Shown here: piece after piece, positions 1-64,000 of the stretch
Layout of the letters: each line of letters begins with the position of its first letter
Position numbering within the stretch: position 1 is the stretch's first letter
NCBI GenBank assembly: GCA_019638515.1
Contig: JAHBTS010000002.1
Coordinates: 23,395-87,394 of the forward strand
Direction: 5' to 3'
DNA length: 64,000 bases
Source: Chitinophagales bacterium
GTDB taxonomy: Bacteria; Bacteroidota; Bacteroidia; Chitinophagales; LD1
The notes under the pieces: model-generated
The model's database searches: none
What the model saw: only the letters and a program-made list of their open reading frames with translations
Told to the model about the DNA's origin: nothing
Translations under genes and position numbers: made by a program

Positions 1-479
1 TAATAAAAAAGTGTGTACTGTTGATTTAGTGATTGCTTTATACGCAAATTGGTGCTGGCAAAATCGGGTTTGTCGAATATACTGTCTATTACAACTGGCT
101 TTCCGTTTTCAATAAACCTGCTGCTGAGGGGTTGCCCAATAAGTGCTGTGGCTGTTTTATCGCCACTTAAATAAAAAACCGTAGCACCGGATTTATTAAG
201 TTGAACATGCTGCAACAATCCACTTTGGTTTTTAAACTCTATGGTGCGAGTTGCTAAAAGTTGTAAATCATTGCTAAAAGACTGTAGCACATCGGTACTT
301 CCAAAAAGCCTTACCACATAGCCATCTTGGTTTTTTCCTATAATCTTGAATCGCGATGCTTTTGATGTGAGTTTGGTTGGAGTTGAAACATCAATTAATG
401 CTTGTGCAAATTCTATTTTAGGAAAAAAAGTAAAGAAAAAAGCAAAGGAAAAAAGTAAAGGTTGAATATAGTATCTCAT
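1..479 (-). CDS. hypothetical secreted protein (partial; runs off the left window edge)
   Basis: Not in the supplied track because it is open to the edge. Hand translation from ATG 479..477 gives MRYYIQPLLFSFAFFFTFFPKIEFAQALIDVS... with no stop down to position 1. N-terminus looks like a signal peptide. ATGA start/stop overlap with the upstream gene at 476..479. Confidence 0.5.
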   Translation of the reverse strand, partial: MRYYIQPLLFSFAFFFTFFPKIEFAQALIDVSTPTKLTSKASRFKIIGKNQDGYVVRLFGSTDVLQSFSNDLQLLATRTIEFKNQSGLLQHVQLNKSGATVFYLSGDKTATALIGQPLSSRFIENGKPVVIDSIFDKPDFASTNLRIKQSLNQQYTLFY

Positions 480-1264
480 GGTAGGTCTCCTGTTTCTATC
501 TGCAGCCAATTTTCTTCAAAATTCAAGTTGTTGTAGTTAATTACTTTCCATTCGCCTTTGTTGTATTCAAGTGCGGTTAGGTTTTCTACCCAATCGCCTG
601 AATTTACGTAAGTAACCGATCCTCTATCGGTTCTAATTACCTTTATTCCCGGCATGTGCGAATGTCCGTTTATTACAAAATCGTAGCCGTTTTCTACTGC
701 AATTTCGGCTGCGGTAATTTCGTAGTTGTTCAGTTTTTTTACCCCGCTTTTGGTGGCGCGCTTTATATGTTGGCTAAAGGTAGATTTTTCTCTGCCGAGC
801 AGGTCTAAGAAGAAATTTACCAATTTATTCAGCAGTATTAAAAGTTCATAACCTATACTGCCAAGTTTTGCCAGCCACTTGCTTCCGTGTATAGACACAT
901 CAAAAATATCGCCATGGAAAAACCAATGTTTTTTTCCATCTAACTCCAACACCAATTTGTCGTCTAATACAAAATTACCAAGATGCAAGCCACTGTATTT
1001 TCGCAGCAGTTCATCGTGGTTTCCGGTGAGGTAATACACCATTTTTCCGCTGCTCACATACTTGAAAATACGCTCTAGTACTTTGGAGTGTGCAGAGGGA
1101 AAATAGTAGGAGCGGAATTGCCAAATATCAATAATATCACCATTTAGAATTAAAATTTCAGGGTCTATACTTTTAAGGTATTGTAGTAATTCTTTGGCAC
1201 GGCAACCCACAAAGCCCAGATGTACATCAGAAATTACACAAATTTGAACCTTGCGTTTTGCCAT
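476..1264 (-). CDS. LpxH-like metallophosphoesterase (UDP-2,3-diacylglucosamine diphosphatase family)
   Basis: Track ORF 476..1315. Calcineurin-like phosphoesterase motifs present: DVHLG, GDIIDIW, GNHD, HGD, GHSH. The likely start is the internal MAKRKVQICVISDVHLG (ATG at 1264), not the longest ORF. Confidence 0.7.
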   Translation of the reverse strand: MAKRKVQICVISDVHLGFVGCRAKELLQYLKSIDPEILILNGDIIDIWQFRSYYFPSAHSKVLERIFKYVSSGKMVYYLTGNHDELLRKYSGLHLGNFVLDDKLVLELDGKKHWFFHGDIFDVSIHGSKWLAKLGSIGYELLILLNKLVNFFLDLLGREKSTFSQHIKRATKSGVKKLNNYEITAAEIAVENGYDFVINGHSHMPGIKVIRTDRGSVTYVNSGDWVENLTALEYNKGEWKVINYNNLNFEENWLQIETGDLP

Positions 1265-1421
1265 AAGTGCAATATAGTAATAGAACCGAATGCAGCAAAA
1301 ATTGTATTTGTACAAGAACTAAAACACTAATTGCTCTTAGCACACAATTGGTGGATAAAAATTGTTTATGATACAAGGTTGAAAAAACATTTTCGCTCCC
1401 GACTTTGAGAAATTCAACAGC

Positions 1422-1706
1422 GTGAAACAAGTAACCACCATTAATTCCCCTACTGTATTTGAGTACGATTTTGTAACTAAAGACGTACTCTCCAATGCCT
1501 ATCATATTGAGCTTAGAAAAGATACGCTTTATTTAGCAATGGTGTTAGGCAATAACTACGGTAAAAAAGTACAAATGCAGGTAGCTACCGTGGAAGAAAC
1601 TATTGAATTGCATGGCATTGTTTTAGCTATGAATGAAACTACTGTTTTTTTGAAAGGTGGAACTAAAATTCCTATTCATGTTATTTCAGAAGTAAAAGTA
1701 TATTAG
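1422..1706 (+). CDS. small hypothetical protein, tandem paralog A
   Basis: 94-aa ORF. Shares LGN..GKKV...T.E......V.LKGG..IP....V with the next ORF. No family recognised. Confidence 0.45.
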   Translation: MKQVTTINSPTVFEYDFVTKDVLSNAYHIELRKDTLYLAMVLGNNYGKKVQMQVATVEETIELHGIVLAMNETTVFLKGGTKIPIHVISEVKVY

Positions 1707-1760
1707 AAGAAACCTTCTTGTATTTTTCGCGTAAGTACTTAGGAACCTTATAGAATACTT

Positions 1761-2048
1761 ATGCTTTTAGCCGCTACCTCAAAAATTGAAAAAGAATTTA
1801 TTGCTACTTGTAATTTCACTAATGGAAGAATTGCACTTTCAAAAGAAGAAAGCAGACAAAACGACCGTAAGTTGTATTGTGCCATGTTGCTTGGCAATGC
1901 CTTTCATGGTAAAGTGAAAATTCAATTTTCTACCACAGAGGGTAGGCGCACCGTAGAAACTACGGTATGGGCTTTTACCGATAACTTTGTAATGTTGAAA
2001 GGTGGTGTGTTTATACCCACCGAGTCTGTAGTTTCGGTAGAGCTATAA
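1761..2048 (+). CDS. small hypothetical protein, tandem paralog B
   Basis: 95-aa ORF directly downstream. Collinear motif similarity to 1422..1706 (LLGNAFHGKVKIQFSTTEG...FVMLKGGVFIP). Confidence 0.45.
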   Translation: MLLAATSKIEKEFIATCNFTNGRIALSKEESRQNDRKLYCAMLLGNAFHGKVKIQFSTTEGRRTVETTVWAFTDNFVMLKGGVFIPTESVVSVEL

Positions 2049-2058
2049 TCAATACCTT

Positions 2059-3093
2059 TTACTTATGGCGCTCCAGCAAAGAGTTTTCTACACGACCTTT
2101 GCGGAATACTTGTCGTCCTTTATTCACTCCTTTGCGTAATTCGCGTTGGTGTTCTTCCGGTAAGTGCAAAGTGTTTTTGCAATCGGTAGAGCAGCAGCCT
2201 TCAAACTTTTCTTTACAAGCCGGGCATTGAATAAACAACAAATGGCAGCCATCGTTGGCGCAGTTGGTATGTGTATCGCAACTGGTGCCGCATTGGTGGC
2301 AGTGTGCTACAATTTCGTTGCTAATACGTTCGCCCAAGCGTTCGTCAAACACAAAATTTTTACCCTTAAATTTATTCTCTAAGCCTTGTGCTTTTACTTG
2401 TCTGGCATATTCAATGATGCCGCCTTCTAATTGATAAACATTTTTAAAGCCTTTGTGTTTGTAGTAGGCGCTTGCTTTTTCGCAGCGGATGCCTCCGGTA
2501 CAATACATAATGATGTGTTTATCTTTATGTGGCTCTAAAATTTTTTCTACCAGCGGAAGTGCTTCTTTAAATGTATCTACATCGGGCAATATGGCATTTT
2601 CAAAATAGCCAACTTCGTGCTCGTAGTGGTTACGCATATCCACAATAATGGTATCGGGCTTTGAAGCTAATTCATTAAATGCGGCTGCCTTTAGGTGAAT
2701 GCCTTTATTGGTAACATCAAAGGTGCTGTCGTTTAATCCATCGGCTACAATTTTGGCGCGTACTTTAATATCTAATGCAAAGAATGATTTGCCATCGTCT
2801 TCCACTGCAATATTTAAGCGTATGCCTGATAAGAAATCAATACTGTAAAGGTAATTCTTTAGCGATTCAAAATTTTCTGATGGAACAGAAATTTGCGCAT
2901 TTACTCCTTCGTAACCTACGTAAATTCTACCTAAAACTCCGAGCAAATCCAATTGTTTGTAGATGGTGTTTCGGAATAAATCCGGATCGGTAATTTTAGC
3001 GTATTGGTAAAATGAAAGTGTAGTACGCGGAGTACTGTCGTTCTGTATTTTTTCTTTCAGAACTTTTCTGTTGAATTTATTGTGCAATTGCAT
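2059..3093 (-). CDS. trhO: rhodanese-domain protein, TrhO/YceA family (tRNA uridine(34) hydroxylase)
   Basis: 344 aa. UPF0176-type N-terminus, rhodanese active-site loop CTGGIRCEKAS, and a Cys-rich C-terminal tail typical of YceA/TrhO. Confidence 0.75.
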   Translation of the reverse strand: MQLHNKFNRKVLKEKIQNDSTPRTTLSFYQYAKITDPDLFRNTIYKQLDLLGVLGRIYVGYEGVNAQISVPSENFESLKNYLYSIDFLSGIRLNIAVEDDGKSFFALDIKVRAKIVADGLNDSTFDVTNKGIHLKAAAFNELASKPDTIIVDMRNHYEHEVGYFENAILPDVDTFKEALPLVEKILEPHKDKHIIMYCTGGIRCEKASAYYKHKGFKNVYQLEGGIIEYARQVKAQGLENKFKGKNFVFDERLGERISNEIVAHCHQCGTSCDTHTNCANDGCHLLFIQCPACKEKFEGCCSTDCKNTLHLPEEHQRELRKGVNKGRQVFRKGRVENSLLERHK

Positions 3094-3162
3094 GTTGCAT
3101 CACTTTTTGTGAAACGCAAATATATAGATAACTGCCTATTTTTAATGTAAACTTAGCAGTAT

Positions 3163-3981
3163 TTATGCCAGCAACATGGGTAAAACTGCCAATCCATAAA
3201 GCAGAATTACACTTTCTAAAACCACATTAAACTTAGCTGAAGCATCGTTGGGTTTAGCATTCCAAATGGTGATGGCGGAAAATGCTAATAATGAAATTCT
3301 AATTACAGTGGTGATTACATGAGTTTCAGAAAAGAGAAGAGAAACTGCGCAGCATAACAAAAGGAGTATGCTCAGTTGCTTTAGTTTTGTTTCTCCAACT
3401 GAAAGTAAAAAGGAGCGATGTTTTTCTTCAACATCTAATGCAGCATCTCTTAAATCGAAAGACATGCTGAGTGCGGCAATTAAAAAGAAAACCTGCATGA
3501 AGAAACTGATGAAGGCTGTTGTTTTATTGAATCCACATGGAAAGGCAACCGTTGCCAAGCTCCAATTGGCTCCAACCACAAAGTGTTTCAACCAATAAAT
3601 ATCGCGGAGGCGTTTGCCATCTTTTTTTAGAGAAATAGGAATGAAGTAAAGAAAAGTAAGGGCTGCCAATGTTGCTAAAACAATAAGCTGCTGCACAGAA
3701 ACCATGTGGCGAAATTCTAGCAATAAACCAAGTGCCAGCGATGCTGCACCAATTAAGGCAATTGAAATAATTGCAAAGTTTTTGGGTAGGGAAGAAGCGC
3801 CTTCATTACTGTGTTTAAACACTAAACGCGAGCGCATGGTTAAGTATGCCAATGCGGTAAGCAAGGCAGAGAAAGCTCCGGTTAGGCATGCCTGTAATTC
3901 GCTACACTTTACAATAAACAAGGTGTTGAGCGTTAGGCTGAATGCTGCTGCGGCAAGTAAGAGTAGGTTTATCCAAAACAA
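3163..3981 (-). CDS. polytopic integral membrane protein, unknown function
   Basis: 272 aa, hydrophobic throughout with about 8 predicted helices. No diagnostic motif that I trust. Confidence 0.5.
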   Translation of the reverse strand: MFWINLLLLAAAAFSLTLNTLFIVKCSELQACLTGAFSALLTALAYLTMRSRLVFKHSNEGASSLPKNFAIISIALIGAASLALGLLLEFRHMVSVQQLIVLATLAALTFLYFIPISLKKDGKRLRDIYWLKHFVVGANWSLATVAFPCGFNKTTAFISFFMQVFFLIAALSMSFDLRDAALDVEEKHRSFLLSVGETKLKQLSILLLLCCAVSLLFSETHVITTVIRISLLAFSAITIWNAKPNDASAKFNVVLESVILLYGLAVLPMLLA

Positions 3982-4032
3982 GATTGCTATTTTACTTAAT
4001 GCAATTTAATGTTTTGAATTTGAAGTGTTTTT

Positions 4033-5031
4033 TTACAAAATTTTCAACACGATTTTTCCAAATTGTTCTCGCTGCTCCATTCGCTCAATTGCTTTTTGTG
4101 CTTTTTCCATTGGAAAAACTTCATCAATAATTGGCTTGAGTTGATGTGTGTTTACAAAGTTTACCATGTTTGCAAAATCTTGGTTGCTGCCCATGGTGGA
4201 GCCTAAAATATTGAGCTGCTTCCAAAATATTTTTTGAGGATTTAGTGCAGCAATATTGCCGGTGGTACCTCCGTAAAACACAATGCTTGCTCCGGGATTG
4301 GCAATATCAATGAGTTTTGGAAATCCCTCTCCGGCTGCACTATCTATAATAATATCGAAGCCGCCATACTCTTCCAATAATTGCTTGTGCCAGTTTTCTT
4401 GCTTGTAATTTACTCCGGCAATTACTCCTAAATGAATGGCCTTTTTAATTTTGTCTTCGCTGCCTGAAGTTACGAATACTTGTGCGCCTGCGGCAACTGC
4501 AAATTGCATGGCAAATAGCGCCACGCCTCCACCTATTCCGGTAATCAATACTTTTTGCCCTGCTTGGCATTGGGCGCGGCTAAATAGTGTGCGCCATGCG
4601 GTTAGTCCTGCAAGTGGGAGGGCTGCTGCTTCTTCGTGCGTCAAATGTTCGGGCTTAGGTGCAATATTATTTTGTGAAACGGTTACATACTCTGCAAAGG
4701 TGCCATTATCCGGCAGGCCGAGAATTTTGTAGTGTTTGGATTGCACTTTTTCGTTTTCGCCCCAATGGCAAGAGGGGTTTATTATTACCTCTTTTCCAAT
4801 AAGATCAAATGAAATTCCCTCGCCTGCGGCTTCTATAACTCCACAGCCATCGCTACCCAAAACAATGGGGAATTTTAAACCTGCATATTGCCCCTTTTGT
4901 ATCCATAAATCGCGATGGTTAAATGCTGCGGCATAAACTTTTACTAAAACTTCGCCAGCCAAAGGCATTGGCTTTTCTATATCTTCAATAGCGAAAGATT
5001 GGAGTTTATCTTTTAATAGTACTGCTTTCAT
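4033..5031 (-). CDS. zinc-type alcohol dehydrogenase / quinone oxidoreductase family (MDR superfamily)
   Basis: 332 aa. GroES-like N-terminus and a Rossmann motif (LITGIGGGVALFAMQFA) typical of MDR oxidoreductases. Confidence 0.8.
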   Translation of the reverse strand: MKAVLLKDKLQSFAIEDIEKPMPLAGEVLVKVYAAAFNHRDLWIQKGQYAGLKFPIVLGSDGCGVIEAAGEGISFDLIGKEVIINPSCHWGENEKVQSKHYKILGLPDNGTFAEYVTVSQNNIAPKPEHLTHEEAAALPLAGLTAWRTLFSRAQCQAGQKVLITGIGGGVALFAMQFAVAAGAQVFVTSGSEDKIKKAIHLGVIAGVNYKQENWHKQLLEEYGGFDIIIDSAAGEGFPKLIDIANPGASIVFYGGTTGNIAALNPQKIFWKQLNILGSTMGSNQDFANMVNFVNTHQLKPIIDEVFPMEKAQKAIERMEQREQFGKIVLKIL

Positions 5032-5033
5032 GG

Positions 5034-6083
5034 TTAATAGTATTTACAATTTTCAATTTCAAGAATAATATCTTTTCCGTATGCAGTGGCGGGAGTTTGG
5101 TAGCCTATTTTAAACTGGTTGTTATATACTTTTTTTGCAATAAGTGCAGTAGTGAGCGCTGTTAGATGATAGCCTTCGGGAGTTTGCAGCCGCATTTCAA
5201 TTCTATTTCCATTGGAGTTTTCTACACAGCCCCAAAAGTAACTTCTTCCTGCTTCGCGCTGTTGGGCATTGGGGCCGGGAGGGCGTTTGTTTACCTGCTG
5301 TTTTAAAAAGTTTTTTACAAAAGACAGTTTGAAGAGCCAACGGAGGTAGTTGGAGCGTTTCATTTGTGAAATAAGTGAAGCGGGGGCGCTCATATATACT
5401 TGAATATTAGGAATGCCGGTGCTGCTATATGCGGTAGAAATATCGCCCCAAGGAATTGTAACTGCTGTTGTTTTGAATGAGCCAAAATCAACTTCTCGCA
5501 CATGGTATGCGGCTGCTACCGATTGTAGTTTTCCGTATTGCCGTATGGTGCCGCCTTCTCCTAAATTTTCAACCATTGTTTTGGCGGTGCCTCTGCTAAA
5601 TCCGCCTTTTAGAGCTGCAAACGCCAATGATAGGTATTGTGCATCGGGCATTTTTTCTTTTAGTGCATTGGCAAGGCAATCGGATGGTACTACATCGAAC
5701 CCAACTCCGGGTAGCACCATAATACCAGCCTTTTGTGCTGCGGTATCTTGTGCTTTACAACCTTCAAAGACTTGGTATTCGCCTGTTATGTCTAAGTAGT
5801 GCGTTTGGGTTGCTATGCAGGCTTGCAACATTTTTTCATAGGTGTGAATAAATGGGCCTGCTGCATGAATTACTATTTTACAATTGGCAAGTGCACTTTT
5901 AATTGCTTCTACATCATGCAGTTGAAATGCAATGGTTTCTAAAGCGTATGTTTTACCTAACAGTTGCAGGACGTTGATATTTCTTCCTGCCAGCACAGGT
6001 TGTATGCCTTGCTTTAGTAATGTTTGGATAATTAAATTTCCGGTATAGCCGGTAGCGCCATAAAGCAAAACTTTCTCTTTCAT
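5034..6083 (-). CDS. saccharopine dehydrogenase family NAD(P)-binding protein
   Basis: 349 aa. N-terminal LLYGATGYTGNLI dinucleotide-binding motif and an overall saccharopine dehydrogenase-like layout. Confidence 0.65.
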   Translation of the reverse strand: MKEKVLLYGATGYTGNLIIQTLLKQGIQPVLAGRNINVLQLLGKTYALETIAFQLHDVEAIKSALANCKIVIHAAGPFIHTYEKMLQACIATQTHYLDITGEYQVFEGCKAQDTAAQKAGIMVLPGVGFDVVPSDCLANALKEKMPDAQYLSLAFAALKGGFSRGTAKTMVENLGEGGTIRQYGKLQSVAAAYHVREVDFGSFKTTAVTIPWGDISTAYSSTGIPNIQVYMSAPASLISQMKRSNYLRWLFKLSFVKNFLKQQVNKRPPGPNAQQREAGRSYFWGCVENSNGNRIEMRLQTPEGYHLTALTTALIAKKVYNNQFKIGYQTPATAYGKDIILEIENCKYY

Positions 6084-6577
6084 TTTTTTTGAATGGATTC
6101 TAATAGTGGCAACTCTAAATTACGAACAAAACTTTCTTCTAGCGAAATTAGAGTTTCTGTGCGGTTAATGCCTTCTATCTTTTGTATTTTATCGTGCAGC
6201 ACTGTTCTTAGGTGCTGTGTATCACGGCAATGAATTTTAATAAATAAACTATAGTTTCCCGTGGTGTAGTGGCAACTTACAATTTCAGGAATCTTTTTCA
6301 ATTCTTTTATTACGCCATCGTACATATCGCTTTTGTTGAGGTACACACCAATAAACGCAGTGATGTCGTATCCCATTTTGGGTAAATCTATTTGCACCTG
6401 AGGAGCCCTTGCGATGCCGTATTCCGTAAGTTTTTTCATGCGTACATGCACCGTGCCTGGCGAAACATAAAGTTCTTTAGCTATTTCGGTAAAGGGTGTA
6501 AAGGCATCTTTTTGTAAGATATTTAATAGTTGAATATCGGTATTATCAATTTCGTAATCTACATGTCGTTTTTCCAT
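6080..6577 (-). CDS. Lrp/AsnC family transcriptional regulator
   Basis: 165 aa. N-terminal HTH (DIQLLNILQKDAFTPFTEIAKELYVSPGTVHVRMKKL) plus a C-terminal RAM/AsnC domain. 4-nt overlap with the downstream gene. Confidence 0.85.
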   Translation of the reverse strand: MEKRHVDYEIDNTDIQLLNILQKDAFTPFTEIAKELYVSPGTVHVRMKKLTEYGIARAPQVQIDLPKMGYDITAFIGVYLNKSDMYDGVIKELKKIPEIVSCHYTTGNYSLFIKIHCRDTQHLRTVLHDKIQKIEGINRTETLISLEESFVRNLELPLLESIQKK

Positions 6578-6654
6578 CTTTAATTATTGTTTTTATTTTA
6601 AAATGCTATTTATTTTGAATGAAATGTAATAATTTGTTGATTTTGAAACATTTC

Positions 6655-6685
6655 TTGCAAAGAAACGAATATGATTTTATATTTG
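6655..6685 (+). promoter_or_regulatory. Bacteroidota-type promoter (TTG-N20-TATATTTG) for the tRNA-like RNA
   Basis: TTG at 6655..6657 and TATATTTG at 6678..6685, 17 nt before the RNA 5' end. Architecture is nearly identical to the tRNA-Asp promoter (TCTTGCA...TATATTTGC in both). Confidence 0.5.
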
Positions 6686-6702
6686 CAACACGTTCTTAAA
6701 AT

Positions 6703-6843
6703 TGTTGGGTGATGGAATTAGGCAAACATGCCCACCGGTCTCGTGGGTGAGGAAAAAGGTATAAACCCGGCAAGCGTTGAAGTTGCTTCAACGCTTGCTT
6801 TGGCTAACCGCCTCTTGCAGGTTCGAGTCCTGCTCCAACAGCA
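6703..6843 (+). ncRNA. atypical tRNA-like RNA (~141 nt): class-II tRNA scaffold, non-canonical anticodon loop, ~68-nt variable arm
   Basis: Hand fold:
- acceptor TGTTGGG / TCCAACA (7 bp)
- U8
- D arm ATG-GAATTAGGCAAA-CAT, containing GG
- anticodon arm CCCAC-CGGTCTC-GTGGG
- long rod including a perfect 13-bp hairpin GCAAGCGTTGAAG-TTG-CTTCAACGCTTGC (6770..6798)
- T arm GCAGG-TTCGAGT-CCTGC
- discriminator G, followed by a T-run
It has its own promoter. The anticodon loop lacks U33 and a purine at position 37. Confidence 0.5.
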
Positions 6844-7070
6844 ATTTTTTTACTATGGATATGGATAAAGTTTGGTTCTTATTGTTAGCAAACAGTTTTT
6901 TAACTGCATGGTGGTTTCGTAAAATAATAATACGCATAGTGCTGTTTCGCGCTGTGTTTCCGCAAAAGGTATAACTCCGGAAAGATTTTCGTTCGTTCTG
7001 TCCGTTTTGTTAGGCTGTGAAATTTAAATGTTTCGCAGCCTTTATTATTTTCGGCTGGCTTGAAATAAAA

Positions 7071-7463
7071 ATGGCTAAGAAGAAAAAGTTGCCGCCTTCC
7101 GGTGCGCTAAATACTAATGTTTTAAAGATGTTTATGATGGGTGCTGCCAATCCGGCAGGCAGTAATAAAACCTTTTCGCATAGTGCCGATGTTGTAGATT
7201 TGCATATTGAACAAAGCGCTGTAAAATATAAAAAGATTGATGCCACAGAGGCATTGATATTGCAATTGGAGCAGGTTGAAAAGAGTATTGATGCCGCTAT
7301 TGCATCGGGCAAAATGGAAATACGCGTAATACACGGTTTAGGAAAAGGTAAGCTGAAGGAAGAAATTCATAAAATGCTCAGGAAACATCCGCACGTTTGC
7401 AGTTTTGAAAATGATTACACACCAAGCTATGGTTGGGGCAGTACGCTCATAAAATTTTACTGA
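7071..7463 (+). CDS. Smr/MutS2-type small domain protein
   Basis: Track ORF 7017..7463, with MAKKKKLPPSG (ATG 7071) as the likely start. The C-terminal Smr motif IRVIHGLGKGKLKEEIHKML is present. Confidence 0.7.
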   Translation: MAKKKKLPPSGALNTNVLKMFMMGAANPAGSNKTFSHSADVVDLHIEQSAVKYKKIDATEALILQLEQVEKSIDAAIASGKMEIRVIHGLGKGKLKEEIHKMLRKHPHVCSFENDYTPSYGWGSTLIKFY

Positions 7464-8104
7464 TGAATCTGCCGTATAATTACATAGCAATTGAGGGCAG
7501 TATTGGAGCAGGGAAAACAACTCTGGCTTCGAAATTAGCACAGGATACAGCTGCCATGCTGCTACTCGAAAAGTTTGAAGACAATCCTTTTCTCCCTAAA
7601 TTTTATGCCGATCCACAACGTCATGCTTTTTCGGTAGAGCTATATTTTACGGCAGAAAGATACAGGCAGTTGAGTCAGTTTTTAGCCGCAAGTAGCGCAT
7701 CGCTTTTTAATACACTTACGGTAAGCGATTTTATTTTTCAAAAAAGCTTGGTGTTTGCCGGCACTAATTTAGATAACGATGAATTGAAGTTGTATAGAGT
7801 GTTGTTTGATATTATGTTGCCCACATTGCCGCAGCCCGATATTGTTTTTTATTTGTATGCGCCCATAGATGAACTGTTGAAAAATATAAAAAAAAGAGGT
7901 AGAAGCTATGAGCAGCATATAAAGGGCGAATATCTGGAAAGTATTCAGCAGGCATATTTGAGCTACTTTAAACAAATGCCCGATTTAAAAGTAGTACTCA
8001 TAAACACACAGCGCTTCGATTTTGTTGGAAGGGCAAACGATTATTCCTTCTTTAAGGAATTGATAAACACTCAGTTTACAAAAGGAATTACAGCCATAGA
8101 ATGA
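7463..8104 (+). CDS. deoxynucleoside kinase
   Basis: Walker A IAIEGSIGAGKTTLA and dNK-like length. The likely start MNLPYNY at 7463 overlaps the Smr stop (TGATG). Confidence 0.8.
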   Translation: MNLPYNYIAIEGSIGAGKTTLASKLAQDTAAMLLLEKFEDNPFLPKFYADPQRHAFSVELYFTAERYRQLSQFLAASSASLFNTLTVSDFIFQKSLVFAGTNLDNDELKLYRVLFDIMLPTLPQPDIVFYLYAPIDELLKNIKKRGRSYEQHIKGEYLESIQQAYLSYFKQMPDLKVVLINTQRFDFVGRANDYSFFKELINTQFTKGITAIE

Positions 8105-8997
8105 TTTTTCTTGAAACTGCATTGGCGTCTCCTCCGCTTCAAACTATTGAGCATGCTGCATTTGAGGCTGCTTGTTTGCAAGTTAAGCTACTTCGTTTAG
8201 ATACAATTCATCCGGTAGTAAATGGCAATAAATGGTTTAAGCTAAAGCACAATCTCCTCTTTGCTGCAAGGCATTCGTATAAAGGTATTCTTACATTCGG
8301 AGGGCAATACTCAAATCATATTCATGCTGCCGCGGGAGCTGCTAATTTGCTTGGAATGCAAAGCGTGGGAATTATTGCAGGAGCCAATGCGCACAAACTT
8401 ACTCCAACTTTACAATTTGCATTGGAGCAAAACATGCAATTGCATTTTGTGAGTCGCCATACTTACCGCGCTAAACACGAACCGGAACAAATAAAAGAGT
8501 GGCAACAATTGTTTCCCAATTACCTAATTGTGCCTGAGGGTGGAACCAATCTGCTAGCCGTAAAAGGAACATCAGAAATTTGTACGCTTATTAAAGAACC
8601 CTTTGATTATGTTGTAACTGCTTGTGGCACAGGCGGCACTTTGGCCGGATTAGCCAATAGTGTAGAAAAGCACCAAACAGCCATTGGCATTTCGGTATTG
8701 AAAGGAGACGATTTACTTACGCCTGCTATTGAAACTCTTATTGGTTCAAACAAAAATTTTCGTGTAATTACAGGTTATCATGGTGGCGGGTATGCAAAAG
8801 TTTCACCGGAGCTAGTTTGCTTTATCAGAACTTTTTATAGCCAAACAGGAATACTATTGGAGCAAGTGTACACCGCCAAAATGCTTATGGCTGTTATTGA
8901 TTTGGCAAAACAACACTTTTTTAAGAAGAACAGCACCTTGGTTTTGTTGCATACGGGTGGTTTGCAAGGCTTAGACACATCTATTGTAAGCATTTAG
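8101..8997 (+). CDS. PLP-dependent enzyme, ACC deaminase / D-cysteine desulfhydrase family
   Basis: 298 aa. NGNKWFKLK (PLP-lysine motif of the family) and a Gly-rich loop ACGTGGTLAG. Confidence 0.7.
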   Translation: MIFLETALASPPLQTIEHAAFEAACLQVKLLRLDTIHPVVNGNKWFKLKHNLLFAARHSYKGILTFGGQYSNHIHAAAGAANLLGMQSVGIIAGANAHKLTPTLQFALEQNMQLHFVSRHTYRAKHEPEQIKEWQQLFPNYLIVPEGGTNLLAVKGTSEICTLIKEPFDYVVTACGTGGTLAGLANSVEKHQTAIGISVLKGDDLLTPAIETLIGSNKNFRVITGYHGGGYAKVSPELVCFIRTFYSQTGILLEQVYTAKMLMAVIDLAKQHFFKKNSTLVLLHTGGLQGLDTSIVSI

Positions 8998-9320
8998 TTT
9001 TGGAATATCGGTTGTGTTTTTTCTAAAACCTTTTACTGTGGCGGGTTCTGAATGTTTTTCATGTAATGGAAGAGGCAAGTGGGTTGCAAACAGCATAACC
9101 TTACTTCTACGGCAATGCACTAAAAAAGGTTACATCTAATTATCTTGAATGCACGGGTTTTAAAACCAATAAGTTATTGATTATCAATTGTATTTGTTTT
9201 TAATTAGTGAAATAACAAACTCAACAATATGCTTAATGTGTAAAACACAAGGGGTGTTTGGCAACCTATGTTTGCATCATGTAAACGATATTGTTTACAG
9301 GGCACAAAAAAATCTGAATT

Positions 9321-9641
9321 ATGGAACTATTATTTGCAATCCTTATCTCGTTCGCATTGGGTGGAGGCGATGGCGCTAACATTACCGGAGGTTATGGCGA
9401 TCTTTTCTACAAAGATTTAACTGCCGAAGAGCAAAAGAAATTTGATGAGATAACCATTACCGGAGGTTATGGCGATCTTTTCTTTAAAAACTTATCGGAT
9501 GCTGAGCAAAAAGAATTAGCAAAACTGACCATCACCGGAGGCTATGGCGATTTGTTCTTTAAAGATGGCGCCAACATTACCGGAGGTTATGGCGATTTGT
9601 TCTTAAAAACACTCGAGCAATTGAGAGACGAACAGAAGTAA
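9321..9641 (+). CDS. small repeat peptide with four ITGGYGDLF[YFL]K units
   Basis: 106-aa ORF. 30-nt units at 9381..9410, 9456..9485, 9531..9560 and 9576..9605 each encode I-T-G-G-Y-G-D-L-F-x. Hydrophobic N-terminus. Followed by a hairpin terminator at 9671..9696. Confidence 0.6.
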   Translation: MELLFAILISFALGGGDGANITGGYGDLFYKDLTAEEQKKFDEITITGGYGDLFFKNLSDAEQKELAKLTITGGYGDLFFKDGANITGGYGDLFLKTLEQLRDEQK

Positions 9642-9670
9642 GATTTTAGGGGTAATACAGAATGAAAAAA

Positions 9671-9696
9671 AGCGGGTCGAATGGCTCGCTTTTTTC
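9671..9696. terminator. bidirectional intrinsic terminator between convergent genes
   Basis: AGCGGGTC-GAAT-GGCTCGCT hairpin (8 bp including 2 G-T pairs), with an A-run on the left and a T6 run on the right. Confidence 0.6.
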
Positions 9697-9709
9697 GTTT
9701 TGATATAGG

Positions 9710-10819
9710 TTATATTAAGAATCTTCCATTTTGGTAAATCAGTTCTCCATCGGCATAAATTTCGCCTCCGGTTTTCATGTCGGTAATCATATCCCAGTGA
9801 ACGGTACTTTCATTTTTTCCTCCGCATTGCTGGTAACTTTGTCCGACAGCCATGTGTATGCTTCCTCCAATTTTTTCATCAAATAAAATATTGCGGGTGG
9901 TGCGTTGTATGTTAAAGTTGGTGCCAATAGCCACTTCGCCCCAAAATTTTGCACCGGGAACGGCAAATACTTTGTCTAATACATCTTGTCCTTTTTCTGC
10001 TTTCCATGAAACTATTTCGCCATTCTTTACTTCAAGCGAAATGCCTTCTACATCTTTTCCCATATAAATGGCAGGGTAGGAGAAATATACTTTACCATTT
10101 ACACTGTCTTCAATCGGTGCGCTAAAAACTTCGCCACTGGGCATATTGGCGCGGCCATCGCTGTTTATCCATTTTCTTCCTTTAACCGAGAAGGTAATAT
10201 CTATATTAGGTCCTTTATAGTGTACTTTGTCGGCTTTGTTTAAACGTTCAACATAAGCTGCTTGTGTTTGGCGCATTTCTAACCATTTGCTTACGGGGTT
10301 TTCCTCATATAAATAGCAAGATTGGAAAACAAACTGTTCGTATTCCTCTAAGCTCATTTCTGCATCATCTGCTCCGGCTTGGGTTGGGTATTGGCATAAG
10401 CAGCGCCTCATGCTTCCATTGCCTGTGCGTTCAAAATATAGTCGGTTTAAATCCTTTTGTGCCTCTTGGAAAATCTTGTATTTCTCGGCATCCACTACTT
10501 CTTTTTCATCATCGCCTTTTGTAAAGGGCGCACGGATATTTAGGTAGCAATCGAAGGTTTCAAATGCAACTTTGCGCATAGGGTTTATCCATTGCAACTG
10601 ATGCTTTTCTCCGTATTGGAGCACATTTACATCGGTAAGGTTTATATCAATACTAAGTGCAGGATGTCCACCTGCTTTGTAAACTTCTTTGAGTACTTCC
10701 TTTAAGAGTGGCTCTGCTAAGTACGAAGAGGCAATGTAAACGGTATCGTTGGGTTTAACTTCTAAGCAATAATTCACTAAAAGTGATGCGTATTTTTCTA
10801 GAATTTTTTGTTCAGGCAT
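9710..10819 (-). CDS. aminopeptidase, M29 (AmpS/PepS) family
   Basis: Track ORF 9710..10840 begins at a TTG. The ATG at 10819 (MPEQKILEKYASLLVNYCLEV) is the likely start. Family-like sequence runs throughout, ending ...HWDMITDM.... Confidence 0.75.
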   Translation of the reverse strand: MPEQKILEKYASLLVNYCLEVKPNDTVYIASSYLAEPLLKEVLKEVYKAGGHPALSIDINLTDVNVLQYGEKHQLQWINPMRKVAFETFDCYLNIRAPFTKGDDEKEVVDAEKYKIFQEAQKDLNRLYFERTGNGSMRRCLCQYPTQAGADDAEMSLEEYEQFVFQSCYLYEENPVSKWLEMRQTQAAYVERLNKADKVHYKGPNIDITFSVKGRKWINSDGRANMPSGEVFSAPIEDSVNGKVYFSYPAIYMGKDVEGISLEVKNGEIVSWKAEKGQDVLDKVFAVPGAKFWGEVAIGTNFNIQRTTRNILFDEKIGGSIHMAVGQSYQQCGGKNESTVHWDMITDMKTGGEIYADGELIYQNGRFLI

Positions 10820-10965
10820 TTTGTAAAAGATAGGCGGCAATGATACACAAAAAGGAAATATACGCGGAAGTAGGCTGTAAGTTATTTATGCAGTTTTATG
10901 AACCCAAAAAAAATCTTTCAGAATGAAAACCTTCTGTTTTCTTCGCACATCTTTTTAGTGTACGT

Positions 10966-12936
10966 ATGAAGTTCTTACCATTGCTTGTTGCTTGCTTTTA
11001 TTTAGGAGGCATTTCTGCACAAATTAGTTTTAAATTAAGTGTTGTCAATACCAATTGTGTTGCCAATGGTGGTGCAGCTTCGGTAGTGCTAGATACAGGG
11101 AAAGTGCAAAGTGTATTGTATCAATGGAGTACTGGCGGCAATGGCAGTTCAATAAGTAACTTAGCGGCAGGAAATTATTCGGTAACTGTTTTTAATAATG
11201 CAAAAACAGATTCTTCGGTTAAAAGTTTTGTGGTAAACAATGCGGCTACTATTCTTGTTTCAACCCTACCGCAAGATACTATTTGTGCGGGAACTACTGC
11301 TGTTTTAGAAGCAAGTGCATTACCAGCGGGCGGTACATTTACTTGGAGTGGAGGTGATTTATCGGCAGCACGTACTAAAGATTCAATTCATGTACAGCCC
11401 AAAGCAGAACAAACTTATACGGTTACATATAATAGTAGTACATGTTCGGGCAGCACTACCGTAAAAGTAGTGGCAAGCCCGGTGAAGGCGCAAATTGCAG
11501 GTGTGGCACAGCCATCTTGTGGTTTGGCAAATGGTTCTATTACGGGAGCTGGCTCTGCATTTAAAGCTACTTTTACATGGTGGAAAGATGGGCAACCATT
11601 TGGCGCCAATGCTTCTATTTTAAGTAATTTGAAAGCTGGAAACTACACGTTTGCTATTTATGATGGCGTTACCGGTTGCAGCGATACTATTAAAAATATT
11701 GTGCTTGCCGATAATACTACTTATGCTTCATTAACGGCTCTTGCTACAACGCCCGATAGCTGCTTGGCAGCTCAGGGAACTGCAGCGCTTACGGTTACCG
11801 GAGGAAGCGGTAATTATACCTTTAAGTGGAGCCATTCAAATACAGTTACTGGCAGCAGTGCATCAAAACTGGCAAAGGGAAATTATAGAGTTACGGTGAG
11901 CGATGGGGTTTGCACTCCTTTTGATACTGCTATTACTATTGCCGGTCCCGATTCTGGAATTGCTGCAGTTACTTCGGTTGTAAACGACAACTGTAGTAAA
12001 GCAACAGGTAGCGCTACGGTAGTTGCTAGTGGAGGAACAGTACCATATTCATATTGGTGGAGTAATGGAGGCACTCTGGCTACTGCCAATAATTTATTGG
12101 GAGGCAATAATTATGATGTTACCATCACCGATGTGTTGGGATGCTCGGTAGTTACTTCGGTATTTGTTGGTGACATTGCTGCTCCGGCATTGGTGTTTTT
12201 TCCTTTTGATTCTCTTTGCCCCAACGCCAGCAATGGAAAACTGCAATTAAAAGCCAGCGGAGGATTGCCGCCATATCAATATCAATGGCAACACAATACG
12301 GCATTAACTGCTTCTATTGCTACCAATTTGGCTCCGGGTACATATAGCGCCACTGTTACCGATGCAGGAAATTGTACGGCTGTGGCTCAAGTAACTATTG
12401 CCGCTTTTGATAATCCTCAAATAGACTTGGGTAACGATACTTCAATTCTTAAAGGCGAAATTGCCACTTTGCAGTTAAAAACTACATTGCCGATTACTGG
12501 CGTAAAGTGGAGTCCTTTTACTCAATCGGCAGAAAATCAGGTAACCGCTTATACCAAGCCGGATAGTACCACAACTTATACCGTATTGGTTAGTTATGGA
12601 AACAATGGTTGCCTCCTCAGCGATACTATTACAATTCAAGTTTTAAACGAAGCGGCAGAGGTGATTGTGCCTAATATATTTACGCCCAATGGCGATGGTG
12701 TAAACGATTATTTTTATGTTTCTTCTAAAGCCATTAAACAATTTAATGTAAAAGTATTTGACCGTTGGGGAAACAATGTGTTTGAATCTTTTGATGCTGA
12801 TTTTAAATGGAATGGACACAATATGGCAGACGGTACAGAGTTGCCTAATGGCGTATTTACTTATGTGATAGAATTTGTGGCACTTAACAACAATAAGCGT
12901 GAGTTGCTGAAAGGCAGCATAACCTTACTTAGATAA
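10966..12936 (+). CDS. SprB-repeat surface protein with T9SS type-B (gliding motility-associated) C-terminal sorting domain
   Basis: 656 aa with a signal peptide. Repeated C..ANG.A/G....GG..PY.Y.W modules (SprB-type). C-terminal VPNIFTPNGDGVNDYF... domain. Confidence 0.75.
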   Translation: MKFLPLLVACFYLGGISAQISFKLSVVNTNCVANGGAASVVLDTGKVQSVLYQWSTGGNGSSISNLAAGNYSVTVFNNAKTDSSVKSFVVNNAATILVSTLPQDTICAGTTAVLEASALPAGGTFTWSGGDLSAARTKDSIHVQPKAEQTYTVTYNSSTCSGSTTVKVVASPVKAQIAGVAQPSCGLANGSITGAGSAFKATFTWWKDGQPFGANASILSNLKAGNYTFAIYDGVTGCSDTIKNIVLADNTTYASLTALATTPDSCLAAQGTAALTVTGGSGNYTFKWSHSNTVTGSSASKLAKGNYRVTVSDGVCTPFDTAITIAGPDSGIAAVTSVVNDNCSKATGSATVVASGGTVPYSYWWSNGGTLATANNLLGGNNYDVTITDVLGCSVVTSVFVGDIAAPALVFFPFDSLCPNASNGKLQLKASGGLPPYQYQWQHNTALTASIATNLAPGTYSATVTDAGNCTAVAQVTIAAFDNPQIDLGNDTSILKGEIATLQLKTTLPITGVKWSPFTQSAENQVTAYTKPDSTTTYTVLVSYGNNGCLLSDTITIQVLNEAAEVIVPNIFTPNGDGVNDYFYVSSKAIKQFNVKVFDRWGNNVFESFDADFKWNGHNMADGTELPNGVFTYVIEFVALNNNKRELLKGSITLLR

Positions 12937-12944
12937 AAAGAGAA

Positions 12945-12964
12945 AGCCGGCACAAAGTCCGGCT
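12945..12964 (-). terminator. intrinsic terminator for the 67-aa minus-strand gene
   Basis: AGCCGG-N8-CCGGCT hairpin. On the minus strand it is followed by TTTCTCTTTTT. Confidence 0.5.
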
Positions 12965-12988
12965 CCCACTCACTCATTTCTTTAACTA

Positions 12989-13192
12989 TTACTTTTTCAT
13001 GTTGTTTTCGTAATAAAGTTGCGCTTCTACTTCCATTGCAGCTCTGTATTCTGCTTCAGAAAATGTTCGGTACTTATCGTCCGATGCAATTTTGGCCAAC
13101 TCGTTGTACTCTGTGCTGCCCGGTTTAATGTCGAATGAAGTGTCTTCTTTGCCAATGCCGATGGCGAGGATAAGGGAAAGTAAAATTTCCAT
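12989..13192 (-). CDS. small hypothetical protein (67 aa)
   Basis: ORF with a hydrophobic N-terminus (MEILLSLILAIGIG), sitting in its own intergenic slot with a downstream terminator. No family recognised. Confidence 0.4.
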   Translation of the reverse strand: MEILLSLILAIGIGKEDTSFDIKPGSTEYNELAKIASDDKYRTFSEAEYRAAMEVEAQLYYENNMKK

Positions 13193-13282
13193 AGGTTGTT
13201 AGTGTTTTGGTTCGCTAACTATTTACGGCATCATTAAAAAAAGGTTACAGCCCAATAAGAATTTTATTTTAGCACTTATCTT

Positions 13283-14752
13283 ATGAAAGAGCTTGCAGCC
13301 ATTATTCAATCGCTTGATAAACGTGAATTGGAGGTTTATTCCAAGCTGTATCGCAGCGGCAATAAGAAGGATCCCAATAAGGCAGAAATGCTTTTTGATT
13401 ACTTACTGGAGCATAGCAATACTACTAATACTGAGGTGGCAGCAGCACTCTTTGCCAATTCAAAAAGCAGTGTGTCTGCACTTTCGCACTTAAAGAAAAA
13501 ACTGCACAACCAACTGAGTGTGGTATTGATTGCCATAGATGCAGAAGATGAAACCGATGCAGGCAAAGATGCCGATTACAATACGGCATTAAGAATTGTA
13601 ACAAGGAAGTATTTAGAACGAGGAGTCTTGGTTAAAAAGAAAGTCAATAATGCTGCATATTCTCTTTCTGAAGAAATATATAAGTACGCCAAGGAGTATG
13701 AAATATTTCACTTTTGGGCAATCTCACTAATGGAGGTATTAGCATCCAATGCATCTAAGGGAGAAAAATATATCACTGCCGTAAGCAAAGAAATAGACCA
13801 TGCTCTTAATTGTTTTTTGAAATTCTATAAAGGCGATATGATGCTGTGGGAACTTACACCTGCCATGTATTTAAAAAATAAAGAGGCAGAGTTTATAGAT
13901 AGAGCAAAGCAGATTGTAGCTACTTTAAAAGAGTACACCAAAGAAACACAGTCCGACACCATACTCATGAATCAATTGGAGGGGCAAATGTTTTTGGCGG
14001 AATTTGAAAGAAAACCCAAGGACGCACTAACCTATGCAAGAGAAAAGTACGAATTAGTTACTACCTCTAAAGCACTCAACCGAAAAGGAATAATACGAGC
14101 ATCGCGCAATCAATTGATTATTGCGCTCATTAACAATGGTGAATTTGAGGAGGCAGATAAATGGGCTTATACTTACCTGCACGAAATTCCACCACAAACG
14201 ATTATAGTTTATGCCGACAATGCTTTTAGAGCAGCCTTGTTTAGTAGGAGTTTCAAACATTGTGAAGAGTATTTGAACTTATACAAAAAAAGCCCGCGTT
14301 TTAATAAAGAAGAAGCACTCACCACACAGTATTATTTTTACAGAGCAGCGCTGGCTTTCTATCAGCGAGATTTTGACAATGTGTTTACACATACTGCCAA
14401 CACAGGATGGATGATTCGAGATAAAACAGGTTGGGGTTTAGGAGTAAAACTTATTGAAATTTTAGCCTACATAGAATTAGGGCAAACCGATATGGTAATG
14501 TATCGCATCAAAGCGCTTTGGCAATTGCTTTTTCGCAACCAGAGCAAAAATATAGCACGTATAAAAACGGTGTCGCACCTACTGTATGCGCTACTCCAAT
14601 CGGGATTTAACTATAGGAAAGTGGTAGAAAAAGAGAAAAACAAAATGGCAGAACTGCGCGATGGAACAGGTGTTTTTTACTGGGATCCTACAGGTTACGA
14701 AATTGTGCGCTTCGATTGGTGGCTAGACGAAAAAATGAAACGTACTCGATAA
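13283..14752 (+). CDS. hypothetical protein (489 aa, helical/TPR-like)
   Basis: Long uninterrupted ORF with coding-like composition. No motif recognised. Confidence 0.55.
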   Translation: MKELAAIIQSLDKRELEVYSKLYRSGNKKDPNKAEMLFDYLLEHSNTTNTEVAAALFANSKSSVSALSHLKKKLHNQLSVVLIAIDAEDETDAGKDADYNTALRIVTRKYLERGVLVKKKVNNAAYSLSEEIYKYAKEYEIFHFWAISLMEVLASNASKGEKYITAVSKEIDHALNCFLKFYKGDMMLWELTPAMYLKNKEAEFIDRAKQIVATLKEYTKETQSDTILMNQLEGQMFLAEFERKPKDALTYAREKYELVTTSKALNRKGIIRASRNQLIIALINNGEFEEADKWAYTYLHEIPPQTIIVYADNAFRAALFSRSFKHCEEYLNLYKKSPRFNKEEALTTQYYFYRAALAFYQRDFDNVFTHTANTGWMIRDKTGWGLGVKLIEILAYIELGQTDMVMYRIKALWQLLFRNQSKNIARIKTVSHLLYALLQSGFNYRKVVEKEKNKMAELRDGTGVFYWDPTGYEIVRFDWWLDEKMKRTR

Positions 14753-14788
14753 AACTTCAACTAAAATTTAAACTATTATTTACAACCA

Positions 14789-15610
14789 ATGAATTATTTG
14801 CAATACGAATTTTTTACATCCAATAGTGAAGAGCAAGAATTGATAATGGCGCTGCTATCGGAACTTAATTTTGAAGGATTTGAACAAACCGATTTAGGTG
14901 TGTTTGCCTTTGTACCGCAAGAAGCAGTTGCCGATGGCGAAGTGCGCTTAATATTGAACGAAAACAATCTTTCGCATATTCAGTTTGCCGTTACTGTAAT
15001 TGAACCTAAAAACTGGAACCATGAATGGGAGCGTAATTTCTCTCCGGTGATTATTGGCGGTAAAGTAGGTATTCGCGCCCCATTTCACGATAAATTGAAT
15101 ACCGATATAGAGTTAATTATTGAGCCTAAAATGAGCTTTGGCACAGGGCATCATGCCACCACCTCGCTCATGATAGAACTGTTGCTTGAAATAGATTTGC
15201 AGAACCAAACTTTGTTAGATATGGGTTCGGGAACCGGAGTGCTTGCAATCTTGGCAAGTAAACTCGGAGTAGCAAAGCCGGTTGCCGTAGATCACGAAGA
15301 GTGGGCCTATGAAAATGCAATTGAAAACGCAGAGCGCAATGCTGCGGCTATAGAAGTTCACCGAGCCGATGCTTCCACAACATTCAATAGCGGATTTGAT
15401 GTTATACTAGCCAATATCAATCGCCATGTAATCGAAAGCAATCTGCATCACTGGTTGCAATTACTTAACGGCAATGGTAAAATAGCTTTAAGCGGCTTTT
15501 TAGAAAGCGATATTCCGGCTATTCGCCAACTGGCAACAACTTTAAAATTGCAAGAATTACAATGTAAACAAAAGGGAGAGTGGATTGCAATGCTGTTTCA
15601 TAAAATGTAA
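14789..15610 (+). CDS. prmA: ribosomal protein L11 methyltransferase
   Basis: 273 aa. FGTGHHATT and the SAM-binding DMGSGTGVLAI motif, characteristic of PrmA. Confidence 0.85.
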   Translation: MNYLQYEFFTSNSEEQELIMALLSELNFEGFEQTDLGVFAFVPQEAVADGEVRLILNENNLSHIQFAVTVIEPKNWNHEWERNFSPVIIGGKVGIRAPFHDKLNTDIELIIEPKMSFGTGHHATTSLMIELLLEIDLQNQTLLDMGSGTGVLAILASKLGVAKPVAVDHEEWAYENAIENAERNAAAIEVHRADASTTFNSGFDVILANINRHVIESNLHHWLQLLNGNGKIALSGFLESDIPAIRQLATTLKLQELQCKQKGEWIAMLFHKM

Positions 15611-15645
15611 ATGTTCATTAACTTCAAACCAATAAAACCCAAGGT

Positions 15646-16881
15646 ATGAAAAGGTTGATGTGTTTAGGCAGTTTGATACTGTTGAGCGTAGTATATGTTG
15701 GTGCGCAAAACCCGCGCGAAACATCTTCGCGCTATGTTGCCAATGGCGATATGCAGTTGAAAATGGGTAATGTGGAGCGGGCAATTGCAGAATATAAAAT
15801 GGCAATAGAAACAGACCCAACCGCTGCCGAAGCATACATGAAACGAGCCAAGATTTATGCAGTAATGGGACGCAACGGAGAAGCCATGCAAGACTATAAT
15901 GTCGCCATCAATATCAATCCAAACGCTGCCATTTTTTACGATGCACGTGCTAAGTTAAAAGCACTTATTACCGACTACGAAGGTGCTCAAAGCGATATTG
16001 AAAAGGCCTTAAAACTAGAACCATTCAATAGAATATTTGTGGAGCACAAAGCAGATATAAATATGTCGAAGCAAGACTATGCAAGTGCATTGAGTGATTT
16101 AGAACAGCTCATTGATAGTAATCCCAACAATGAAGATTTTGCCTTAAAAAGAGTATGGTTTGAAATGCAAGCGCAAGACTTTACTAAAGCTCAAAGCCAT
16201 ATTAACGATTGGTTGAAGCGCAATCCCAATTCCATAATTGGTATAAATCTAAAAGCACTTATTCTTAGTGAACAAGGACAGCACCAGGCCGCCCTTTCGC
16301 TACTTTCAAACATCATACAGTTAAAACCCGATATTGATATTTCATACATTATACGAAGTTTAGTTTACACACGCTTACAAAAAAAGCAAGAAGCACTCAG
16401 CGATTTAAATAAAGCCATTCAGTTAAATGCCACATGTTCGTATGCGTATTTTAACCGTGCCGTATTGCAAAGGCAACTTGGCTATATTGATGCTGCTGAA
16501 AGTGATTACACACATTTTATAGCTCTAGATTCTACTTATGCTGAAGCATTCTTAAACAGAGGTTTCGCACGAAAACTTTTAGGCGATTTCTCAGAGGCAG
16601 CAAGCGATTATCAAAAAGCAATACAAACCGATCCAAACAATGCCAAAGCGTGGAATGCACTGGCAAATATTAAAGTGTTGTACGGCTATTACAAACCTGC
16701 AATAGAAGATTATACCAAAGCAATAGACCTTGCACCGGACGATGCCTCCGCATGGTTCAATAGAGGTATAGCACAAATTTTAAATCATAATGGAAAAGAC
16801 GGTTGCAGCGATCTCCAAAAAAGCCAACAACTGGGCATTCCGCAAGCCGAAGAGTTTTTACATTCATTTTGCTACAACTAA
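15646..16881 (+). CDS. tetratricopeptide repeat protein (secreted)
   Basis: 411 aa. Signal peptide followed by many 34-aa TPR-like units (A..Y..A I..DP..A.A...RA). Confidence 0.8.
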   Translation: MKRLMCLGSLILLSVVYVGAQNPRETSSRYVANGDMQLKMGNVERAIAEYKMAIETDPTAAEAYMKRAKIYAVMGRNGEAMQDYNVAININPNAAIFYDARAKLKALITDYEGAQSDIEKALKLEPFNRIFVEHKADINMSKQDYASALSDLEQLIDSNPNNEDFALKRVWFEMQAQDFTKAQSHINDWLKRNPNSIIGINLKALILSEQGQHQAALSLLSNIIQLKPDIDISYIIRSLVYTRLQKKQEALSDLNKAIQLNATCSYAYFNRAVLQRQLGYIDAAESDYTHFIALDSTYAEAFLNRGFARKLLGDFSEAASDYQKAIQTDPNNAKAWNALANIKVLYGYYKPAIEDYTKAIDLAPDDASAWFNRGIAQILNHNGKDGCSDLQKSQQLGIPQAEEFLHSFCYN

Positions 16882-16889
16882 TTATTACA

Positions 16890-17468
16890 ATGGAAATAGT
16901 TTTTGCCACCGGCAATGCTCACAAAGTCTATGAAATTCAAGCACTGTGCCCATCTTACATACAATTGAAATCGCTAAAGGAGATTGGCTTTGCCGAAGAA
17001 ATACCCGAAACTTCGCCCACCATTGCAGGCAATTCTTTGCAAAAGGCAAACTATATTTTTGAAAGAATACAACAAGCCGTAATAGCCGAAGATACAGGAT
17101 TAGAAGTAGAGTATTTGCAAGGATTGCCCGGTGTAAATACAGCACGCTATGCAGGCGAAAATGCTACTGCCGAAGATAATATCCAAAAGCTTTTACACGC
17201 ATTGGGTAATCAAAAAAATAGAGCTGCAAGGTTTGTAACTGTTATCACTTTTATTGAAAGAAGTGGCGTTGTTCATCAATTTGAAGGCACTTGCGAGGGC
17301 GAAATTCTTTTGCAAAAAAGCGGAAGTGAAGGCTTTGGATACGACCCTGTTTTTCAACCCAAAGGCAGCAGCCATTCATTTGCACAAATGAACCTTAGCG
17401 AAAAGAATACATACAGCCACCGTGCCAAAGCATTCCGGCAATTTCAAGCCTTTTTAGCCAACTTGTAA
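16890..17468 (+). CDS. rdgB: non-canonical purine NTP pyrophosphatase (RdgB/HAM1 family)
   Basis: The track ORF starts at 16803, inside the upstream gene. The ATG at 16890 gives MEIVFATGNAHK..., the canonical RdgB N-terminus. FGYDPVF motif present. Confidence 0.85.
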   Translation: MEIVFATGNAHKVYEIQALCPSYIQLKSLKEIGFAEEIPETSPTIAGNSLQKANYIFERIQQAVIAEDTGLEVEYLQGLPGVNTARYAGENATAEDNIQKLLHALGNQKNRAARFVTVITFIERSGVVHQFEGTCEGEILLQKSGSEGFGYDPVFQPKGSSHSFAQMNLSEKNTYSHRAKAFRQFQAFLANL

Positions 17469-17595
17469 TCTTGTCTATTTTAGTGTAAAGCGCAATAATG
17501 TGTGTTCTAAATATTTAGAGCGCTTCTTTTTTGAAAATCTCAAAAATGTTCTTCCATTTGCTTAAACAAACGGATTTAAAACGAAAACAAAAAAC

Positions 17596-19026
17596 ATGGC
17601 TTTAACAAAAAAACAATTGGCAGAACTTAGTTTCTCGCAAAGTGTATCGCACTATTTCGATAAGGCAGCGCCATTCACAAATTGCCCCGAAGGTTTATTG
17701 GAGCAAATAAAAGTTTGCAACAGTATCTATCGCGTAAACTTCCCCGTAAAATGGGGTAAGGAGGTGAAAGTAATAGAAGCATACCGTGTGCAGCATAGCC
17801 ACCACCGCATGCCCACCAAAGGTGGAATAAGGTACAGTGTTCATGTAGATCAGGATGAAGTAATGGCATTGGCAGCTTTAATGACCTATAAATGTGCTAT
17901 CGTAGATGTGCCATTTGGCGGAGCAAAAGGAGGCATAAAAATTAGTCCCCGCCAAACCCCCGAAGAAGTATTGGAAGCAATTACCCGTAGATATACTTAT
18001 GAATTGGTAAAGAAAAATATGATAGGACCCGGATTAGATGTACCAGCTCCCGATTACGGTACCGGAGAACGCGAAATGGGTTGGATTGTAGATACCTATG
18101 CTTCGCTTAATAACAATGAAGTGGACGCCTACGCTTGCGTAACCGGAAAACCAATACATTTAAATGGAATTAAAGGTAGAACCGAAGCTACAGGCAGAGG
18201 CGTAGTGTATGCGCTCAACGAAGTTTGCAGTTACAAAGACGATATGAAGGCACTCGGGCTTTCTACAGGTTTAGAAGGGAAAACCGTAGTAATTCAAGGG
18301 CTTGGAAACGTAGGATTTAATACCGCTAAGATTATTGTAAGATACGGTGCGAAAATTGTAGCTATTGCAGAGAATGAAGGTGCCATCTACGATCCAAAAG
18401 GATTAGACCCGGAAAAAGTATTGGAGCACCGCAAGGCAACAGGTAAAATAACCAACTATCCGGGTGCAAAAAATTTGAAAAACAATACCGATGCATTAGA
18501 GTTGGAATGCGATATCTTAATTCCGGCAGCACTCGAAAAGCAAATTACCGGAGAGAATGCTGCAAGAATAAAAGCAAAGATAATTTGCGAAGCAGCCAAC
18601 GGCCCTACCACTCCCGAAGCCGAAGAGATTTTGAATAAAAAAGGCGTAATGATTATTCCCGATATTTATGCCAATGCAGGTGGTGTTACGGTGAGTTACT
18701 TCGAGTGGTTAAAAAACCTGTCGCATGTGCGCTTTGGCAGAATGCAAAAAAGGTTTGAAGAAGATACCCAACAGAATATTATTCAACTAATAGAAGACCT
18801 TTCCGGCAAGAAGGCAACGCCCGCACAGATTAAAGGTGTAATTAAAGGAGCAGGCGAGGTAGATTTGGTAAACTCCGGATTAGAAGACACCATGATTTCT
18901 GCCTACCGCGACATTCGAGAATTTAAACGCAGCAATAAAAAAATTCACGATTTGCGTACCGCAGCATTTGCGCTTTCAATAAATAAAATCAAGAATGCGT
19001 ATGCCGCTTTGGGTATTTTCCCATAA
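17596..19026 (+). CDS. Glu/Leu/Phe/Val dehydrogenase family protein (glutamate dehydrogenase-like)
   Basis: 476 aa. Catalytic-region motif [10 protein letters not shown] and Rossmann motif QGLGNVG. Confidence 0.85.
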
Positions 19027-19062
19027 TGTAAAAATGATAACATTTTGTGCTATAAGCATACA

Positions 19063-19090
19063 GGGTTGATGATTCAACCCTTTTTTATTT
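19063..19090 (+). terminator. intrinsic terminator
   Basis: GGGTTGA-TGAT-TCAACCC hairpin followed by TTTTTTATTTT. Confidence 0.7.
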
Positions 19091-19117
19091 TGTACTATTA
19101 CAGCTCAATTTTGCAGT

Positions 19118-21115
19118 ATGCAATTCGATAAGAAAAATCTTAGCAACGAAGAACTGATTCAACTCTATAAACTCATACTAAAACCAAGGGTAATAGAAGA
19201 GCGCATGTTGAAACTACTGCGCCAAGGAAGAGTAAGTAAATGGTTTTCGGGAATAGGGCAGGAGGCTATTTCTGTAGGGGTTACTGCTGCCTTAGAGCCT
19301 AATGAATATGTGTGTCCGCTGCACCGCAATCTTGGAGTTTTTACCACGCGCGGTTGTGATTTACAGCAGCTTTTTGAGCAGTTTCAAGGAAAGGAAAATG
19401 GATTCTCGCAAGGGCGTGAGCGCAGTTTTCACTTTGGCACCAATGCACATCACATTGTAGGAATGATTTCGCACTTAGGACCCCAGCTTTGTGTGGGCGA
19501 TGGCATTGCTTTGGCAACACAGCTTAAAAAAGAGAAAAAAATAACAGTTGCTTTTACTGGCGATGGAGGCACCAGCGAAGGCGATTTTCACGAAGCCTGC
19601 AACATTGCAGCGGTTTGGAATTTACCCATTATTATTCTTATTGAAAATAATGGTTACGGACTTTCAACTCCCGTAAGCGAACAGTTTAAATGCACACATC
19701 TTGCCGATAGAGCCATTGGCTACGGCATGAAAGGCATTACCATAGATGGCAATAATATTTTAGAGGTTTACCACACCATTAAGCAACTACGCGAAGAAAT
19801 GTTGGAGAATCCACATCCGGTATTGTTGGAATGCGTTACATTTAGAATGCGAGGACACGAAGAAGCAAGTGGTGTAAAATATGTACCCAAAGAACTATTT
19901 GAAATTTGGGAGAAGAAAGATCCGGTATCGAATTATGAAAACTGGCTTATTGAAGAAGGAATTATTTCGCCCGATTTTCCATTGATGTTGAAGGATGAAA
20001 TGGATGCAGAAGTGAGATTGGCATTTGATAATGCCGATCGCCAACCGGAAATATCTGCCAATACAGCAAAAGAAGAAAGTGAAGTGTATAGGCCGTTTTC
20101 ACCTTCGGCATCCACACTTTTGTTATCGCCACTTATGGCAGCTTCAACCACAGATATGCGTTTTGTAGATGCAGTTTCCGATGCACTAAGGCAAGCTATG
20201 CAACATCATCCTAATTTGGTAATAATGGGGCAAGACGTAGCAGCGTATGGAGGTGTTTTTAAAATTACCGAAGGTTTTGTAGAAGCATTTGGAACAGAGC
20301 GTGTGCGCAATACTCCATTGTGCGAGAGTGGCATATTGAGTGCTGCGCTTGGCATGAGTGTAAAAGGTATGAAAAGCGTGGTAGAAATGCAATTTGCAGA
20401 CTTTGTTTCTACAGGTTTTAATGCCATAGTAAATAATCTTGCCAAGAGCTATTGGCGCTGGGGACAAGCTGCCGATGTAGTGGTGCGTATGCCAACAGGT
20501 GCGGGCGTTGGAGCAGGGCCGTTTCATTCTCAAAGTAATGAAGCATGGTTCTTTCACGTACCGGGATTAAAGGTAGTGTATCCATCTTCTCCATTCGATG
20601 CCAAAGGATTGCTTTGTGCTTCTATTGAAGACCCCAATCCGGTAATGTTTTTTGAACACAAAGCACTTTACCGAGCTATAGAGGGTGCAGTGCCACAAGA
20701 ATACTACACAATAGAAATAGGTAAAGCAGCACTGCTCCAAGAAGGCACCGATGTGAGTATTATTACTTATGGAGCAGGTGTGCATTGGGCCTTAGAGGAA
20801 ATAAAAAGCAGAAGTACTGCAACTAGCATAGAATTGCTAGATCTGCGTACGCTGTTGCCATTCGATAAAGAAGCAATTGCCGCTACCGTAAAGCGCACAG
20901 GAAAAGTATTGATATTGCATGAAGATACACTTACCGGAGGTATAGGAGCAGAAATTGCTGCATGGATAAGCGAAAATTTGTTTGAATTCTTAGATGCACC
21001 TGTAATGCGTTGTGCATCTTTAGATAGTCCGGTTCCGTTTGCTATTTCTTTGGAGAAAAATTTTCTTGCAAAAAGTCGCTTGAGCAGCACTATTGATACA
21101 TTGCTGAGCTACTAA
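19118..21115 (+). CDS. 2-oxoacid (branched-chain alpha-keto acid type) dehydrogenase E1 component, fused alpha/beta subunits
   Basis: 665 aa. The N-terminal half carries the E1-alpha TPP motif (GDGGTSEGDFHEA...NN). The C-terminal half is E1-beta/transketolase-like. Confidence 0.85.
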   Translation: MQFDKKNLSNEELIQLYKLILKPRVIEERMLKLLRQGRVSKWFSGIGQEAISVGVTAALEPNEYVCPLHRNLGVFTTRGCDLQQLFEQFQGKENGFSQGRERSFHFGTNAHHIVGMISHLGPQLCVGDGIALATQLKKEKKITVAFTGDGGTSEGDFHEACNIAAVWNLPIIILIENNGYGLSTPVSEQFKCTHLADRAIGYGMKGITIDGNNILEVYHTIKQLREEMLENPHPVLLECVTFRMRGHEEASGVKYVPKELFEIWEKKDPVSNYENWLIEEGIISPDFPLMLKDEMDAEVRLAFDNADRQPEISANTAKEESEVYRPFSPSASTLLLSPLMAASTTDMRFVDAVSDALRQAMQHHPNLVIMGQDVAAYGGVFKITEGFVEAFGTERVRNTPLCESGILSAALGMSVKGMKSVVEMQFADFVSTGFNAIVNNLAKSYWRWGQAADVVVRMPTGAGVGAGPFHSQSNEAWFFHVPGLKVVYPSSPFDAKGLLCASIEDPNPVMFFEHKALYRAIEGAVPQEYYTIEIGKAALLQEGTDVSIITYGAGVHWALEEIKSRSTATSIELLDLRTLLPFDKEAIAATVKRTGKVLILHEDTLTGGIGAEIAAWISENLFEFLDAPVMRCASLDSPVPFAISLEKNFLAKSRLSSTIDTLLSY

Positions 21116-21121
21116 GTACCC

Positions 21122-22294
21122 TTGCCTGTTTTTGCTTTTAAAGAACCATTTGTATCTTTCGCTAAATCTTATCCATTGAAAATAGTACTATCTGCTATTG
21201 CATTGCTTATTCATTCCATAGCGGCTGCACAGGTTGATTTTTTAGAAGGTAAAATAGTGGATGCCGAAACTGGCTTTCCGCTTTCGTATGCCAATGTGTT
21301 TATTCCTTCAACTAAAGAAGGAATGTTTGCTAATGACGAAGGCTTGTTTAAGGTGAAAACTGAGGGCTTGAAAGACGAAGACAGTATTTGGTTTTCGCAC
21401 TTAGGTTACGAACATACACGCACTACAATTGGGGTATTTAAAAGCAATGGGAATACGGCACATGTAAAACCTACACAGTATAATCTAAGCGAAGTGGTAA
21501 TTACGCCATTAGATGCCAAAACCATGCTGCAGAATGCCGTAAAAAATGCAAAAGAAAATTATCCGAGCGACTATTCTAAAACCCGCATGATGTTTAAAGA
21601 TTTTAGTAAACGCAGCGGGCATCGCAGCCATTATTTTTACTTCGATTTAGATGCTTACATTCAAACATACCAAGGCAAAAAATTGAATGTTTTTTCAAAA
21701 GTATATAAACATGAAATGTACGATAAAAAGGGTGAATTCGCTGTAAGCATGAAGCCCACCGATATTCTGCAAATTGCAATGGTTGAAAATACTTTCCGTG
21801 AAGAAAAATTAAAGGATTTTGAGTTTACTTATTTAGGAAAAACAACTTATGAAGGTGCAGAATTAGATGTGATTGCATTTAAGAGTATTCCAACTAAGAA
21901 AAACAATTTTGTTTCCGTAAAAGGAAGAACTTTTATTACCAAAGGTGAAAAAGCAATTCAATACGTTGAATTCAATATTAAAAGCGAGCGCTCTAAACGC
22001 TTTATGCTGGTGGCTAAAATGGATACACTAAATGTGCTTGTAAAGATTGCTTTTAGGCCAGTAGAAAATCAGTTTGTAATAGATTATGCTGTGCAAACTA
22101 CTTATGCCAAAGGCACTTTGTTTGGTAAGCAGGAAAGTTTAGTGTATTCCACCACAGTTAAAGCATTTTCGCATCAATTGCATTTACAACCAAGCGAAAT
22201 CTACTCCCGCAAAGAAGTAGAGGAAATCATTAAAAAGGAAAAACCTAAAGACATTTCGCTGCTAAAGGAAGATCCGGATATGCAGTTGCAGTAG
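21122..22294 (+). CDS. carboxypeptidase-regulatory-like domain protein (secreted), start uncertain
   Basis: GKIVDAETGFPLSYANVFI...G.F matches the CarboxypepD_reg fold motif. The track start is a TTG 7 nt after the previous stop. An alternative TTG at 21176 precedes the signal-like KIVLSAIALLIHSIAAAQ. Confidence 0.6.
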   Translation: MPVFAFKEPFVSFAKSYPLKIVLSAIALLIHSIAAAQVDFLEGKIVDAETGFPLSYANVFIPSTKEGMFANDEGLFKVKTEGLKDEDSIWFSHLGYEHTRTTIGVFKSNGNTAHVKPTQYNLSEVVITPLDAKTMLQNAVKNAKENYPSDYSKTRMMFKDFSKRSGHRSHYFYFDLDAYIQTYQGKKLNVFSKVYKHEMYDKKGEFAVSMKPTDILQIAMVENTFREEKLKDFEFTYLGKTTYEGAELDVIAFKSIPTKKNNFVSVKGRTFITKGEKAIQYVEFNIKSERSKRFMLVAKMDTLNVLVKIAFRPVENQFVIDYAVQTTYAKGTLFGKQESLVYSTTVKAFSHQLHLQPSEIYSRKEVEEIIKKEKPKDISLLKEDPDMQLQ

Positions 22295-23173
22295 CTATTT
22301 TAAATCGGCAATTGCCTTTTTTAAGCGTTCTTGCAGCGTATTGCTAATAGGTACTAAAGGCAATCGCAAGTTGCTTTCGCAAACGCCTAATACTTCTAAA
22401 GCATATTTTATACCTCCTGGATTTCCTTCGGCAAAAAGCATATCGGTAATGTCGTTTAGTTTGTAATGTAGTGTTCTTGCTGCTGCAAAATCGCCACGCA
22501 AGCAGGTGCGAACCATTTCGCTAAAAATTTTGGGAAATGCTTGGCCTACCACAGAAATTACCCCATCAAAGCCATACGCTATTAAACCTAATGTTATGTT
22601 ATCGTCTCCGCTGATGAGTAAAAAATCTTTTGGGCAATTTTTTGCCAATTGCATGGCTTGTGCAAAATCGCCAGCAGCTTCTTTAATACCTAATACATTA
22701 GGCACTTCGTTGGCAATTTTAATGATGGTAGATGCCAACATATTCGAGCCTGTTCTGCCGGGAACGTTGTATAAGATGATTGGTTTGGGCGATGCCTTTG
22801 CAACTACTTTATAGTGCTCTATAATACCGTTTTGTGTAGGCTTATTGTAGTATGGACTTACACTTAGTACGGCATCAATTCCGGTAAAGTCTTGTGCTTC
22901 TAAATCTTTTACTATTTCAGCGGTATTGTTGCCTCCAAAACCTGCAACCACAGGCACTCTGCCGGCTGCTTGTGCAACTGTAAATTTTAGTACCTCTTTC
23001 TTTTCATCCTTTGATAATACAACAGATTCTCCGGTAGTGCCGAGCGAAACTAAATACTCTGTTCCGTTTGCAATATTTAATTCGATTACATTGGCTAAAC
23101 CTTTAAAATCTATTGCGCCATTTTTGCTGAATGGTGTTACCAAAGCCACACCTGTACCTTGAAATTTTTTCAT
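22295..23173 (-). CDS. dapA: 4-hydroxy-tetrahydrodipicolinate synthase
   Basis: 292 aa. GTGVALVTPF and GTTGES motifs, with DapA-like sequence throughout. Confidence 0.9.
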   Translation of the reverse strand: MKKFQGTGVALVTPFSKNGAIDFKGLANVIELNIANGTEYLVSLGTTGESVVLSKDEKKEVLKFTVAQAAGRVPVVAGFGGNNTAEIVKDLEAQDFTGIDAVLSVSPYYNKPTQNGIIEHYKVVAKASPKPIILYNVPGRTGSNMLASTIIKIANEVPNVLGIKEAAGDFAQAMQLAKNCPKDFLLISGDDNITLGLIAYGFDGVISVVGQAFPKIFSEMVRTCLRGDFAAARTLHYKLNDITDMLFAEGNPGGIKYALEVLGVCESNLRLPLVPISNTLQERLKKAIADLK

Positions 23174-23700
23174 TATTTATTTTCTATTTTTTGAAGATAT
23201 TGAATGCTGTGAGTTAGCAATTTTAGAAGTGTTTGGTTAGAGCCTGCAGTAGGCTTTATCATAAATTCAAATTGATTGGTTTTTGCCTCATCGAAATAAC
23301 CGATTCTGCAAGTAGCTTTGCTTTGCTGTACAATAAAATCTAAGGTTAGGTTCTCGTGTTTATAGAATGCAAAAAGCATGTCTGCCTTTTGCCCCGTAAA
23401 CTTATCGATGGCGGTACTCTTAGGCACAAAATGCCAATTGACATCTTTTGAAGTAAAGGAAGGAAGTGGATTATTGTTTTTTTCGTTTTCATTAAAAATA
23501 AGGCACGAAACCGATATGTTTTCTTTCTCTAAAGAACTAACTGCCTCTTGTATTTCGGCTGCTGTATGTGCTGTGGTGTTTGGTAATAAAATACATACCT
23601 GATTTATACTATTCCAGTTTAAGAGGCGGTGCTCTTGTTGCGGAATTTCTTTAAAAGATTGAAGGAAGAAAAACCTTCGTAACCGATACCACCAATTCAT
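23173..23700 (-). CDS. hypothetical protein (175 aa)
   Basis: ORF packed between accA and dapA with 1-nt overlaps at both ends, consistent with an operon. No motif recognised. Confidence 0.55.
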   Translation of the reverse strand: MNWWYRLRRFFFLQSFKEIPQQEHRLLNWNSINQVCILLPNTTAHTAAEIQEAVSSLEKENISVSCLIFNENEKNNNPLPSFTSKDVNWHFVPKSTAIDKFTGQKADMLFAFYKHENLTLDFIVQQSKATCRIGYFDEAKTNQFEFMIKPTAGSNQTLLKLLTHSIQYLQKIENK

Positions 23701-24677
23701 TACCCTGCAATATCTTCAGTTGTTTGCAATACATCGTAAACGCCCATGGCAGAGATTTTTTTTATACGTGCTTCTATGCGCTCTTCTGCTGTATATCCTT
23801 TTAACTCATCTAAATATTTTTGTATGGTTTTTTTGAGTGTTTTTGCCATTTCTTGTGGTTGACTGTGTGCACCACCAATTGGTTCTTTTATGATGCCGTC
23901 AATAATTTTATACTTCAACAGGTCTTGAGGTATTGGTTTTAATGCTTCGGCTGCTTTTTCTTTATGTTCCCAACTGCGCCATAAAATGGAAGAGCACGAT
24001 TCCGGAGATATCACAGAATACCATGTATTTTCTAACATAAGCAAGCGGTCGCCAATGCCAATGCCCAATGCGCCACCCGATGCACCTTCGCCAATTACGA
24101 TGCAAAGTACAGGAACTTTTAAGCCTACCATTTCAAATAGGTTTCGTGCAATAGCTTCGCCTTGTCCGCGCTGTTCTGCTTCGGCTCCGGGATATGCTCC
24201 GGGAGTATCAATAAGTGCCACAATTGGCTTGTTGAATTTTTCAGCAAGTTTCATTAATCGCAGTGCCTTTCTATAGCCTTCGGGGTTTGCCATTCCGAAG
24301 TTTCTGTATTGGCGCATTTTGGTGTTTATACCTTTTTGATGTCCAATAAACATTACTGTTTCTCCGTTTAAGCTACCTAAGCCGCCAATAATTGCTTTGT
24401 CGTCTTTAAAATGGCGGTCGCCAAAGAGTTCCACAAAGTTATCGCACATGTATTCTAAATAAAAAAGTGAGTATGGACGCTCCGGATGGCGGCTAACTTG
24501 AATACGTTGCCATACAGATAGGTTGGTATAAATTTCTTTTTGTTTCTCTTTTATCTTGGTTTCCAGTTCGCTTATCTTGTCGCTCATACTTATGCCGCTG
24601 CGCTGCTCTACTTGTTTAAGCTTTTCGCGCTCTTCTACTAATGCGGCAATGGGCGCTTCAAAATCTAAAAAGGTCAT
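23700..24677 (-). CDS. accA: acetyl-CoA carboxylase carboxyltransferase subunit alpha
   Basis: 325 aa. Strongly AccA-like ([26 protein letters not shown]). Confidence 0.9.
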
Positions 24678-24758
24678 GTATATATGCTTGCTTTTTTATT
24701 GCTGAAAAAATAAGGGCAAGCGAAAATAAGTGTTCGCAAACAATTTTTCACGAAACTC

Positions 24759-24788
24759 TTGCATTGAATTTTTAAGCTATTATATTTG
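24759..24788 (+). promoter_or_regulatory. Bacteroidota-type promoter (TTG-N19-TATATTTG) for tRNA-Asp
   Basis: TTG at 24759..24761 and TATATTTG at 24781..24788, 18 nt before the mature tRNA 5' end. Confidence 0.55.
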
Positions 24789-24806
24789 CGCTCCCGTTCG
24801 CGGAAA

Positions 24807-24880
24807 GGATCGGTAGTTCAGTTGGTTAGAATGCTGCCCTGTCACGGCAGAGGTCGCGGGTTCGAGTCCCGTCCGGTCCG
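24807..24880 (+). tRNA. tRNA-Asp (anticodon GTC)
   Basis: GGATCGGTAGTTCAGTTGGTTAGAATGCTGCCCTGTCACGGCAGAGGTCGCGGGTTCGAGTCCCGTCCGGTCCG folds as a cloverleaf. Anticodon loop is CT-GTC-AC. CCA is not encoded. Confidence 0.93.
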
Positions 24881-24883
24881 CAG

Positions 24884-24915
24884 AAGGCTCTCAATGTTGA
24901 GAGCCTTTTTTATTT
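24884..24915 (+). terminator. intrinsic terminator after tRNA-Asp
   Basis: AAGGCTCTCAA-TGT-TTGAGAGCCTT hairpin followed by TTTTATTTT. Confidence 0.75.
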
Positions 24916-24973
24916 TATACCTGTTTGAAGATGAATGGGGTGGGGCTTAATTATAGTATATGCACAAGTTGGT

Positions 24974-25417
24974 TTATGCAATTGAAATTTCAACGGCACC
25001 TTTTGGCTTTTCGTCTTCAGGCTTAGGAAGTGTTACTATTAAAATTCCATTTTCGTAAGCAGCTGTAATTTGAGTGGCATCAATTTTTTTAGGCAATGCA
25101 AAATTCCTAGTAAAGGCTTGGTATTGAAATTCTTTACGGGTGTATTTTTCGCCTTCCGTTTGCTTTTCTTCTTGTGTGGTTGCACTAATTGTAAGTGTGT
25201 TTTCTTCTACTTTTAAAGTGAAACTTTCTTTGCTAAAACCCGGAATTGCCATTTCTATAGTGTAATCTTTGGAGGTTTCCTTAATGTTTACCAAAGGTGA
25301 TGTTCTATACCATTCATTGTTGAACATGGTAGGCAAATCGTTGCTAAAAATGTTTTCAATTAAGTTTGAAAAGTGTGGAGTGGTGTTGCTCCAAGGTTTT
25401 ACATTAAATGTTTTCAT
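24974..25417 (-). CDS. Hsp20/alpha-crystallin family small heat-shock protein
   Basis: 147 aa. The alpha-crystallin domain is present (PLVNIKETSKDYTIEMAIPGF...ENGILIVTLPK). Confidence 0.85.
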   Translation of the reverse strand: MKTFNVKPWSNTTPHFSNLIENIFSNDLPTMFNNEWYRTSPLVNIKETSKDYTIEMAIPGFSKESFTLKVEENTLTISATTQEEKQTEGEKYTRKEFQYQAFTRNFALPKKIDATQITAAYENGILIVTLPKPEDEKPKGAVEISIA

Positions 25418-25555
25418 TGTTATTGAATTTTTTGATGAATAATTTATTCTTCAACTATCAATAGCAATGCCAGACAATATTGTCGGAAATAATGTCGCAT
25501 CTTCGTTGTTTTGGAGCGACAAAATTTCAGGGAGCTAGATGCATAAACTGAATTA

Positions 25556-26161
25556 TTAGCTGAGTTTTGTTTGCAGTAATTTAAAAAACTCATTTCGGGT
25601 AACATGGTTCTCGAATACTCCGGTGTAGGCAGAAGTGGTAGTTACGGAGTTTTGCTTTTGAACTCCGCGCATCATCATACAAAGGTGCTTGGCTTCAATT
25701 ACAACGGCAACTCCTTGTGGGTTTAGCACTTCGTTTACACAATCTCTAATTTGAATGGTGAGCCTTTCTTGTACTTGTAATCTGCGGGCAAAAACATCTA
25801 CTACGCGTGCAAATTTGCTAAGCCCTGCAATTTTTCCATTGGGAATATAACCAATATGAGCTTTGCCATAAAAAGGTAGCAGGTGGTGTTCGCAAAGCGA
25901 ATAGAGTTCAATATCTTTTATGATTACAATTTCGCTGTGGCCTTCATTAAACAAAGCTCCGGCAAGCAGTGCGTGCGCATCCATTTGGTAGCCTTGTGTA
26001 AGATAGTGGATTGCCTTAGCTGCGCGCATTGGTGTTCTTTCCAAACCTTCGCGTGTAACATCTTCTCCAACAGTAGAGAGTAGTTCTGTATATAACTTGG
26101 TTGCTTTTTCAATAGATGCAGTATTGTAAATTTCTTGCTTGGTATAATTATTCATGGGCAA
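25556..26161 (-). CDS. folE: GTP cyclohydrolase I
   Basis: 201 aa. The [10 protein letters not shown] zinc-site motif is present and the sequence is FolE-like throughout. Confidence 0.9.
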
Positions 26162-26245
26162 TGTGCTTGGTGTACAATATTAAAATTTGTTTCAAAATTC
26201 TAATGTATTTACTGTTGTTGCACTTAAAATTCTTATGTGCTTTGG

Positions 26246-26280
26246 CAATAAAAAAGCCACCGTATAAAAACACGGTGGCT
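26246..26280 (-). terminator. intrinsic terminator for the 1051-aa hydrolase gene
   Basis: AGCCACCGT-N8-ACGGTGGCT hairpin (9 bp). On the minus strand it is followed by TTTTTTATT. Confidence 0.7.
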
Positions 26281-26303
26281 TTGGGTTTAGTTTATGATAA
26301 TAA

Positions 26304-29300
26304 TTATCGTACAGTAAATTTCTTAACTACTGCATTAGCCGGATTTTTGCTGTCAATAACTTTTGCAAAATAGATACCGGCAGTAAACTTGCTTAAATCT
26401 ATAATGGTGTTATCGTCAAAATCAATATTTTGTATGGCTTTTCCTGCTACATCTGTAATTTGAACTTGGTAAGAGCCGAATTTATTTACAAATAGCTGAA
26501 CAAAATCTGAAGCAGGATTTGGGAATACATTTACATCGAATGCAGCCACTTTATTTTCAACTTCTTTTACACCAACATAATTTTTAGAATTCCAAACCGG
26601 AAATACTAAACTGGTGGCGTTGCTTGGCGAGAATGCAATTCTTTGTACGGCAACTCTTGCAGTCATATCTACTCCATTGTAACGATATATTTGACCATCG
26701 CCCGGTTTTCTGCGGAAAAATTCGCCATCGTTCATTGGTAAGTTTGGATTTACTTGGTAGCGGGTGTAGTTGGAACTGCTGATAAGTACTCTTAGTTTGT
26801 GTCCTTTACCAAAAGTATAACCAATTGGTTGGAATTTGAATACGTATTCAATTACATCACCAATGTTGATATTGGTGTAAGGAATATATCTATCGGCAGA
26901 ATCTTCTATACCGTTGAAGTAGGATGGGTGAGAAGGGTCAATAGTCATTTTATCTACTAATGAGCGTGCCCAATCTCTTGCACGGGCATTTACGCAACCT
27001 TCTTGTACAAACATTACACGACCATCAGGAAACTCATCGAATAAGCGAACAAACCAATCTGTATCGGTAGGACCATTTAACACACCTCCCGGATTTGTTT
27101 TAGCATACAATGTACATACTGGAAATCCCAAGATAGAGAATGTATCGGTTAGTGGCTCTGTTGAGAAAGAAATTACGCCTTCTCTGTTCATGGTATATTC
27201 AGCATTTTCGGGTGAAGACGCATCTATTTGGCTTTGGGAGTTTCTGGTGCCATCTGGAGCGCGAACAATCATGTTGTTTCCGCCACAAGTTAAAATCGGA
27301 TCGTCTGGATCGTGGATGTAAGTTCTAAAACCTTCATTGGTTGTTGGTGCGCTATTGTCTATACTGCCATTTTGGTGCAAATACATTTTTTTCCATTCAA
27401 CTCCGGTTTTTGGAGGGAATTCCTCTAGGTTTAACCAGTAGTTTCCTACGCCTGTATTGTTAAATCCTTTTTCGGCATCGGCTTGGTAATCGGGTCCGGC
27501 AAGGTATAATCTATAAGCAGCAATGCTGTCTAAGAAATTAGTTTTTGCAATTCCTTTTACTTTATTGTTTGCCAAGGCAGGAAGCAAAGCTCCGGTAGGC
27601 TTAATTGGCGGCATTGGAACAGAAATAATACCATTTTCTGTTTTAATTTCAACGGTAATGCCATTTAAGCTGTCTGTGCCTGCTAAGAAATTAATCATTT
27701 GCCCGAAAGGAATAATCACATCGTTGGCAGGCATTCTTACTTCTCTTATGGTATCCCACTTATTGAAAATATAAAGGGAATCTAATTTTTGCCAACGCTT
27801 TCCTGCTCTGATAATAAATTTGGGTTCACCTAAAGTATCGTTTCCATTATAGTTAAGGTTGTAACGGAACCAAGTAATAATATCGGATTGAATAATTTGG
27901 TCTAAAGGCACATTTGTAAGTTCTACATCGCTCAAATCTACTTTTGTAATTTCCGATACGTTTTCCGGATAGCGAGAATCGCGCCCTGTTATAGGGTCAA
28001 TTCTTCTATCGCCCGAAACACGGCTGCCTACGGTTTGGTGTGCCCAAGGTCCAATAATGGTTTTTTGCATTTTTGCATAGTGGTCTTGGCCTGCTTCTTT
28101 TAATGCTTTTACGGCATAGTTGTGCGTGTTTATTTGCCCTTCGGTAAAAATATCCCACCAACCTGTAATGTGCATTACAGAAGTTCTAAGGTTACCATAT
28201 CTGCTGTACTTTAAATTAGGAAGCGGCACTTCTACACCGTTGCCTAATTTTTGCACAGATTCGCCATCTTCGTTTACCCATGCTACACTGGCATCCATAT
28301 CTGCTCTGCCTACGCTGGCAGGATAAAAACCTGCAAAATCTAAATCGCTGGTTGGATAACGCAAATATCTTTTAGATGTAAAGTGGTCAATGCAAAGATT
28401 GGCTGCATCAAACTTGTTTTGGTTATATTGAAGGTTAATTCCGTTTACTTCAAATTGTTTAGGCAAATCGTAATCGGCAGAAGAGTGGATATTATTCTGG
28501 CGATCTAAATCGGTAGGAATTGCATCGTCATCCGTTCCAGTAAATATCTGACCTTTTAACCATCCGGTAACGATTCTATCTCTAAAAACACCGTTGTTGT
28601 ATCCGGTAGAAACATAGTGTTCTGTAGTTGCCACAATTGGCATTAAGCATTTTAACTCAGGAATGGAATCGGTAATTCTGTGTGCCAATGCTAGTTGCAA
28701 TTGGGTGTTACCTAGTGCCGAAGCCCCAAACATACCGATGCTTCCGTTGTTTACTTTTGTATTGGTGTGTGGATAACCATCGTACAATTTTTTTGCCAAA
28801 TCGTGGAAACCTAAGCTAGCAAAGTATGCAGAGTCCATTCTGGCAATAATTTTGATACTCTCGTATCCGTCTTCGTGTTTGTTACTGTTTTTCGGGTCGG
28901 TGAATGGTGTGTAATCCAATACGTGCGCCCAATTCGGGTGATACGCATTTTTATTCCAGCTATCGGAATACATTGGAAAATAAACACCCTCGCTCTGGTA
29001 GCGCCCGCGCATATCTTGTAAGCAATAGTTGTAGCCTAAAATTGCTAAAATAGAACCTACCACATCGGTTTCGTCTTGTTCACCTTTATCGTAAGGTGTT
29101 CTAGTGAAGATGGTTGGTAATTGGTATGGGTTGGGATTGGGTTGCCCGTTTATAGAATCGTAGAAAATAATTTGTTCACCCTTTTCAATAAAAGTAGGTG
29201 TGCCTTTTGCCTTCACCAAACCCACAAAAGGAATAGTGGTTTCAATATTGAAAGGTTGCACTAAAGAGTCGCGTAAACGCGGAAGGTACATATCTGTGTA

Positions 29301-29459
29301 CAATCGCACGCCATCGGGCAACTGCATTGGCAGGGTGTACTTGGTGGTGAATTCTTCAAAGGCATCTAACTGTCCGTTGTTTTCCCATGCTTTTGTTTGG
29401 GAAAAAGCAGCTGCGGACGATAATAATAATGCTGCTGTTACAGAGAAGAGTTGTTTCAT
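26304..29459 (-). CDS. CocE/NonD (S15 X-Pro dipeptidyl-peptidase-like) family hydrolase with T9SS C-terminal sorting domain
   Basis: 1051 aa with a signal peptide. RTPYDKG and the nucleophile-elbow-like GMFGASALG are present. C-terminal FPNPASDFVQL...GIYFAKV...KKFTV matches a T9SS type-A CTD. Confidence 0.7.
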   Translation of the reverse strand: MKQLFSVTAALLLSSAAAFSQTKAWENNGQLDAFEEFTTKYTLPMQLPDGVRLYTDMYLPRLRDSLVQPFNIETTIPFVGLVKAKGTPTFIEKGEQIIFYDSINGQPNPNPYQLPTIFTRTPYDKGEQDETDVVGSILAILGYNYCLQDMRGRYQSEGVYFPMYSDSWNKNAYHPNWAHVLDYTPFTDPKNSNKHEDGYESIKIIARMDSAYFASLGFHDLAKKLYDGYPHTNTKVNNGSIGMFGASALGNTQLQLALAHRITDSIPELKCLMPIVATTEHYVSTGYNNGVFRDRIVTGWLKGQIFTGTDDDAIPTDLDRQNNIHSSADYDLPKQFEVNGINLQYNQNKFDAANLCIDHFTSKRYLRYPTSDLDFAGFYPASVGRADMDASVAWVNEDGESVQKLGNGVEVPLPNLKYSRYGNLRTSVMHITGWWDIFTEGQINTHNYAVKALKEAGQDHYAKMQKTIIGPWAHQTVGSRVSGDRRIDPITGRDSRYPENVSEITKVDLSDVELTNVPLDQIIQSDIITWFRYNLNYNGNDTLGEPKFIIRAGKRWQKLDSLYIFNKWDTIREVRMPANDVIIPFGQMINFLAGTDSLNGITVEIKTENGIISVPMPPIKPTGALLPALANNKVKGIAKTNFLDSIAAYRLYLAGPDYQADAEKGFNNTGVGNYWLNLEEFPPKTGVEWKKMYLHQNGSIDNSAPTTNEGFRTYIHDPDDPILTCGGNNMIVRAPDGTRNSQSQIDASSPENAEYTMNREGVISFSTEPLTDTFSILGFPVCTLYAKTNPGGVLNGPTDTDWFVRLFDEFPDGRVMFVQEGCVNARARDWARSLVDKMTIDPSHPSYFNGIEDSADRYIPYTNINIGDVIEYVFKFQPIGYTFGKGHKLRVLISSSNYTRYQVNPNLPMNDGEFFRRKPGDGQIYRYNGVDMTARVAVQRIAFSPSNATSLVFPVWNSKNYVGVKEVENKVAAFDVNVFPNPASDFVQLFVNKFGSYQVQITDVAGKAIQNIDFDDNTIIDLSKFTAGIYFAKVIDSKNPANAVVKKFTVR

Positions 29460-29605
29460 ACTTTCGTTTGGTGCTGTGTTATTCCGTTTTTTTTAATGAA
29501 ACACGATAATAAATATAAAGTTGTAAATTTTGTATATGAATTTTCTTTTTGGGAAAAAAAGTTTAGTGATTTCTTGGAAATAATAGAAAATGAAACGAGG
29601 TAAAG

Positions 29606-30376
29606 CTACGCTATTTTGCGTTGTGAGGCTACTTGCTCAAACGTTTCGTGATATTTAGGATGGTTGGTTTTCATAATTTTATCCCAAAAGTTGAAATACA
29701 AGCCATAATTGCAGTTTACAAAACGGTGGTGCATATTATGGTGTACCGAAGTGTTTGAAATTCCTGTTATTCTATTTTGGGTGAAACCAGATGAGAAAAT
29801 TTCAAATCCGCAATGCCCCATCACATTCTCTAAGGTCATAAAAAGCAACCAAACAATAATTGCAGCGGGATGAAGCGGAATGGAGATAGCCATAATGGGC
29901 AATATAGCAACTTCTACTACTGCTTCCAATGGATGAAAAGCAAAAGCGGCCCAAGGTGTGGGGTTGGTGCTAATATGGTGAATGCGATGTACAAAGCGAT
30001 AAATCTTTTTCCAATGCATAAAACGGTGTGCCCAATAAAAATAGGTGTCGTGTACTATAATCATACATACACAGGAAAACAAAAAATACCAAACCGAGTA
30101 ATCGCTGAAATTGCGGTATATTTTGGTGTGGCCTTTTTCGGTTAAGTAAAATAGAAATGTTCCTACCAGCGAAAAAATAAACAGGGTGAGCAGCGAATAT
30201 CCTATTTCTCTTTTTATCTCTGTATTAGCAACAAATTTTTGCTGAATCTTTTTATGTGAAAAGGGCTGTTTTTTCCATAAGTAGAAAAACACAAAAGCTA
30301 TACCGGAAAAAACAACATACCGAAGTGTGGTAATAGGAAATATAAAAGCCCAATGTTCCAATAAATTTTTTAGCAT
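29606..30376 (-). CDS. sterol desaturase / fatty acid hydroxylase family membrane protein
   Basis: 256 aa. Three histidine boxes (HRFMHW, HRIHH, HHNMHH) within a polytopic membrane protein. Confidence 0.8.
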   Translation of the reverse strand: MLKNLLEHWAFIFPITTLRYVVFSGIAFVFFYLWKKQPFSHKKIQQKFVANTEIKREIGYSLLTLFIFSLVGTFLFYLTEKGHTKIYRNFSDYSVWYFLFSCVCMIIVHDTYFYWAHRFMHWKKIYRFVHRIHHISTNPTPWAAFAFHPLEAVVEVAILPIMAISIPLHPAAIIVWLLFMTLENVMGHCGFEIFSSGFTQNRITGISNTSVHHNMHHRFVNCNYGLYFNFWDKIMKTNHPKYHETFEQVASQRKIA

Positions 30377-30506
30377 GAATTGTAATTACCTTGCAAATCT
30401 AAAAATGGCTACATACTTATCCACAAGTTGGCAATAAGAAACTTGCAAAGGGGAATTAAACCTTTCATTTTTGGTTTTCACATTAAACAAACAATTTAAT
30501 ACACTC

Positions 30507-31019
30507 ATGAAAAAAGTCATTTTCATTTTACTTGTTGGTTTTTTTAGCCTGCAAGGCTTTTCCCAATCTGCCGATGGTGCCTCTGTTACCGATTTTAGGA
30601 ATATTTACTGGGGTGCAAAATTAGATTCCATCTTCCGTGATGGACAAAAATTAGAATTCATTAAAGAGCGTACCATGAATTTGAAAAATGCCTTTGTTTT
30701 AAAAGGCGATGCTATGAATATTGGCAATGTGCGCTTAAACAAACTCATCTATATTTTTAATGATGAAAATCGTTTTGTGAAAGTGTATAGCGAAGGCCCT
30801 AAAGAAGATTTTGAGCAAATGAAATTTATTTTGAAATATAAATTTGGTGAGCCGGTAAACGAAAGAACATTGGATGGCGTAACCATGTACCAATGGTTGG
30901 TGCGCGATGTTACTTTTACTTTAAAGCAATATGAATTTTTGCGTTTTGAATTGATAATTGAAAGTAGCTGGCAAGATGCAGAGGCATACAAAAAGAATAC
31001 CTCTGTAAAAGATTTCTAA
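30507..31019 (+). CDS. hypothetical secreted protein
   Basis: Track ORF 30471..31019. The ATG at 30507 gives a signal peptide (MKKVIFILLVGFFSLQGFSQ). No family recognised. Confidence 0.5.
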   Translation: MKKVIFILLVGFFSLQGFSQSADGASVTDFRNIYWGAKLDSIFRDGQKLEFIKERTMNLKNAFVLKGDAMNIGNVRLNKLIYIFNDENRFVKVYSEGPKEDFEQMKFILKYKFGEPVNERTLDGVTMYQWLVRDVTFTLKQYEFLRFELIIESSWQDAEAYKKNTSVKDF

Positions 31020-31055
31020 GGATTGTACTAAGAATAAATTAAGAGAAAGAGAGAG

Positions 31056-32537
31056 TTATTTAGCTCTCTCTTTCCATTTAGAGCCGCTTGTGGCGGAGGT
31101 GGCTTGTGGGGCTTTCTTAACTAGCAGCGATGCTGCAAACTTTTGGGCAGCAATAGCTGCAATAAACAATTCATCTTCAGGTTGCTCTATAAGCAGTTCG
31201 GGTTTAAAGTGTTTGGCAACAAAATTAGTATCAAAATTGCCCGATAAAAAATTAGGGTGCTGTACTACAAATTTCCCAAAAGCCAAAGTGTTTTTTACAC
31301 CTGTAATTTTATACTCATCAATAGCGCGCACTAACTTACAAATAGCGTTTTCTCTAGTATCTGAGTAAGCAATCAATTTTGCAAGCATGGGATCATAATA
31401 AATTGGAATGGTCATACCTTTTTCATAGCCGTCATCTACGCGTATGCCCGCGCCTTCGGGCTTTTTGTATTCTGCAAGTGTGCCAATATCCGGTAGAAAA
31501 TTATTTTGTGGATCTTCGGCATATACGCGCAGTTCCACGGCATGGCCGTTTAGTTTTATATCGCTTTGTGTAAATGCCAATTTTTCGCCACGTGCTACAT
31601 TTATTTGTTGCCGTACTAAATCTATTCCTGTTATCATTTCGGTAACAGGATGCTCCACTTGCAAGCGCGTATTCATTTCTAAAAAATAGAAATTGAGTTG
31701 TTCATCTACCAGAAATTCAACGGTGCCGGCTCCGCGGTAGTTGCAAGAGCGAGCAACCTTTACGGCTGCTTCGCCAATAGCCATTCTCTTTTCGGGCGTG
31801 AGGCAAGAACTGGGCGCTTCTTCCACTACTTTTTGGTGTCTGCGTTGAACAGAGCATTCTCTTTCAAAAAGGTGCACAGTATTGCCGTACGCATCGGCCA
31901 ATACCTGAACTTCTATATGTTTGGGTGCGCCAACATATTTTTCAATAAACACGCTACCATCGCCAAAGGCGCTTAATGCTTCGCTTTGGGCACGTTGCAT
32001 TTGTTCTTCAAACTCGGTGGCGCTACTTACTACGCGCATTCCTTTTCCACCACCACCGGCACTTGCTTTTATTAAAACCGGATAACCGATTTTTTCGCAC
32101 AGTACTTTAGCGGCTTGAATATCGCTAATAGCACCTTCGCTGCCGGGCACCATTGGAATATCAAACTTTTTTGCAGCCTCTTTTGCGGCTAATTTGCTTC
32201 CCATAATTTCTATGGCTTCGGGCGAAGGGCCTATAAAAATTAAACCTGCTGCTTCTACTGCTTGGGCAAATGCCGCATTTTCACTTAAAAAGCCATAGCC
32301 GGGGTGAATGCCTTCTGCTCCGGTTGCTTTGGCTGCTTCAATAATTTTTTCGCCAACCAGATAAGATTCCTTAGACGGTGCTGCACCAATAAATACAGCT
32401 TCGTCTGCCATGCGCACATGAGGCGAAAGCCTATCGGCTGCGGAATAAACAGCTACGGTTTTAATACCCATTTCTTTTGCCGTGCGCATTACCCTGAGTG
32501 CAATTTCGCCACGGTTGGCAATTAGAATTTTTTTCAC
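31056..32537 (-). CDS. accC: biotin carboxylase (acetyl-CoA carboxylase subunit type)
   Basis: 493 aa. MKKILIANRGEIA N-terminus, ATP-grasp GGGGKGMR, and EMNTRLQVEHPVTE. No BCCP domain. Confidence 0.85.
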   Translation of the reverse strand: MKKILIANRGEIALRVMRTAKEMGIKTVAVYSAADRLSPHVRMADEAVFIGAAPSKESYLVGEKIIEAAKATGAEGIHPGYGFLSENAAFAQAVEAAGLIFIGPSPEAIEIMGSKLAAKEAAKKFDIPMVPGSEGAISDIQAAKVLCEKIGYPVLIKASAGGGGKGMRVVSSATEFEEQMQRAQSEALSAFGDGSVFIEKYVGAPKHIEVQVLADAYGNTVHLFERECSVQRRHQKVVEEAPSSCLTPEKRMAIGEAAVKVARSCNYRGAGTVEFLVDEQLNFYFLEMNTRLQVEHPVTEMITGIDLVRQQINVARGEKLAFTQSDIKLNGHAVELRVYAEDPQNNFLPDIGTLAEYKKPEGAGIRVDDGYEKGMTIPIYYDPMLAKLIAYSDTRENAICKLVRAIDEYKITGVKNTLAFGKFVVQHPNFLSGNFDTNFVAKHFKPELLIEQPEDELFIAAIAAQKFAASLLVKKAPQATSATSGSKWKERAK

Positions 32538-32630
32538 TTACAGTTATTTGTACTGCAACAATAAAAAATTATTAGGCGTGTATGTTTAGGTTTGTTGTTT
32601 TATTCGGGTTTTATTTAAAAGCATTGCAGC

Positions 32631-33107
32631 GTGTACGAGCAAATTTTAAAGCGGGGAAAAGAAAAGAAGAAACAATTGGCAGATTCGTTTAAGAGAGCTG
32701 CACGTAAAAAAGGTGTAGAAAAAATGCTGCCACCGCTGCACGATGCTGCTTTTAAGGAAATAGACTGTTTGCAATGTGCGGGTTGCTGTAAGCATATTTC
32801 GCCACGTTTTAAAACGCCTGATGTAAAGCGAATTGCAAAATTTCTAGGCTTAAAAGAATCGGTGTTTATAGCTACATATTTGCACTTAGATGAAGATGGC
32901 GATTATGTGGTGCGGCAGCATCCTTGCCCATTTTTAGGCGCACATAATTATTGTACTATTTATGAAGTTCGCCCGGGCGATTGTAGAAAATATCCATACA
33001 CCGATTCTGGCGATTTCTTTGCATATCCGCGCACTACGGTTCAAAATATTGATTACTGCCCCGCAGTAGTAAAAGTGTTGGAAGCATTGGAGGCTTCTAT
33101 AAAGTAG
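32631..33107 (+). CDS. YkgJ-family cysteine-cluster protein
   Basis: 158 aa. CLQCAGCC cluster plus downstream CPFL...C..Y..RP..C, matching UPF0153/YkgJ. Start uncertain. Confidence 0.65.
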   Translation: MYEQILKRGKEKKKQLADSFKRAARKKGVEKMLPPLHDAAFKEIDCLQCAGCCKHISPRFKTPDVKRIAKFLGLKESVFIATYLHLDEDGDYVVRQHPCPFLGAHNYCTIYEVRPGDCRKYPYTDSGDFFAYPRTTVQNIDYCPAVVKVLEALEASIK

Positions 33108-33108
33108 G

Positions 33109-34071
33109 TTATTTTTTCAAACCAATTTCTCTTAGCCGTTCATCTAAGTATTCGCCTGCAGAAATTGGCTCGTATGCCAATGGATTTGTACTGCTTATGC
33201 AGGAAGCTAAAGCATCTAAGCGCATCTCGCTGCGCGGATGCAAAAAGAAAGGAATGGAATAGCGCGATGTATGCCATTTTTCTTTTGGTGGATTTACCAC
33301 TCTGTGTGTGGTAGATTTTAAGCGGTTATTGGTGAGGCGCTGGAGCATATCGCCCACGTTTACTACTATGCAGCCCTCGGGAGCTGTAATGTCGAGCCAT
33401 TCGTTTTGCTTGTTTAGCAATTGTAAACCTTCGGCAGAGGCTCCTACTAAAAGTGTAATGAGGTTAATATCTTCGTGCTGCTCTGCACGAATGGCGCTTT
33501 TGGGTTCTTGCGTAATAGGAGGGTAGTGAATGGCACGCAAAATAGAATTGCCATTGTGAATATGCGATGCGAAATATTTTTCGGGAAGATTTAAATGCAC
33601 GGCTATGGCTTGCAATAAAGCGCTTCCGCTTTTTTCGAATGCTTTGTATAGTTCTACTCCTTTTTGAGTAAATGCCGGAATTTCGTTTACCGTAATATTG
33701 TTTGGGTAAATTTCGCTTACGGGATCGTTGCCTTCAACGGTTTGCCCTAATTGCCAAAACTCTTTTAAATCTGGCGCATCATATCCTTTGGCAGTTTCTT
33801 TGCCAAAAGAAGTATAGCCGCGCTGCCCTGCAAGTTCCGGTTTTTCATAACCTTTTTTGGTGGCTGTGGGCAGTTCAAAAAATTGCTTTACCAAATCGTA
33901 ATACTCCTCTATGAGCGCAGCCGGAACGCCATGATTTTTCACACTTACAAAGCCTACTTCTTCAAATGCTTTGCCAAGTTCTTCAATAAAACTTTTTTTA
34001 TCGGCATCGCTGCCATTTACATATTTATTTAAATCTACAACAGGAATAGAATGATTGCTCATAGTTTTCAA
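33109..34071 (-). CDS. 2-oxoglutarate/Fe(II)-dependent oxygenase (isopenicillin N synthase family)
   Basis: 320 aa. HxD (QHEDIN) and distal H (THRV) iron ligands, with a family-like N-terminal DIOX_N region. Confidence 0.8.
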   Translation of the reverse strand: MKTMSNHSIPVVDLNKYVNGSDADKKSFIEELGKAFEEVGFVSVKNHGVPAALIEEYYDLVKQFFELPTATKKGYEKPELAGQRGYTSFGKETAKGYDAPDLKEFWQLGQTVEGNDPVSEIYPNNITVNEIPAFTQKGVELYKAFEKSGSALLQAIAVHLNLPEKYFASHIHNGNSILRAIHYPPITQEPKSAIRAEQHEDINLITLLVGASAEGLQLLNKQNEWLDITAPEGCIVVNVGDMLQRLTNNRLKSTTHRVVNPPKEKWHTSRYSIPFFLHPRSEMRLDALASCISSTNPLAYEPISAGEYLDERLREIGLKK

Positions 34072-34120
34072 TTTATTTGGAATCTATAAGCGAAGAAAAT
34101 AATTCTTTATGAATATAGAA

Positions 34121-34516
34121 TTACAATTGCCGTAGGTAGTCTATTACCAGTATGCGGTCTTTTACAATTTTTATCTCGTAATGAAGGTAGCCGCCTCCGG
34201 TAGAAACAAAACTGCCATCGTCTTTTAATGTAAGTTTGGTGGTGGCAATTACTTGTCCGTTTTTATCTACTGCATTTATGCGTACTTCTTTATCGTAGGT
34301 AAGTAGTTTGTTGGTAGAAGTATCGGTTACATAATCTCTTGTTTTGCGCAACTGCACAGGTGCAATAAACTGATTGTTTTCGGTAGCAAACAATGTAGGT
34401 AAGCTTTTATTAGAAGTAAAGAAGTAGATTTCGTAAGGTGTTTCGTTCTTTTTACAAGAAGAAAAAAGCAAACAGCCTACAACCGATAAAAATAAAAACC
34501 GCTTCATGTTTTCCAT
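34121..34516 (-). CDS. hypothetical lipoprotein
   Basis: 131 aa. Signal peptide with a lipobox-like LLFSSC. Confidence 0.5.
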   Translation of the reverse strand: MENMKRFLFLSVVGCLLFSSCKKNETPYEIYFFTSNKSLPTLFATENNQFIAPVQLRKTRDYVTDTSTNKLLTYDKEVRINAVDKNGQVIATTKLTLKDDGSFVSTGGGYLHYEIKIVKDRILVIDYLRQL

Positions 34517-34582
34517 TTACTGCTTATGGTGCAATACGAAAAAATGAAGCGGTTGTTTCATTCCCAATAAGGGAACTATAAA

Positions 34583-36019
34583 TTACGATATACTCATTTG
34601 TATTTTCTTTTGTATATCGCTCACGCTTTCTCTAAATTCTTGGTCGGTATCAATTAAGTTTTGTACCGCTTGGCAAGAGTGGATTACGGTTGAGTGGTCG
34701 CGCCCGCCAAAATGTTTCCCAATTACTTTTAATGAGTTTTTAGTATAGTTTTTAGCAAGGAACATAGAGAGTTGGCGTGCTTGCACTACCATGCGCTTGC
34801 GGGTTTTTTCTTTTAAAGTTTCTACGGGTACATTAAAGTATTCGCAAACTGTTTTTTGAATGTAGTCTATACTTACTTCGCGACTCATTGTTTTTACAAA
34901 GTTCTTAATTATCTTTTTAGCTAACTCCACATCCACATCTTTTTTATTGAGCGATGCTTGTGCTAGTAATGAAATTAAGGCAGCTTCTAATTCGCGCACG
35001 TTTGTATTGATGTTGTATGCTACAAACTCTACTACTTCGCGCGGCAGTTCAATGCCATCGGCATACATTTTCTTTTCTAAAATTCCAATGCGGGTTTCAA
35101 AATCCGGCACTTGCAAATCGGCACTTAATCCCCATTTAAAGCGAGAAAGTAATCTTTCTTCTATTCCTTCTAAATCGCGTGGAGAGCGATCGGTAGTGAG
35201 TACCAATTGCTTGCCATTTTGGTGAAGGTGATTAAATATATGGAAGAAAATATCTTGTGTTTTTTCTTTGTTGCTGAAGAACTGAATATCGTCCACCAGC
35301 AATACATCTATAAGCTGATAGAAGTGTATAAAATCGTTTACCGAATTATTCTTTACAGCATCGAAAAACTGGTTGGTGAATTTTTCGCTGGAAACATATA
35401 GCACGGTTTTATTGGGGAATAGTTGTTTTACTTCGTTGCCAATTGCTTGTGCCAAGTGTGTTTTACCTAAACCAACGCTACCGTAAATTACCAATGGGTT
35501 AAAAGCGGTGCCACCGGGCTTTTGCGAAACGGCATAGCCGGCACTGCGTGCTAAGCGGTTGCAATCGCCTTCTACAAAATTATCGAAGTTGTAATTGGCG
35601 TTTAATTGAGGGTCTATATTTATTTTCTTTAAACCCGGAATTACAAACGGGTTTTTAATGTTGCTTCCTTGTAGCGTTAATGGAAAACTTGTTTCGGGAT
35701 TAGAGGCGTTGCCTGAATTGAAATTAGGATAATCTACGGTGCTGGGAGTAGAGCCATTGTGTTCTACCACGATGCGGTATTCTAAGCGGGCTTCGTTTCC
35801 TAATTCGCGTTTAATGGTTTTGCGTAATAGCGAAACATAATGTTCTTCGAGCCATTCGTAAAAAAATTGCGAAGGCACTTGGATGGTTAACACAGCCGCT
35901 TTTAATTCAACAGGTTTAATTGGTTCAAACCATGTTTTGAAACTTTGAGCACTTACATTGTCTCTGATAATTTCTAAGCAAGCACTCCATACAGATGCGG
36001 CCGATTTTTCCTTTACCAT
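34583..36019 (-). CDS. dnaA: chromosomal replication initiator protein DnaA
   Basis: The track ORF extends to 36133. The ATG at 36019 gives the DnaA-like N-terminus MVKEKSAASVWSACLEIIRDNV. AAA+ Walker A GSVGLGKTHL, box VII, and a C-terminal DNA-binding domain (HSTV...) are present. Confidence 0.92.
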   Translation of the reverse strand: MVKEKSAASVWSACLEIIRDNVSAQSFKTWFEPIKPVELKAAVLTIQVPSQFFYEWLEEHYVSLLRKTIKRELGNEARLEYRIVVEHNGSTPSTVDYPNFNSGNASNPETSFPLTLQGSNIKNPFVIPGLKKINIDPQLNANYNFDNFVEGDCNRLARSAGYAVSQKPGGTAFNPLVIYGSVGLGKTHLAQAIGNEVKQLFPNKTVLYVSSEKFTNQFFDAVKNNSVNDFIHFYQLIDVLLVDDIQFFSNKEKTQDIFFHIFNHLHQNGKQLVLTTDRSPRDLEGIEERLLSRFKWGLSADLQVPDFETRIGILEKKMYADGIELPREVVEFVAYNINTNVRELEAALISLLAQASLNKKDVDVELAKKIIKNFVKTMSREVSIDYIQKTVCEYFNVPVETLKEKTRKRMVVQARQLSMFLAKNYTKNSLKVIGKHFGGRDHSTVIHSCQAVQNLIDTDQEFRESVSDIQKKIQMSIS

Positions 36020-36227
36020 GTTTGAGTCCGTTTTTATGTTAGATGAATTGAATTTTGAACAATTAGCAGTTGAGGGTGTGAAAATGTACATTACGGTGTG
36101 AAAAAAAAATTTTTTTCCACTTGATTTTTTCAAGAAAAATACGTCTCAATTTTTCTTAAGAAAAACTTTGTTTCGTGCAACTGTGGAAATAGAATTTTTT
36201 ATTTCTCAATTGTTGGTAAAAAGCAAA

Positions 36228-37151
36228 CTATGTGCCAATTTTTACAGGTGCATTCGCAACCACAATACCTTTCTTTTTAGGCTCGAAATAATATTCTACT
36301 CTGCCTAATGCAATGCCTGCCCAACCTACTTGATTTACCAATACTTTTTTGCCATCGGCATTGGTTAGCTCATCGGGTTTAGGCATGAGTGTGTGCGTGT
36401 GGCCGCCAAGAATTAAATCTATGTTGCGACTATTGTATGCAAGTGTGAGGTCGCTTACTTTTTTCTCTTTGTATTTATAGCCAAGGTGCGAAAGGCAAAC
36501 AACCAAATCGCATTTGTAATCGTTTTTTAAACGGGCAGCAATACGGTTGGCTGTTTTAATTGGGTCTTCATAAATGGTTTCGCCATAGTTGGGTTTGGTT
36601 ACTAAACCATCTAATTCAATGCCAATACCAAACACGCCTACATCAATACCATCTATCTTGAAAATTTTGTAGGGCTGTGTTTTCTTAGCTAGAACTGTGT
36701 TGCTAAAATTATAGTTTGCACACAAGAATGGAAAATTGGCAAGAGGCATTTGTTTTGCCAATGCTTCTAAACCATTATCGAAATCGTGATTGCCAAGGGT
36801 AGAGGCATCGTAACGCATTTCGCTCATGAGTTTAAACTCAAGAGAGCCATTAAATAGATTAAAGTACGGAGTGCCTTGCCAAATATCGCCACTATCTAAG
36901 AGCAATACATTTTTTTCTTGACTGCGAATTTTATTGATTACGGCAGCACGGTTGGCAAATCCGCCTAAACCTTGAAAGCGACTTCCATCCATTGGAAATG
37001 GTTCTATGCGCGAATGTTGATCGTTGGTATGTAAGATGGTGAGTTTTTTTACATCGCCATGAGCAAAGGCTTCAAACGGAAATTGCGAGGCTAATAGTAA
37101 ACCTGCTGCGGTTCCTGATTTCTTTAAAAAGTCTCTTCTGTTTAATTGCAT
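36228..37151 (-). CDS. metallophosphoesterase / 5'-nucleotidase family protein with Tat signal
   Basis: 307 aa. RRDFLK twin-arginine signal. Motifs ILHTNDQHS, GDIWQG, GNHDFD and GGHTH. Confidence 0.8.
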   Translation of the reverse strand: MQLNRRDFLKKSGTAAGLLLASQFPFEAFAHGDVKKLTILHTNDQHSRIEPFPMDGSRFQGLGGFANRAAVINKIRSQEKNVLLLDSGDIWQGTPYFNLFNGSLEFKLMSEMRYDASTLGNHDFDNGLEALAKQMPLANFPFLCANYNFSNTVLAKKTQPYKIFKIDGIDVGVFGIGIELDGLVTKPNYGETIYEDPIKTANRIAARLKNDYKCDLVVCLSHLGYKYKEKKVSDLTLAYNSRNIDLILGGHTHTLMPKPDELTNADGKKVLVNQVGWAGIALGRVEYYFEPKKKGIVVANAPVKIGT

Positions 37152-37225
37152 TTGGCAAAGATATAGAATTGCCTATTCGGATAAGCAATGAATTGTGAAT
37201 AGAAAAGAGCGATTGGAAATTGAGC

Positions 37226-37328
37226 AAAAAGAAAAGGCGAAACTTGCGCCCCGCCTTAAATGTTTTCACAACGGAATAATCCTTATTGTAAATAGCTTCA
37301 AAATGTAAGGCAAACTTAGAATTATTTT
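37226..37328 (-). ncRNA. predicted tracrRNA (divergent from cas9)
   Basis: Minus-strand reading is ...CUAAGUUUGCCUUACAUUUUGAAGCUAUUUACAAU-AAGGAUUAUUCCGUUGUGAAAACAUUU-AAGGCGGGG-CGCAAG-UUUCGCCUU-UUCUUUUU.
- The anti-repeat (37285..37322) pairs with the reverse complement of the array repeat (GUUGUAAAUAGCUUUCAGAAUGUA): about 23 pairs, including 2 G-U pairs and a 1-nt bulge.
- It is followed by a nexus-like AAGG-AUUAUUCC-G and an intrinsic terminator.
- The 5' end is approximate. Confidence 0.7.
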
Positions 37329-37363
37329 TTAAAATTTATATTGCGGGTAAAATTTATTTACCC

Positions 37364-40300
37364 ATGACTACAATACTAGGATTAGATTTAGGAACCAACT
37401 CCATTGGTTGGGCGCTCATTCAGCAAGATTTTGAAAACAAACAGGGGAAAATTCTTGGAATGGGAAGTCGGATTATTCCGATGAGTACTGATGATAAAGA
37501 TGAATTTACATCAGGCAATACGATTTCTAAAAATCAGAAACGAACATCCAAACGCACTCAACGAAAAGGTTATGACCGCTATCAGTTAAGGCGAAAATCA
37601 TTAACAAACCTTTTGCTCAAAAACGAAATGTTCAATGATGCTCTTTTCAAATTACAACCATTGGAATTGTGGGGCTTGCGAGCAAAAGCTGTAAATGAAA
37701 AAATTGAGTTAAAAGAACTCGGTCGTGTTTTGTACCATCTTAACCAAAAGCGCGGATACAAAAGCAGTAGAAGCGATGCGAATTTGGATAAAAAAGATAC
37801 AGAGTATGTAGCCGAAGTGAAAAGCCGCCACCAAGAAATAAAAGAACAAGGCATTACTATCGGACAAAAGTTTTTTGCTGAATTACAGAAAGACCAATAC
37901 TACCGTGTGAAACAGCAAGTGTTTCCGCGCGAAGCTTACATCGAAGAATTTGAAGCGATTTGCAAGCAACAGCAAAAACATTATCCACAAATAATTACCG
38001 ATGAATTTATCGCTCAACTGCGCGATGAAATCATCTACTATCAACGCAAATTGAAGTCACAAAAAGGTTTGGTAAACATTTGCGAATTTGAGGGCTTCTC
38101 TACTAAAAATAAAGAAGGTAAGGATGCTTTCGTTGGTCCTAAAGTTGCACCCAAAAGCTCGCCACTTTTCCAGATTTGTAAGATTTGGGAAGGCATTAAC
38201 ACCATCTCACTAAAAAACAAATCGGGCGAAACTTTTGAAATTTCAATAGAGCAAAAACAAGAATTGTTTAAACATCTTGACAACCATGAAAAGCTAACTT
38301 CAACTGACCTACTTAAGATTTTAAATCTGAAAAAAAATGATGGTTGGTATACAAATAAGCAAATTGAACGAGGCATACAAGGTAATATCACCAAGACACA
38401 ATTTTTAAAGTACTTGCCACAAGACAATGAGTTACTTACATTCAACTTAACTGTAAAAAACAGCGATAAAGAGACCTATTTGGTAGACCGCAAAACAGGC
38501 GATGTAAAGGGAAGTAAGCAACACTTAATAATTGATGCAGATATTGAACAGCAACCGCTTTACCAATTGTGGCACACCATTTATTCGATTGCTGATGTAG
38601 AAGAATGTGTGAATGTGCTTATTAAAAAATTCAACCTCGACCGAGAAATAGCTGAAAAATTGGCAAACATAGATTTTACAAAATACGCTTTCGGTAATAA
38701 GTCTTCAAAAGCAATACGTAAAATTTTGCCTTACTTAATGCAAGGCGATGTTTACAGTGATGCTTGTTCGTATGCGGGTTACAATCATTCAAACTCGCTT
38801 ACGAAAGACGAAAATATAAAACGTATTTTGTTAGACAGCATTCCAAATCTTCCGAAAAATAGCTTGCGCCAACCTGTGGTGGAGAAAATTCTCAACCAAA
38901 TGATAAACGTAGTAAACGCAATTATTGAAAAACACGGAAAACCTGATGAAATTAGAATTGAATTAGCACGCGATCTGAAACAAAATAAAGAAGAACGAAA
39001 CAAGACTTTCACGGACTTAAATAAGAGAGAACGCGAGAATGAAACTATTAGGAAACGACTTACTGATGAATACAAATTACGTGCGACAAGAAATAACGTA
39101 ATTAAATGGCGTTTGTTTCATGAAATCAATAATGAAGAAAGCAAATTGAATGCTTTTTGTGTTTATTGTGGAAAACCATTCGGAATTACTGATGCTTTAA
39201 GTGGTAACAATGTGGACGTAGAGCATATTATTCCTAAATCATTGTTGTTTGATGATTCGCAAAGCAACAAAACGCTTAGTCACAGAAGTTGTAACGAAGC
39301 AAAAGGCAATAAAACGGCTTATGATTTTATGTCGTCAAAAACTAGCGATGAATTAAATACCTATATCGAGCGAGTAGATAACCTTTTCAAAAACAAACTA
39401 ATCAACAAGGCGAAACGCGATAGGTTATTAATGCCCGAAGCAAAAATTCCAAAAGATTTTATTGACCGCCAGCTACGCGAAACACAATATATAGCCCGAA
39501 AATCAAAAGAAATTTTGGAGCAAGTGTGCACAAACGTTTGGAGTACGAGCGGAACAGTAACGGAATACTTGCGCAGATTGTGGGGGTGGGACGATGTGCT
39601 AATGAATTTGCAACTGCCCAAATATCGCGAATTAGGACTTATCGAATGGAAAGAATGGGAAACAAATGACGGTCAAAAGCACAAGCAGGAAGTAATCAAA
39701 GATTGGAGCAAGCGCGATGATCACCGCCACCACGCAGTTGATGCACTCGTAATTGCATGCACACAACAGGGCTTTATACAGCGCATCAATAATTTAAGTT
39801 CACAAGGCAATCGTGATGAAATGTATGCTGAAGTTGGTACCACAAGAAAAGGCTCTCTATTAGAAAACTATATCGTTAAACACCGTCCATTTACAACCAA
39901 AGAAGTAGAAAACAAAGCCGCTGAAATTTTAATTTCATTCAAAGCAGGAAAAAAGGTTGCTTCATTCGGCAAACGAAAAATAAAGAAAGACGGTAAAAAA
40001 CAAGTAGTCCAAACAGGAATTATTGTGCCGCGTGGTGCATTAAGCGAAGAAAGTGTTTATGGAAAAATTAAATCGCTTGACAAAAACAAGCCTCTAAAGT
40101 ATTTGTTTGAAAATCCTGATTTAATACTAAAAGGTTATATTAAGAAGTTAGTAAAGGAGCGATTAGCAAAACATGAAAACGATTCAAAAAAAGCTATTGC
40201 ATCATTAAAGAAAGAGACGATATATCTTGATGAAGAGAATAAAAAAGTGCTGGAATATGCCACTTGCTACAAAGAAGAATACGTAATTAAATATCCTCTT

Positions 40301-41035
40301 GAAACGATTAAGGCGAAAGATGTAGAATATATTGTTGATGAAAAAGTAAAAGCCGTTATAAAAGCTCGTTTAGAACAATTCGGGAACAAGGAAAAAGAAG
40401 CGTTTAAAACACCTTTATTTTTAAACGAGGAAAAACAAATTCCAATTAAAACAGTTCGAATCTTTAGAGGACTTTCATCTATTGTTCCGGTAAATAAAGA
40501 TGGATTGGGTTTTGTAAAACCCGGCAACAATCATCACATTGCTTTCTATGTTGATGAAAATGGAAAGAAAATAGAACACATTTGTACTTTCTGGCACGCA
40601 GTGGAACGTAAAAAATATGACCTGCCTGTTATCATCAAAAACCCTAACGAACTTTGGGATAAAATTCTGTTGCTGAAAGATGAATATACACAGGACTTTT
40701 TAGACAAACTTCCAAAGCATAATTGGACCTTTGTAGAAAGTTTACAGCAAAATGAAATGTTTGTTTTGGGGTTGAATGAGGAAGAAATACAACATGCTCT
40801 TTCAACCAATAATAAACGACTTTTAAATCAGCATTTGTATCGAGTGCAAAAAATATCCTCTAATGAATATGTATTTAGACATCATTTAGAAACCTCTGTT
40901 GCCAAAGATGCTAGCAAAGACGTAGAAAAAGCTAAGCAGGATTCAAAACGATACTACAATATTAAGAGTATAGGCTCATTTGAAAAACTAAATCCAAGAA
41001 AAGTTAGAGTTAGTAACCTAGGAGAAGTTGTATAA
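37364..41035 (+). CDS. cas9: Cas9, type II-C (1223 aa)
   Basis: - RuvC-I: ILGLDLGTNSIGWAL (D8)
- Arg-rich bridge helix: KRTSKRTQRKGYDRYQLRRK
- RuvC-II: IRIELARD
- HNH: DVEHIIPKS...SNKTLSHRSCNEAKGNKT
- RuvC-III: DHRHHAVDALVIA
Followed by cas1 and cas2 only, with no csn2 or cas4. Confidence 0.95.
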   Translation: MTTILGLDLGTNSIGWALIQQDFENKQGKILGMGSRIIPMSTDDKDEFTSGNTISKNQKRTSKRTQRKGYDRYQLRRKSLTNLLLKNEMFNDALFKLQPLELWGLRAKAVNEKIELKELGRVLYHLNQKRGYKSSRSDANLDKKDTEYVAEVKSRHQEIKEQGITIGQKFFAELQKDQYYRVKQQVFPREAYIEEFEAICKQQQKHYPQIITDEFIAQLRDEIIYYQRKLKSQKGLVNICEFEGFSTKNKEGKDAFVGPKVAPKSSPLFQICKIWEGINTISLKNKSGETFEISIEQKQELFKHLDNHEKLTSTDLLKILNLKKNDGWYTNKQIERGIQGNITKTQFLKYLPQDNELLTFNLTVKNSDKETYLVDRKTGDVKGSKQHLIIDADIEQQPLYQLWHTIYSIADVEECVNVLIKKFNLDREIAEKLANIDFTKYAFGNKSSKAIRKILPYLMQGDVYSDACSYAGYNHSNSLTKDENIKRILLDSIPNLPKNSLRQPVVEKILNQMINVVNAIIEKHGKPDEIRIELARDLKQNKEERNKTFTDLNKRERENETIRKRLTDEYKLRATRNNVIKWRLFHEINNEESKLNAFCVYCGKPFGITDALSGNNVDVEHIIPKSLLFDDSQSNKTLSHRSCNEAKGNKTAYDFMSSKTSDELNTYIERVDNLFKNKLINKAKRDRLLMPEAKIPKDFIDRQLRETQYIARKSKEILEQVCTNVWSTSGTVTEYLRRLWGWDDVLMNLQLPKYRELGLIEWKEWETNDGQKHKQEVIKDWSKRDDHRHHAVDALVIACTQQGFIQRINNLSSQGNRDEMYAEVGTTRKGSLLENYIVKHRPFTTKEVENKAAEILISFKAGKKVASFGKRKIKKDGKKQVVQTGIIVPRGALSEESVYGKIKSLDKNKPLKYLFENPDLILKGYIKKLVKERLAKHENDSKKAIASLKKETIYLDEENKKVLEYATCYKEEYVIKYPLETIKAKDVEYIVDEKVKAVIKARLEQFGNKEKEAFKTPLFLNEEKQIPIKTVRIFRGLSSIVPVNKDGLGFVKPGNNHHIAFYVDENGKKIEHICTFWHAVERKKYDLPVIIKNPNELWDKILLLKDEYTQDFLDKLPKHNWTFVESLQQNEMFVLGLNEEEIQHALSTNNKRLLNQHLYRVQKISSNEYVFRHHLETSVAKDASKDVEKAKQDSKRYYNIKSIGSFEKLNPRKVRVSNLGEVV

Positions 41036-41175
41036 GTATATATAAACTATTTCCAAATAGATTAGGCAATATTTCTAAAGTACAAGACTAATGCACCAAC
41101 CTAATATTATACTATTCCCAACATTATAGCATACTAACTAAAACTCTTTATTTTTTACTAAAGTTAAAAGCACAG

Positions 41176-41210
41176 TACCACATTCAAGGGGTTGAACCTT
41201 GAATGTGGTA
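41176..41210 (+). other. perfect 14-bp stem-loop in the cas9-cas1 intergenic region
   Basis: TACCACATTCAAGG-GGTTGAA-CCTTGAATGTGGTA, followed by AATAATAAATTTT (a weak U-tract). It may be the cas9 terminator or attenuator. Confidence 0.6.
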
Positions 41211-41239
41211 AATAATAAATTTTAGAACCCAATAAAATC

Positions 41240-42172
41240 ATGATAAAACGCACCATTTATTTTGGGAATCCCGTTTATTTGAGTTTACGAAATGCTCAAC
41301 TTCAAATTCGCTTACCGGAAGTTGAAAACAACGATACCCTGCCGGAATTGTTTAAAAAAAATGCTGTTACTACTATTCCGGTAGAAGATATTGGCATTGT
41401 GGTATTGGATCACAAACAAGTAACTATTACCCAAGCCTTAATGGAGGCATTGCTTCAAAATAATGCTGTGGTTATTACTTGCGACAGTACTCACCACCCC
41501 ACAGGTTTACTAATGCCGTTGAGCGGCAATACCATACAGAGCGAAAGATTTAAGGCACAGTTGGCTGCCAGCGAACCGTTAAAAAAGCAGCTGTGGGCAC
41601 AAACAGTTTCTCAGAAAATAAAAAATCAATATGCCGTTTTATGCAAGCAAGGTGTTGATGCCAATTATCTTACCACGCTATATAAAAGCGTAAAAAGTGG
41701 CGATTCCGATAATTGCGAGGCTTCGGCAGCAGCCTACTATTGGCAACGTGTATTTCCATCTATTCCAAATTTCAAGCGGGCTAGGGAAGGTACACCACCC
41801 AACCACTACCTTAATTACGGATATGCAATTTTAAGAGCCACCATGGCAAGAAGCATTGTGGCAGCGGGTTTATTGCCCACACTCGGTATTCATCATAGCA
41901 ACCGCTATAATGCTTATTGCTTAGCCGATGACCTTATGGAACCTTATCGTCCGTATATTGATGAAATGGTTTGCCACATTGTAAAAACATCTGAAACGGC
42001 AGCAGAACTTTCAAAAGAAATGAAGGCCTATTTCTTAAAAGTACCTGCCATAGATGTAATGCTGGATGGCGAAAAGAGTCCTTTAATGAATGCCACACAG
42101 CGCACAGCCGTAAGTTTGGTAAAATGCTTTAATGGCGAACAAAGAAAAATGCTTTATCCCGAACTAATATGA
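41240..42172 (+). CDS. cas1: Cas1 (type II)
   Basis: 310 aa. Cas1-like throughout (LNYGYAILRA, PTLGIHH...N.Y.L..DLMEPYRP). 4-nt ATGA overlap with cas2. Confidence 0.93.
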   Translation: MIKRTIYFGNPVYLSLRNAQLQIRLPEVENNDTLPELFKKNAVTTIPVEDIGIVVLDHKQVTITQALMEALLQNNAVVITCDSTHHPTGLLMPLSGNTIQSERFKAQLAASEPLKKQLWAQTVSQKIKNQYAVLCKQGVDANYLTTLYKSVKSGDSDNCEASAAAYYWQRVFPSIPNFKRAREGTPPNHYLNYGYAILRATMARSIVAAGLLPTLGIHHSNRYNAYCLADDLMEPYRPYIDEMVCHIVKTSETAAELSKEMKAYFLKVPAIDVMLDGEKSPLMNATQRTAVSLVKCFNGEQRKMLYPELI

Positions 42173-42513
42173 AAGTAAATACAGATAGACTAAATGCATA
42201 TCGCGTTATGTGGACCCTTGTAATGTACGACCTGCCAACCGAAACCAAGAAAGAGCGCAAAGCAGCAGCCACCTTTCGGAAAGAACTGTTGAATGATGGT
42301 TTTAGTATGTTTCAATTTAGTATGTATGTAAGGCATAGTGCCAGCTCTGAAAATGCAGAAGTGCATAAGCGCAGAGTAAAAGCAGCACTACCTGAATTAG
42401 GTAAGGTAGGTATTTTGCAAATTACCGATAAACAATTTGCACAAATGGAAATTTATTACGGAGCTAAGCCTCAACAATTGCCCCAAGTAGCACAACAATT
42501 AGAAATGTTTTGA
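42169..42513 (+). CDS. cas2: Cas2 (type II)
   Basis: 114 aa. Position and sequence (VMYDLPTETKKERKAAATFRKEL...GFSMFQFSMYVR) are typical of type II Cas2. Confidence 0.9.
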   Translation: MKVNTDRLNAYRVMWTLVMYDLPTETKKERKAAATFRKELLNDGFSMFQFSMYVRHSASSENAEVHKRRVKAALPELGKVGILQITDKQFAQMEIYYGAKPQQLPQVAQQLEMF

Positions 42514-42523
42514 AATAAAAAAA

Positions 42524-42544
42524 TCCGGGTTTTGCCCGGATTTT
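42524..42544. terminator. bidirectional intrinsic terminator between cas2 and the array
   Basis: TCCGGG-TTTTG-CCCGGA hairpin with TTTT on the plus side. The minus side has the longer T-run (TTTTTTTATTT), so it could stop both the cas operon and antisense pre-crRNA transcription. Confidence 0.7.
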
Positions 42545-42583
42545 CAATTAAAGAACTTCACTTTTTTTATTGGCAAAACAAAC
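42541..42583 (-). repeat. degenerate, inverted, partial CRISPR-repeat-like element
   Basis: The minus strand reads GTTTGTTTTGCCAATAAAAAAAGTGAAGTTCTTTAATTGAAAA. Collinear blocks GTTGTT / CCAATAA / GT[G]AAG / TTCT / GAAA match the plus-strand repeat GTTGTTACCAATAAGTCAAAGATACATTCTGAAAG with three indels. It carries the GTGAA variant also seen in the two solitary repeats. Confidence 0.45.
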
Positions 42584-42620
42584 TGAAACGGTTGCTGTTG
42601 CTTACTTTTTCGACTTATCT

Positions 42621-45619
42621 GTTGTTACCAATAAGTCAAAGATACATTCTGAAAGCTATTTACAACAATAAACGGTTGCTTCTTGAACTTTTGAAAGTTG
42701 TTACCAATAAGTCAAAGATACATTCTGAAAGCTATTTACAACAGATTTTTTACTTCCCGCAGGTTACATTATGTTGTTACCAATAAGTCAAAGATACATT
42801 CTGAAAGCTATTTACAACTAGTGTGATTCAATGGTACGAAGCGAAAATGTTGTTACCAATAAGTCAAAGATACATTCTGAAAGCTATTTACAACTCCGTT
42901 GTGGAGCACACTCATTAGCCACCTGTTGTTACCAATAAGTCAAAGATACATTCTGAAAGCTATTTACAACAGCGGTAAAATATATCAGTTGAGCAGCGAG
43001 GTTGTTACCAATAAGTCAAAGATACATTCTGAAAGCTATTTACAACTTTAACCACCGATGGGGAGTGGAGCGACAGTTGTTACCAATAAGTCAAAGATAC
43101 ATTCTGAAAGCTATTTACAACTATCGCTTTACTACTTTGTATTTGCCGGGAGTTGTTACCAATAAGTCAAAGATACATTCTGAAAGCTATTTACAACCTT
43201 ACTCATTTGCAAAGCCAAATCCATTTGTTGTTACCAATAAGTCAAAGATACATTCTGAAAGCTATTTACAACAATGTGTTGGTCTGAATATGATTGAAAG
43301 CGGTTGTTACCAATAAGTCAAAGATACATTCTGAAAGCTATTTACAACCATAATGAAGTACGACTACTGCGGCAGCACGTTGTTACCAATAAGTCAAAGA
43401 TACATTCTGAAAGCTATTTACAACTGTAAGACCGAAGATGAAAAAGCCATGATAGTTGTTACCAATAAGTCAAAGATACATTCTGAAAGCTATTTACAAC
43501 AAAATTATGGTGTAATATATGCCTATTATGTTGTTACCAATAAGTCAAAGATACATTCTGAAAGCTATTTACAACTGCGCAAAAGCGGTTGATGCGCATG
43601 AAGTGTTGTTACCAATAAGTCAAAGATACATTCTGAAAGCTATTTACAACCGCTAACACCTTGCGCCATCAAAGCAGAACGTTGTTACCAATAAGTCAAA
43701 GATACATTCTGAAAGCTATTTACAACAAAATCAATGCTATCGCCATTTTGCATAGGTTGTTACCAATAAGTCAAAGATACATTCTGAAAGCTATTTACAA
43801 CTAAATAAAAACTATTTTCATTTTAAAAAGGTTGTTACCAATAAGTCAAAGATACATTCTGAAAGCTATTTACAACAAAATCTAATTTTCGATATTCCCG
43901 AACCAAGTTGTTACCAATAAGTCAAAGATACATTCTGAAAGCTATTTACAACCCATCGCGCGAGGCTTGCAATATAGGTTCTGTTGTTACCAATAAGTCA
44001 AAGATACATTCTGAAAGCTATTTACAACTAGCCGTATAGTTGTCCTGCCTGTTTTGCGTTGTTACCAATAAGTCAAAGATACATTCTGAAAGCTATTTAC
44101 AACAACATGAAGAGTTTTTTCATTTACAATGTTGTTGTTACCAATAAGTCAAAGATACATTCTGAAAGCTATTTACAACTGAGCCGGAAAGTTTATGCTC
44201 TGCCATTATGTTGTTACCAATAAGTCAAAGATACATTCTGAAAGCTATTTACAACAACCACCAACATGAGTACGTAGTGAGCGGAGTTGTTACCAATAAG
44301 TCAAAGATACATTCTGAAAGCTATTTACAACAGCGAAAGCAGCCGCGACCTTACCTTTACAGTTGTTACCAATAAGTCAAAGATACATTCTGAAAGCTAT
44401 TTACAACTATGAGAATATACTCTTTAAAAGAAGGGTTGTTGTTACCAATAAGTCAAAGATACATTCTGAAAGCTATTTACAACTTAAAGGAGATGGCGAA
44501 ATAGATATTCAAGTTGTTACCAATAAGTCAAAGATACATTCTGAAAGCTATTTACAACATTTTCCCCATGAATGGCAAAACCAAAATTGTTGTTACCAAT
44601 AAGTCAAAGATACATTCTGAAAGCTATTTACAACATTCTCTAATTTGTTTAGAGGATACTCCAAGTTGTTACCAATAAGTCAAAGATACATTCTGAAAGC
44701 TATTTACAACCAGCTTACAATTACCTTGAAACATTCACAAGTTGTTACCAATAAGTCAAAGATACATTCTGAAAGCTATTTACAACAGATTTGTTAAACG
44801 AATAAAATTAAAATCAGTTGTTACCAATAAGTCAAAGATACATTCTGAAAGCTATTTACAACTACACGTTTTTGAAATATCTATTTGAGTAGTTGTTACC
44901 AATAAGTCAAAGATACATTCTGAAAGCTATTTACAACGCAGCATGCAGCATTTTGACTAAAAAATAAGTTGTTACCAATAAGTCAAAGATACATTCTGAA
45001 AGCTATTTACAACGGAACGCTGCAATGGCTGCAAACATTGCGGTTGTTACCAATAAGTCAAAGATACATTCTGAAAGCTATTTACAACTGTCGCTTGCGG
45101 ATTGGTCTGCACCTTCTAGTTGTTACCAATAAGTCAAAGATACATTCTGAAAGCTATTTACAACTATTAAGGCCAACAAGATTATTTACAGCCAGTTGTT
45201 ACCAATAAGTCAAAGATACATTCTGAAAGCTATTTACAACCCAAAGCAGCAGTATGTGCAGCAAATACGGTTGTTACCAATAAGTCAAAGATACATTCTG
45301 AAAGCTATTTACAACCAAACTCTTGGGCTAAATTTATCGCCAACTGTTGTTACCAATAAGTCAAAGATACATTCTGAAAGCTATTTACAACTTTTTCTTT
45401 GCACTTCCACTTTCAAAATCTGTTGTTACCAATAAGTCAAAGATACATTCTGAAAGCTATTTACAACTTAAAGCATCCGTTTCTTTTTTCTCGAAATGTT
45501 GTTACCAATAAGTCAAAGATACATTCTGAAAGCTATTTACAACTAATCGCTCGTGAATGCACAAGTAACGCACGTTGTTACCAATAAGTCAAAGATACAT
45601 TCTGAAAGCTATTTACAAC
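42621..45619 (-). CRISPR. CRISPR array: 40 identical 46-nt repeats, 39 spacers of 29-30 nt
   Basis: The plus-strand repeat is GTTGTTACCAATAAGTCAAAGATACATTCTGAAAGCTATTTACAAC. I located each of the 40 copies by hand (first 42621..42666, last 45574..45619, period 75-76 nt) and saw no variant copy within the array. The minus strand is assigned because the tracrRNA anti-repeat pairs with the reverse complement. Confidence 0.97.
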
Positions 45620-45730
45620 CAATAACAGGAAACGTATTGGCGATGGACGGGGCGTTTTGGCACTACACTTCTATTGAAGAAACGAATTTGAACCTGCCAT
45701 AAAACTATTCAAACGAAGCACTTCATCCGC

Positions 45731-45763
45731 CATATTGCCAAACCGATGTTATGTGTAGCTAGT
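45731..45763. repeat. left arm of the imperfect inverted repeat flanking the parDE cassette
   Basis: CATATTGCCAAACCGATGTTATGTGTAGCTAGT. 24 of the 27 positions of the right arm (46417..46443, reverse complement CATATTTCCGTGTTATGTGTAACCAGT) are matched, including a perfect 11-mer TGTTATGTGTA (45747..45757 versus 46423..46433). Confidence 0.6.
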
Positions 45764-45764
45764 A

Positions 45765-46066
45765 TTAATCGTTCAACCTGTTTTCAATATCCATTTGTTG
45801 ATGTAAAACTCTGATAATCTCAATTAGGTTCTCTTTTTATTGATTTTGTAGAAAATAAAATGCGATTTCACATTTGAGCGTAAATAACCTTTTCTAACGT
45901 GAGAATAATCTTTTCCAGTGTCAGGATTTTCGGCTAAGTATTCGATTTCGTCAAGTATAAGATTGTGAAATCTGTCAGCTTGTTCTACAGACCAAGTTTC
46001 AAAGGTGTAAAGCCAAATATTTTTGAGGTCATTTTGGGCTTCATTACTTATTTTGAACATCATCAT
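45765..46066 (-). pseudogene. parE: ParE/RelE-family toxin gene interrupted by a frameshift in a homopolymer
   Basis: The annotated frame gives 80 aa ending ...SHFIFYKINKKRT* (stop at 45824..45826). The adjacent frame continues KENLIEIIRVLHQQMDIENRLND* to 45765, the expected ParE C-terminus. The switch lies at the T5 run at 45834..45838 (A5 in the gene sense). Confidence 0.75.
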
Positions 46067-46311
46067 TTTGTGATGTGTTTTTGATGAAGCGTTTTCAGTA
46101 AGTTATTTCTATTAAAGTCTTTTACAAAACCAGATTTTTCTCCTTTTTTGAGTTCATTAATAAGTTCTGTTTTCTTAGTTTCTTCATATTCAAACATTCT
46201 CAATGCAGCTCTTACAACCTCACTTGCAGATGAAAATTTTCCGGATTGAACTTGTTGATTTATGAAAGCATCAAAATAATCTCCTAATAGTATTGAAGTA
46301 TTTTTTGCCAT
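46063..46311 (-). CDS. parD: ParD-family (RHH) antitoxin
   Basis: 82 aa. MAKNTSILLGDYFDAFINQQVQSGKFSSASEVVRAALRMFE is typical of ParD. ATGA overlap with parE. Confidence 0.85.
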   Translation of the reverse strand: MAKNTSILLGDYFDAFINQQVQSGKFSSASEVVRAALRMFEYEETKKTELINELKKGEKSGFVKDFNRNNLLKTLHQKHITK

Positions 46312-46416
46312 AACTTTATGGTTTTGTCAAAAAAACCAAATGTTGGTATTTTGTGCAAACTTTTTAAGTTGATTTTAAGGAGGAAGAGGAGTTTCTTTTT
46401 AAAAGTAGCGTTTAAA

Positions 46417-46443
46417 ACTGGTTACACATAACACGGAAATATG
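46417..46443. repeat. right arm of the imperfect inverted repeat flanking the parDE cassette
   Basis: See the left arm. It overlaps the 13-nt conserved flank of solitary repeat 1. Confidence 0.6.
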
Positions 46444-46450
46444 CGAAATC

Positions 46451-46496
46451 GTTGTTACCAATAAGTGAAAGATACATTTTGAAAGCTATTTACAAC
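46451..46496 (-). repeat. solitary variant CRISPR repeat 1
   Basis: GTTGTTACCAATAAGTGAAAGATACATTTTGAAAGCTATTTACAAC. Same orientation as the array, with 2 substitutions (C to G at 46467, C to T at 46479). Preceded by AATATGCGAAATC (46438..46450). Confidence 0.95.
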
Positions 46497-46600
46497 GCTA
46501 TGATGTCTCTACACAAAGACTCAACTAGTCTACACTATTTTAGAAATTTTGCAAGAGAGTATTGGCTCTTATCACTGGTAATAATAACCTTACTGCACAA

Positions 46601-46632
46601 TTAAACAAAAAACCACCTCCTAAGAGGTGGTT
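46601..46632 (-). terminator. intrinsic terminator of the T9SS-cargo operon
   Basis: AACCACCTC-CTAA-GAGGTGGTT hairpin (9 bp). On the minus strand it is followed by TTTTGTTTAA. Confidence 0.7.
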
Positions 46633-46654
46633 CGGAATAACTTTTTAAAAGAAT

Positions 46655-49123
46655 TTAAAGTCGAACGAATTTTTTGGTAGCAATAGAGTTTCCTTTCTTA
46701 ATAGTAAGAAAATAAAACCCCTTCGGAATATCTCCGATATTTAACTCGTTTGAGTAATAATAACCAACCGTTCTTCCATGACAATCTGTAATTGTTACTT
46801 GGGTAAATGCATCTACAAGTACTCCTTTAATAAAAAGGTTTCCACTTGTTGGATTTGGGTACAAAGTAATTTTGCTCAACGAATTAGATTCTTCTATACT
46901 ATTTAAATGATTAAACTTAAGTTCCTTTGGGTTTGAAATAAATCTGCTGAGCGGGCCTTGGTTATTCGGAATAGTGTCTGATGAATCAAATTGGCCAGAT
47001 ATGTATAAGGAAAGACCTTCAAAAGGGATGTCGTTTTTAGAAATAACAAGGGGCATGCTTGCTAGCTTGTTACCCAACCACCAATACCATGTTCCTTGTT
47101 TGGGTAAATTCAAAGAGGTAATTACAAGCGAATCTTTTAATTTTGATTCTTTAATGTCAAAGTCAAACTCTGGCTTACTGAATTTTTCACCTGTTGCATT
47201 TACTTGATAAGCAACAGGTCTAGCCCCTGAACGAACCGTACCCCATTCCCATGCTCCAATTTGATTATGTGAGTGAAAATCAAAAAAACTAACCGGGCTA
47301 TTTTTAATAATCCCAGGTATTGCATTTTGTGATGGTCCTGCAGAGCTATTAACTATAACAAATGTGTCATCGTCCATTGTCCACATATCAGTATTTGACA
47401 TTGAGCCTGTTGGTAAGCCTGGAAAAATTTTTATCTTAGAAAGTGCCCATCCTACAATTGAGTCGTAAGTTAATTGTGCGTAGTGTGCATTAGAGTGGCC
47501 ACCAGAGTTTACTTCGCATGAACGATTATCAAATTGACTAATTATCCAACTGTTTTGACCAAAACCCTCTGCTTCAAATTGGAAGTCATGACCTGCGTCA
47601 CGATCAAATCCAAACGCACTGCTGTTTATAAGTTGAACAAGTTGAGTATCAATCAAAAAAGGCTCTGGTGCGTTTGGATAAAATCTCCACGCACTTAAAG
47701 GCCAAGAAATAGGCCATTTTGCTAAATTGCGGGAACTCCGTAATACAAGATAACAGTTCAACGGCTCAATCCATGTCATAAAAATACTATTAACATGATC
47801 AGCATCTATTAGTTGACTAGGTAGAGCATTTGCCACACTACAACTATCCCATTTCATGGGCGGAAAATTATTCGGTGGATGGATAGTGTATTGTTGTTGT
47901 GAATTATTATTTATAATTAATGGTGGTTGATAAGTAGCCACACTGTCAGCAAACCACCCAAAAAGCACCGAAAAACTATCACAAACCATTCCATCATGCG
48001 AATCAGATGCTGGGTAGGTAGCCTTAAATCTTCCTAGAGAGTCATACTGGTTTAGCTGATTAAAATTGTTTACCGCATTTATATCATCAACTGACCAAAA
48101 ATGACCTTTTTGATACCATGTTTTACCTAAATTAAATCCACAACAAAACCCTTGTCGTCCATACCCAGGAAATTCAATCCTACGCAAGAAAAATCGTTGT
48201 TCTTTACCTTTAAGATTAACACCATCGCCTCCCTTATTAATAGAATAGTGTTGATTTGAGCGACTAAAACTTGTATCCCAGTTTATAATACCAGGGCAAT
48301 CTATTGAAGCAGAAACACTACCCACTAATTTTTTAACAACCTTCAGTTCTATATTAGGTAAATGATACAAATATTTATTATGAAGAGTATCATCAAGCCC
48401 CAAAAGGTAAGGCTCTCTTAAATAATTTAGGTTCTGCAAGGGTAGTAAATCATCGAAATATACATAAACACATCCGTTTGGTTCGCAGAATTTATGACTA
48501 TTTTCAATGGAGTTAAGCTCTGTTATGGAAACATTTAAGGTTCCCAATATTGCGCTTGTTTCTGAAAAGAAATAGTTTACACCAAACAAAAACATGGCCG
48601 AAATAGCAGAGTCACCCAAAACAACATCTCCACCAGATGGTCCATAATCAGGAGATCCATACGAACAAACAAGAACACTCTCATCTGAATCATATCTCAG
48701 CATTAAAACAACAAAAGTGTCGTTATTATTTTGATAGTCTATACTTAATACTGAATCAATTGGTATAACAGGTTGCCAATTTGTTGAATTATTCGTCTTT
48801 AGGTACCAAATAGTATCATTTGCAATAGCAATAAACTTTGAATTTGAACCTGTAACAAGTACCGTATCGCCCGAGTAGGGAAGCTGAATACCTCCTTGAG
48901 AAGTACTTACAACATTTCCCACAACAGTAGGCTGTGTGCTTTTTGAAGCATTTAAAATTGTAAGCATTTGTGATTCGTTGGTAGCATTAATCGTCCCGAT
49001 CACCTTTTCATTTTGATAAATAGTGTACGAATTTGGATATTTCACCGCATAAAAAAAATCACGACCATGGGCAGTTATCATGCCCATGATCATCACTGCC
49101 ATAAAAAGGAATTTGTTTTTCAT
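46655..49123 (-). CDS. secreted protein of unknown function with T9SS type-A C-terminal sorting domain
   Basis: 822 aa. Signal peptide MKNKFLFMAVMIMGMITAHG. C-terminus ITLYPNPTSGNLFIKG...GFYFLTIKKGNSIATKKFVRL. The body matches no family I recognise. Confidence 0.7.
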   Translation of the reverse strand: MKNKFLFMAVMIMGMITAHGRDFFYAVKYPNSYTIYQNEKVIGTINATNESQMLTILNASKSTQPTVVGNVVSTSQGGIQLPYSGDTVLVTGSNSKFIAIANDTIWYLKTNNSTNWQPVIPIDSVLSIDYQNNNDTFVVLMLRYDSDESVLVCSYGSPDYGPSGGDVVLGDSAISAMFLFGVNYFFSETSAILGTLNVSITELNSIENSHKFCEPNGCVYVYFDDLLPLQNLNYLREPYLLGLDDTLHNKYLYHLPNIELKVVKKLVGSVSASIDCPGIINWDTSFSRSNQHYSINKGGDGVNLKGKEQRFFLRRIEFPGYGRQGFCCGFNLGKTWYQKGHFWSVDDINAVNNFNQLNQYDSLGRFKATYPASDSHDGMVCDSFSVLFGWFADSVATYQPPLIINNNSQQQYTIHPPNNFPPMKWDSCSVANALPSQLIDADHVNSIFMTWIEPLNCYLVLRSSRNLAKWPISWPLSAWRFYPNAPEPFLIDTQLVQLINSSAFGFDRDAGHDFQFEAEGFGQNSWIISQFDNRSCEVNSGGHSNAHYAQLTYDSIVGWALSKIKIFPGLPTGSMSNTDMWTMDDDTFVIVNSSAGPSQNAIPGIIKNSPVSFFDFHSHNQIGAWEWGTVRSGARPVAYQVNATGEKFSKPEFDFDIKESKLKDSLVITSLNLPKQGTWYWWLGNKLASMPLVISKNDIPFEGLSLYISGQFDSSDTIPNNQGPLSRFISNPKELKFNHLNSIEESNSLSKITLYPNPTSGNLFIKGVLVDAFTQVTITDCHGRTVGYYYSNELNIGDIPKGFYFLTIKKGNSIATKKFVRL

Positions 49124-49488
49124 TTTTTATTTATAATATAGGAATTATGATACGCTTTGCGCTGGGAAAAGCGATGATAATAAATCATTTTCTTTTTCAT
49201 AGCTTCTACCAATTTACGCTTTGCTTCATGCTCTTCTATCGCAGCTTGTTCTATTGCGCGAATCATTCTCATCATTCTTAATTTTTCTGAAGCTTGATTT
49301 ATTTTTGATTTCGCGTTATCGATACTTGATTTCCCTTTTTCAACGGTAGCATTGAATTTATTTTTCAATGATTCTTTGGTGTGGTTTATTGCATCTTTTG
49401 CCATTTCAGGAGTGGCAAGTGTATGTTCAACCACAGTTTCCACCTTTGCTTTTGTCCAGTTTTTTGCTTTCTCCATCCAAGATTTCAT
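49120..49488 (-). CDS. hypothetical helical, Lys/Glu-rich protein (122 aa)
   Basis: ORF with an ATGA overlap onto the 822-aa gene, implying co-translation in one operon. No motif recognised. Confidence 0.5.
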   Translation of the reverse strand: MKSWMEKAKNWTKAKVETVVEHTLATPEMAKDAINHTKESLKNKFNATVEKGKSSIDNAKSKINQASEKLRMMRMIRAIEQAAIEEHEAKRKLVEAMKKKMIYYHRFSQRKAYHNSYIINKK

Positions 49489-49665
49489 TGATTTTTTCTT
49501 GGTATTGATTTTTTCTTTAATTGCCTTTCTTCGTTCTGCACCAATTTCTTTATAAGTTTTTCTTTTCTTGTGTTTCGACCTGTTGATAGAAAATGAATAA
49601 AATATTCTACTTTTGAATTGTACTAAAAATGGGAAGCCTTCAGGAATACTGCAAGCAAAAAACAG

Positions 49666-49696
49666 TTGTCTTTGGTTGCATAAGTTCGTATCTTTG
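49666..49696 (+). promoter_or_regulatory. Bacteroidota-type promoter (TTG-N20-TATCTTTG) for the FicA-like ORF
   Basis: TTG at 49666..49668 and TATCTTTG at 49689..49696. The ATG lies 10 nt downstream, implying a near-leaderless mRNA. Confidence 0.45.
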
Positions 49697-49705
49697 TTGG
49701 CAACA

Positions 49706-49900
49706 ATGAAATTCTACGATAAATATCCACAACTAAAAGAAAAAGGTTACTTGACTCAAGTGCTCACTAAAACTGTGTTCTCAACAATGTTGTTGGAGAA
49801 CCAGCAAGTGTCAATGTCGAAAGTTGAACAGATTGTTTTGTCATTATTGAAGGAGCAAGAATTAAAAGGCGGTCAATTCTTTTCTAATCAAGGTCATTAA
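49706..49900 (+). CDS. small protein with a Fic-inhibitory [S/T]xxxE[G/N] motif (FicA/VbhA-like antitoxin candidate)
   Basis: 64 aa from ATG 49706 (the track ORF starts at 49613): MKFYDKYPQLKEKGYLTQVLTKTVFSTMLLENQQVSM.... TMLLEN fits the inhibitory-helix motif. It converges on fic and overlaps its 3' end by 39 nt. Confidence 0.5.
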   Translation: MKFYDKYPQLKEKGYLTQVLTKTVFSTMLLENQQVSMSKVEQIVLSLLKEQELKGGQFFSNQGH

Positions 49901-50443
49901 AGGCTCAAAATTTCCATTGTCAGCCAATTTCATCGCATCAATATAAATTTTTCTACTATCACCTTCTCTGTAATAGAATTCAAGTGGTTTGTATCCAAAC
50001 TTGAGAGCAACAATGTTCATCAAAATCCGTCCCGTTCTGCCGTTGCCATTATTGAATGGATGTATGCGGATAAATTCATAGTGGGCAAAAGCTAAGCAAC
50101 CAATGTGGTCTTGAAGTGTTTCTGAGTTTCGAATTTTAAAATTTAGGTTGTCAATGAACTGATACATTAGTTGCAATACTTTCGATGGTTCAGGAGGTGT
50201 TAGTTGTCCAACCGTTACAGTTGTTGTTCGCCAAGAGCCAGCCCAGTCATAAAGTTCTGAGAATGCAATTCTGTAAATTTCTAAAAGAAGTTGTGTTGAA
50301 ATTTCTATTTCACTATCCAACTCAAACATAAAAAGTTCAGCCGCAGCAATTCCTTTGGCTTCATACTCATTGATAAGATTTTTATCAGTAAGTTCGAGTT
50401 TATTCTCATCAGGCGATGGTGTCCAGTTGGTGTTATTGTCCAT
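49862..50443 (-). CDS. fic: Fic family protein (class I-like; no internal inhibitory motif seen)
   Basis: The Fic core motif HPFNNGNGRTGR is present. The track ORF begins at a TTG (50485); the ATG at 50443 (MDNNTNWTP) is the more likely start. I found no [S/T]xxxE[G/N] within the protein. Confidence 0.85.
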   Translation of the reverse strand: MDNNTNWTPSPDENKLELTDKNLINEYEAKGIAAAELFMFELDSEIEISTQLLLEIYRIAFSELYDWAGSWRTTTVTVGQLTPPEPSKVLQLMYQFIDNLNFKIRNSETLQDHIGCLAFAHYEFIRIHPFNNGNGRTGRILMNIVALKFGYKPLEFYYREGDSRKIYIDAMKLADNGNFEPLMTLIRKELTAF

Positions 50444-50518
50444 TTTCTCAAAGGTATATTTTTTATTGTTTGCAGCGGCTACCAAGCACTACTGCTAAAT
50501 CGCCCAATATGCAAAATC

Positions 50519-50564
50519 GTTGTTACCAATAAGTGAAAGATACATTCTGAAAGCTATTTACAAC
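50519..50564 (-). repeat. solitary variant CRISPR repeat 2
   Basis: GTTGTTACCAATAAGTGAAAGATACATTCTGAAAGCTATTTACAAC. Same orientation as the array, with 1 substitution (C to G at 50535, the same change as in solitary repeat 1). Preceded by AATATGCAAAATC (50506..50518). Confidence 0.95.
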
Positions 50565-50625
50565 TTTGAGTTATCGGAAAAATCTATTTTTAAGTTTTTA
50601 AGGAAATAGCTATTGTAGCATCAAG

Positions 50626-52926
50626 GTGTTGTTTAAAAAGTACTTACTTAGAATTGGAGTGCTGGGAGTAGTGTTGGCAATAGCTTTTTTGCTGCTGCAT
50701 TTTCTTTTCCCTTTAAACTATACGCCCACATATTCTACGTTGGTGTACGATTCGCAAGGGAAAATAATACATGCCTTCCTTTCACCCGATGATAAATGGC
50801 GCTTCAAGACAGAGCGGCACGAAATTTCTCCGGAACTTAAAAAGGTGTTCTTAAACAAGGAAGATAAATGGTTTTATTACCACCCGGGCATAAATCCGTT
50901 TTCGATTGTAAGAGCCATTTCAAACAATATATTTAAAGGGAAAAGAACATCGGGCGCTTCTACCATTACCATGCAAGTTGCACGTATGCTGGAACCCAAA
51001 GAGCGCACGTATATAAGTAAGCTAGTGGAAGTGTTTAGAGCCTTGCAACTAGAATTGAAATTTACTAAAGATGAACTGTTTGAAATCTATATAAATAAAG
51101 TTCCTTACGGTGGAAACATAGAAGGCGTGAAGGCTGCGGCTCTTATTTTTTTTAATAAACATCCTGCTTATTTAAGTGTGGGTGAATTAACCACGCTAAG
51201 TGTAGTACCCAACCGCCCTTCGAGTTTAAGGTTAGGAAAGAATAATAGTGCGGTAGAAGCAGTGCGCAACCAATGGCTGCGAAAATTTGAGGAGGAGGGT
51301 GTTTTTTTAAGTAGTGAAATAAGCGATGCATTGCAAGAGCATGTAAATGCACAAAGGAGATTATTGCCACGTTTTGCCCCACATTTTTCATACAGAATAA
51401 AATCTTTAGGAGGTAATATTTTTACCACTATAGATTTAGAAAAGCAGCGCAAATGCGAGCAAATAGTTCAAACGTATGTAAACGGGCTGCGCAGTAGAGG
51501 CATACAAAATGCTGCTGTAATGGTAATTGAAAATGGCAGTGGCAATGTAATTTCGTATGTAGGCTCTGCCGATTTTTACCACGCTGCCGATGCGGGGCAG
51601 GTAGATGGCGCAAAAGCTGTACGACAACCCGGCAGCACACTCAAGCCTTTATTGTATGGCTTGTGCTTTGATGCAGGTATTTACACGCCCAAAACAATGG
51701 TGGCAGATGTGCCTTGCAATTTCGATGGATATGTGCCGGAAAATTACGACAGCAAGTTTAGAGGCGAGGTTACGGTGGAGTATGCACTTGAAAATTCACT
51801 TAATATTCCTGCCGTAAAGGCATTGGAAGCGCTGGGGAAAGAAAATATGCTAACGGCATTAAAGCGGTGTGGTTTCAGCAGTGTTTCAAAACACGAAAAG
51901 AGGCTGGGGCTTTCGCTTATTTTAGGAGGCTGCGGTGTTACTTTAGAAGAAATGAGCAACCTCTATAGATGCATTGCCAATAAAGGCATTTACTCACCCA
52001 TTCATTATTTAAAGGGAGTGAAGAAAGCTGCTACAGGCGATACGATACTTTCTGCTACTGCATCTTTTATGCTCTGCGAAATACTTTCTAAAGTAGCACG
52101 CCCGGATTTGCCTGTAAATTGGGAAGGCAGCAAAACATTGCCACGCATTGCATGGAAAACAGGCACCAGTTACGGCAGAAAAGACGCATGGAGCATAGGT
52201 TTTAATAAGAATTATACCATTGGGGTTTGGGTAGGAAATTTTAGTAATGTTGGCGTGCCGGATTTAAACGGTGCAGCCATTGCCACACCTTTGTTGTTTC
52301 AACTTTTTAATACCATAGACTATAATTCGCCCAACGAATGGTATGCCATGCCGCGTGAGTGCGGAGTAAGAACCGTTTGCAGCCATTCGGGTTTAGAACC
52401 CAATAGCTTTTGCCGCAATTTGGTGAGCGATTATTTTATTCCGCTGGTATCGAGCAATAAACGTTGCGAGCATTTGAAGGAAATAGCCACCGATGCCAAG
52501 ATGCAAATTTCATATTGTGCAGAATGCCTGCCAACTGCGGGCTACAAACGGTTGCTGTTCGAGAATTATTCGCCCGAAATTATTCGTTGGTTCGATGAAA
52601 ACCATGTGAACATAAAAAGAATACCGCCACACAATCCTTTATGCAGCAGGATATTTAAAGGCAATGAACCTACCATTATTTCGCCCGTAAACGGTAGTGA
52701 GTATTATATCGAAAAAGGGCAGCCGCCCTCTATACAATTGAGTTGCGAAACAGCTGGCGATGTGGAATATGTTTTTTGGTGGGTAAACAATAAATTGGTT
52801 AGCAAGGTTAAAGCAGGGGAGAAGTATTTTTGTCTGCTGCCGGAGGGCGATGTAAAAATTTCGTGCACAGACGATAAAGGCCGCAATACCGATTGCAGGG
52901 TAAAAGTGCGGCAGGTAGATTGGTAG
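50626..52926 (+). CDS. pbpC: penicillin-binding protein 1C (bifunctional glycosyltransferase/transpeptidase)
   Basis: 766 aa. GT51 motifs (EDKWFYYHPGINP, RTSGASTITMQVAR), transpeptidase SxxK (GSTLKP), and a PBP1C-type C-terminal domain. GTG start. Confidence 0.85.
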   Translation: MLFKKYLLRIGVLGVVLAIAFLLLHFLFPLNYTPTYSTLVYDSQGKIIHAFLSPDDKWRFKTERHEISPELKKVFLNKEDKWFYYHPGINPFSIVRAISNNIFKGKRTSGASTITMQVARMLEPKERTYISKLVEVFRALQLELKFTKDELFEIYINKVPYGGNIEGVKAAALIFFNKHPAYLSVGELTTLSVVPNRPSSLRLGKNNSAVEAVRNQWLRKFEEEGVFLSSEISDALQEHVNAQRRLLPRFAPHFSYRIKSLGGNIFTTIDLEKQRKCEQIVQTYVNGLRSRGIQNAAVMVIENGSGNVISYVGSADFYHAADAGQVDGAKAVRQPGSTLKPLLYGLCFDAGIYTPKTMVADVPCNFDGYVPENYDSKFRGEVTVEYALENSLNIPAVKALEALGKENMLTALKRCGFSSVSKHEKRLGLSLILGGCGVTLEEMSNLYRCIANKGIYSPIHYLKGVKKAATGDTILSATASFMLCEILSKVARPDLPVNWEGSKTLPRIAWKTGTSYGRKDAWSIGFNKNYTIGVWVGNFSNVGVPDLNGAAIATPLLFQLFNTIDYNSPNEWYAMPRECGVRTVCSHSGLEPNSFCRNLVSDYFIPLVSSNKRCEHLKEIATDAKMQISYCAECLPTAGYKRLLFENYSPEIIRWFDENHVNIKRIPPHNPLCSRIFKGNEPTIISPVNGSEYYIEKGQPPSIQLSCETAGDVEYVFWWVNNKLVSKVKAGEKYFCLLPEGDVKISCTDDKGRNTDCRVKVRQVDW

Positions 52927-53075
52927 AATTACATTTGGTAATGCGGGTTCATAGCTGCCGTTTGTTGGTAAACTGTTGAAAAGGTGTGAGTGGAGTGTTA
53001 ATTCTCAACAATGATTCCACATGCCGCTGCCGAGCATTAAAAATTCCACTCAAAATTTATTCTTTGCGCCCTCAA

Positions 53076-54101
53076 ATGAAGATAGCTGCGCTTATTTTTG
53101 AATTGCTACAAACCCATGATTGTGTAATTATGCCGGGTTTGGGTGGCTTTTTGGCGCAAAACAAGAGTGCATCGTTGCAGGATAACAATTTGCTGCTGCC
53201 TCCTGCCAGAATACTTTCTTTTAATGCCAGATTGAATGGCAACGATGGATTGCTGGTGCATTCGTTGGCAAACAGCAGCGGCATTGCATTTGCCGAGGCG
53301 CAACAGCAGGTAGAGAAATTTGTGCAAACTGCCATTGCATTATTGCAGCAAAACGAGGCGGTACATTTCGATAAAGTGGGTTCTTTAAACTTTGATACCG
53401 AAGGGAATCTGCAATTTGTGCAACACCAAGAGCAAGAATTGTTTGCTGCATTTTTTGGATTAAAGTCTATAACTGCACTTCCGGTAGAAAGAGAAAAAAT
53501 TGAGACTCCTATAATTACCGTAGAGCCTAAAAAGGTTGGCAAAGTAGTTTCGTTTAAGAAAGCAAGACAGCGTAAGCGCTTTAATACATTTGTGAAATAT
53601 GCTGCGGCCGCAGTGGTGGTGCTTGCATTAACCATTTCCGGCATTATTGGCTTTTTAGATAATAGCAATACCAATGTAGAGCATACAGCATCGTTGGTTC
53701 CGGCTATGGATAGTTCGCACGATGATTTAAACCAAGATAGTGGTTCGGTTGCTTCTGCAGAAGTTACAGAGATGTTGCCCACAATACAAGAGCCTGCCGA
53801 AACCATAGCAGCACCGGTGGATGAGGTAGCTGCCAATAATGAGGTGGACGAGGCAAATGAAACTCAGGAATTAAAACATGGTTACTATGTAATTGTGGGT
53901 GCTTTCTCTAAGCAGGAAAATGCACATGCACTATACACACAACTGCAACATGAACTGGGTAGTGCAACTCCTGTTATTAAATTCGATAGAAACGGTTTAA
54001 CCGCTGTTGGCTTCTATTCAGCAGAGAATGTAACAGATGCAGCCACTGTGTTGGCACGTGCAAAGCAAAAAGACAGTGCCGTTTGGTTACTTAAAATGTA
54101 G
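53076..54101 (+). CDS. HU-like N-terminal domain plus C-terminal SPOR domain protein
   Basis: The track ORF starts at 52986; the ATG at 53076 (MKIAALIFELLQTHDCVIMPGLGGF) is the likely start. One TM segment, an acidic linker, and a C-terminal SPOR-like GYYVIVGAFSKQENAHALYTQL. Confidence 0.7.
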   Translation: MKIAALIFELLQTHDCVIMPGLGGFLAQNKSASLQDNNLLLPPARILSFNARLNGNDGLLVHSLANSSGIAFAEAQQQVEKFVQTAIALLQQNEAVHFDKVGSLNFDTEGNLQFVQHQEQELFAAFFGLKSITALPVEREKIETPIITVEPKKVGKVVSFKKARQRKRFNTFVKYAAAAVVVLALTISGIIGFLDNSNTNVEHTASLVPAMDSSHDDLNQDSGSVASAEVTEMLPTIQEPAETIAAPVDEVAANNEVDEANETQELKHGYYVIVGAFSKQENAHALYTQLQHELGSATPVIKFDRNGLTAVGFYSAENVTDAATVLARAKQKDSAVWLLKM

Positions 54102-54138
54102 GTTTGCCTTTTTGAAAATTTTGTATTTTCTTTATTGA

Positions 54139-54960
54139 ATGAAAGGTCTTTTCCCCATACTCTTTACTGCAATTACCTTTTTTTCGGTAAGGGCACAGCA
54201 ACCTAATTTTCAAGTATATCCTAATCCTTTTTCGCAAACACTTACCAGCCATTGGGTATTGGATAGTGCTGAAGTAGTGTCTGTTTCTGTTTTTGACATA
54301 GTAGGCAGGCAGGTAGCAATTATATTGCCGGATACATTACTTGCCGGAGGCAACTGCTCCATTACTTCAAATTTGAATTACTTAAACCACGGTGTCTATT
54401 TTGTGAAATTGGCTATGGGCGACAGTGTGTTTTTAAAAAAGGTAAGCAAGGTTGATAATGCAGTATTTACCTGCCCTTTTAGTTCCAATACTTTAGGCGA
54501 TACCATTCATCTACATTTTGAAATAATAGATTCTTTAGGCGATAGAGTTACGTATAAGCTATTGAACCGATGGGGGATGGCTGAAATTGAAATAGATACC
54601 ATACTCCCACAGGGTAGCTACGATTGGGCATTCGCGGTAAGTGCACAAACACCGAGTAGCTATGTGCAGTATTTTATGCAAGATTCTTCTAGTTGTAAGG
54701 GTGTAGTGGTTGTGGGTAACAGTACAGCGAGTGTGGCTTCTTTCTTAAATCGTGCCGATATTGCCATACAAAGAAATGGGAGCGAAGTGATACTACAGTC
54801 TGATGTATTGCTCACGCTTAATGTAATTGATTGTATTGGGCAACGGATTGTAACAACACAAAGCAATAAACCGTTTTACTTACCCAAGGGTTTATACTTT
54901 TTTGTGCTTACCGATGCTGCATCACTACCATACACCATAAAATATTGGCAGAAAAATTAG
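54139..54960 (+). CDS. secreted protein with T9SS CTD-like domains at both the N-terminus and the C-terminus
   Basis: 273 aa. After the signal peptide comes FQVYPNPFSQ...VSVFDIVGRQV...GVYFVKL...KKVSKV, and the protein ends ...LNVIDCIGQRIV...LPKGLYFFVL...IKYWQKN. Confidence 0.55.
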   Translation: MKGLFPILFTAITFFSVRAQQPNFQVYPNPFSQTLTSHWVLDSAEVVSVSVFDIVGRQVAIILPDTLLAGGNCSITSNLNYLNHGVYFVKLAMGDSVFLKKVSKVDNAVFTCPFSSNTLGDTIHLHFEIIDSLGDRVTYKLLNRWGMAEIEIDTILPQGSYDWAFAVSAQTPSSYVQYFMQDSSSCKGVVVVGNSTASVASFLNRADIAIQRNGSEVILQSDVLLTLNVIDCIGQRIVTTQSNKPFYLPKGLYFFVLTDAASLPYTIKYWQKN

Positions 54961-54964
54961 GTTT

Positions 54965-55687
54965 CTATAACTTAAAAGCATTATGTGCTGCTATGGTATC
55001 ATGTGTGAGTAGCATGGCTTTATCTCTAGAAGCGTAACATGCTCCTACGCCTGCAACTACATTACTAAGGTGCTGCTTTGCTAGTGCCTTTACTGCTTCT
55101 ATTTCACTTGCAGTGAAGCCGCCAACATAAGTAAATGCAATGCCTATTCCTTGCCAGCAATATGGTTGGTATTGCTCAGGAAGGCTACTAATTTGTTGTT
55201 GCACAGCCACAGCATCGCCTTTGCAATTGTACCAGCAACTGCGCCCCACTCCGGTGTAATAGCTATGATGATAGTTTGGATTTAGCTGCGGCAATGTAGA
55301 TGCAAGCACTTTCCTTTTTCTAAAGGTGCCTTCATAAAAGCCAAACCCATCGGCTACTTTTTGTTGAAGATGCTCGGGAAGAAATGAACATAAAGCAGCT
55401 ATATCAGTTTTACTGTTTTCGGCCAATGCCCAACCGAGTCCTACGCAAATTTGAGTTTCGTGAGCAGGGTGCTGCAATAAGAAATGATGCCAGTTGGTAG
55501 CTAAGTTATCTATGAAAGTACATGCAAAGTAATAAGATGCCCCCTCGTAATAGGCCGACAAAAATGGGTTGCTTAATATTGCCTTCGGTGGGTGAAAGGC
55601 GGCAACGTTGCATTGCTCGGCAAGTGCTTTGCCTTGCAAAAAAGATTGCTGTACCGCAGTAATGTTTTCTTGTATGGATGCAATCAC
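54965..55687 (-). CDS. hypothetical protein (recalls the DUF1702 repeat pattern), co-transcribed with the halogenase
   Basis: 240 aa with recurring YEG / GxGW / GFGFYEG / GVGRS / GIGIAF motifs. 4-nt overlap with the upstream gene. The family assignment is from memory only. Confidence 0.45.
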   Translation of the reverse strand: MIASIQENITAVQQSFLQGKALAEQCNVAAFHPPKAILSNPFLSAYYEGASYYFACTFIDNLATNWHHFLLQHPAHETQICVGLGWALAENSKTDIAALCSFLPEHLQQKVADGFGFYEGTFRKRKVLASTLPQLNPNYHHSYYTGVGRSCWYNCKGDAVAVQQQISSLPEQYQPYCWQGIGIAFTYVGGFTASEIEAVKALAKQHLSNVVAGVGACYASRDKAMLLTHDTIAAHNAFKL

Positions 55688-57375
55688 GCTGTTACTTTTT
55701 CACCATAAAACCACATGGTGGCAACATCTTTTCGAATAGCAAAATCCGGAGCTACATTTTGTTCATCGGCTACTTCGGTTGGTGGCAGTTTGTTTTCCGG
55801 GTCTAATTTCATTTCGTAAGGATTTACTTTTATATCCATACCTGTTCCTTTTACCTGTGCACTTACATGTCTAAAAATTTCAGCAGCAAATTTCTCTAAC
55901 AGTTGCATGTTGGCTGCAACTTTTTCTATTAGCTCGTTGCCGTGCAGCACATCTAAATCTTGTTGGAAATTGCGCAGTATTTCTAAGTCGTAGGGATCTA
56001 TGAATTTATGCTCAAAGATTTCATTTTCATAAGGCAGCCAGTCTAAAAATAGTTGTTGTACATTATTGCCCAACTTACCCAATTTTCGCCCTAAGCTATC
56101 GGGTGTGGCAAATAATTGCTTTAGAAGGCGCAAGTCGGTAAATGCTTTATTGGTAAACAATAAGGTTGGTACAGCCCAATACACTGCCCAGTCCCAAAAT
56201 ATTTTAAACACCATTATTTGCGAACTGCCCATTAGTAAGTATTTATTTTGGTAAATGGGAATCCAGCTATCAATTAAGCCTAGGTAAGTTTGCTCGTATA
56301 TTTCGGCTCTTATAGATACATCTTCACCATTTTTGTCGCGCAGAATAAGGTCGCTAAGCAGTGTGTTGCTCAGCGAAATTAAATCTGTGCCGGGCGAGTA
56401 AAGCGGATCTAAAAATGCACCGGATTCTCCGGTGGTAGCCCATTTTTCTACACCATCGTAAAGCCGTGCCGAGTGATGCGCAAAGTGGCGTAGAATTTTA
56501 AAATCCAATACATTTTCTTTTTCGGGTGCCAATTTCTGATGGCACAGCGGCTCGTTTATCCGCAGCCATTCTATGGCGGCCTCGTAAGTATTGAACGTTT
56601 CAAAAGGGTGAACGGCAGGGTCGGCCACAATGCCTATACTGGTATTTTTTGTTCCTAATGGAATTATCCAAACCCAGTATCCTTTATCCATAAAATGCAC
56701 GGTGCTCAAGTAGCGCAGGCCCGAAACCAAATAATTCTTCCACTGCTCGTTTTCGCTCCAATTGTCTATATCAATTACACCTTTTATGCGCCACCACACA
56801 GCATTGCAATGGTGCTCCATTGGTTTTTGAAAATTTAGTTTCTTCTTCAATAAGTTGATGCGGCTGGCGGCATCTACAATCCATGTGGCATGTGCTGTTT
56901 GCTGTATTCCGTTTGCTAAATAAGTAACGCTGTTGTTTCCTGCTTCAATAGAAATGTCGGTAACGCGGGCATCTAACTGCAGCTGTGTTCCTAATGCAAT
57001 TGTTTTTTCTGTAAGGTAATTTTCAAATGTTCCTCTATCTAACTGGTGGCTAGGAGTTTTTAGCCATTGGCGGGGACCCAGTTCCACTCGCGAAGTAATT
57101 TCAGCTTTGTTATGCGATTTGAAAAAGAAACGCAAACCATGTTTGGGCAGTTCATGTGCTTCTAAATAATCTTTTAAACCCAATACTTCGCGCAAGTAAT
57201 GGCTGCCTAACTCTACCGAAGATTCGCCTACTTTATGTGCAGCAATGGCGGCAGAACCTTTTCTTTTTTCTAGTATTAAAATATTGATATTGGGATTGCT
57301 TTGTTTAAGTTGAATGGAAAGGGTGAGTCCGGCTAATCCTCCTCCGGCTATAATTACATCGTATGATTGTTGCAT
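55684..57375 (-). CDS. flavin-dependent halogenase-like FAD oxidoreductase
   Basis: 563 aa. GGGLAG (GxGxxG), WVWIIP (WxWxIP) and FLDPLYSPG (FxxPxxSxG), the three signature motifs of flavin-dependent halogenases. Confidence 0.7.
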   Translation of the reverse strand: MQQSYDVIIAGGGLAGLTLSIQLKQSNPNINILILEKRKGSAAIAAHKVGESSVELGSHYLREVLGLKDYLEAHELPKHGLRFFFKSHNKAEITSRVELGPRQWLKTPSHQLDRGTFENYLTEKTIALGTQLQLDARVTDISIEAGNNSVTYLANGIQQTAHATWIVDAASRINLLKKKLNFQKPMEHHCNAVWWRIKGVIDIDNWSENEQWKNYLVSGLRYLSTVHFMDKGYWVWIIPLGTKNTSIGIVADPAVHPFETFNTYEAAIEWLRINEPLCHQKLAPEKENVLDFKILRHFAHHSARLYDGVEKWATTGESGAFLDPLYSPGTDLISLSNTLLSDLILRDKNGEDVSIRAEIYEQTYLGLIDSWIPIYQNKYLLMGSSQIMVFKIFWDWAVYWAVPTLLFTNKAFTDLRLLKQLFATPDSLGRKLGKLGNNVQQLFLDWLPYENEIFEHKFIDPYDLEILRNFQQDLDVLHGNELIEKVAANMQLLEKFAAEIFRHVSAQVKGTGMDIKVNPYEMKLDPENKLPPTEVADEQNVAPDFAIRKDVATMWFYGEKVTA

Positions 57376-57440
57376 GTGAATATTGTTGGCGGCACAAAGT
57401 ATGGAATTTACAAGAACAAAATTATGATATTACTCCTTGT

Positions 57441-58133
57441 TTATTTTGAGGCTAAAAGCCTTTTTACCAGCTGCGGCACGGCATTGCCTGCTTTGCTTGC
57501 AATAGATTCTACTCCGGGAATAAATGTTTGGTGCGCTTGTGGATCTATGTAAAATTTATTTGAAAATTTAGAAGCATAATGAACCAAACCTGCAGCAGGA
57601 TACACTTGCATGGAAGTGCCAATAATGATAACAATATCGGCATCCGGCATTGCAGCAATGGCTTCTTCCATTTTAGGAACTGCTTCGCCAAACCACACAA
57701 TATGCGGGCGCAATTGCGAGCCAAGCGTACAAGTGTCGCCTATTCTAATATCTTGCCTCCATTCATAAACCAATATTTCGTTTTTGGTACTGCGTGCTTT
57801 TAGCAATTCTCCATGAAGATGTATTACATGCGAAGATCCTGCACGCTCATGTAAATCGTCTACGTTTTGAGTAATAATGGTTACTTGAAACTGTTGCTCT
57901 AAAGCAACCAATGCCAAATGTGCAGCATTAGGTTCTACTTGCAATAATTGACTTCTTCGAGCATTGTAAAATTCTAGTACCAATGATGGATTCTTACGCC
58001 ATGCTTCGGGTGTGGCCACATCTTCAATCCTATGTTTTTCCCATAACCCATCGGCATCTCTAAATGTTTGAATACCGCTTTCGGCACTTATTCCGGCACC
58101 TGTGAGTACCACAATCTTTTCTTTTATGCTCAT
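57441..58133 (-). CDS. NAD-dependent protein deacylase, Sir2 family
   Basis: 230 aa. GAGISAESGIQTFRD, TQNVDDLH and HG motifs. Confidence 0.85.
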   Translation of the reverse strand: MSIKEKIVVLTGAGISAESGIQTFRDADGLWEKHRIEDVATPEAWRKNPSLVLEFYNARRSQLLQVEPNAAHLALVALEQQFQVTIITQNVDDLHERAGSSHVIHLHGELLKARSTKNEILVYEWRQDIRIGDTCTLGSQLRPHIVWFGEAVPKMEEAIAAMPDADIVIIIGTSMQVYPAAGLVHYASKFSNKFYIDPQAHQTFIPGVESIASKAGNAVPQLVKRLLASK

Positions 58134-58192
58134 GAATGAAAAATATAAAATTAGAACGTAAACTTGCCCAAAGTTTCAACTAAAAAACAACC

Positions 58193-59230
58193 ATGTTTTA
58201 TATTCATAAAAGTGCATGCATTTCGCCTCAACACACCTTTGGCACTCCGGTTTTAGAGCAACAAAAGGTGTATGATAATAACCAAATGCACGCTATTGAG
58301 CCTGTTTATGAAGGTGTTCCTCCCGGACAGTTGCGCAGAATGGGCAAGGCGCTGCGAATGGGTGTGGGCAGCGGCATGAGTTTATTGAAACATCATGTGG
58401 TAGATGGCATTATTATTGGCACGGCTAATGGTGGCATAGAAGACAGTATCAGTTTTTTAAATCAAATTGAAGAATATGCCGAAGGGCGTTTAACGCCAAC
58501 ACATTTTGTGCAAAGTACTTTTAATGCCATTGCAGGCATGATGGGTTTAATTACAAAAAACAAAGGCTACAATGCCACGCATGTGCATCGCGGAGCTGCA
58601 TTTGAAAATGTGCTTATAGATGCCGTCATGCTACTTAAGGAAAATACTAGTCATCAATATTTAATTGGTGCAGTAGATGAAATTTCGGTGCGTAATTACC
58701 GCATGGAATCGCTTGCCGGTTGGTATAAAAAGGAGATTATTCCAAGCAATGAAATGTTTAGCCATATTTCGGCAGGAATGATTCCGGGAGAAGGTGCCGC
58801 CATGTTTTTGGTGAGCAATCAATCTGAAGGTGCTGTGGCACAGATGTGTGCAACCACTTCGTTTTTTGGTAAAGACGAAGCAACCTTACAAGCGCAGTTG
58901 GCTTCCTTTCTTGCAGCCAACAACATTGATGTGCAGGAAGTTGATTTGCTATTGAGTGGCTATAATGCAGATGAACGCTTTACTCATTTTTACGATATGG
59001 TAGAGGCTGCCTTTGCTTCAAAAGGCATTGCTCGATTTAAGCAGCTAACGGGCGATTTTCAAACAGTAAGTGCATTGGCAGTGTGGTGGGCGGTTCAATT
59101 ACTTCACCAAAAAGAAATTCCCGGTTTTATGTTGGTTACAGGCAATGCTGCCATAATTCCTAAGTATATCTTAATTTACAACAACTACAGAGGCGAGCAG
59201 CATAGTTTTATATTGCTTAAAAGACCGTAG
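58193..59230 (+). CDS. beta-ketoacyl synthase-like protein lacking the active-site Cys (chain-length-factor-like)
   Basis: 345 aa with a thiolase-fold-like layout. The position of the KS Cys reads QSTFNAIAG. Confidence 0.5.
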   Translation: MFYIHKSACISPQHTFGTPVLEQQKVYDNNQMHAIEPVYEGVPPGQLRRMGKALRMGVGSGMSLLKHHVVDGIIIGTANGGIEDSISFLNQIEEYAEGRLTPTHFVQSTFNAIAGMMGLITKNKGYNATHVHRGAAFENVLIDAVMLLKENTSHQYLIGAVDEISVRNYRMESLAGWYKKEIIPSNEMFSHISAGMIPGEGAAMFLVSNQSEGAVAQMCATTSFFGKDEATLQAQLASFLAANNIDVQEVDLLLSGYNADERFTHFYDMVEAAFASKGIARFKQLTGDFQTVSALAVWWAVQLLHQKEIPGFMLVTGNAAIIPKYILIYNNYRGEQHSFILLKRP

Positions 59231-59694
59231 TGCTTATGTCCAAAGATATATGGATTGCCTTAGTGCGCTATTGCAGTTATCAAGAACGGTGCAAAAGCGA
59301 TGTGGTAAAGAAAATGCAGCAACTAGAAGTGCCTCCGGCAGAATTTGGAAACTGGATAGCCAAACTGCAAGCCGAAAATTTTTTGAATGAATTGCGTTTC
59401 ACAAAAGGCTTTGTAAACGGCAGGTTTAAAAATAAAGGCTGGGGAGTTGGCAAACTAAAGCGCGAATTAGCAGCAAGAAAAGTTGAGGAGTCTATTATTC
59501 AACAGGTGCTTGCCGAAGAAATTGATTCGGAAAGCTATGAGCAAAAAGCGCTGTGGGTAGCAGAAAAAAAATGGAAATCCATAAAAGGAAAAACCACAAT
59601 GGAGCGTCAACTAAAGTTGCAAAAATTCTTATTAGGTAAAGGCTTTGAGTTTGCTGTTGTAAAAGAATTGATAAAGAAAAATTTTCAGCAGTAG
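59230..59694 (+). CDS. recX: regulatory protein RecX
   Basis: 154 aa. ALVRYCSYQERCKSDVVKKM and a three-repeat helical layout typical of RecX. The start may be the ATG at 59236. Confidence 0.7.
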   Translation: MLMSKDIWIALVRYCSYQERCKSDVVKKMQQLEVPPAEFGNWIAKLQAENFLNELRFTKGFVNGRFKNKGWGVGKLKRELAARKVEESIIQQVLAEEIDSESYEQKALWVAEKKWKSIKGKTTMERQLKLQKFLLGKGFEFAVVKELIKKNFQQ

Positions 59695-59702
59695 GTTATT
59701 CT

Positions 59703-60185
59703 TTATTTCTTTTCAGCCTTTGCCTTTTGGCTCTTTGCCCACTCTAAATTGTTTTTAGCCAATTGAAAATCGGGCTTCAATTGTAGCGCTTTTTCACAAG
59801 CTGCAATTTCCATATCCCAATTTTCTAATGCACCATACGCGGCTGCAATATTATTGTACGCCACAGCTTGTTTGCCATCGGAATCAATTGCCTTTTGGGT
59901 GGCTTCGATACTTTTTTCATACATACCTGCTTGAAAATATGCCAAACCCAAATTCAAATAAGATTGATACCCCGGGTTGGCGGTAGCGGCTTTTTCGGCT
60001 GCTTCAACCGCAGATGCAAAAGAGGCGGAAGAAGATGAGGGCGCTGTAATAACTTGGTTGTTGCTTGGCAATATAGGCGCCTGTGTTTCTCTAATTAAAT
60101 TGGCATAAACCAAGTAGCCAATTGGCATGGCAATTAGCAGTGTAAAAACTAATGTGTAGTGCTTTGGATGCTTATCTGTCTTCAT
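59703..60185 (-). CDS. membrane-anchored TPR protein
   Basis: 160 aa. One N-terminal TM helix followed by TPR-like units (YLNLGLAYFQAGMYEKSIEATQKAI...). Confidence 0.6.
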   Translation of the reverse strand: MKTDKHPKHYTLVFTLLIAMPIGYLVYANLIRETQAPILPSNNQVITAPSSSSASFASAVEAAEKAATANPGYQSYLNLGLAYFQAGMYEKSIEATQKAIDSDGKQAVAYNNIAAAYGALENWDMEIAACEKALQLKPDFQLAKNNLEWAKSQKAKAEKK

Positions 60186-60402
60186 AATACAATGCCCAAA
60201 ATTGCTAAAACTTAGGCGGTCTTAAAATTTATTTAGCAAGAATTATTGTGCTATTGTGGTTTAAGCACACTGCTTTCTTTTAAATTCACTAATCTTCTTT
60301 TTATAGTTTACTCTCAATAGAGCTATAGAAAAAAATGAGCGCTCAAAATAATTTCTACTTTTACGCGTCTAACATCTTCAAACTTCAAAAAAAAGCAACA
60401 CC

Positions 60403-60981
60403 ATGAAAAACCTTCTTAAATTATTATCTGTATTTATTCTTGCATTATCGCTTTCGTCTTGCAGCTATAATAGTTTAGTAAAAGAGCGCGAAGCAGTTAC
60501 AGCACAATGGGCAAATGTAGAAACTGCCTACCAGCGCAGAGCAGATTTAATTCCCAACTTGGTTAATACCGTAAAAGGTTATGCCAACTTTGAACAACAA
60601 ACACTTACAGCCGTAGTAGAAGCGCGTGCAAAAGCCACTAGCATTCAGGTAAATGCCAATGATTTAACTGAAGAAAACATTGCAAAATTCCAAGCAGCAC
60701 AAAGTGAGCTAAAAGGGGCATTGTCGCGTTTGTTGGCAACCGTAGAGAGCTATCCGGAATTAAAGGCAAATCAGAACTTTTTAGAGTTGCAAGCTCAATT
60801 AGAAGGCACTGAAAATCGCATTAGTGTAGAGCGCAATAAATACAATCAGTTGGCGCAAGAATACAATGCGCATACGCAATCGTTTCCTGCATTGATTACT
60901 GCAAAAATGTTTGGCTTCCAAGCTAAGGCATACTTTAAAGCCGATGCCGGAACCGAGAAAGCACCAAGCGTGAAATTCTAA
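60403..60981 (+). CDS. lemA: LemA family protein
   Basis: 192 aa. Lipoprotein-like signal (LSSC). AQWANVETAYQRRADLIPNLV is the LemA hallmark. Confidence 0.85.
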   Translation: MKNLLKLLSVFILALSLSSCSYNSLVKEREAVTAQWANVETAYQRRADLIPNLVNTVKGYANFEQQTLTAVVEARAKATSIQVNANDLTEENIAKFQAAQSELKGALSRLLATVESYPELKANQNFLELQAQLEGTENRISVERNKYNQLAQEYNAHTQSFPALITAKMFGFQAKAYFKADAGTEKAPSVKF

Positions 60982-60992
60982 CTAGAAAACCT

Positions 60993-61433
60993 ATGAGTTT
61001 ATTTGCTAAACAACTCATTGGCAATAGCCAAATTGAGGAAATAAAACGCGCCATTCAGCAGGCCGAAAAAAACACCTCGGGCGAAATTAGAGTGCATATA
61101 GAAAAGCATTGCAAGCAAGACGTATTGCATCGTGCAGCTGCAATTTTTCATTCTTTAAAGATGGATGAAACCGAAGCCCGAAATGGCGTGCTTATTTATG
61201 TGGCATTAGGCGATAAAACGTTTGCAATAGTTGGCGATAAGGGAATTGACTCCAAAGTGCCTCCCGATTTTTGGGAAAGCACCAAGCACACAATGCTTCA
61301 GCATTTTAAACAAGAGCAAATTGCCGAAGGTATTATTGCCGGAATTCATTTGGCGGGCGAAAAACTCAAAACATTTTTTCCTTACATGCAGGGCGATAAA
61401 AATGAATTGAGCGATGATGTTAGTTTTTCTTAA
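60993..61433 (+). CDS. TPM domain-containing protein
   Basis: 146 aa. A TPM/TLP18.3-like domain (SGEIRVHIE...VLIYVALGDKTFAIVGD) in the conserved lemA-TPM-TPM gene order. Confidence 0.7.
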   Translation: MSLFAKQLIGNSQIEEIKRAIQQAEKNTSGEIRVHIEKHCKQDVLHRAAAIFHSLKMDETEARNGVLIYVALGDKTFAIVGDKGIDSKVPPDFWESTKHTMLQHFKQEQIAEGIIAGIHLAGEKLKTFFPYMQGDKNELSDDVSFS

Positions 61434-61459
61434 TGTGCAGTAAGTTCTAATTTGTAAAC

Positions 61460-62230
61460 ATGACTTGTAGAAAATATATCGGTTGGAGAGGATTGCTTTT
61501 GGTGCTTTTATTTTGGCACGGAAGCATTGCTGCGCAATTCCCCGAAAGTCCCAATCCTCCCAAATTGGTAAATGATTTTGCCGGATTTCTTTCGGCAAAC
61601 GAAGTGCAAGCTCTGGAGCAAAAATTGGTAGCTTTTGACGATTCTACTTCTACCCAAATTTCTATTGTTACCATTAGCGACATTGGCGCTTACGACATTA
61701 GTGATTATGCCTTTCAATTAGGCGAAAAGTGGGGCATTGGGAGGAAGCAGAAAAACAATGGAGTACTAATTTTGGCAGCCAAAGCTCAGCGCAAGGTTTT
61801 TATTGCCACAGGGTATGGAATAGAAGATGTGTTGCCCGATGCTATTTGTAAAAGAATTGTAGAGCAAATAATTATACCCAATTTTAAATCAGGCAATTTT
61901 TACAAAGGGTTCGATAACGCCACCAATGAAATTATAGCGCGCACCACCGGAAAGTTCGATGCAGAACCCGAAGCCAATAAAGAGGGTATTCCTTTATGGG
62001 TTATCATATTGATTCTCATAATTATTATAGTAATTATCTCTGTGGCAAGTTCTGGTAGTAATGGCGGAGGTACTATTTCGGGCAGAGGCGTAAGAGGTTT
62101 TGGGAGCGGCCCTGTTGTGTGGGGAGGCGGTTTTGGAAGGAGTGGAGGAGGCTTCAGTAGTGGTGGTGGCGGTTTTGGAGGCTTTGGAGGTGGAAGTTTT
62201 GGAGGAGGCGGAGCCGGAGGTAGTTGGTAG
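61460..62230 (+). CDS. TPM domain-containing protein with TM helix and Gly-rich tail (YgcG-like)
   Basis: 256 aa. VNDFAGFLS...STQISIVTI TPM domain, a TM helix (LWVIILILIIIIVIISV), and a GGGFGG-rich C-terminus. Confidence 0.75.
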   Translation: MTCRKYIGWRGLLLVLLFWHGSIAAQFPESPNPPKLVNDFAGFLSANEVQALEQKLVAFDDSTSTQISIVTISDIGAYDISDYAFQLGEKWGIGRKQKNNGVLILAAKAQRKVFIATGYGIEDVLPDAICKRIVEQIIIPNFKSGNFYKGFDNATNEIIARTTGKFDAEPEANKEGIPLWVIILILIIIIVIISVASSGSNGGGTISGRGVRGFGSGPVVWGGGFGRSGGGFSSGGGGFGGFGGGSFGGGGAGGSW

Positions 62231-62352
62231 TGCTTTAGGCACTCAACTGCTTGTGTTTATCGGGTGTAACACATATTGGCATCATCTTTTTTGCTAATTA
62301 CTGAAAAACACTATCGCAAATCCCGAATTACCTTGTACTTTCGCGCCCGCTT

Positions 62353-64000
62353 ATGATTGCTATATCTAATGTTTTCCTTGCTTTTGGTGGAAGAACCATG
62401 TTTGATGAAATAAGTTTCCTCATCAACAAAAACGATAAAATTGGCTTAGTTGGAAGAAATGGTGCCGGAAAATCTACACTGCTAAAAGTGTTGAAAGGCG
62501 TGCAGCAAATTGACGGTGGCGATATTATGTATCCCAAGGGAACCATCATAGGTTACCTTCCGCAAGAAATAAACTCACAGTCTAAACTTTCGGTAATAGA
62601 CGAAACCAAACGCGCTTTTGAAGAAACTTTAGCAATGCTTACTCGCAAAGATAAAGTGGTACATGAACTAGAAACCCGTACCGACTACGAAAGCGATGAA
62701 TACATGGAGTTGATTAACGAAATGCAGGAAATAGAGCATCAGTTAGAAATTCATGATGCGTATGGTATGGATGAACAAACCGAACGCGTACTTAAAGGAT
62801 TAGGTTTCGACCAAGCCGATTTTGAAAAGAATGTAAGCCAACTAAGCGGAGGTTGGCAAATGCGTATTGAACTGGCCAAAATTTTGTTGCAAAAACCAGA
62901 TTTGGTTTTGTTAGATGAGCCTACCAACCACTTAGATATTGAGTCTGTAATCTGGCTCGAAAAATTTTTGAAGGACTATCCCGGAGCCATTATGATGGTA
63001 AGCCACGATAGAACTTTCTTAGACAATATTACCAATCGCACCATAGAAGTTGTGAGTGGCGATATTGAAGACTATCCCGTGCCTTACACCAAATATACAG
63101 TGTTGCGTACAGAGCGCAGAGAGCAAGTTTCTAATGCCGCTAAAAACCAGCAGCGCGAAATTGCACAAATAGAGCGTAACATAGAGCGTTTTAGAGCCAA
63201 AGCATCTAAAGCCACCTTCGCTCAATCGCTCATTAAAAAGCTCGATAAAATGGAGCGCATAGAAGTAGAAGAAGAAAATGTAGCAGCAATAAACTTGCGT
63301 TTTCCTCCGGCACAGGCATCGGGCAAAGTGGTTTTAACCGCAGAAAACATTACCAAAAAGTACGGAGAAAAAATAGTAATAAACAACCAAAGCTTAGAAA
63401 TAAACAGAGGCGAAAAAGTTGCTTTCCTTGGCAAAAATGGCATGGGAAAAACTACCTTTTCGCGCATATTAGTAAATGATTTAACTGCCAACAGCGGCAC
63501 CATTACTTTAGGCCACAATGTAACTATTGGCTACTACGCCCAACATGCGGCCGACAGTATGGACCCTAACGACACCGTACTCGAAACTGTTGATCGAGTA
63601 GCCGTTGGCGATATAAGAACCAAATTGCGCGACTTACTGGGCGCTTTCCTTTTTAAAGGAGATGATGCTTACAAAAAAGTAAAAGTGCTGAGCGGTGGCG
63701 AAAAAGGAAGACTAGCACTTTGCCGATTGATATTGGAGCCAAGAAATTTTTTGGTACTAGATGAGCCCACCAACCACTTAGATATGCTTTCAAAAGAAAT
63801 TTTGAAAAATGCCCTCAATAACTTTGAAGGAACGGTATTGATAATTAGCCACGATAGAGATTTCTTAGAAGGGCTTACCAATAAAATTTTTGAATTCACC
63901 AAAGATGGCATCAACGAACACTTAGGAAGCATAAATGAATTCTTAGATAAAAAAGCTGCGGAAGATATGCGCGCCTGGGAAGCCGAAAAAGAAGCCAAAG
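62353..64000 (+). CDS. ABC-F family ATPase (partial; runs off the right window edge)
   Basis: Not in the track because it is open to the edge. Hand translation from ATG 62353 gives MIAISNVFLAFGGRTMFDEISFLINKNDKIGLVGRNGAGKSTLLKVL.... Two ABC cassettes are present (LSGGWQMRIELAK...LLDEPTNHLD; GKNGMGKTT...LSGGEKGRLAL...LDEPTNHLD). Confidence 0.85.
   Translation, partial: MIAISNVFLAFGGRTMFDEISFLINKNDKIGLVGRNGAGKSTLLKVLKGVQQIDGGDIMYPKGTIIGYLPQEINSQSKLSVIDETKRAFEETLAMLTRKDKVVHELETRTDYESDEYMELINEMQEIEHQLEIHDAYGMDEQTERVLKGLGFDQADFEKNVSQLSGGWQMRIELAKILLQKPDLVLLDEPTNHLDIESVIWLEKFLKDYPGAIMMVSHDRTFLDNITNRTIEVVSGDIEDYPVPYTKYTVLRTERREQVSNAAKNQQREIAQIERNIERFRAKASKATFAQSLIKKLDKMERIEVEEENVAAINLRFPPAQASGKVVLTAENITKKYGEKIVINNQSLEINRGEKVAFLGKNGMGKTTFSRILVNDLTANSGTITLGHNVTIGYYAQHAADSMDPNDTVLETVDRVAVGDIRTKLRDLLGAFLFKGDDAYKKVKVLSGGEKGRLALCRLILEPRNFLVLDEPTNHLDMLSKEILKNALNNFEGTVLIISHDRDFLEGLTNKIFEFTKDGINEHLGSINEFLDKKAAEDMRAWEAEKEAK

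What the first reader, a model, noticed from the sequence alone, without database searches (positions are those of the whole stretch)
6655..6850. tRNA-like RNA with a perfect tRNA scaffold but a non-decoding anticodon loop and a ~68-nt rod-like variable arm
Seen in sequence: 6703..6843 folds by hand into the following elements.
- 7-bp acceptor (U1-A72)
- U8
- a class-II-like D arm with GG
- a 5-bp anticodon stem with the 7-nt loop CGGUCUC
- a long irregular helix closed by GAGG/CCUC, which includes a perfect 13-bp hairpin (6770..6798)
- a canonical T arm (GCAGG-UUCGAGU-CCUGC)
- discriminator G, followed by a T-run

Its promoter (TCTTGCA-N-TATATTTGC) is almost a copy of the tRNA-Asp promoter in this window.

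Established knowledge: U33 and a purine at position 37 are near-universal in decoding tRNAs. Class II tRNAs have variable arms of roughly 13-23 nt, not about 68.

Inference: this may be a non-canonical tRNA or a tRNA mimic, for example with a non-ribosomal aminoacyl-donor, regulatory or enzyme-scaffold role. It could also be an unusual pseudogene that is still promoter-equipped.

Side note: an 'AAAAGGTATAAC.CCGG.AAG' stretch of the variable arm recurs about 210 nt downstream (around 6964..6985).
Basis: partly seen in the sequence, partly recalled or inferred. Interest (0 to 1): 0.6.

Follow-up and report, generated by a model that had tools for sequence, protein, structure and literature searches.

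The report
AsnC-linked giant-arm tRNA-like RNA family
The odd tRNA-like gene is real: it belongs to a widespread, apparently undescribed family of Bacteroidota small RNAs that keep a full tRNA scaffold and an aspartate-type anticodon loop, carry a huge variable arm, and usually sit back-to-back with an AsnC-type amino-acid regulator, which suggests a tRNA working off the ribosome.

Summary
Window 6703-6841 folds as a 7/3/5/5 cloverleaf with a 66-nt variable arm, its own tRNA-type promoter and a T-run.

ARAGORN and Rfam 15 find nothing there. It is still not a one-off or a pseudogene: I collected 181 distinct homologues (107-204 nt, variable arm 35-132 nt) from Chitinophagales, Saprospiraceae, Cytophagales and Sphingobacteriales genomes and from metagenomes.

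- **Structure.** The cloverleaf is supported by heavy covariation: 99.5% of cells paired, 12 pairs with compensatory changes.
- **Origin.** The body looks derived from class II tRNA-Leu.
- **Invariant positions.** U1-A72, G2-C71, G73, C74 and loop positions U35, C36, C38 are invariant. G34 and U37 are near-invariant. U33 is free to vary and is G in this window.
- **Identity.** This matches most of the bacterial AspRS identity set, plus the U1-A72 pair that GatCAB requires.
- **Context.** An AsnC-like regulator lies divergently upstream, about 110-200 nt away, in 73 of 138 evaluable loci. No other neighbour is conserved.

Best reading, inferred and about 0.4: an AsnC-controlled tRNA-like RNA that is processed like a tRNA, is probably charged with Asp, and is used off the ribosome. 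The boldest version makes it a GatCAB scaffold for asparagine synthesis. Function is untested.

The parts
6653..6685 (+). Bacteroidota-type promoter: TCTTGCA (-33 TTG at 6655-6657) and the -7 box TATATTTG (6678-6685).
   Evidence: Sequence and promoter scan hit 6655-6683. The same TCTTGCA / TTATATTTGC / CGTTC layout precedes tRNA-Asp at 24757-24799. A TAnnTTTG box lies within 60 nt upstream in 37 of 94 family members.
6691..6702 (+). Short 5' leader carrying the CGTTCTT motif. It is presumed to be removed by RNase P (inferred).
   Evidence: GTTCT(T) recurs just after the promoter or just before U1 in many family members. CGTTC also follows the tRNA-Asp promoter.
6703..6841 (+). Predicted mature tRNA-like RNA, U1 to discriminator G73 (139 nt). 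C74 is encoded at 6842; the rest of CCA is not encoded.
   Evidence: CM R1 hit at 6701-6842, 122 bits, E = 1e-31. Cloverleaf covariation. U1-A72, G2-C71, G73 and C74 are invariant in the family.
6731..6747 (+). Anticodon-like arm: stem CCCAC/GUGGG and loop C32 G33 G34 U35 C36 U37 C38 (6736-6742).
   Evidence: Pair 30:40 covaries (U.G, C-G, U-A, G-C, A-U). In the loop, U35, C36 and C38 are 181/181, G34 96%, U37 94.5% and U33 81%.
6749..6814 (+). Giant variable arm (66 nt). From base to tip: base helix GAGG/CCUC, a 4-nt bulge, the inner helix NGG/CCG, the conserved internal loop (G/U)AUAAA / CUAA, and a distal rod ending in the perfect 13-bp hairpin 6770-6798.
   Evidence: Base and inner helices covary: GG/CC changes to AG/CU in 23 cells. 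The distal hairpin changes by compensatory substitutions in close relatives. Arm length is 35-132 nt across the family. Inverted repeat.
6817..6833 (+). Canonical T arm GCAGG-UUCGAGU-CCUGC.
   Evidence: Sequence. Pair 50:64 shows six pair types across the family.
6845..6851 (+). T-run after the gene. Many homologues instead have a hairpin terminator within about 10 nt of C74.
6080..6577 (-). AsnC-like Lrp/AsnC-family regulator, divergent from the RNA. Its start codon is 126 nt from U1.
   Evidence: NCBIfam AsnC NF008384: E = 1e-46, 158 bits, below the equivalog cut-off of 227. Lrp scores only 53 bits. It is divergently upstream of the RNA in 73 of 174 loci, of which 138 have enough upstream sequence to judge.
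6855..6974 (+). 39-aa hydrophobic small ORF between the RNA and the terminator. It is restricted to this clade, and it is uncertain whether it belongs to the same transcript.
   Evidence: Counterparts with the motif IRI.(I/T)F.A occur in L008, L012 and L013. It is absent in L015 and L016.
6990..7051 (+). Conserved motif CGTTCGTTCTGTCCGTTTTGT (6990-7010) followed by an intrinsic terminator (hairpin 7012-7041 plus T-run). It may be the 3' end of a read-through transcript or a separate small RNA.
   Evidence: Terminator scan. The motif is unique in the window. It is conserved in the clade and in L018, where the hairpin has a different sequence.

Best explanation
**What it is (high confidence, about 0.95).** It is a stand-alone gene for a member of a large, apparently undescribed Bacteroidota family of class II tRNA-like small RNAs.
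- The body (D arm, variable-to-T linker 'GU', CUAAC element of the arm) looks derived from tRNA-Leu.
- The acceptor end has been refitted to U1-A72, G2-C71, G73.
- The anticodon loop has been refitted to Y-N-G-U-C-U-C.
- The variable arm has expanded to 35-132 nt.

**How it most likely works (inferred, about 0.4).**
1. It is transcribed from a tRNA-type promoter whose activity is set by the divergently encoded AsnC-type amino-acid regulator.
2. It is matured like a tRNA: RNase P at U1, 3' trimming, CCA completion after the encoded C74.
3. It is recognised by aspartyl-tRNA synthetase through G34, U35, C36, C38, G73 and G2-C71, and charged with aspartate.
4. It is kept off the ribosome by U37, the unconstrained position 33 and the bulky arm.
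5. It therefore serves as an aminoacyl carrier or sensor in Asp/Asn metabolism rather than as a decoder.

**Status of the steps.** Shown here: structure, conservation, invariant positions, gene autonomy, AsnC linkage. Inferred: processing, charging, exclusion from translation, regulation by AsnC.
For: **Conservation and covariation.**
- Close relatives keep the RNA far better than its flanks, and the long hairpin changes by compensatory substitutions.
- Pattern scans plus the covariance model give 181 distinct members.
- On 74 diverse members, 99.5% of cells are paired. Twelve pairs have changes on both sides, in 163 cells. Only 0-1 of 500 shuffles reach each of the five measures. Slid controls give 51-62% paired.

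**tRNA kinship.**
- Model R1 scores ordinary class II tRNAs at 33-60 bits over its full length.
- The best-scoring ordinary tRNAs are tRNA-Leu, which share the D arm UGAUGAAAUUGGCAGACAU and the GU linker.

**Invariant positions not imposed by the search patterns.**
- U1-A72 179/179, G2-C71 177/179, G73 178/179, C74 178/178.
- The loop was unconstrained in the D-arm-selected set: U35, C36 and C38 are 84/84 there.

**Match to the bacterial Asp identity set.** The set is G73, G10, G34, U35, C36, C38, plus conserved G1-C72 and G2-C71 (PMC9976931). Six of these eight are met; the misses are A10 and U1-A72.

**Signs of relaxed decoding constraints.**
- U37 in 94.5% and non-U33 in 19% of members, including this window.
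- A normal tRNA-Asp gene exists in the same window.

**Autonomous gene.** It has its own promoter, and terminator hairpins follow C74 in many members.

**AsnC linkage.**
- An AsnC-like regulator is divergent upstream in 73 loci. The next most frequent neighbour occurs in 10.
- The linkage holds while the regulator diverges from 87% to 36% identity, and in cultured Pedobacter.
- The regulator is far closer to AsnC than to Lrp.
Against: - There is no expression, processing or charging data of any kind.
- G10 is A10 in 88% of members. Bacterial tRNA-Asp has a strictly conserved G1-C72 that helps seat the 3' end in AspRS, whereas this RNA has U1-A72.
- Class II synthetases face the variable region, so a 35-132 nt arm could clash with AspRS.
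- U33 is present in 81% of members and three have the exact tRNA-Asp loop CUGUCAC, so decoding is not excluded.
- No defined AsnC operator could be found in 70 intergenic regions: a palindrome test gave 2 of 70 against 0.5 expected.
- In Saprospiraceae, Lewinella, Algoriphagus and Cyclobacterium loci the RNA, often in tandem copies, is not next to AsnC.
- No aspS, gat or asn gene lies near the RNA.
Confidence: 0.4

Rival explanations
1. It is an uncharged tRNA mimic. The RNA binds and titrates or scaffolds a tRNA-binding protein (AspRS, GatCAB, a modification enzyme, an anticodon nuclease or an unknown partner) without ever being aminoacylated. The variable arm would provide a protein-binding platform.
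For: - The scaffold and loop are conserved, but position 33 is relaxed and position 37 is U.
- The proximal arm has a conserved internal loop, GAUAAA/CUAA.
- Chitinophagaceae and Saprospiraceae members share a conserved distal module, GCAUAGAGCCG..GGGUUGACCAC..UUUGUGCUA, which suggests a specific partner.
- Precedents from my own knowledge: YrlA, and the tRNA-like operators of thrS.
Against: - Strict invariance of U1-A72, G2-C71, G73 and C74 at a free acceptor end is what an enzyme acting on the 3' end would impose. A pure decoy needs it less.
- Most of the arm is hypervariable in length and sequence, 35-132 nt.
Confidence: 0.3
2. It is a genuine decoding tRNA-Asp isoacceptor that tolerates an expansion segment in its variable arm and is switched on by AsnC under particular conditions.
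For: - Full cloverleaf, 7-nt loop, GUC invariant, U33 in 81% of members, canonical T arm, three members with A37.
- tRNA-type promoter.
Against: - U37 in 94.5% of members and G, C or A at position 33 in 19%, including this window.
- U1-A72 where bacterial tRNA-Asp is G1-C72.
- Arm of up to 132 nt.
- A normal tRNA-Asp is present in the same window.
- Neither ARAGORN nor the Rfam tRNA model accepts it.
Confidence: 0.12
3. It is charged by another synthetase that reads the long arm or acceptor end (SerRS, as for allo-tRNAs and tRNA-Sec) and carries serine for a non-canonical use.
For: G73, G2-C71 and a large variable region are part of the bacterial Ser identity set. From my own knowledge, changing A73 to G converts human tRNA-Leu towards serine identity.
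Against: - Other Ser determinants are missing: C72 is A72, and C11-G24 is U11-A24 in about 90% of members.
- The arm is attached as in tRNA-Leu, with 1 nt on the 5' side and GU on the 3' side, not as in tRNA-Ser.
- SerRS ignores the anticodon, so this rival does not explain the invariant GUCUC loop.
Confidence: 0.08
4. It is a decaying tRNA pseudogene, or merely an integration target left by mobile elements.
For: A phage-type integrase lies just 3' of the RNA in Pedobacter aquae (L275). The window also has a local 21-nt duplication.
Against: - 181 distinct members across four orders share invariant functional positions and compensatory changes.
- Promoter and terminators are conserved.
- No family member was found in viral contigs.
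Confidence: 0.02

Closest known systems
Bacterial class II tRNA-Leu
   Same: - Nearly identical D arm (UGAUGAAAUUGGCAGACAU).
- 3-bp D stem.
- One nucleotide before the variable arm and 'GU' after it.
- CUAAC element in the arm, canonical T arm, and C74 encoded after the discriminator.
- These are the best-scoring ordinary tRNAs with the family model, at 56-60 bits.
   Different: - G73 instead of the Leu determinant A73.
- U1-A72 instead of G1-C72.
- No Leu anticodon.
- Arm of 35-132 nt instead of about 15.
- Family members score 83-135 bits, well separated from tRNA-Leu.
tRNA-Asp (GUC) and its AspRS identity set
   Same: G34, U35, C36, C38, G73 and G2-C71. In 40% of members the loop CUGUCUC differs from tRNA-Asp's CUGUCAC at position 37 only.
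   Different: A10 instead of G10, U1-A72 instead of G1-C72, U37, a class II body and the giant arm.
tRNA-Asn and tRNA-Gln as GatCAB substrates (transamidosome pathway)
   Same: U1-A72, the pair shown to promote amidation by bacterial GatCAB (PMC1635274), together with G73.
   Different: The anticodon is Asp-type GUC, not GUU or YUG. The D loop is large and Leu-type, and an extra D-loop base (U20A) is an antideterminant in tRNA-Asp.
allo-tRNAs and tRNA-Sec (non-canonical long-arm tRNAs)
   Same: Long variable arm, G73, and an anticodon uncoupled from the identity of the body.
   Different: Those have 8/4, 9/3 or 8/5 acceptor/T geometry (my own knowledge); this family is 7/5. Their arms are about 20 nt or less. 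Rfam's tRNA-Sec model gives no hit.
YrlA / bacterial Y RNAs and tmRNA (known bacterial tRNA mimics)
   Same: tRNA-like D/T elbow in a non-decoding RNA.
   Different: - From my own knowledge, YrlA has no free acceptor end and is encoded next to rsr, while tmRNA lacks an anticodon arm and carries a tag ORF.
- Here the 5' and 3' ends form a normal acceptor stem and all four arms are present.
- ARAGORN finds no tmRNA.
- Rfam finds no match to any of its families, neither at gathering score nor at E<=10.
- Neither rsr nor smpB shows up as a recurrent neighbour.
Non-proteinogenic tRNA-Gly of staphylococci (cell-wall donor tRNAs)
   Same: Concept of a tRNA dedicated to a non-ribosomal aminoacyl transfer, with features that disfavour translation (my own knowledge).
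   Different: Those are ordinary-sized class I tRNAs detected by standard tools. There is no giant arm and no regulator linkage.

Membership tests
Canonical elongator tRNA (Rfam RF00005; ARAGORN) | Cloverleaf with a 7-bp acceptor, D, anticodon and T arms, plus U8, G18G19 and the T-loop UUCGANU | tested here: met
   Sequence. 26 pairs are 99.5% paired with covariation across 74 members.
Canonical elongator tRNA (Rfam RF00005; ARAGORN) | Recognised by tRNA detectors or models | tested here: not met
   ARAGORN makes no call in the window or in 79 family loci, apart from one partial miscall, tRNA-Lys in L105. Rfam gives no hit at gathering or at E<=10.
Canonical elongator tRNA (Rfam RF00005; ARAGORN) | U33 and a purine at position 37 in the anticodon loop | tested here: not met
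   The window has G33 and U37. In the family, U33 is 81% and U37 is 94.5%, with a purine at 37 in 4%.
Canonical elongator tRNA (Rfam RF00005; ARAGORN) | Variable region of 4-5 nt (class I) or about 10-23 nt (class II) | tested here: not met
   66 nt in the window; 35-132 nt in the family, median 73.
tRNA-Leu | Discriminator A73 and a Leu anticodon | tested here: not met
   G73 in 178/179 members; loop GUC. The body resemblance is met.
tRNA-Asp (substrate of bacterial AspRS) | Identity set G73, G10, G34, U35, C36, C38, with G1-C72 and G2-C71 (PMC9976931) | tested here: inconclusive
   Six of eight are present. A10 and U1-A72 deviate. Actual charging cannot be tested with these tools.
GatCAB substrate tRNA (tRNA-Asn/Gln type) | U1-A72 present; no G1-C72; no supernumerary D-loop base (PMC1635274) | tested here: inconclusive
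   U1-A72 is 179/179. However, the D loop is an 11-14 nt Leu-type loop whose effect on GatCAB is unknown.
tRNA-Ser / allo-tRNA / tRNA-Sec | Ser set G73, C72, G2-C71, C11-G24 and a large variable region; or 8/5, 8/4 or 9/3 geometry | tested here: not met
   A72, U11-A24 in about 90% of members, and 7/5 geometry.
tmRNA | tRNA-like ends plus an internal tag reading frame; no anticodon arm | tested here: not met
   ARAGORN's tmRNA search is negative. A full anticodon arm is present.
YrlA / Y RNA | Ends form a Ro-binding stem, there is no free acceptor end, and the gene lies next to rsr | tested here: not met
   The topology differs, with a free acceptor end. No Rfam family matched at gathering score or at E<=10. 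No recurrent neighbour other than AsnC; neighbours were not screened specifically for Rsr.
AsnC regulon member (like asnA in E. coli) | Divergent gene pair with an AsnC regulator; AsnC binding and asparagine-responsive transcription | tested here: inconclusive
   The divergent pairing is met in 73 of 138 evaluable loci. The regulator is AsnC-like but below the equivalog cut-off. No operator motif was resolved. Regulation cannot be tested here.

The most novel reading that the evidence does not exclude
The RNA is a dedicated, translation-excluded scaffold for asparagine biosynthesis.

**Proposed pathway.**
1. The ordinary, discriminating AspRS charges it with Asp by reading GUC, C38 and G73.
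2. GatCAB then amidates the Asp to Asn because of U1-A72.
3. AsnC switches the gene on when asparagine is scarce, which would make the RNA the functional counterpart of asnA in the E. coli asnC-asnA divergent pair.

**What it would explain.** It would account for why many Chitinophagales, Cytophagales and Sphingobacteriales keep GatCAB although they have both AsnRS and GlnRS. Some of them, such as Pedobacter and Solitalea, have no AsnA or AsnB at all (Table S1 of PMC4206432).

**Phyletic fit.** The lineages in which I found the RNA are of the gatCAB-positive type. Flavobacteriaceae and Bacteroidales are gatCAB-negative in that table and yielded no named family member.

**Caveat.** This correlation is confounded by phylogeny and is not a genome-by-genome test.
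Probability: 0.2. Interest if true: 0.92.

Novelty: new variant of a known kind. Interest (0 to 1): 0.8.

Why it matters
- **A missing family.** It would add a widespread, strongly constrained tRNA-like RNA to the short list of bacterial tRNA mimics (tmRNA, YrlA). Current annotation misses it completely.
- **Unusual anatomy.** It is an intact, free-ended cloverleaf with an Asp-type anticodon loop. Its variable arm is up to six times longer than any known class II arm.
- **A testable link.** Its tight pairing with an AsnC-type regulator connects a tRNA-like molecule to amino-acid regulation.
- **An open question.** If it is charged and amidated, it would be the first tRNA-like cofactor devoted to making a free amino acid. 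It would also explain why GatCAB is retained in Bacteroidota that have both AsnRS and GlnRS.
- **Value even without that.** The family offers a natural example of how far a tRNA body tolerates expansion, and it is a new integration or processing landmark in these genomes.

Tried and rejected
- **Known RNA families.** Rfam at gathering score on the window and on 17 family loci, and at E<=10 on 6600-7100, gave nothing relevant. ARAGORN gave nothing.
- **Literature.** Searches for a described Bacteroidota tRNA-like or long-arm RNA found nothing. The held library is not exhaustive.
- **Phage origin.** The 3' pattern in viral contigs hit only ordinary class II tRNAs at 42-59 bits.
- **Second degenerate copy.** A tandem copy could have explained the 21-nt repeat, but the model finds only one copy in the window.
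- **AsnC operator.** A simple TTGAAW..WTTCAA palindrome test was not enriched, at 2 of 70. Only A/T-rich recurring words were seen.
- **Other conserved neighbours.** TrmB (10 loci), Smr (7-8 loci) and the dNK/PALP genes are clade-specific, and no aspS, asnS, gat or asn gene is nearby.
- **Window gene content.** A Pfam scan of 30 ORFs found no Asp/Asn pathway gene.
- **Eighth acceptor pair (-1:73).** Rejected, because -1 is C, U or A against G73.
- **SerRS, LeuRS or AsnRS as the charging enzyme.** Their identity sets fit worse than that of Asp.
Full report
**1.
- a 7-bp acceptor stem (U1-A72 to G7.U66), U8 and G9;
- a 3-bp D stem with a GG-containing loop;
- a 5-bp anticodon-like stem with the loop CGGUCUC (6736-6742);
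- a long arm closed by GAGG/CCUC (6749-6814, 66 nt) that includes a perfect 13-bp hairpin (6770-6798);
- a canonical T arm (6817-6833), discriminator G (6841), C74 and a T-run.

The single sequence folds better than all 200 shuffles (z = -3.06). The gene has a Bacteroidota-type promoter (TTG at 6655-6657, TATATTTG at 6678-6685). That promoter shares TCTTGCA, TTATATTTGC and a following CGTTC with the tRNA-Asp gene at 24807-24881.

**2. Standard tools do not see it.**
ARAGORN calls only tRNA-Asp in the window. Rfam 15 reports only that tRNA at gathering score. At E<=10 on 6600-7100 it reports nothing for the tRNA-like region except a chance 15.6-bit tpke11 match to the 13-bp hairpin, and no tRNA or tRNA-like family. 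Seventeen loci carrying homologues also give no Rfam hit. Five literature searches found no description. The library searched is incomplete, so 'undescribed' is provisional.

**3. It is a conserved gene, not an accident.**
- The neighbouring AsnC-like protein led to syntenic contigs from relatives with 80-88% protein identity. There the RNA is much better conserved than its flanks, and the long hairpin changes by paired substitutions, for example UUGAAG/CUUCAA to UUAAAG/CUUUAA.
- More distant AsnC orthologues (72-75% identity) have lost synteny on the far side but still have the RNA upstream.
They include Chitinophaga (five species), Puia, Lacibacter, Flavihumibacter, Hydrotalea, Pedobacter, Algoriphagus, Cyclobacterium, Chryseotalea, Lewinella, and many Saprospiraceae and Chitinophagales MAGs.
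- A second, independent scan of metagenomes used only a D-arm pattern and returned about 100 more.
- In total there are 181 distinct sequences, 107-204 nt from U1 to G73, with variable arms of 35-132 nt and a median of 73.
- None was found in viral contigs.
- No family-bearing record is named as Flavobacteriales or Bacteroidales. This is a sampling statement, not proof of absence.

**4. The cloverleaf is supported by covariation.**
I counted pairs on 74 sequences thinned to 93% similarity or less.
- The 26 pairs of the hand-drawn structure are standard pairs in 99.5% of cells.
- Twelve pairs show changes on both sides, in 163 cells.
- Only 0 or 1 of 500 shuffles reach each of the five measures.
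- Sliding the 3' partners drops pairing to 51-62%.
- Covarying pairs occur in the acceptor stem (pairs 3-7), D stem (10:25, 11:24), anticodon stem (30:40), T stem (50:64) and the base of the long arm.
- RNAalifold on 13 close relatives independently recovered the acceptor, anticodon, arm-base and T helices, plus a 3-bp inner arm helix.

Caveat: the search patterns fixed parts of the T stem and the CUAAC motif, so those positions say nothing.

**5. Kinship with tRNAs.**
A covariance model of the family (R1) scores members at 83-135 bits. It scores ordinary class II tRNAs at 33-60 bits over the full model and class I tRNAs at 15-35 bits. The best ordinary matches are tRNA-Leu genes that share three features with the family:
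- the D arm UGAUGAAAUUGGCAGACAU;
- the single nucleotide before the variable arm and the 'GU' after it;
- a GGCUAACCC-type arm.

The family therefore looks like a derivative of tRNA-Leu in which the arm loop was expanded. This is an inference from similarity.

**6. What distinguishes it.**
Positions not imposed by the searches are almost invariant:
- U1-A72 179/179, G2-C71 177/179, U3-A70 about 93%, G73 178/179, C74 178/178.
- In the loop, U35, C36 and C38 are 181/181, G34 is 96% and U37 is 94.5%. Position 32 is C or U, and position 33 is U in only 81%.
- The window's clade has G33.

I compared these positions with published identity sets (PMC9976931).
- The best fit is aspartate, whose set is G73, G10, G34, U35, C36 and C38, with G1-C72 and G2-C71 conserved. 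Six of these eight are present; A10 and U1-A72 deviate.
- The Leu set fails on A73.
- The Asn set fails on U36 and A37.
- The Ser set fails on C72, on C11-G24 and on how the arm is attached.

U1-A72 is the pair shown to promote amidation by bacterial GatCAB, whereas G1-C72 and the extra D-loop base U20A of tRNA-Asp block it (PMC1635274). Genuine tRNA-Asp genes in these data have G1-C72, and tRNA-Asn and tRNA-Gln genes have U1-A72.

**7. Gene organisation.**
- Many members have a TAnnTTTG box upstream, a GTTCT(T) leader motif and a hairpin terminator a few bases after C74.
- CCA is usually not encoded beyond C74, as in the normal tRNA genes here.
- Twenty-two of 174 loci hold two to five tandem copies with different arms. 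Lewinella sp. W8, for example, alternates 180-nt and 122-nt types.
- In Pedobacter aquae a tyrosine integrase lies immediately 3' of the RNA, as happens at tRNA genes.

**8. Genomic context.**
- I clustered all ORFs within 2.5 kb of the RNA in 174 loci. One neighbour stands out: an AsnC-like regulator, divergent and upstream, in 73 loci, of which 138 have enough upstream sequence to judge. The next most frequent neighbour (TrmB) occurs in 10.
- The distance from the regulator's start codon to U1 is narrowly distributed, 110-205 nt.
- The pairing persists while the regulator diverges to 36-58% identity, in Chitinophagaceae, Sphingobacteriales and unclassified Bacteroidia.
- The regulator matches NCBIfam AsnC at 158 bits, below the 227-bit equivalog cut-off. 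It matches Lrp at only 53 bits.
- I could not define an operator motif.
- From established knowledge (not tested here): E. coli asnC is transcribed divergently from asnA, activates it, and the activation responds to asparagine.

**9. Mechanism, with its status.**
- Shown: a conserved, autonomous, tRNA-shaped gene with an invariant acceptor end and an invariant GUC-U-C loop, linked to an AsnC-type regulator.
- Inferred: it is processed by the tRNA maturation machinery and charged by AspRS.
  - The pattern 'positions 34-38 fixed, 32-33 free' is what an anticodon-reading synthetase would impose.
  - It is not what the ribosome would impose.
- Inferred: it does not decode. U37, variable position 33, the giant hypervariable arm and the presence of a normal tRNA-Asp all point that way.
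- Inferred: AsnC controls it.
- I put about 0.4 on this chain as a whole and about 0.95 on the identity of the object as a real tRNA-like RNA family.

**10. The boldest reading.**
- Table S1 of PMC4206432 lists gatCAB as present in Chitinophaga, Niastella, Pedobacter, Solitalea, Cytophaga, Cyclobacterium, Dyadobacter, Spirosoma, Runella, Leadbetterella, Marivirga and Haliscomenobacter.
  - Several of these also have asnS and glnS.
  - Pedobacter and Solitalea have no asnA or asnB.
- The same table lists gatCAB as absent in Bacteroides, Barnesiella, Alistipes, Flavobacterium, Cellulophaga, Croceibacter, Aequorivita and Capnocytophaga.
- The RNA family appears in the first kind of lineage. An Asp-charged, U1-A72 RNA under AsnC control could therefore be a GatCAB substrate that makes asparagine off the ribosome.
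- Limits of this reading:
  - It is circumstantial and phylogenetically confounded.
  - The large D loop may be an antideterminant.
  - No gat or asp gene is nearby.
- I give it about 0.2.

**11. Rivals.**
- Uncharged mimic or protein scaffold (0.3).
- True decoding tRNA-Asp with an expansion segment (0.12).
- Serylated allo-tRNA-like molecule (0.08).
- Pseudogene or attachment site only (0.02, contradicted).

**12. The side note and the surroundings.**
- The 21-nt repeat (6754-6774 and 6964-6984) is real and unexpected by chance. It is confined to this strain, and no second RNA copy is detectable.
- A clade-specific 39-aa hydrophobic ORF (6855-6974) lies between the RNA and the Smr gene.
- It is followed by a conserved motif plus terminator (6990-7051). 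These may belong to a read-through transcript.

**13. Limits.**
- Sequences were found with patterns taken from the family itself.
- No whole genomes, expression data or biochemical data were available.

Noticed in passing
window 6855-6974 (+): A 39-aa hydrophobic small ORF (MDMDKVWFLLLANSFLTAWWFRKIIIRIVLFRAVFPQKV) lies between the tRNA-like RNA and the Smr gene. Counterparts sharing the motif IRI.(I/T)F.A occur in L008, L012 and L013; it is absent in L015 and L016. It could be a small membrane peptide or toxin.
   Followed up: partly
window 6990-7051 (+); also L012, L013, L015, L018: The conserved motif CGTTCGTTCTGTCCGTTTTGT is followed by an intrinsic terminator, just upstream of the Smr start codon. 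In L018 the motif is kept but the hairpin has a different sequence. It could be a small RNA, a 3' external spacer element or a leader.
   Followed up: partly
window 6754-6774 and 6964-6984: A direct 21-nt repeat (18 of 21 identical) of the proximal variable-arm sequence recurs at the stop codon of the small ORF. It is found only in this strain and its near-identical relatives, and is unexplained; it may be a remnant of a tandem duplication.
   Followed up: yes
window 6691-6697 and 24795-24799; many family loci: A GTTCT(T)/CGTTC motif lies a few bases after the -7 promoter box, both in the tRNA-like genes and in the tRNA-Asp gene. It may be a start-site or leader signal of tRNA-type promoters in these bacteria.
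   Followed up: partly
window 37364-42513: A 1223-aa protein is followed by Cas1 (41240-42172) and a 114-aa ORF. This is probably a type II CRISPR-Cas locus, and the gene-poor stretch at 42.5-46.6 kb may hold the array. DnaA is at 34583-36091.
   Followed up: no
L275 785-1975 (Pedobacter aquae CP043329.1): A phage-type integrase gene lies directly 3' of the tRNA-like RNA (2225-2339). In sister genomes, ParE or Fic genes occupy the same spot. This suggests the RNA gene serves as an integration hotspot, as tRNA genes do.
   Followed up: no
L021, L023, L030, L034, L049, L054, L066, L097 and others (distal variable arm): Many Chitinophagaceae and Saprospiraceae members share a conserved distal-arm module, GCAUAGAGCCG-[variable hairpin]-CGACCAGGGUUGACCACUA..UUUGUGCUA. 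Part of the 'variable' arm is therefore itself a structured, conserved domain.
   Followed up: no
L075, L089, L096, L105 (3' flank of the RNA): A sub-family with the acceptor stem CUGCAGG/CCUGCAG is followed by a conserved sequence, TCGCGAGTAGTAGTAGTCC...ATCGGTCCCCGG, of unknown meaning.
   Followed up: no
L107 1025-1147 (Capnocytophaga MAG): A different 123-nt tRNA-like sequence has an insertion of about 50 nt after a normal-looking 5' half. It scores only 32.5 bits with the family model, so it is not a member.
   Followed up: no
L064 7928-8000 (MAG labelled Citrobacter): A truncated family member sits on a 326-kb contig labelled Citrobacter. Mis-binning or mislabelling is more likely than true presence in Enterobacteriaceae.
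   Followed up: no
L279 (Parapedobacter sp. DT-150): This AsnC orthologue (75% identity to the Pedobacter one) has a 394-nt upstream gap with no family RNA, so the RNA-AsnC pairing is not universal within Sphingobacteriales.
   Followed up: partly

Follow-up and report, generated by a model that had tools for sequence, protein, structure and literature searches.

Why should two copies of a CRISPR repeat stand apart from their array, with several kilobases of gene-bearing DNA between them? The question is raised by a 64-kb stretch of DNA from a Chitinophagales bacterium, the whole of which is referred to here as the window. An earlier note on this DNA had considered an insertion site, recombination between repeat units and solitary repeat units of the mobile-element type as possible origins. 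We discuss below how the two repeats relate to the array, what lies between them, and how the locus varies among sister strains.

The Outlying Repeats and the Modules Around Them

The window was scanned for the 46-nt repeat with up to three mismatches tolerated and shuffled sequence as a control. The scan returned 42 copies, all on the plus strand, where shuffled sequence leads one to expect none. Forty copies are identical and, together with 39 spacers of 29-30 nt, make up the ordinary array (42621-45619; crRNA sense on the minus strand). The other two, R*1 (46451-46496) and R*2 (50519-50564), have the same sense and differ from the canonical repeat by two mismatches and one mismatch, respectively. 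They have in common a C-to-G substitution at plus-strand position 17 (46467 and 50535), which is C at crRNA position 30. R*1 alone has a further C-to-T change at 46479 on the plus strand (A at crRNA position 18), a base that occurs in related species too. Directly before both repeats stands AATATGC[G/A]AAATC (46438-46450 and 50506-50518), a 13-nt flank found in none of the 39 array spacers. Flank and repeat form 59-nt direct repeats with two mismatches (96.6% identity) around 46497-50505 (4,009 bp). The earlier description of two full-length, same-sense copies with a common substitution, one extra change in R*1, a flank private with respect to the array and a bracketed segment of this length is thus borne out by the scan. 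The R*1 context is present in five independent assemblies and the R*2 context in seven; the arrangement is therefore not an assembly artefact.

The DNA on either side of R*1 consists of gene modules on the minus strand. The ParDE module (45620-46420), which occurs in every strain contig and is bounded by two repeats each time, encodes ParE (45824-46066; Pfam 3.6e-13) and ParD (46063-46311; Pfam 1.8e-25); a 40-repeat array directly adjoining ParDE was observed in the window assembly only. The 4-kb segment between R*1 and R*2 is composite, with a strain-specific T9SS module of 3.1 kb (46497-49642) and a Fic/FicA-like module (49643-50488) that is common to strains without the former. The T9SS module contains, all on the minus strand, an 822-aa cargo gene with a T9SS C-terminal sorting domain (46655-49123), a 122-aa ORF (49120-49488) and a terminator (46633-46610) that precedes R*1. 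The other module contains Fic (49862-50443, minus strand; Pfam Fic 4.7e-19; PADLOC PDC-S04 2e-40) and, convergent with it on the plus strand, a 64-aa FicA-like ORF (49706-49900) with a TMLLEN motif and a TATCTTTG box at 49689-49696. Gene calls and profile matches agree here with the earlier reading of the segment as T9SS cargo plus a Fic/FicA-like pair, and no integrase or transposase was found in or beside it by Pfam, PADLOC or NCBIfam. The PBP1C gene (50626-52926, plus strand; Pfam), kept in all strain contigs, is the conserved chromosomal flank that delimits the variable region. With this gene on one side and a dnaA-side gene on the other, the locus is chromosomal.

Polarity of the Array

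Pfam and NCBIfam matches identify a type II-C operon of cas9 (37364-41035), cas1 (41240-42172) and cas2 (42169-42513), all on the plus strand. A tracrRNA with anti-repeat, tail and terminator was read from the sequence on the minus strand at 37306-37226: the anti-repeat (37306-37285) is ACATTTTGAAGCTATTTACAAT, and the tail starts AAGGATTATTCCGTTGTG and closes with the terminator GGCGCAAGTTTCGCC and a T-run. Its -7 box, TAAGTTTG, is at 37318-37311. The calculated duplex with the minus-strand repeat has -27.4 kcal/mol, whereas shuffled sequences average -15.8 (sd 3.2), and R*1 retains this pairing (-27.3 kcal/mol). Since the minus-strand tracrRNA pairs with the repeat, the crRNA sense is the minus strand. 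The leader (42514-42620, plus strand) is on the cas2 side, the end where new spacers enter. Its sequence has a homologue in the cas2-proximal flank of each of two related II-C loci (p < 0.0005), and in locus L046 the window's fifth-oldest spacer sits third from the leader. Transcription of II-C arrays runs toward the leader (PMC8092290). The crRNA sense and the position of the leader together put R*1 and R*2 at the old end.

The resident type II-C array thus has R*1 and R*2 as its oldest repeats, at the leader-distal end, with R*2 as the terminal one. They belong to the same family and strand as the array, lie on its leader-distal side and, in the sister contig L053, form one continuous series with it. 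The pair had been placed beyond the array; in L053, however, the series goes on still further out, with a spacer-sized interval and then a truncated terminal repeat. Two other identities for the pair were considered and rejected. A tracrRNA anti-repeat does not fit, as both copies run in the direct orientation and lack a nexus and terminator tail, the real tracrRNA being the one described above. Nor does a fossil leader-repeat junction: the flanks compared with three leaders gave p = 0.16-0.90, and the leaders compared among themselves gave p < 0.0005.

The Spacer-Length Segment and the Shared Substitution

In crRNA sense each outlying repeat is followed by a spacer-length segment on the minus strand, S0 (46421-46450 after R*1; 50489-50518 after R*2), and the 13-nt flank belongs to it as its beginning. 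Sister strains have one more such unit, its flank related to the other two, which brings the diverged copies of S0 to three. Global alignment of the copies scores 7-9, while 741 spacer pairs average -6.5 (sd 3.6); tests on 80-nt flanks also indicate homology (p ≤ 0.007). The S0 copies are 30-40% diverged, whereas the repeats differ by only 0-4 mismatches in 46. We infer that S0 arose as a triplicated repeat-spacer unit, an origin that does not fully account for this gap. Module intervals open, in crRNA sense, with an S0 copy, and the module lies between S0 and the next repeat. Their placement exactly at the S0/next-repeat junction hints at a site-directed process.

The C-to-G substitution has not become fixed in this lineage: L053 and another strain contig, L034, have the canonical base at the R*1 position. 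It is not private to the pair either, as the truncated terminal repeat of L053 carries it as well. The differences between R*1 of the window and its L053/L034 orthologue are confined to roughly 20 nt, over which R*1 is identical to R*2. This clustering suggests, from sequence comparison, that R*1 acquired the substitution from the terminal repeat through a short gene-conversion tract. The earlier note had taken the common mutation to imply duplication of one unit, and had argued that the pair is not just a decaying array end. The latter view holds to the extent that a repeat with a spacer-length flank occurs in three homologous copies; a duplication deduced from the mutation is unneeded.

Variation Among Sister Strains

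The comparators were metagenome contigs covering about 40 strain-level loci. L053, a contig of 64 kb from a k = 127 assembly, gives the fullest view of the outer part: at least nine ordinary repeat-spacer units, R', a 145/149-aa module, R, ParDE, R*1', Fic/FicA, R, about 29 nt, the truncated terminal repeat and PBP1C. In L054, too, R' adjoins the ordinary array. The 145/149-aa module, a lipoprotein/membrane-protein pair, is present in sister strains and absent from the window strain. Relative to L053, the window has the T9SS module in addition, lacks the 145/149-aa module and has two terminal repeats merged into one, R*2 consisting of positions 1-37 of the truncated terminal repeat and positions 38-46 of the next repeat. 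L053 and L034 are without 46497-49642 and have 8-9 unrelated nt in its place, with both repeats retained; L036 has a third variant at the T9SS junction (49641).

Two further kinds of junction involve the repeats themselves. In L018 and L020, R' is fused to the tracrRNA tail, and cas9-cas1-cas2, the array and all spacers are gone; the breakpoint in these cas-less strains is the anti-repeat/tail boundary of the tracrRNA. In L022, a hybrid repeat with its 5' part from R' and its 3' part from R*1 links a copy of the 149-aa gene (94.7% identical) to the ParDE region (99.65% identical); this contig, of 1.7 kb, fits a circle, a tandem duplication or a second slot alike. In L049 and L051, two related II-C loci, the arrays are clean and free of embedded modules, which are therefore not a general feature.

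Probable Recombination at the Trailer Repeats

With the anatomy, polarity, strain polymorphisms and hybrid junctions seen above, we consider it likely that the trailer repeats, with kilobase modules at spacer positions, act as recombination joints. They probably yield no guide RNAs and behave as 46 nt of portable homology. Recombination between repeats would delete modules, such as the 145/149-aa module from the window strain, would relocate or duplicate them, as in the hybrid repeat of L022, and would fuse terminal repeats, as in R*2. Short gene conversion would give R*1 the "private" substitution of the terminal repeat. A separate junction, between the last array repeat and the end of the tracrRNA anti-repeat, has removed cas9-cas1-cas2 and all spacers in other strains. 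This mechanism and the order of its events are what we infer from the contigs; the toxin-antitoxin modules may in addition have a stabilising role. Among the origins listed before, the capture of cargo by recombination between repeat units is the best fit, given the L022 hybrid repeat, the variable and moved modules, and the loss of cas genes via the junction of repeat and tracrRNA tail.

Could the repeats have been kept for another reason? Each repeat of the ordinary array carries a Bacteroidota-type promoter on the gene strand (TTG at positions 2-4 and TATCTTTG at 23-30, crRNA strand), promoters borne by repeats have been reported in II-C arrays, and S0 supplies a second -7 box 22 nt past the repeat's TTTG (TATGTTTG in L018, TATATTTG in L053 and CATATTTG in L053 Rb). 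TAnnTTTG lies within 60 nt upstream of 8 of the 55 ORF starts in the window (about 3% expected). The main module genes are all co-oriented with the repeats, the sole exception being the 64-aa FicA-like ORF, and no further exact box stands upstream of the 145/149-aa module. The unit of repeat and S0 may accordingly be retained because it drives the downstream module, trailer repeats having been co-opted as promoters. We regard this as rather unlikely: the box is destroyed (TATCTTTC) in both solitary repeats of the window, the S0 boxes there are degenerate (CATATTTC and CATATTGG), Fic is preceded by a TACCTTTG box of its own (50456-50449), 5 nt ahead of the ATG, and co-direction of three or four modules is statistically not significant. 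A promoter role could also be compatible with recombination at the repeats. Exact abutment of modules on repeat borders (46496/46497, and junctions in L053 and L034) and at least four alternative contents of the slot immediately 5' of R*1 bring to mind giant spacers, kilobase DNA inserted at repeat borders by Cas1-Cas2 or another repeat-border-specific activity, with the array as an integron-style gene-capture platform. Flanking repeat pairs with common variants (position 30 G to C in R*1 and R*2; position 4 G to A in Rdeg and R') would fit this too, but are accounted for by conversion and hybrid repeats. The modules are at the old end, away from the leader, and only one side of the T9SS module is bordered by a repeat; each module abuts S0, not a repeat, on one side, so there is no simple repeat duplication around an insert. 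Cas1-Cas2 integrases, moreover, measure prespacer length, and we judge such insertion quite improbable. The broader proposal, a trailer that is an integron-like platform with repeat and S0 as promoter and toxin-antitoxin cassettes guarding against deletion, is improbable; if true, kilobase cassettes would enter, leave and switch slots at repeat borders via Cas1-Cas2 or another repeat-directed activity. An integron-like cassette array in the strict sense was rejected, as there is no integrase and the joints are CRISPR repeats; the likeness is by analogy only.

Full pairing with the tracrRNA is preserved in both R*1 and R*2, and the neighbours are toxin-antitoxin-type modules, as for CreTA and crlRNA systems. 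Might scaRNA- or crlRNA-like RNAs then, with the tracrRNA, direct Cas9 to repress toxin or host genes, as a scaRNA-like reading of the pair would have it? This seems very unlikely. The sequences on the 5' side of R*1, R*2, R' and the first array repeat yielded no seed of at least 10 nt elsewhere in the 64-kb window, nor any in L018; the would-be R*1 guide has four variants among strains; a terminator stands ahead of R*1; the repeats remain where cas9 and the anti-repeat are lost; and the shared 13 nt are on the 3' side of the repeat, where a Cas9 guide would not lie. Accessory genes between direct repeats, with a slightly low GC content of 0.32-0.37 against 0.39-0.41 in the flanks, would also be expected were the 59-mers the ends of a mobile element, whether att sites, a target duplication or solitary repeat units of a phage or plasmid. 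We hold this to be extremely unlikely. There is no integrase, transposase or other recombinase, and no empty site with a single 59-mer among the roughly 40 loci, where the variants are missing 46497-49642 alone and retain both repeats; the 4 kb are two modules that vary independently. The same repeats run on into the ordinary array in L053. A scan of viral contigs with the repeat core gave no matches, and plasmid and phage records have no DNA similarity to the segment, which with the chromosomal context speaks against a phage or plasmid unit.

Relation to Known Systems

The arrangement is an unusual form of degenerate or interrupted array ends. Terminal repeats of CRISPR arrays are those that mutate most (PMC12839519). 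Old-end position, array orientation, point variants and a truncated last repeat (L053) are all found here; unlike in independent decay, the variants would be shared via conversion, and genes occupy the intervals between the old-end repeats, spacing them 0.83 and 4.0 kb apart. IS6110 interrupts the Mycobacterium DR locus. IS256 interrupts a II-C array in Flavobacterium psychrophilum (PMC10309648). In such cases, as here, a functioning array is broken up by foreign DNA but its pieces stay in register; the present locus, in contrast, has no transposase and no target-site duplication, and has several strain-variable modules, each after a homologous unit of repeat and S0. The II-C locus of Flavobacterium columnare contains ParDE (PMC8092290). 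There too the genes are physically inside the locus, but between cas9 and the array and not between repeats. Chromosomal integrons carry toxin-antitoxin cassettes. Modules of this type between recombining direct repeats could penalise large deletions here as well, although integron integrase and attC are both absent.

Functional solitary repeats include Francisella scaRNA, CreTA/crlRNA and phage RNA anti-CRISPRs (PMC10651486; bioRxiv 2024.12.27.630466). They resemble R*1 and R*2 in being isolated repeats near cas and toxin genes, able to pair with the RNA partner of the effector; the repeats described here differ in that they lack a conserved guide, have no target within the window, and are chromosomal, continuous with the array and retained where cas genes are lost. 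Arrays lose spacers and become rearranged via recombination between repeats. The same mechanism, misaligned or ectopic exchange between identical repeats, would operate here, with gene modules and the cas operon exchanged instead of 30-nt spacers. As recombination joints, the repeats would thus leave closely related strains with different modules, or even with a difference in cas genes.

Outlying Repeats of the Array

The window carries 42 copies of the 46-nt repeat of its type II-C locus (cas9-cas1-cas2), all on the plus strand, in a search allowing up to three mismatches that returned none in shuffled sequence. Forty identical copies form the array at 42621-45619, and two lie outside it: R*1 at 46451-46496, with two mismatches to the repeat, and R*2 at 50519-50564, with one. 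Both have C replaced by G at plus-strand position 17, and both are directly preceded by AATATGC[G/A]AAATC, a flank that no spacer of the array carries. Taken with this flank, the two copies are 59-mers that differ at two positions and enclose 4,009 bp. The search thus bears out the earlier note on all these points: two outlying full-length repeats of the same sense with a common substitution, their extension to 59-nt direct repeats, and the absence of the flank from the array. Two other repeat regions in the window, a tandem repeat of period 75 with 2.5 copies (9380-9563) and short Gly-rich-looking repeats of 21-24 nt (62123-62213), are unrelated to the CRISPR locus.

The same note called the outlying copies solitary and placed them past the array, a description that comparison with sister strains overturns. 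About 40 contigs, every one of them metagenomic, were obtained by exact-protein look-ups; they are 97-100 % identical to the window over shared stretches, and the aligned shared DNA of natural strains is 97-99.7 % identical. The key layout is that of L053, a 64-kb contig from a k=127 assembly of activated sludge. In the crRNA sense, it runs from the PBP1C gene (the conserved chromosomal flank) through a truncated repeat and about 29 nt to a full repeat followed by S0, a spacer-length segment whose start is the shared flank, and the Fic/FicA module; then come the R*1 counterpart (R*1') with S0 and ParDE, a canonical repeat with S0 and genes for proteins of 145 and 149 aa, a repeat with the 5' end GCTAT (R'), and finally an ordinary array of at least nine repeats with 29-30-nt spacers, up to the contig end. 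The truncated repeat is of the R*2 type over positions 1-37, including C at crRNA position 30, and its last 9 nt are degenerate. L054, a contig from another assembly, has the identical junction between R' and the ordinary array and identical trailer spacers. The gene modules therefore lie inside the trailer of a working array, and the two "solitary" repeats of the window are array repeats with genes between them.

The window differs from L053 in several respects. It has one terminal repeat, R*2, which corresponds to positions 1-37 of the truncated repeat of L053 joined to the 3' end of the next repeat and its S0. The 145/149-aa module is missing, and the 40-repeat array abuts ParDE, an adjacency seen in the window assembly only. 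It also has an extra module of 3,146 bp (46497-49642), with the T9SS and 122-aa genes, directly abutting R*1; at this place L053 and L034, another sister-strain contig, have 8-9 unrelated nucleotides, and L036 has a third continuation. The 4-kb "cargo" of the earlier note, correct as to its genes, is hence not a single unit: L053 and L034 are without the T9SS module only, and the segment is a composite of this strain-specific module and the shared Fic/FicA module. In the low-coverage contig L058 (1-396), the start of the T9SS module (window 49642) is followed not by the Fic module but by unrelated DNA, either a different arrangement at this junction or an assembly chimera; the contig is too weak to use.

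Orientation of the Array

A complete candidate tracrRNA lies at 37226-37318 on the minus strand, upstream of and divergent from cas9. Read from the sequence, it comprises a -7 box TAAGTTTG (37318-37311), a 22-nt anti-repeat with one bulge, ACATTTTGAAGCTATTTACAAT (37306-37285), and a tail, AAGGATTATTCCGTTGTG..., which contains a nexus-like AAGG and closes with a terminator whose end is near 37226. On the minus strand, the initial 23 nt of the repeat, GTTGTAAATAGCTTTCAGAATGT, form a duplex with this anti-repeat at -27.4 kcal/mol, where shuffled sequences average -15.8. The sense of the crRNAs is therefore that of the minus strand, running toward cas2. At repeat position 18, the array repeats pair with the tracrRNA by a G-U wobble and R*1 by an A-U Watson-Crick pair; this A, the second change of R*1, is the state in repeats of related species.

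In type II-C systems, promoters within the repeats drive transcription in the direction of the leader, the variable end (PMC8092290; PMC10309648). The flank next to cas2 (42514-42620) shares homology with its counterparts at two related II-C loci (p<0.0005), and in L046, a contig with cas2, leader and array start, the third spacer from the leader is the fifth-oldest spacer of the window (45241-45269). Together with the direction of transcription, these observations make the 45619 side the old end, with R*1 and R*2 beyond it. In a survey of arrays, II-C was the sole subtype whose "proximal" repeats were more mutated than its terminal ones (PMC12839519). Orientation tools would produce such a pattern by inverting II-C arrays, whose transcription runs toward the leader, and the present locus fits this explanation.

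The CRISPR-Cas locus and its variable trailer lie two genes from dnaA (34583-36133, minus strand), with a metallophosphatase gene (36228-37151, minus strand) between, and so are probably close to the replication origin.

Genes Between the Repeats

The genes between the repeats are on the minus strand except for one small ORF. They encode ParE (45824-46066) and ParD (46063-46311), an 822-aa protein with a T9SS sorting domain (46655-49123), a 122-aa ORF (49120-49488) and Fic (49862-50443), which matches the candidate defence family PDC-S04 (2e-40). The exception is a 64-aa ORF on the plus strand (49706-49900), which is convergent with Fic, overlaps its 3' end and has its own TATCTTTG box. It has no match in Pfam, PADLOC or NCBIfam; its TMLLEN motif fits the Fic-inhibitory signature [ST]xxxE[GN]. 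ParE occurs in two forms, of 80 aa (the window and L018, a contig of a strain without cas genes) and of 100 aa (contigs L021, L025 and L053). The homology of L021 to the window stops at 45748, a further variable junction downstream of ParE. No spacers targeting the modules of the locus itself were found.

Origin of the Interrupted Trailer

Three 30-nt segments, those after R*1, after R*2 and after the repeat that precedes the 145/149-aa module, resemble one another. They score 7-9 in global alignment, where 741 pairs of real spacers average -6.5 (sd 3.6); this puts them in the top 0.1-0.4 %, and tests on 80-nt flanks give p<=0.007. The similarity declines past about one spacer length, and on their opposite side the repeats are flanked by unrelated sequences. 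The simplest reading is that S0 is an old repeat-spacer unit present in three copies, with modules between S0 and the next repeat. It explains neither the 30-40 % divergence of the S0 copies beside repeats that are nearly identical nor the exact placement of the modules at the junction of S0 and the next repeat.

Insertion, with the repeats as target-site or att-like duplications, was among the possible origins listed in the earlier note, which had also remarked that the bracketed segment holds no integrase or transposase. The latter holds, as no recombinase is present. The mobile-element origin found no support: there are no viral, plasmid or phage matches, and no empty site was found in any of the sister-strain contigs. 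A public search with the repeat and the first four flank bases (GATT) gave a single metagenome match, the sister strain L034. The shared private mutation, from which duplication of one unit had been argued, is accounted for in another way. All differences between R*1 and its L053/L034 orthologue fall within about 20 nt, at crRNA positions 30 (C/G) and 38 (G/A) and in a 3-nt indel just past the repeat; in this stretch R*1 equals R*2 of the window, and the following 50 nt are the same in all strains. Such a pattern is what a short gene-conversion tract would leave. Further evidence for exchange comes from the contig L022, in which a hybrid repeat, like R' at its 5' end and like R*1 in its 3' part, joins a copy of the 149-aa gene to ParDE. 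Relative to L018, the 149-aa gene on the left is 94.7 % identical and everything to the right 99.65 %; because of this difference, L022 represents either a second, diverged copy of the module placed before ParDE or else a circle or duplication formed by recombination. Strains differ at the repeats by swaps, losses and relocations of modules, and also by loss of the whole cas operon. The anatomy and these strain differences are shown by the sequences; the recombination mechanism and the history we infer.

Possible Functional Roles of the Repeats

A guide lies 5' of the repeat in Cas9 systems. The earlier note had pointed out that solitary repeats can be functional, with Francisella scaRNA as one example, and a guide of the scaRNA or crlRNA type was among the readings examined. 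Seeds of at least 10 nt from the 5' sides of all solitary repeats match only themselves in the 64-kb window, the would-be guide of R*1 varies among strains, a terminator (46633-46610) precedes R*1, the shared 13 nt are on the 3' side of the repeat, and the repeats remain in strains without cas9. This reading was rejected. As to a promoter role, TTG and TATCTTTG are present in every canonical repeat on the strand of the genes, ORF starts of the window are preceded by TAnnTTTG more often than expected, and -7-like boxes occur in S0 of L018 (TATGTTTG) and L053 (TATATTTG and CATATTTG). In the window the S0 box is degenerate, R*1 and R*2 read TATCTTTC, and Fic has its own box. Such a role is possible in other strains and is not needed in the window.

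Two further readings of the flanks were rejected. The R*2 flank has, at a similar distance, a TTTTTTATTG run that looked like part of a fossil leader; global tests were not significant. Derivation of the flank from a tracrRNA tail was set aside as unproven (R*1 flank vs R' tail, p=0.057; vs the window tail, p=0.31). The repeat with S0 shows no conserved RNA structure and no covariation, and Rfam returned weak CRISPR-DR matches only.

Strains Without cas Genes

In L018 and L020, from two independent samples, R' is fused directly to a diverged tracrRNA tail (ACAAC joined to AATAGTTTCCGTTGTG...; L018 1986-2110, equivalent to window 37276 downward), past which follow the metallophosphatase and dnaA genes. 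Both contigs are without the anti-repeat, cas9, cas1, cas2, the leader and all spacers, and keep every trailer module with its repeats. Several k=31 contigs, from more than one sample, end exactly at the boundary of anti-repeat and tail (37284-37286), suggesting that these samples contain both cas+ and cas- forms.

Comparison with Known Systems

Among the closest known cases are mutated terminal repeats of arrays (PMC12839519), arrays split by insertion sequences (PMC10309648) and toxin-antitoxin genes in II-C loci, the F. columnare II-C locus also having ParDE (PMC8092290). The likeness to toxin-antitoxin cassettes in chromosomal integrons is by analogy only. A full-text literature search gave no matching description of interrupted arrays or giant spacers carrying genes, which is weak evidence of absence. 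At the related II-C loci L049 and L051 the arrays are clean and the nearest 4-8 kb contain nothing comparable, so the trailer modules are not general to the lineage. Relatives of PBP1C in GTDB genomes are uninformative, being at most 73 % identical, with no upstream synteny and no repeats there. A 1.3-kb stretch of L005, binned as Ignavibacteriaceae (6779-8121), is 99.2 % identical to the middle of the window's PBP1C gene, with nothing else in common; a chimeric assembly or misbinning is the probable cause.

The locus belongs to a known kind, of which it is an unusual variant, and does not define a new class of element. CRISPR arrays are usually seen as archives of 30-nt memories; the old end of this one holds whole gene modules, including two toxin-type systems. 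It offers a concrete population-level case of CRISPR repeats shaping a variable genomic island, and shows a route by which a Cas9 locus can be shed with repeat scars left behind. Annotators should note that an "orphan" repeat close to an array may belong to an array end that genes have split. If module insertion proves site-directed, the CRISPR adaptation machinery would be linked to gene capture.
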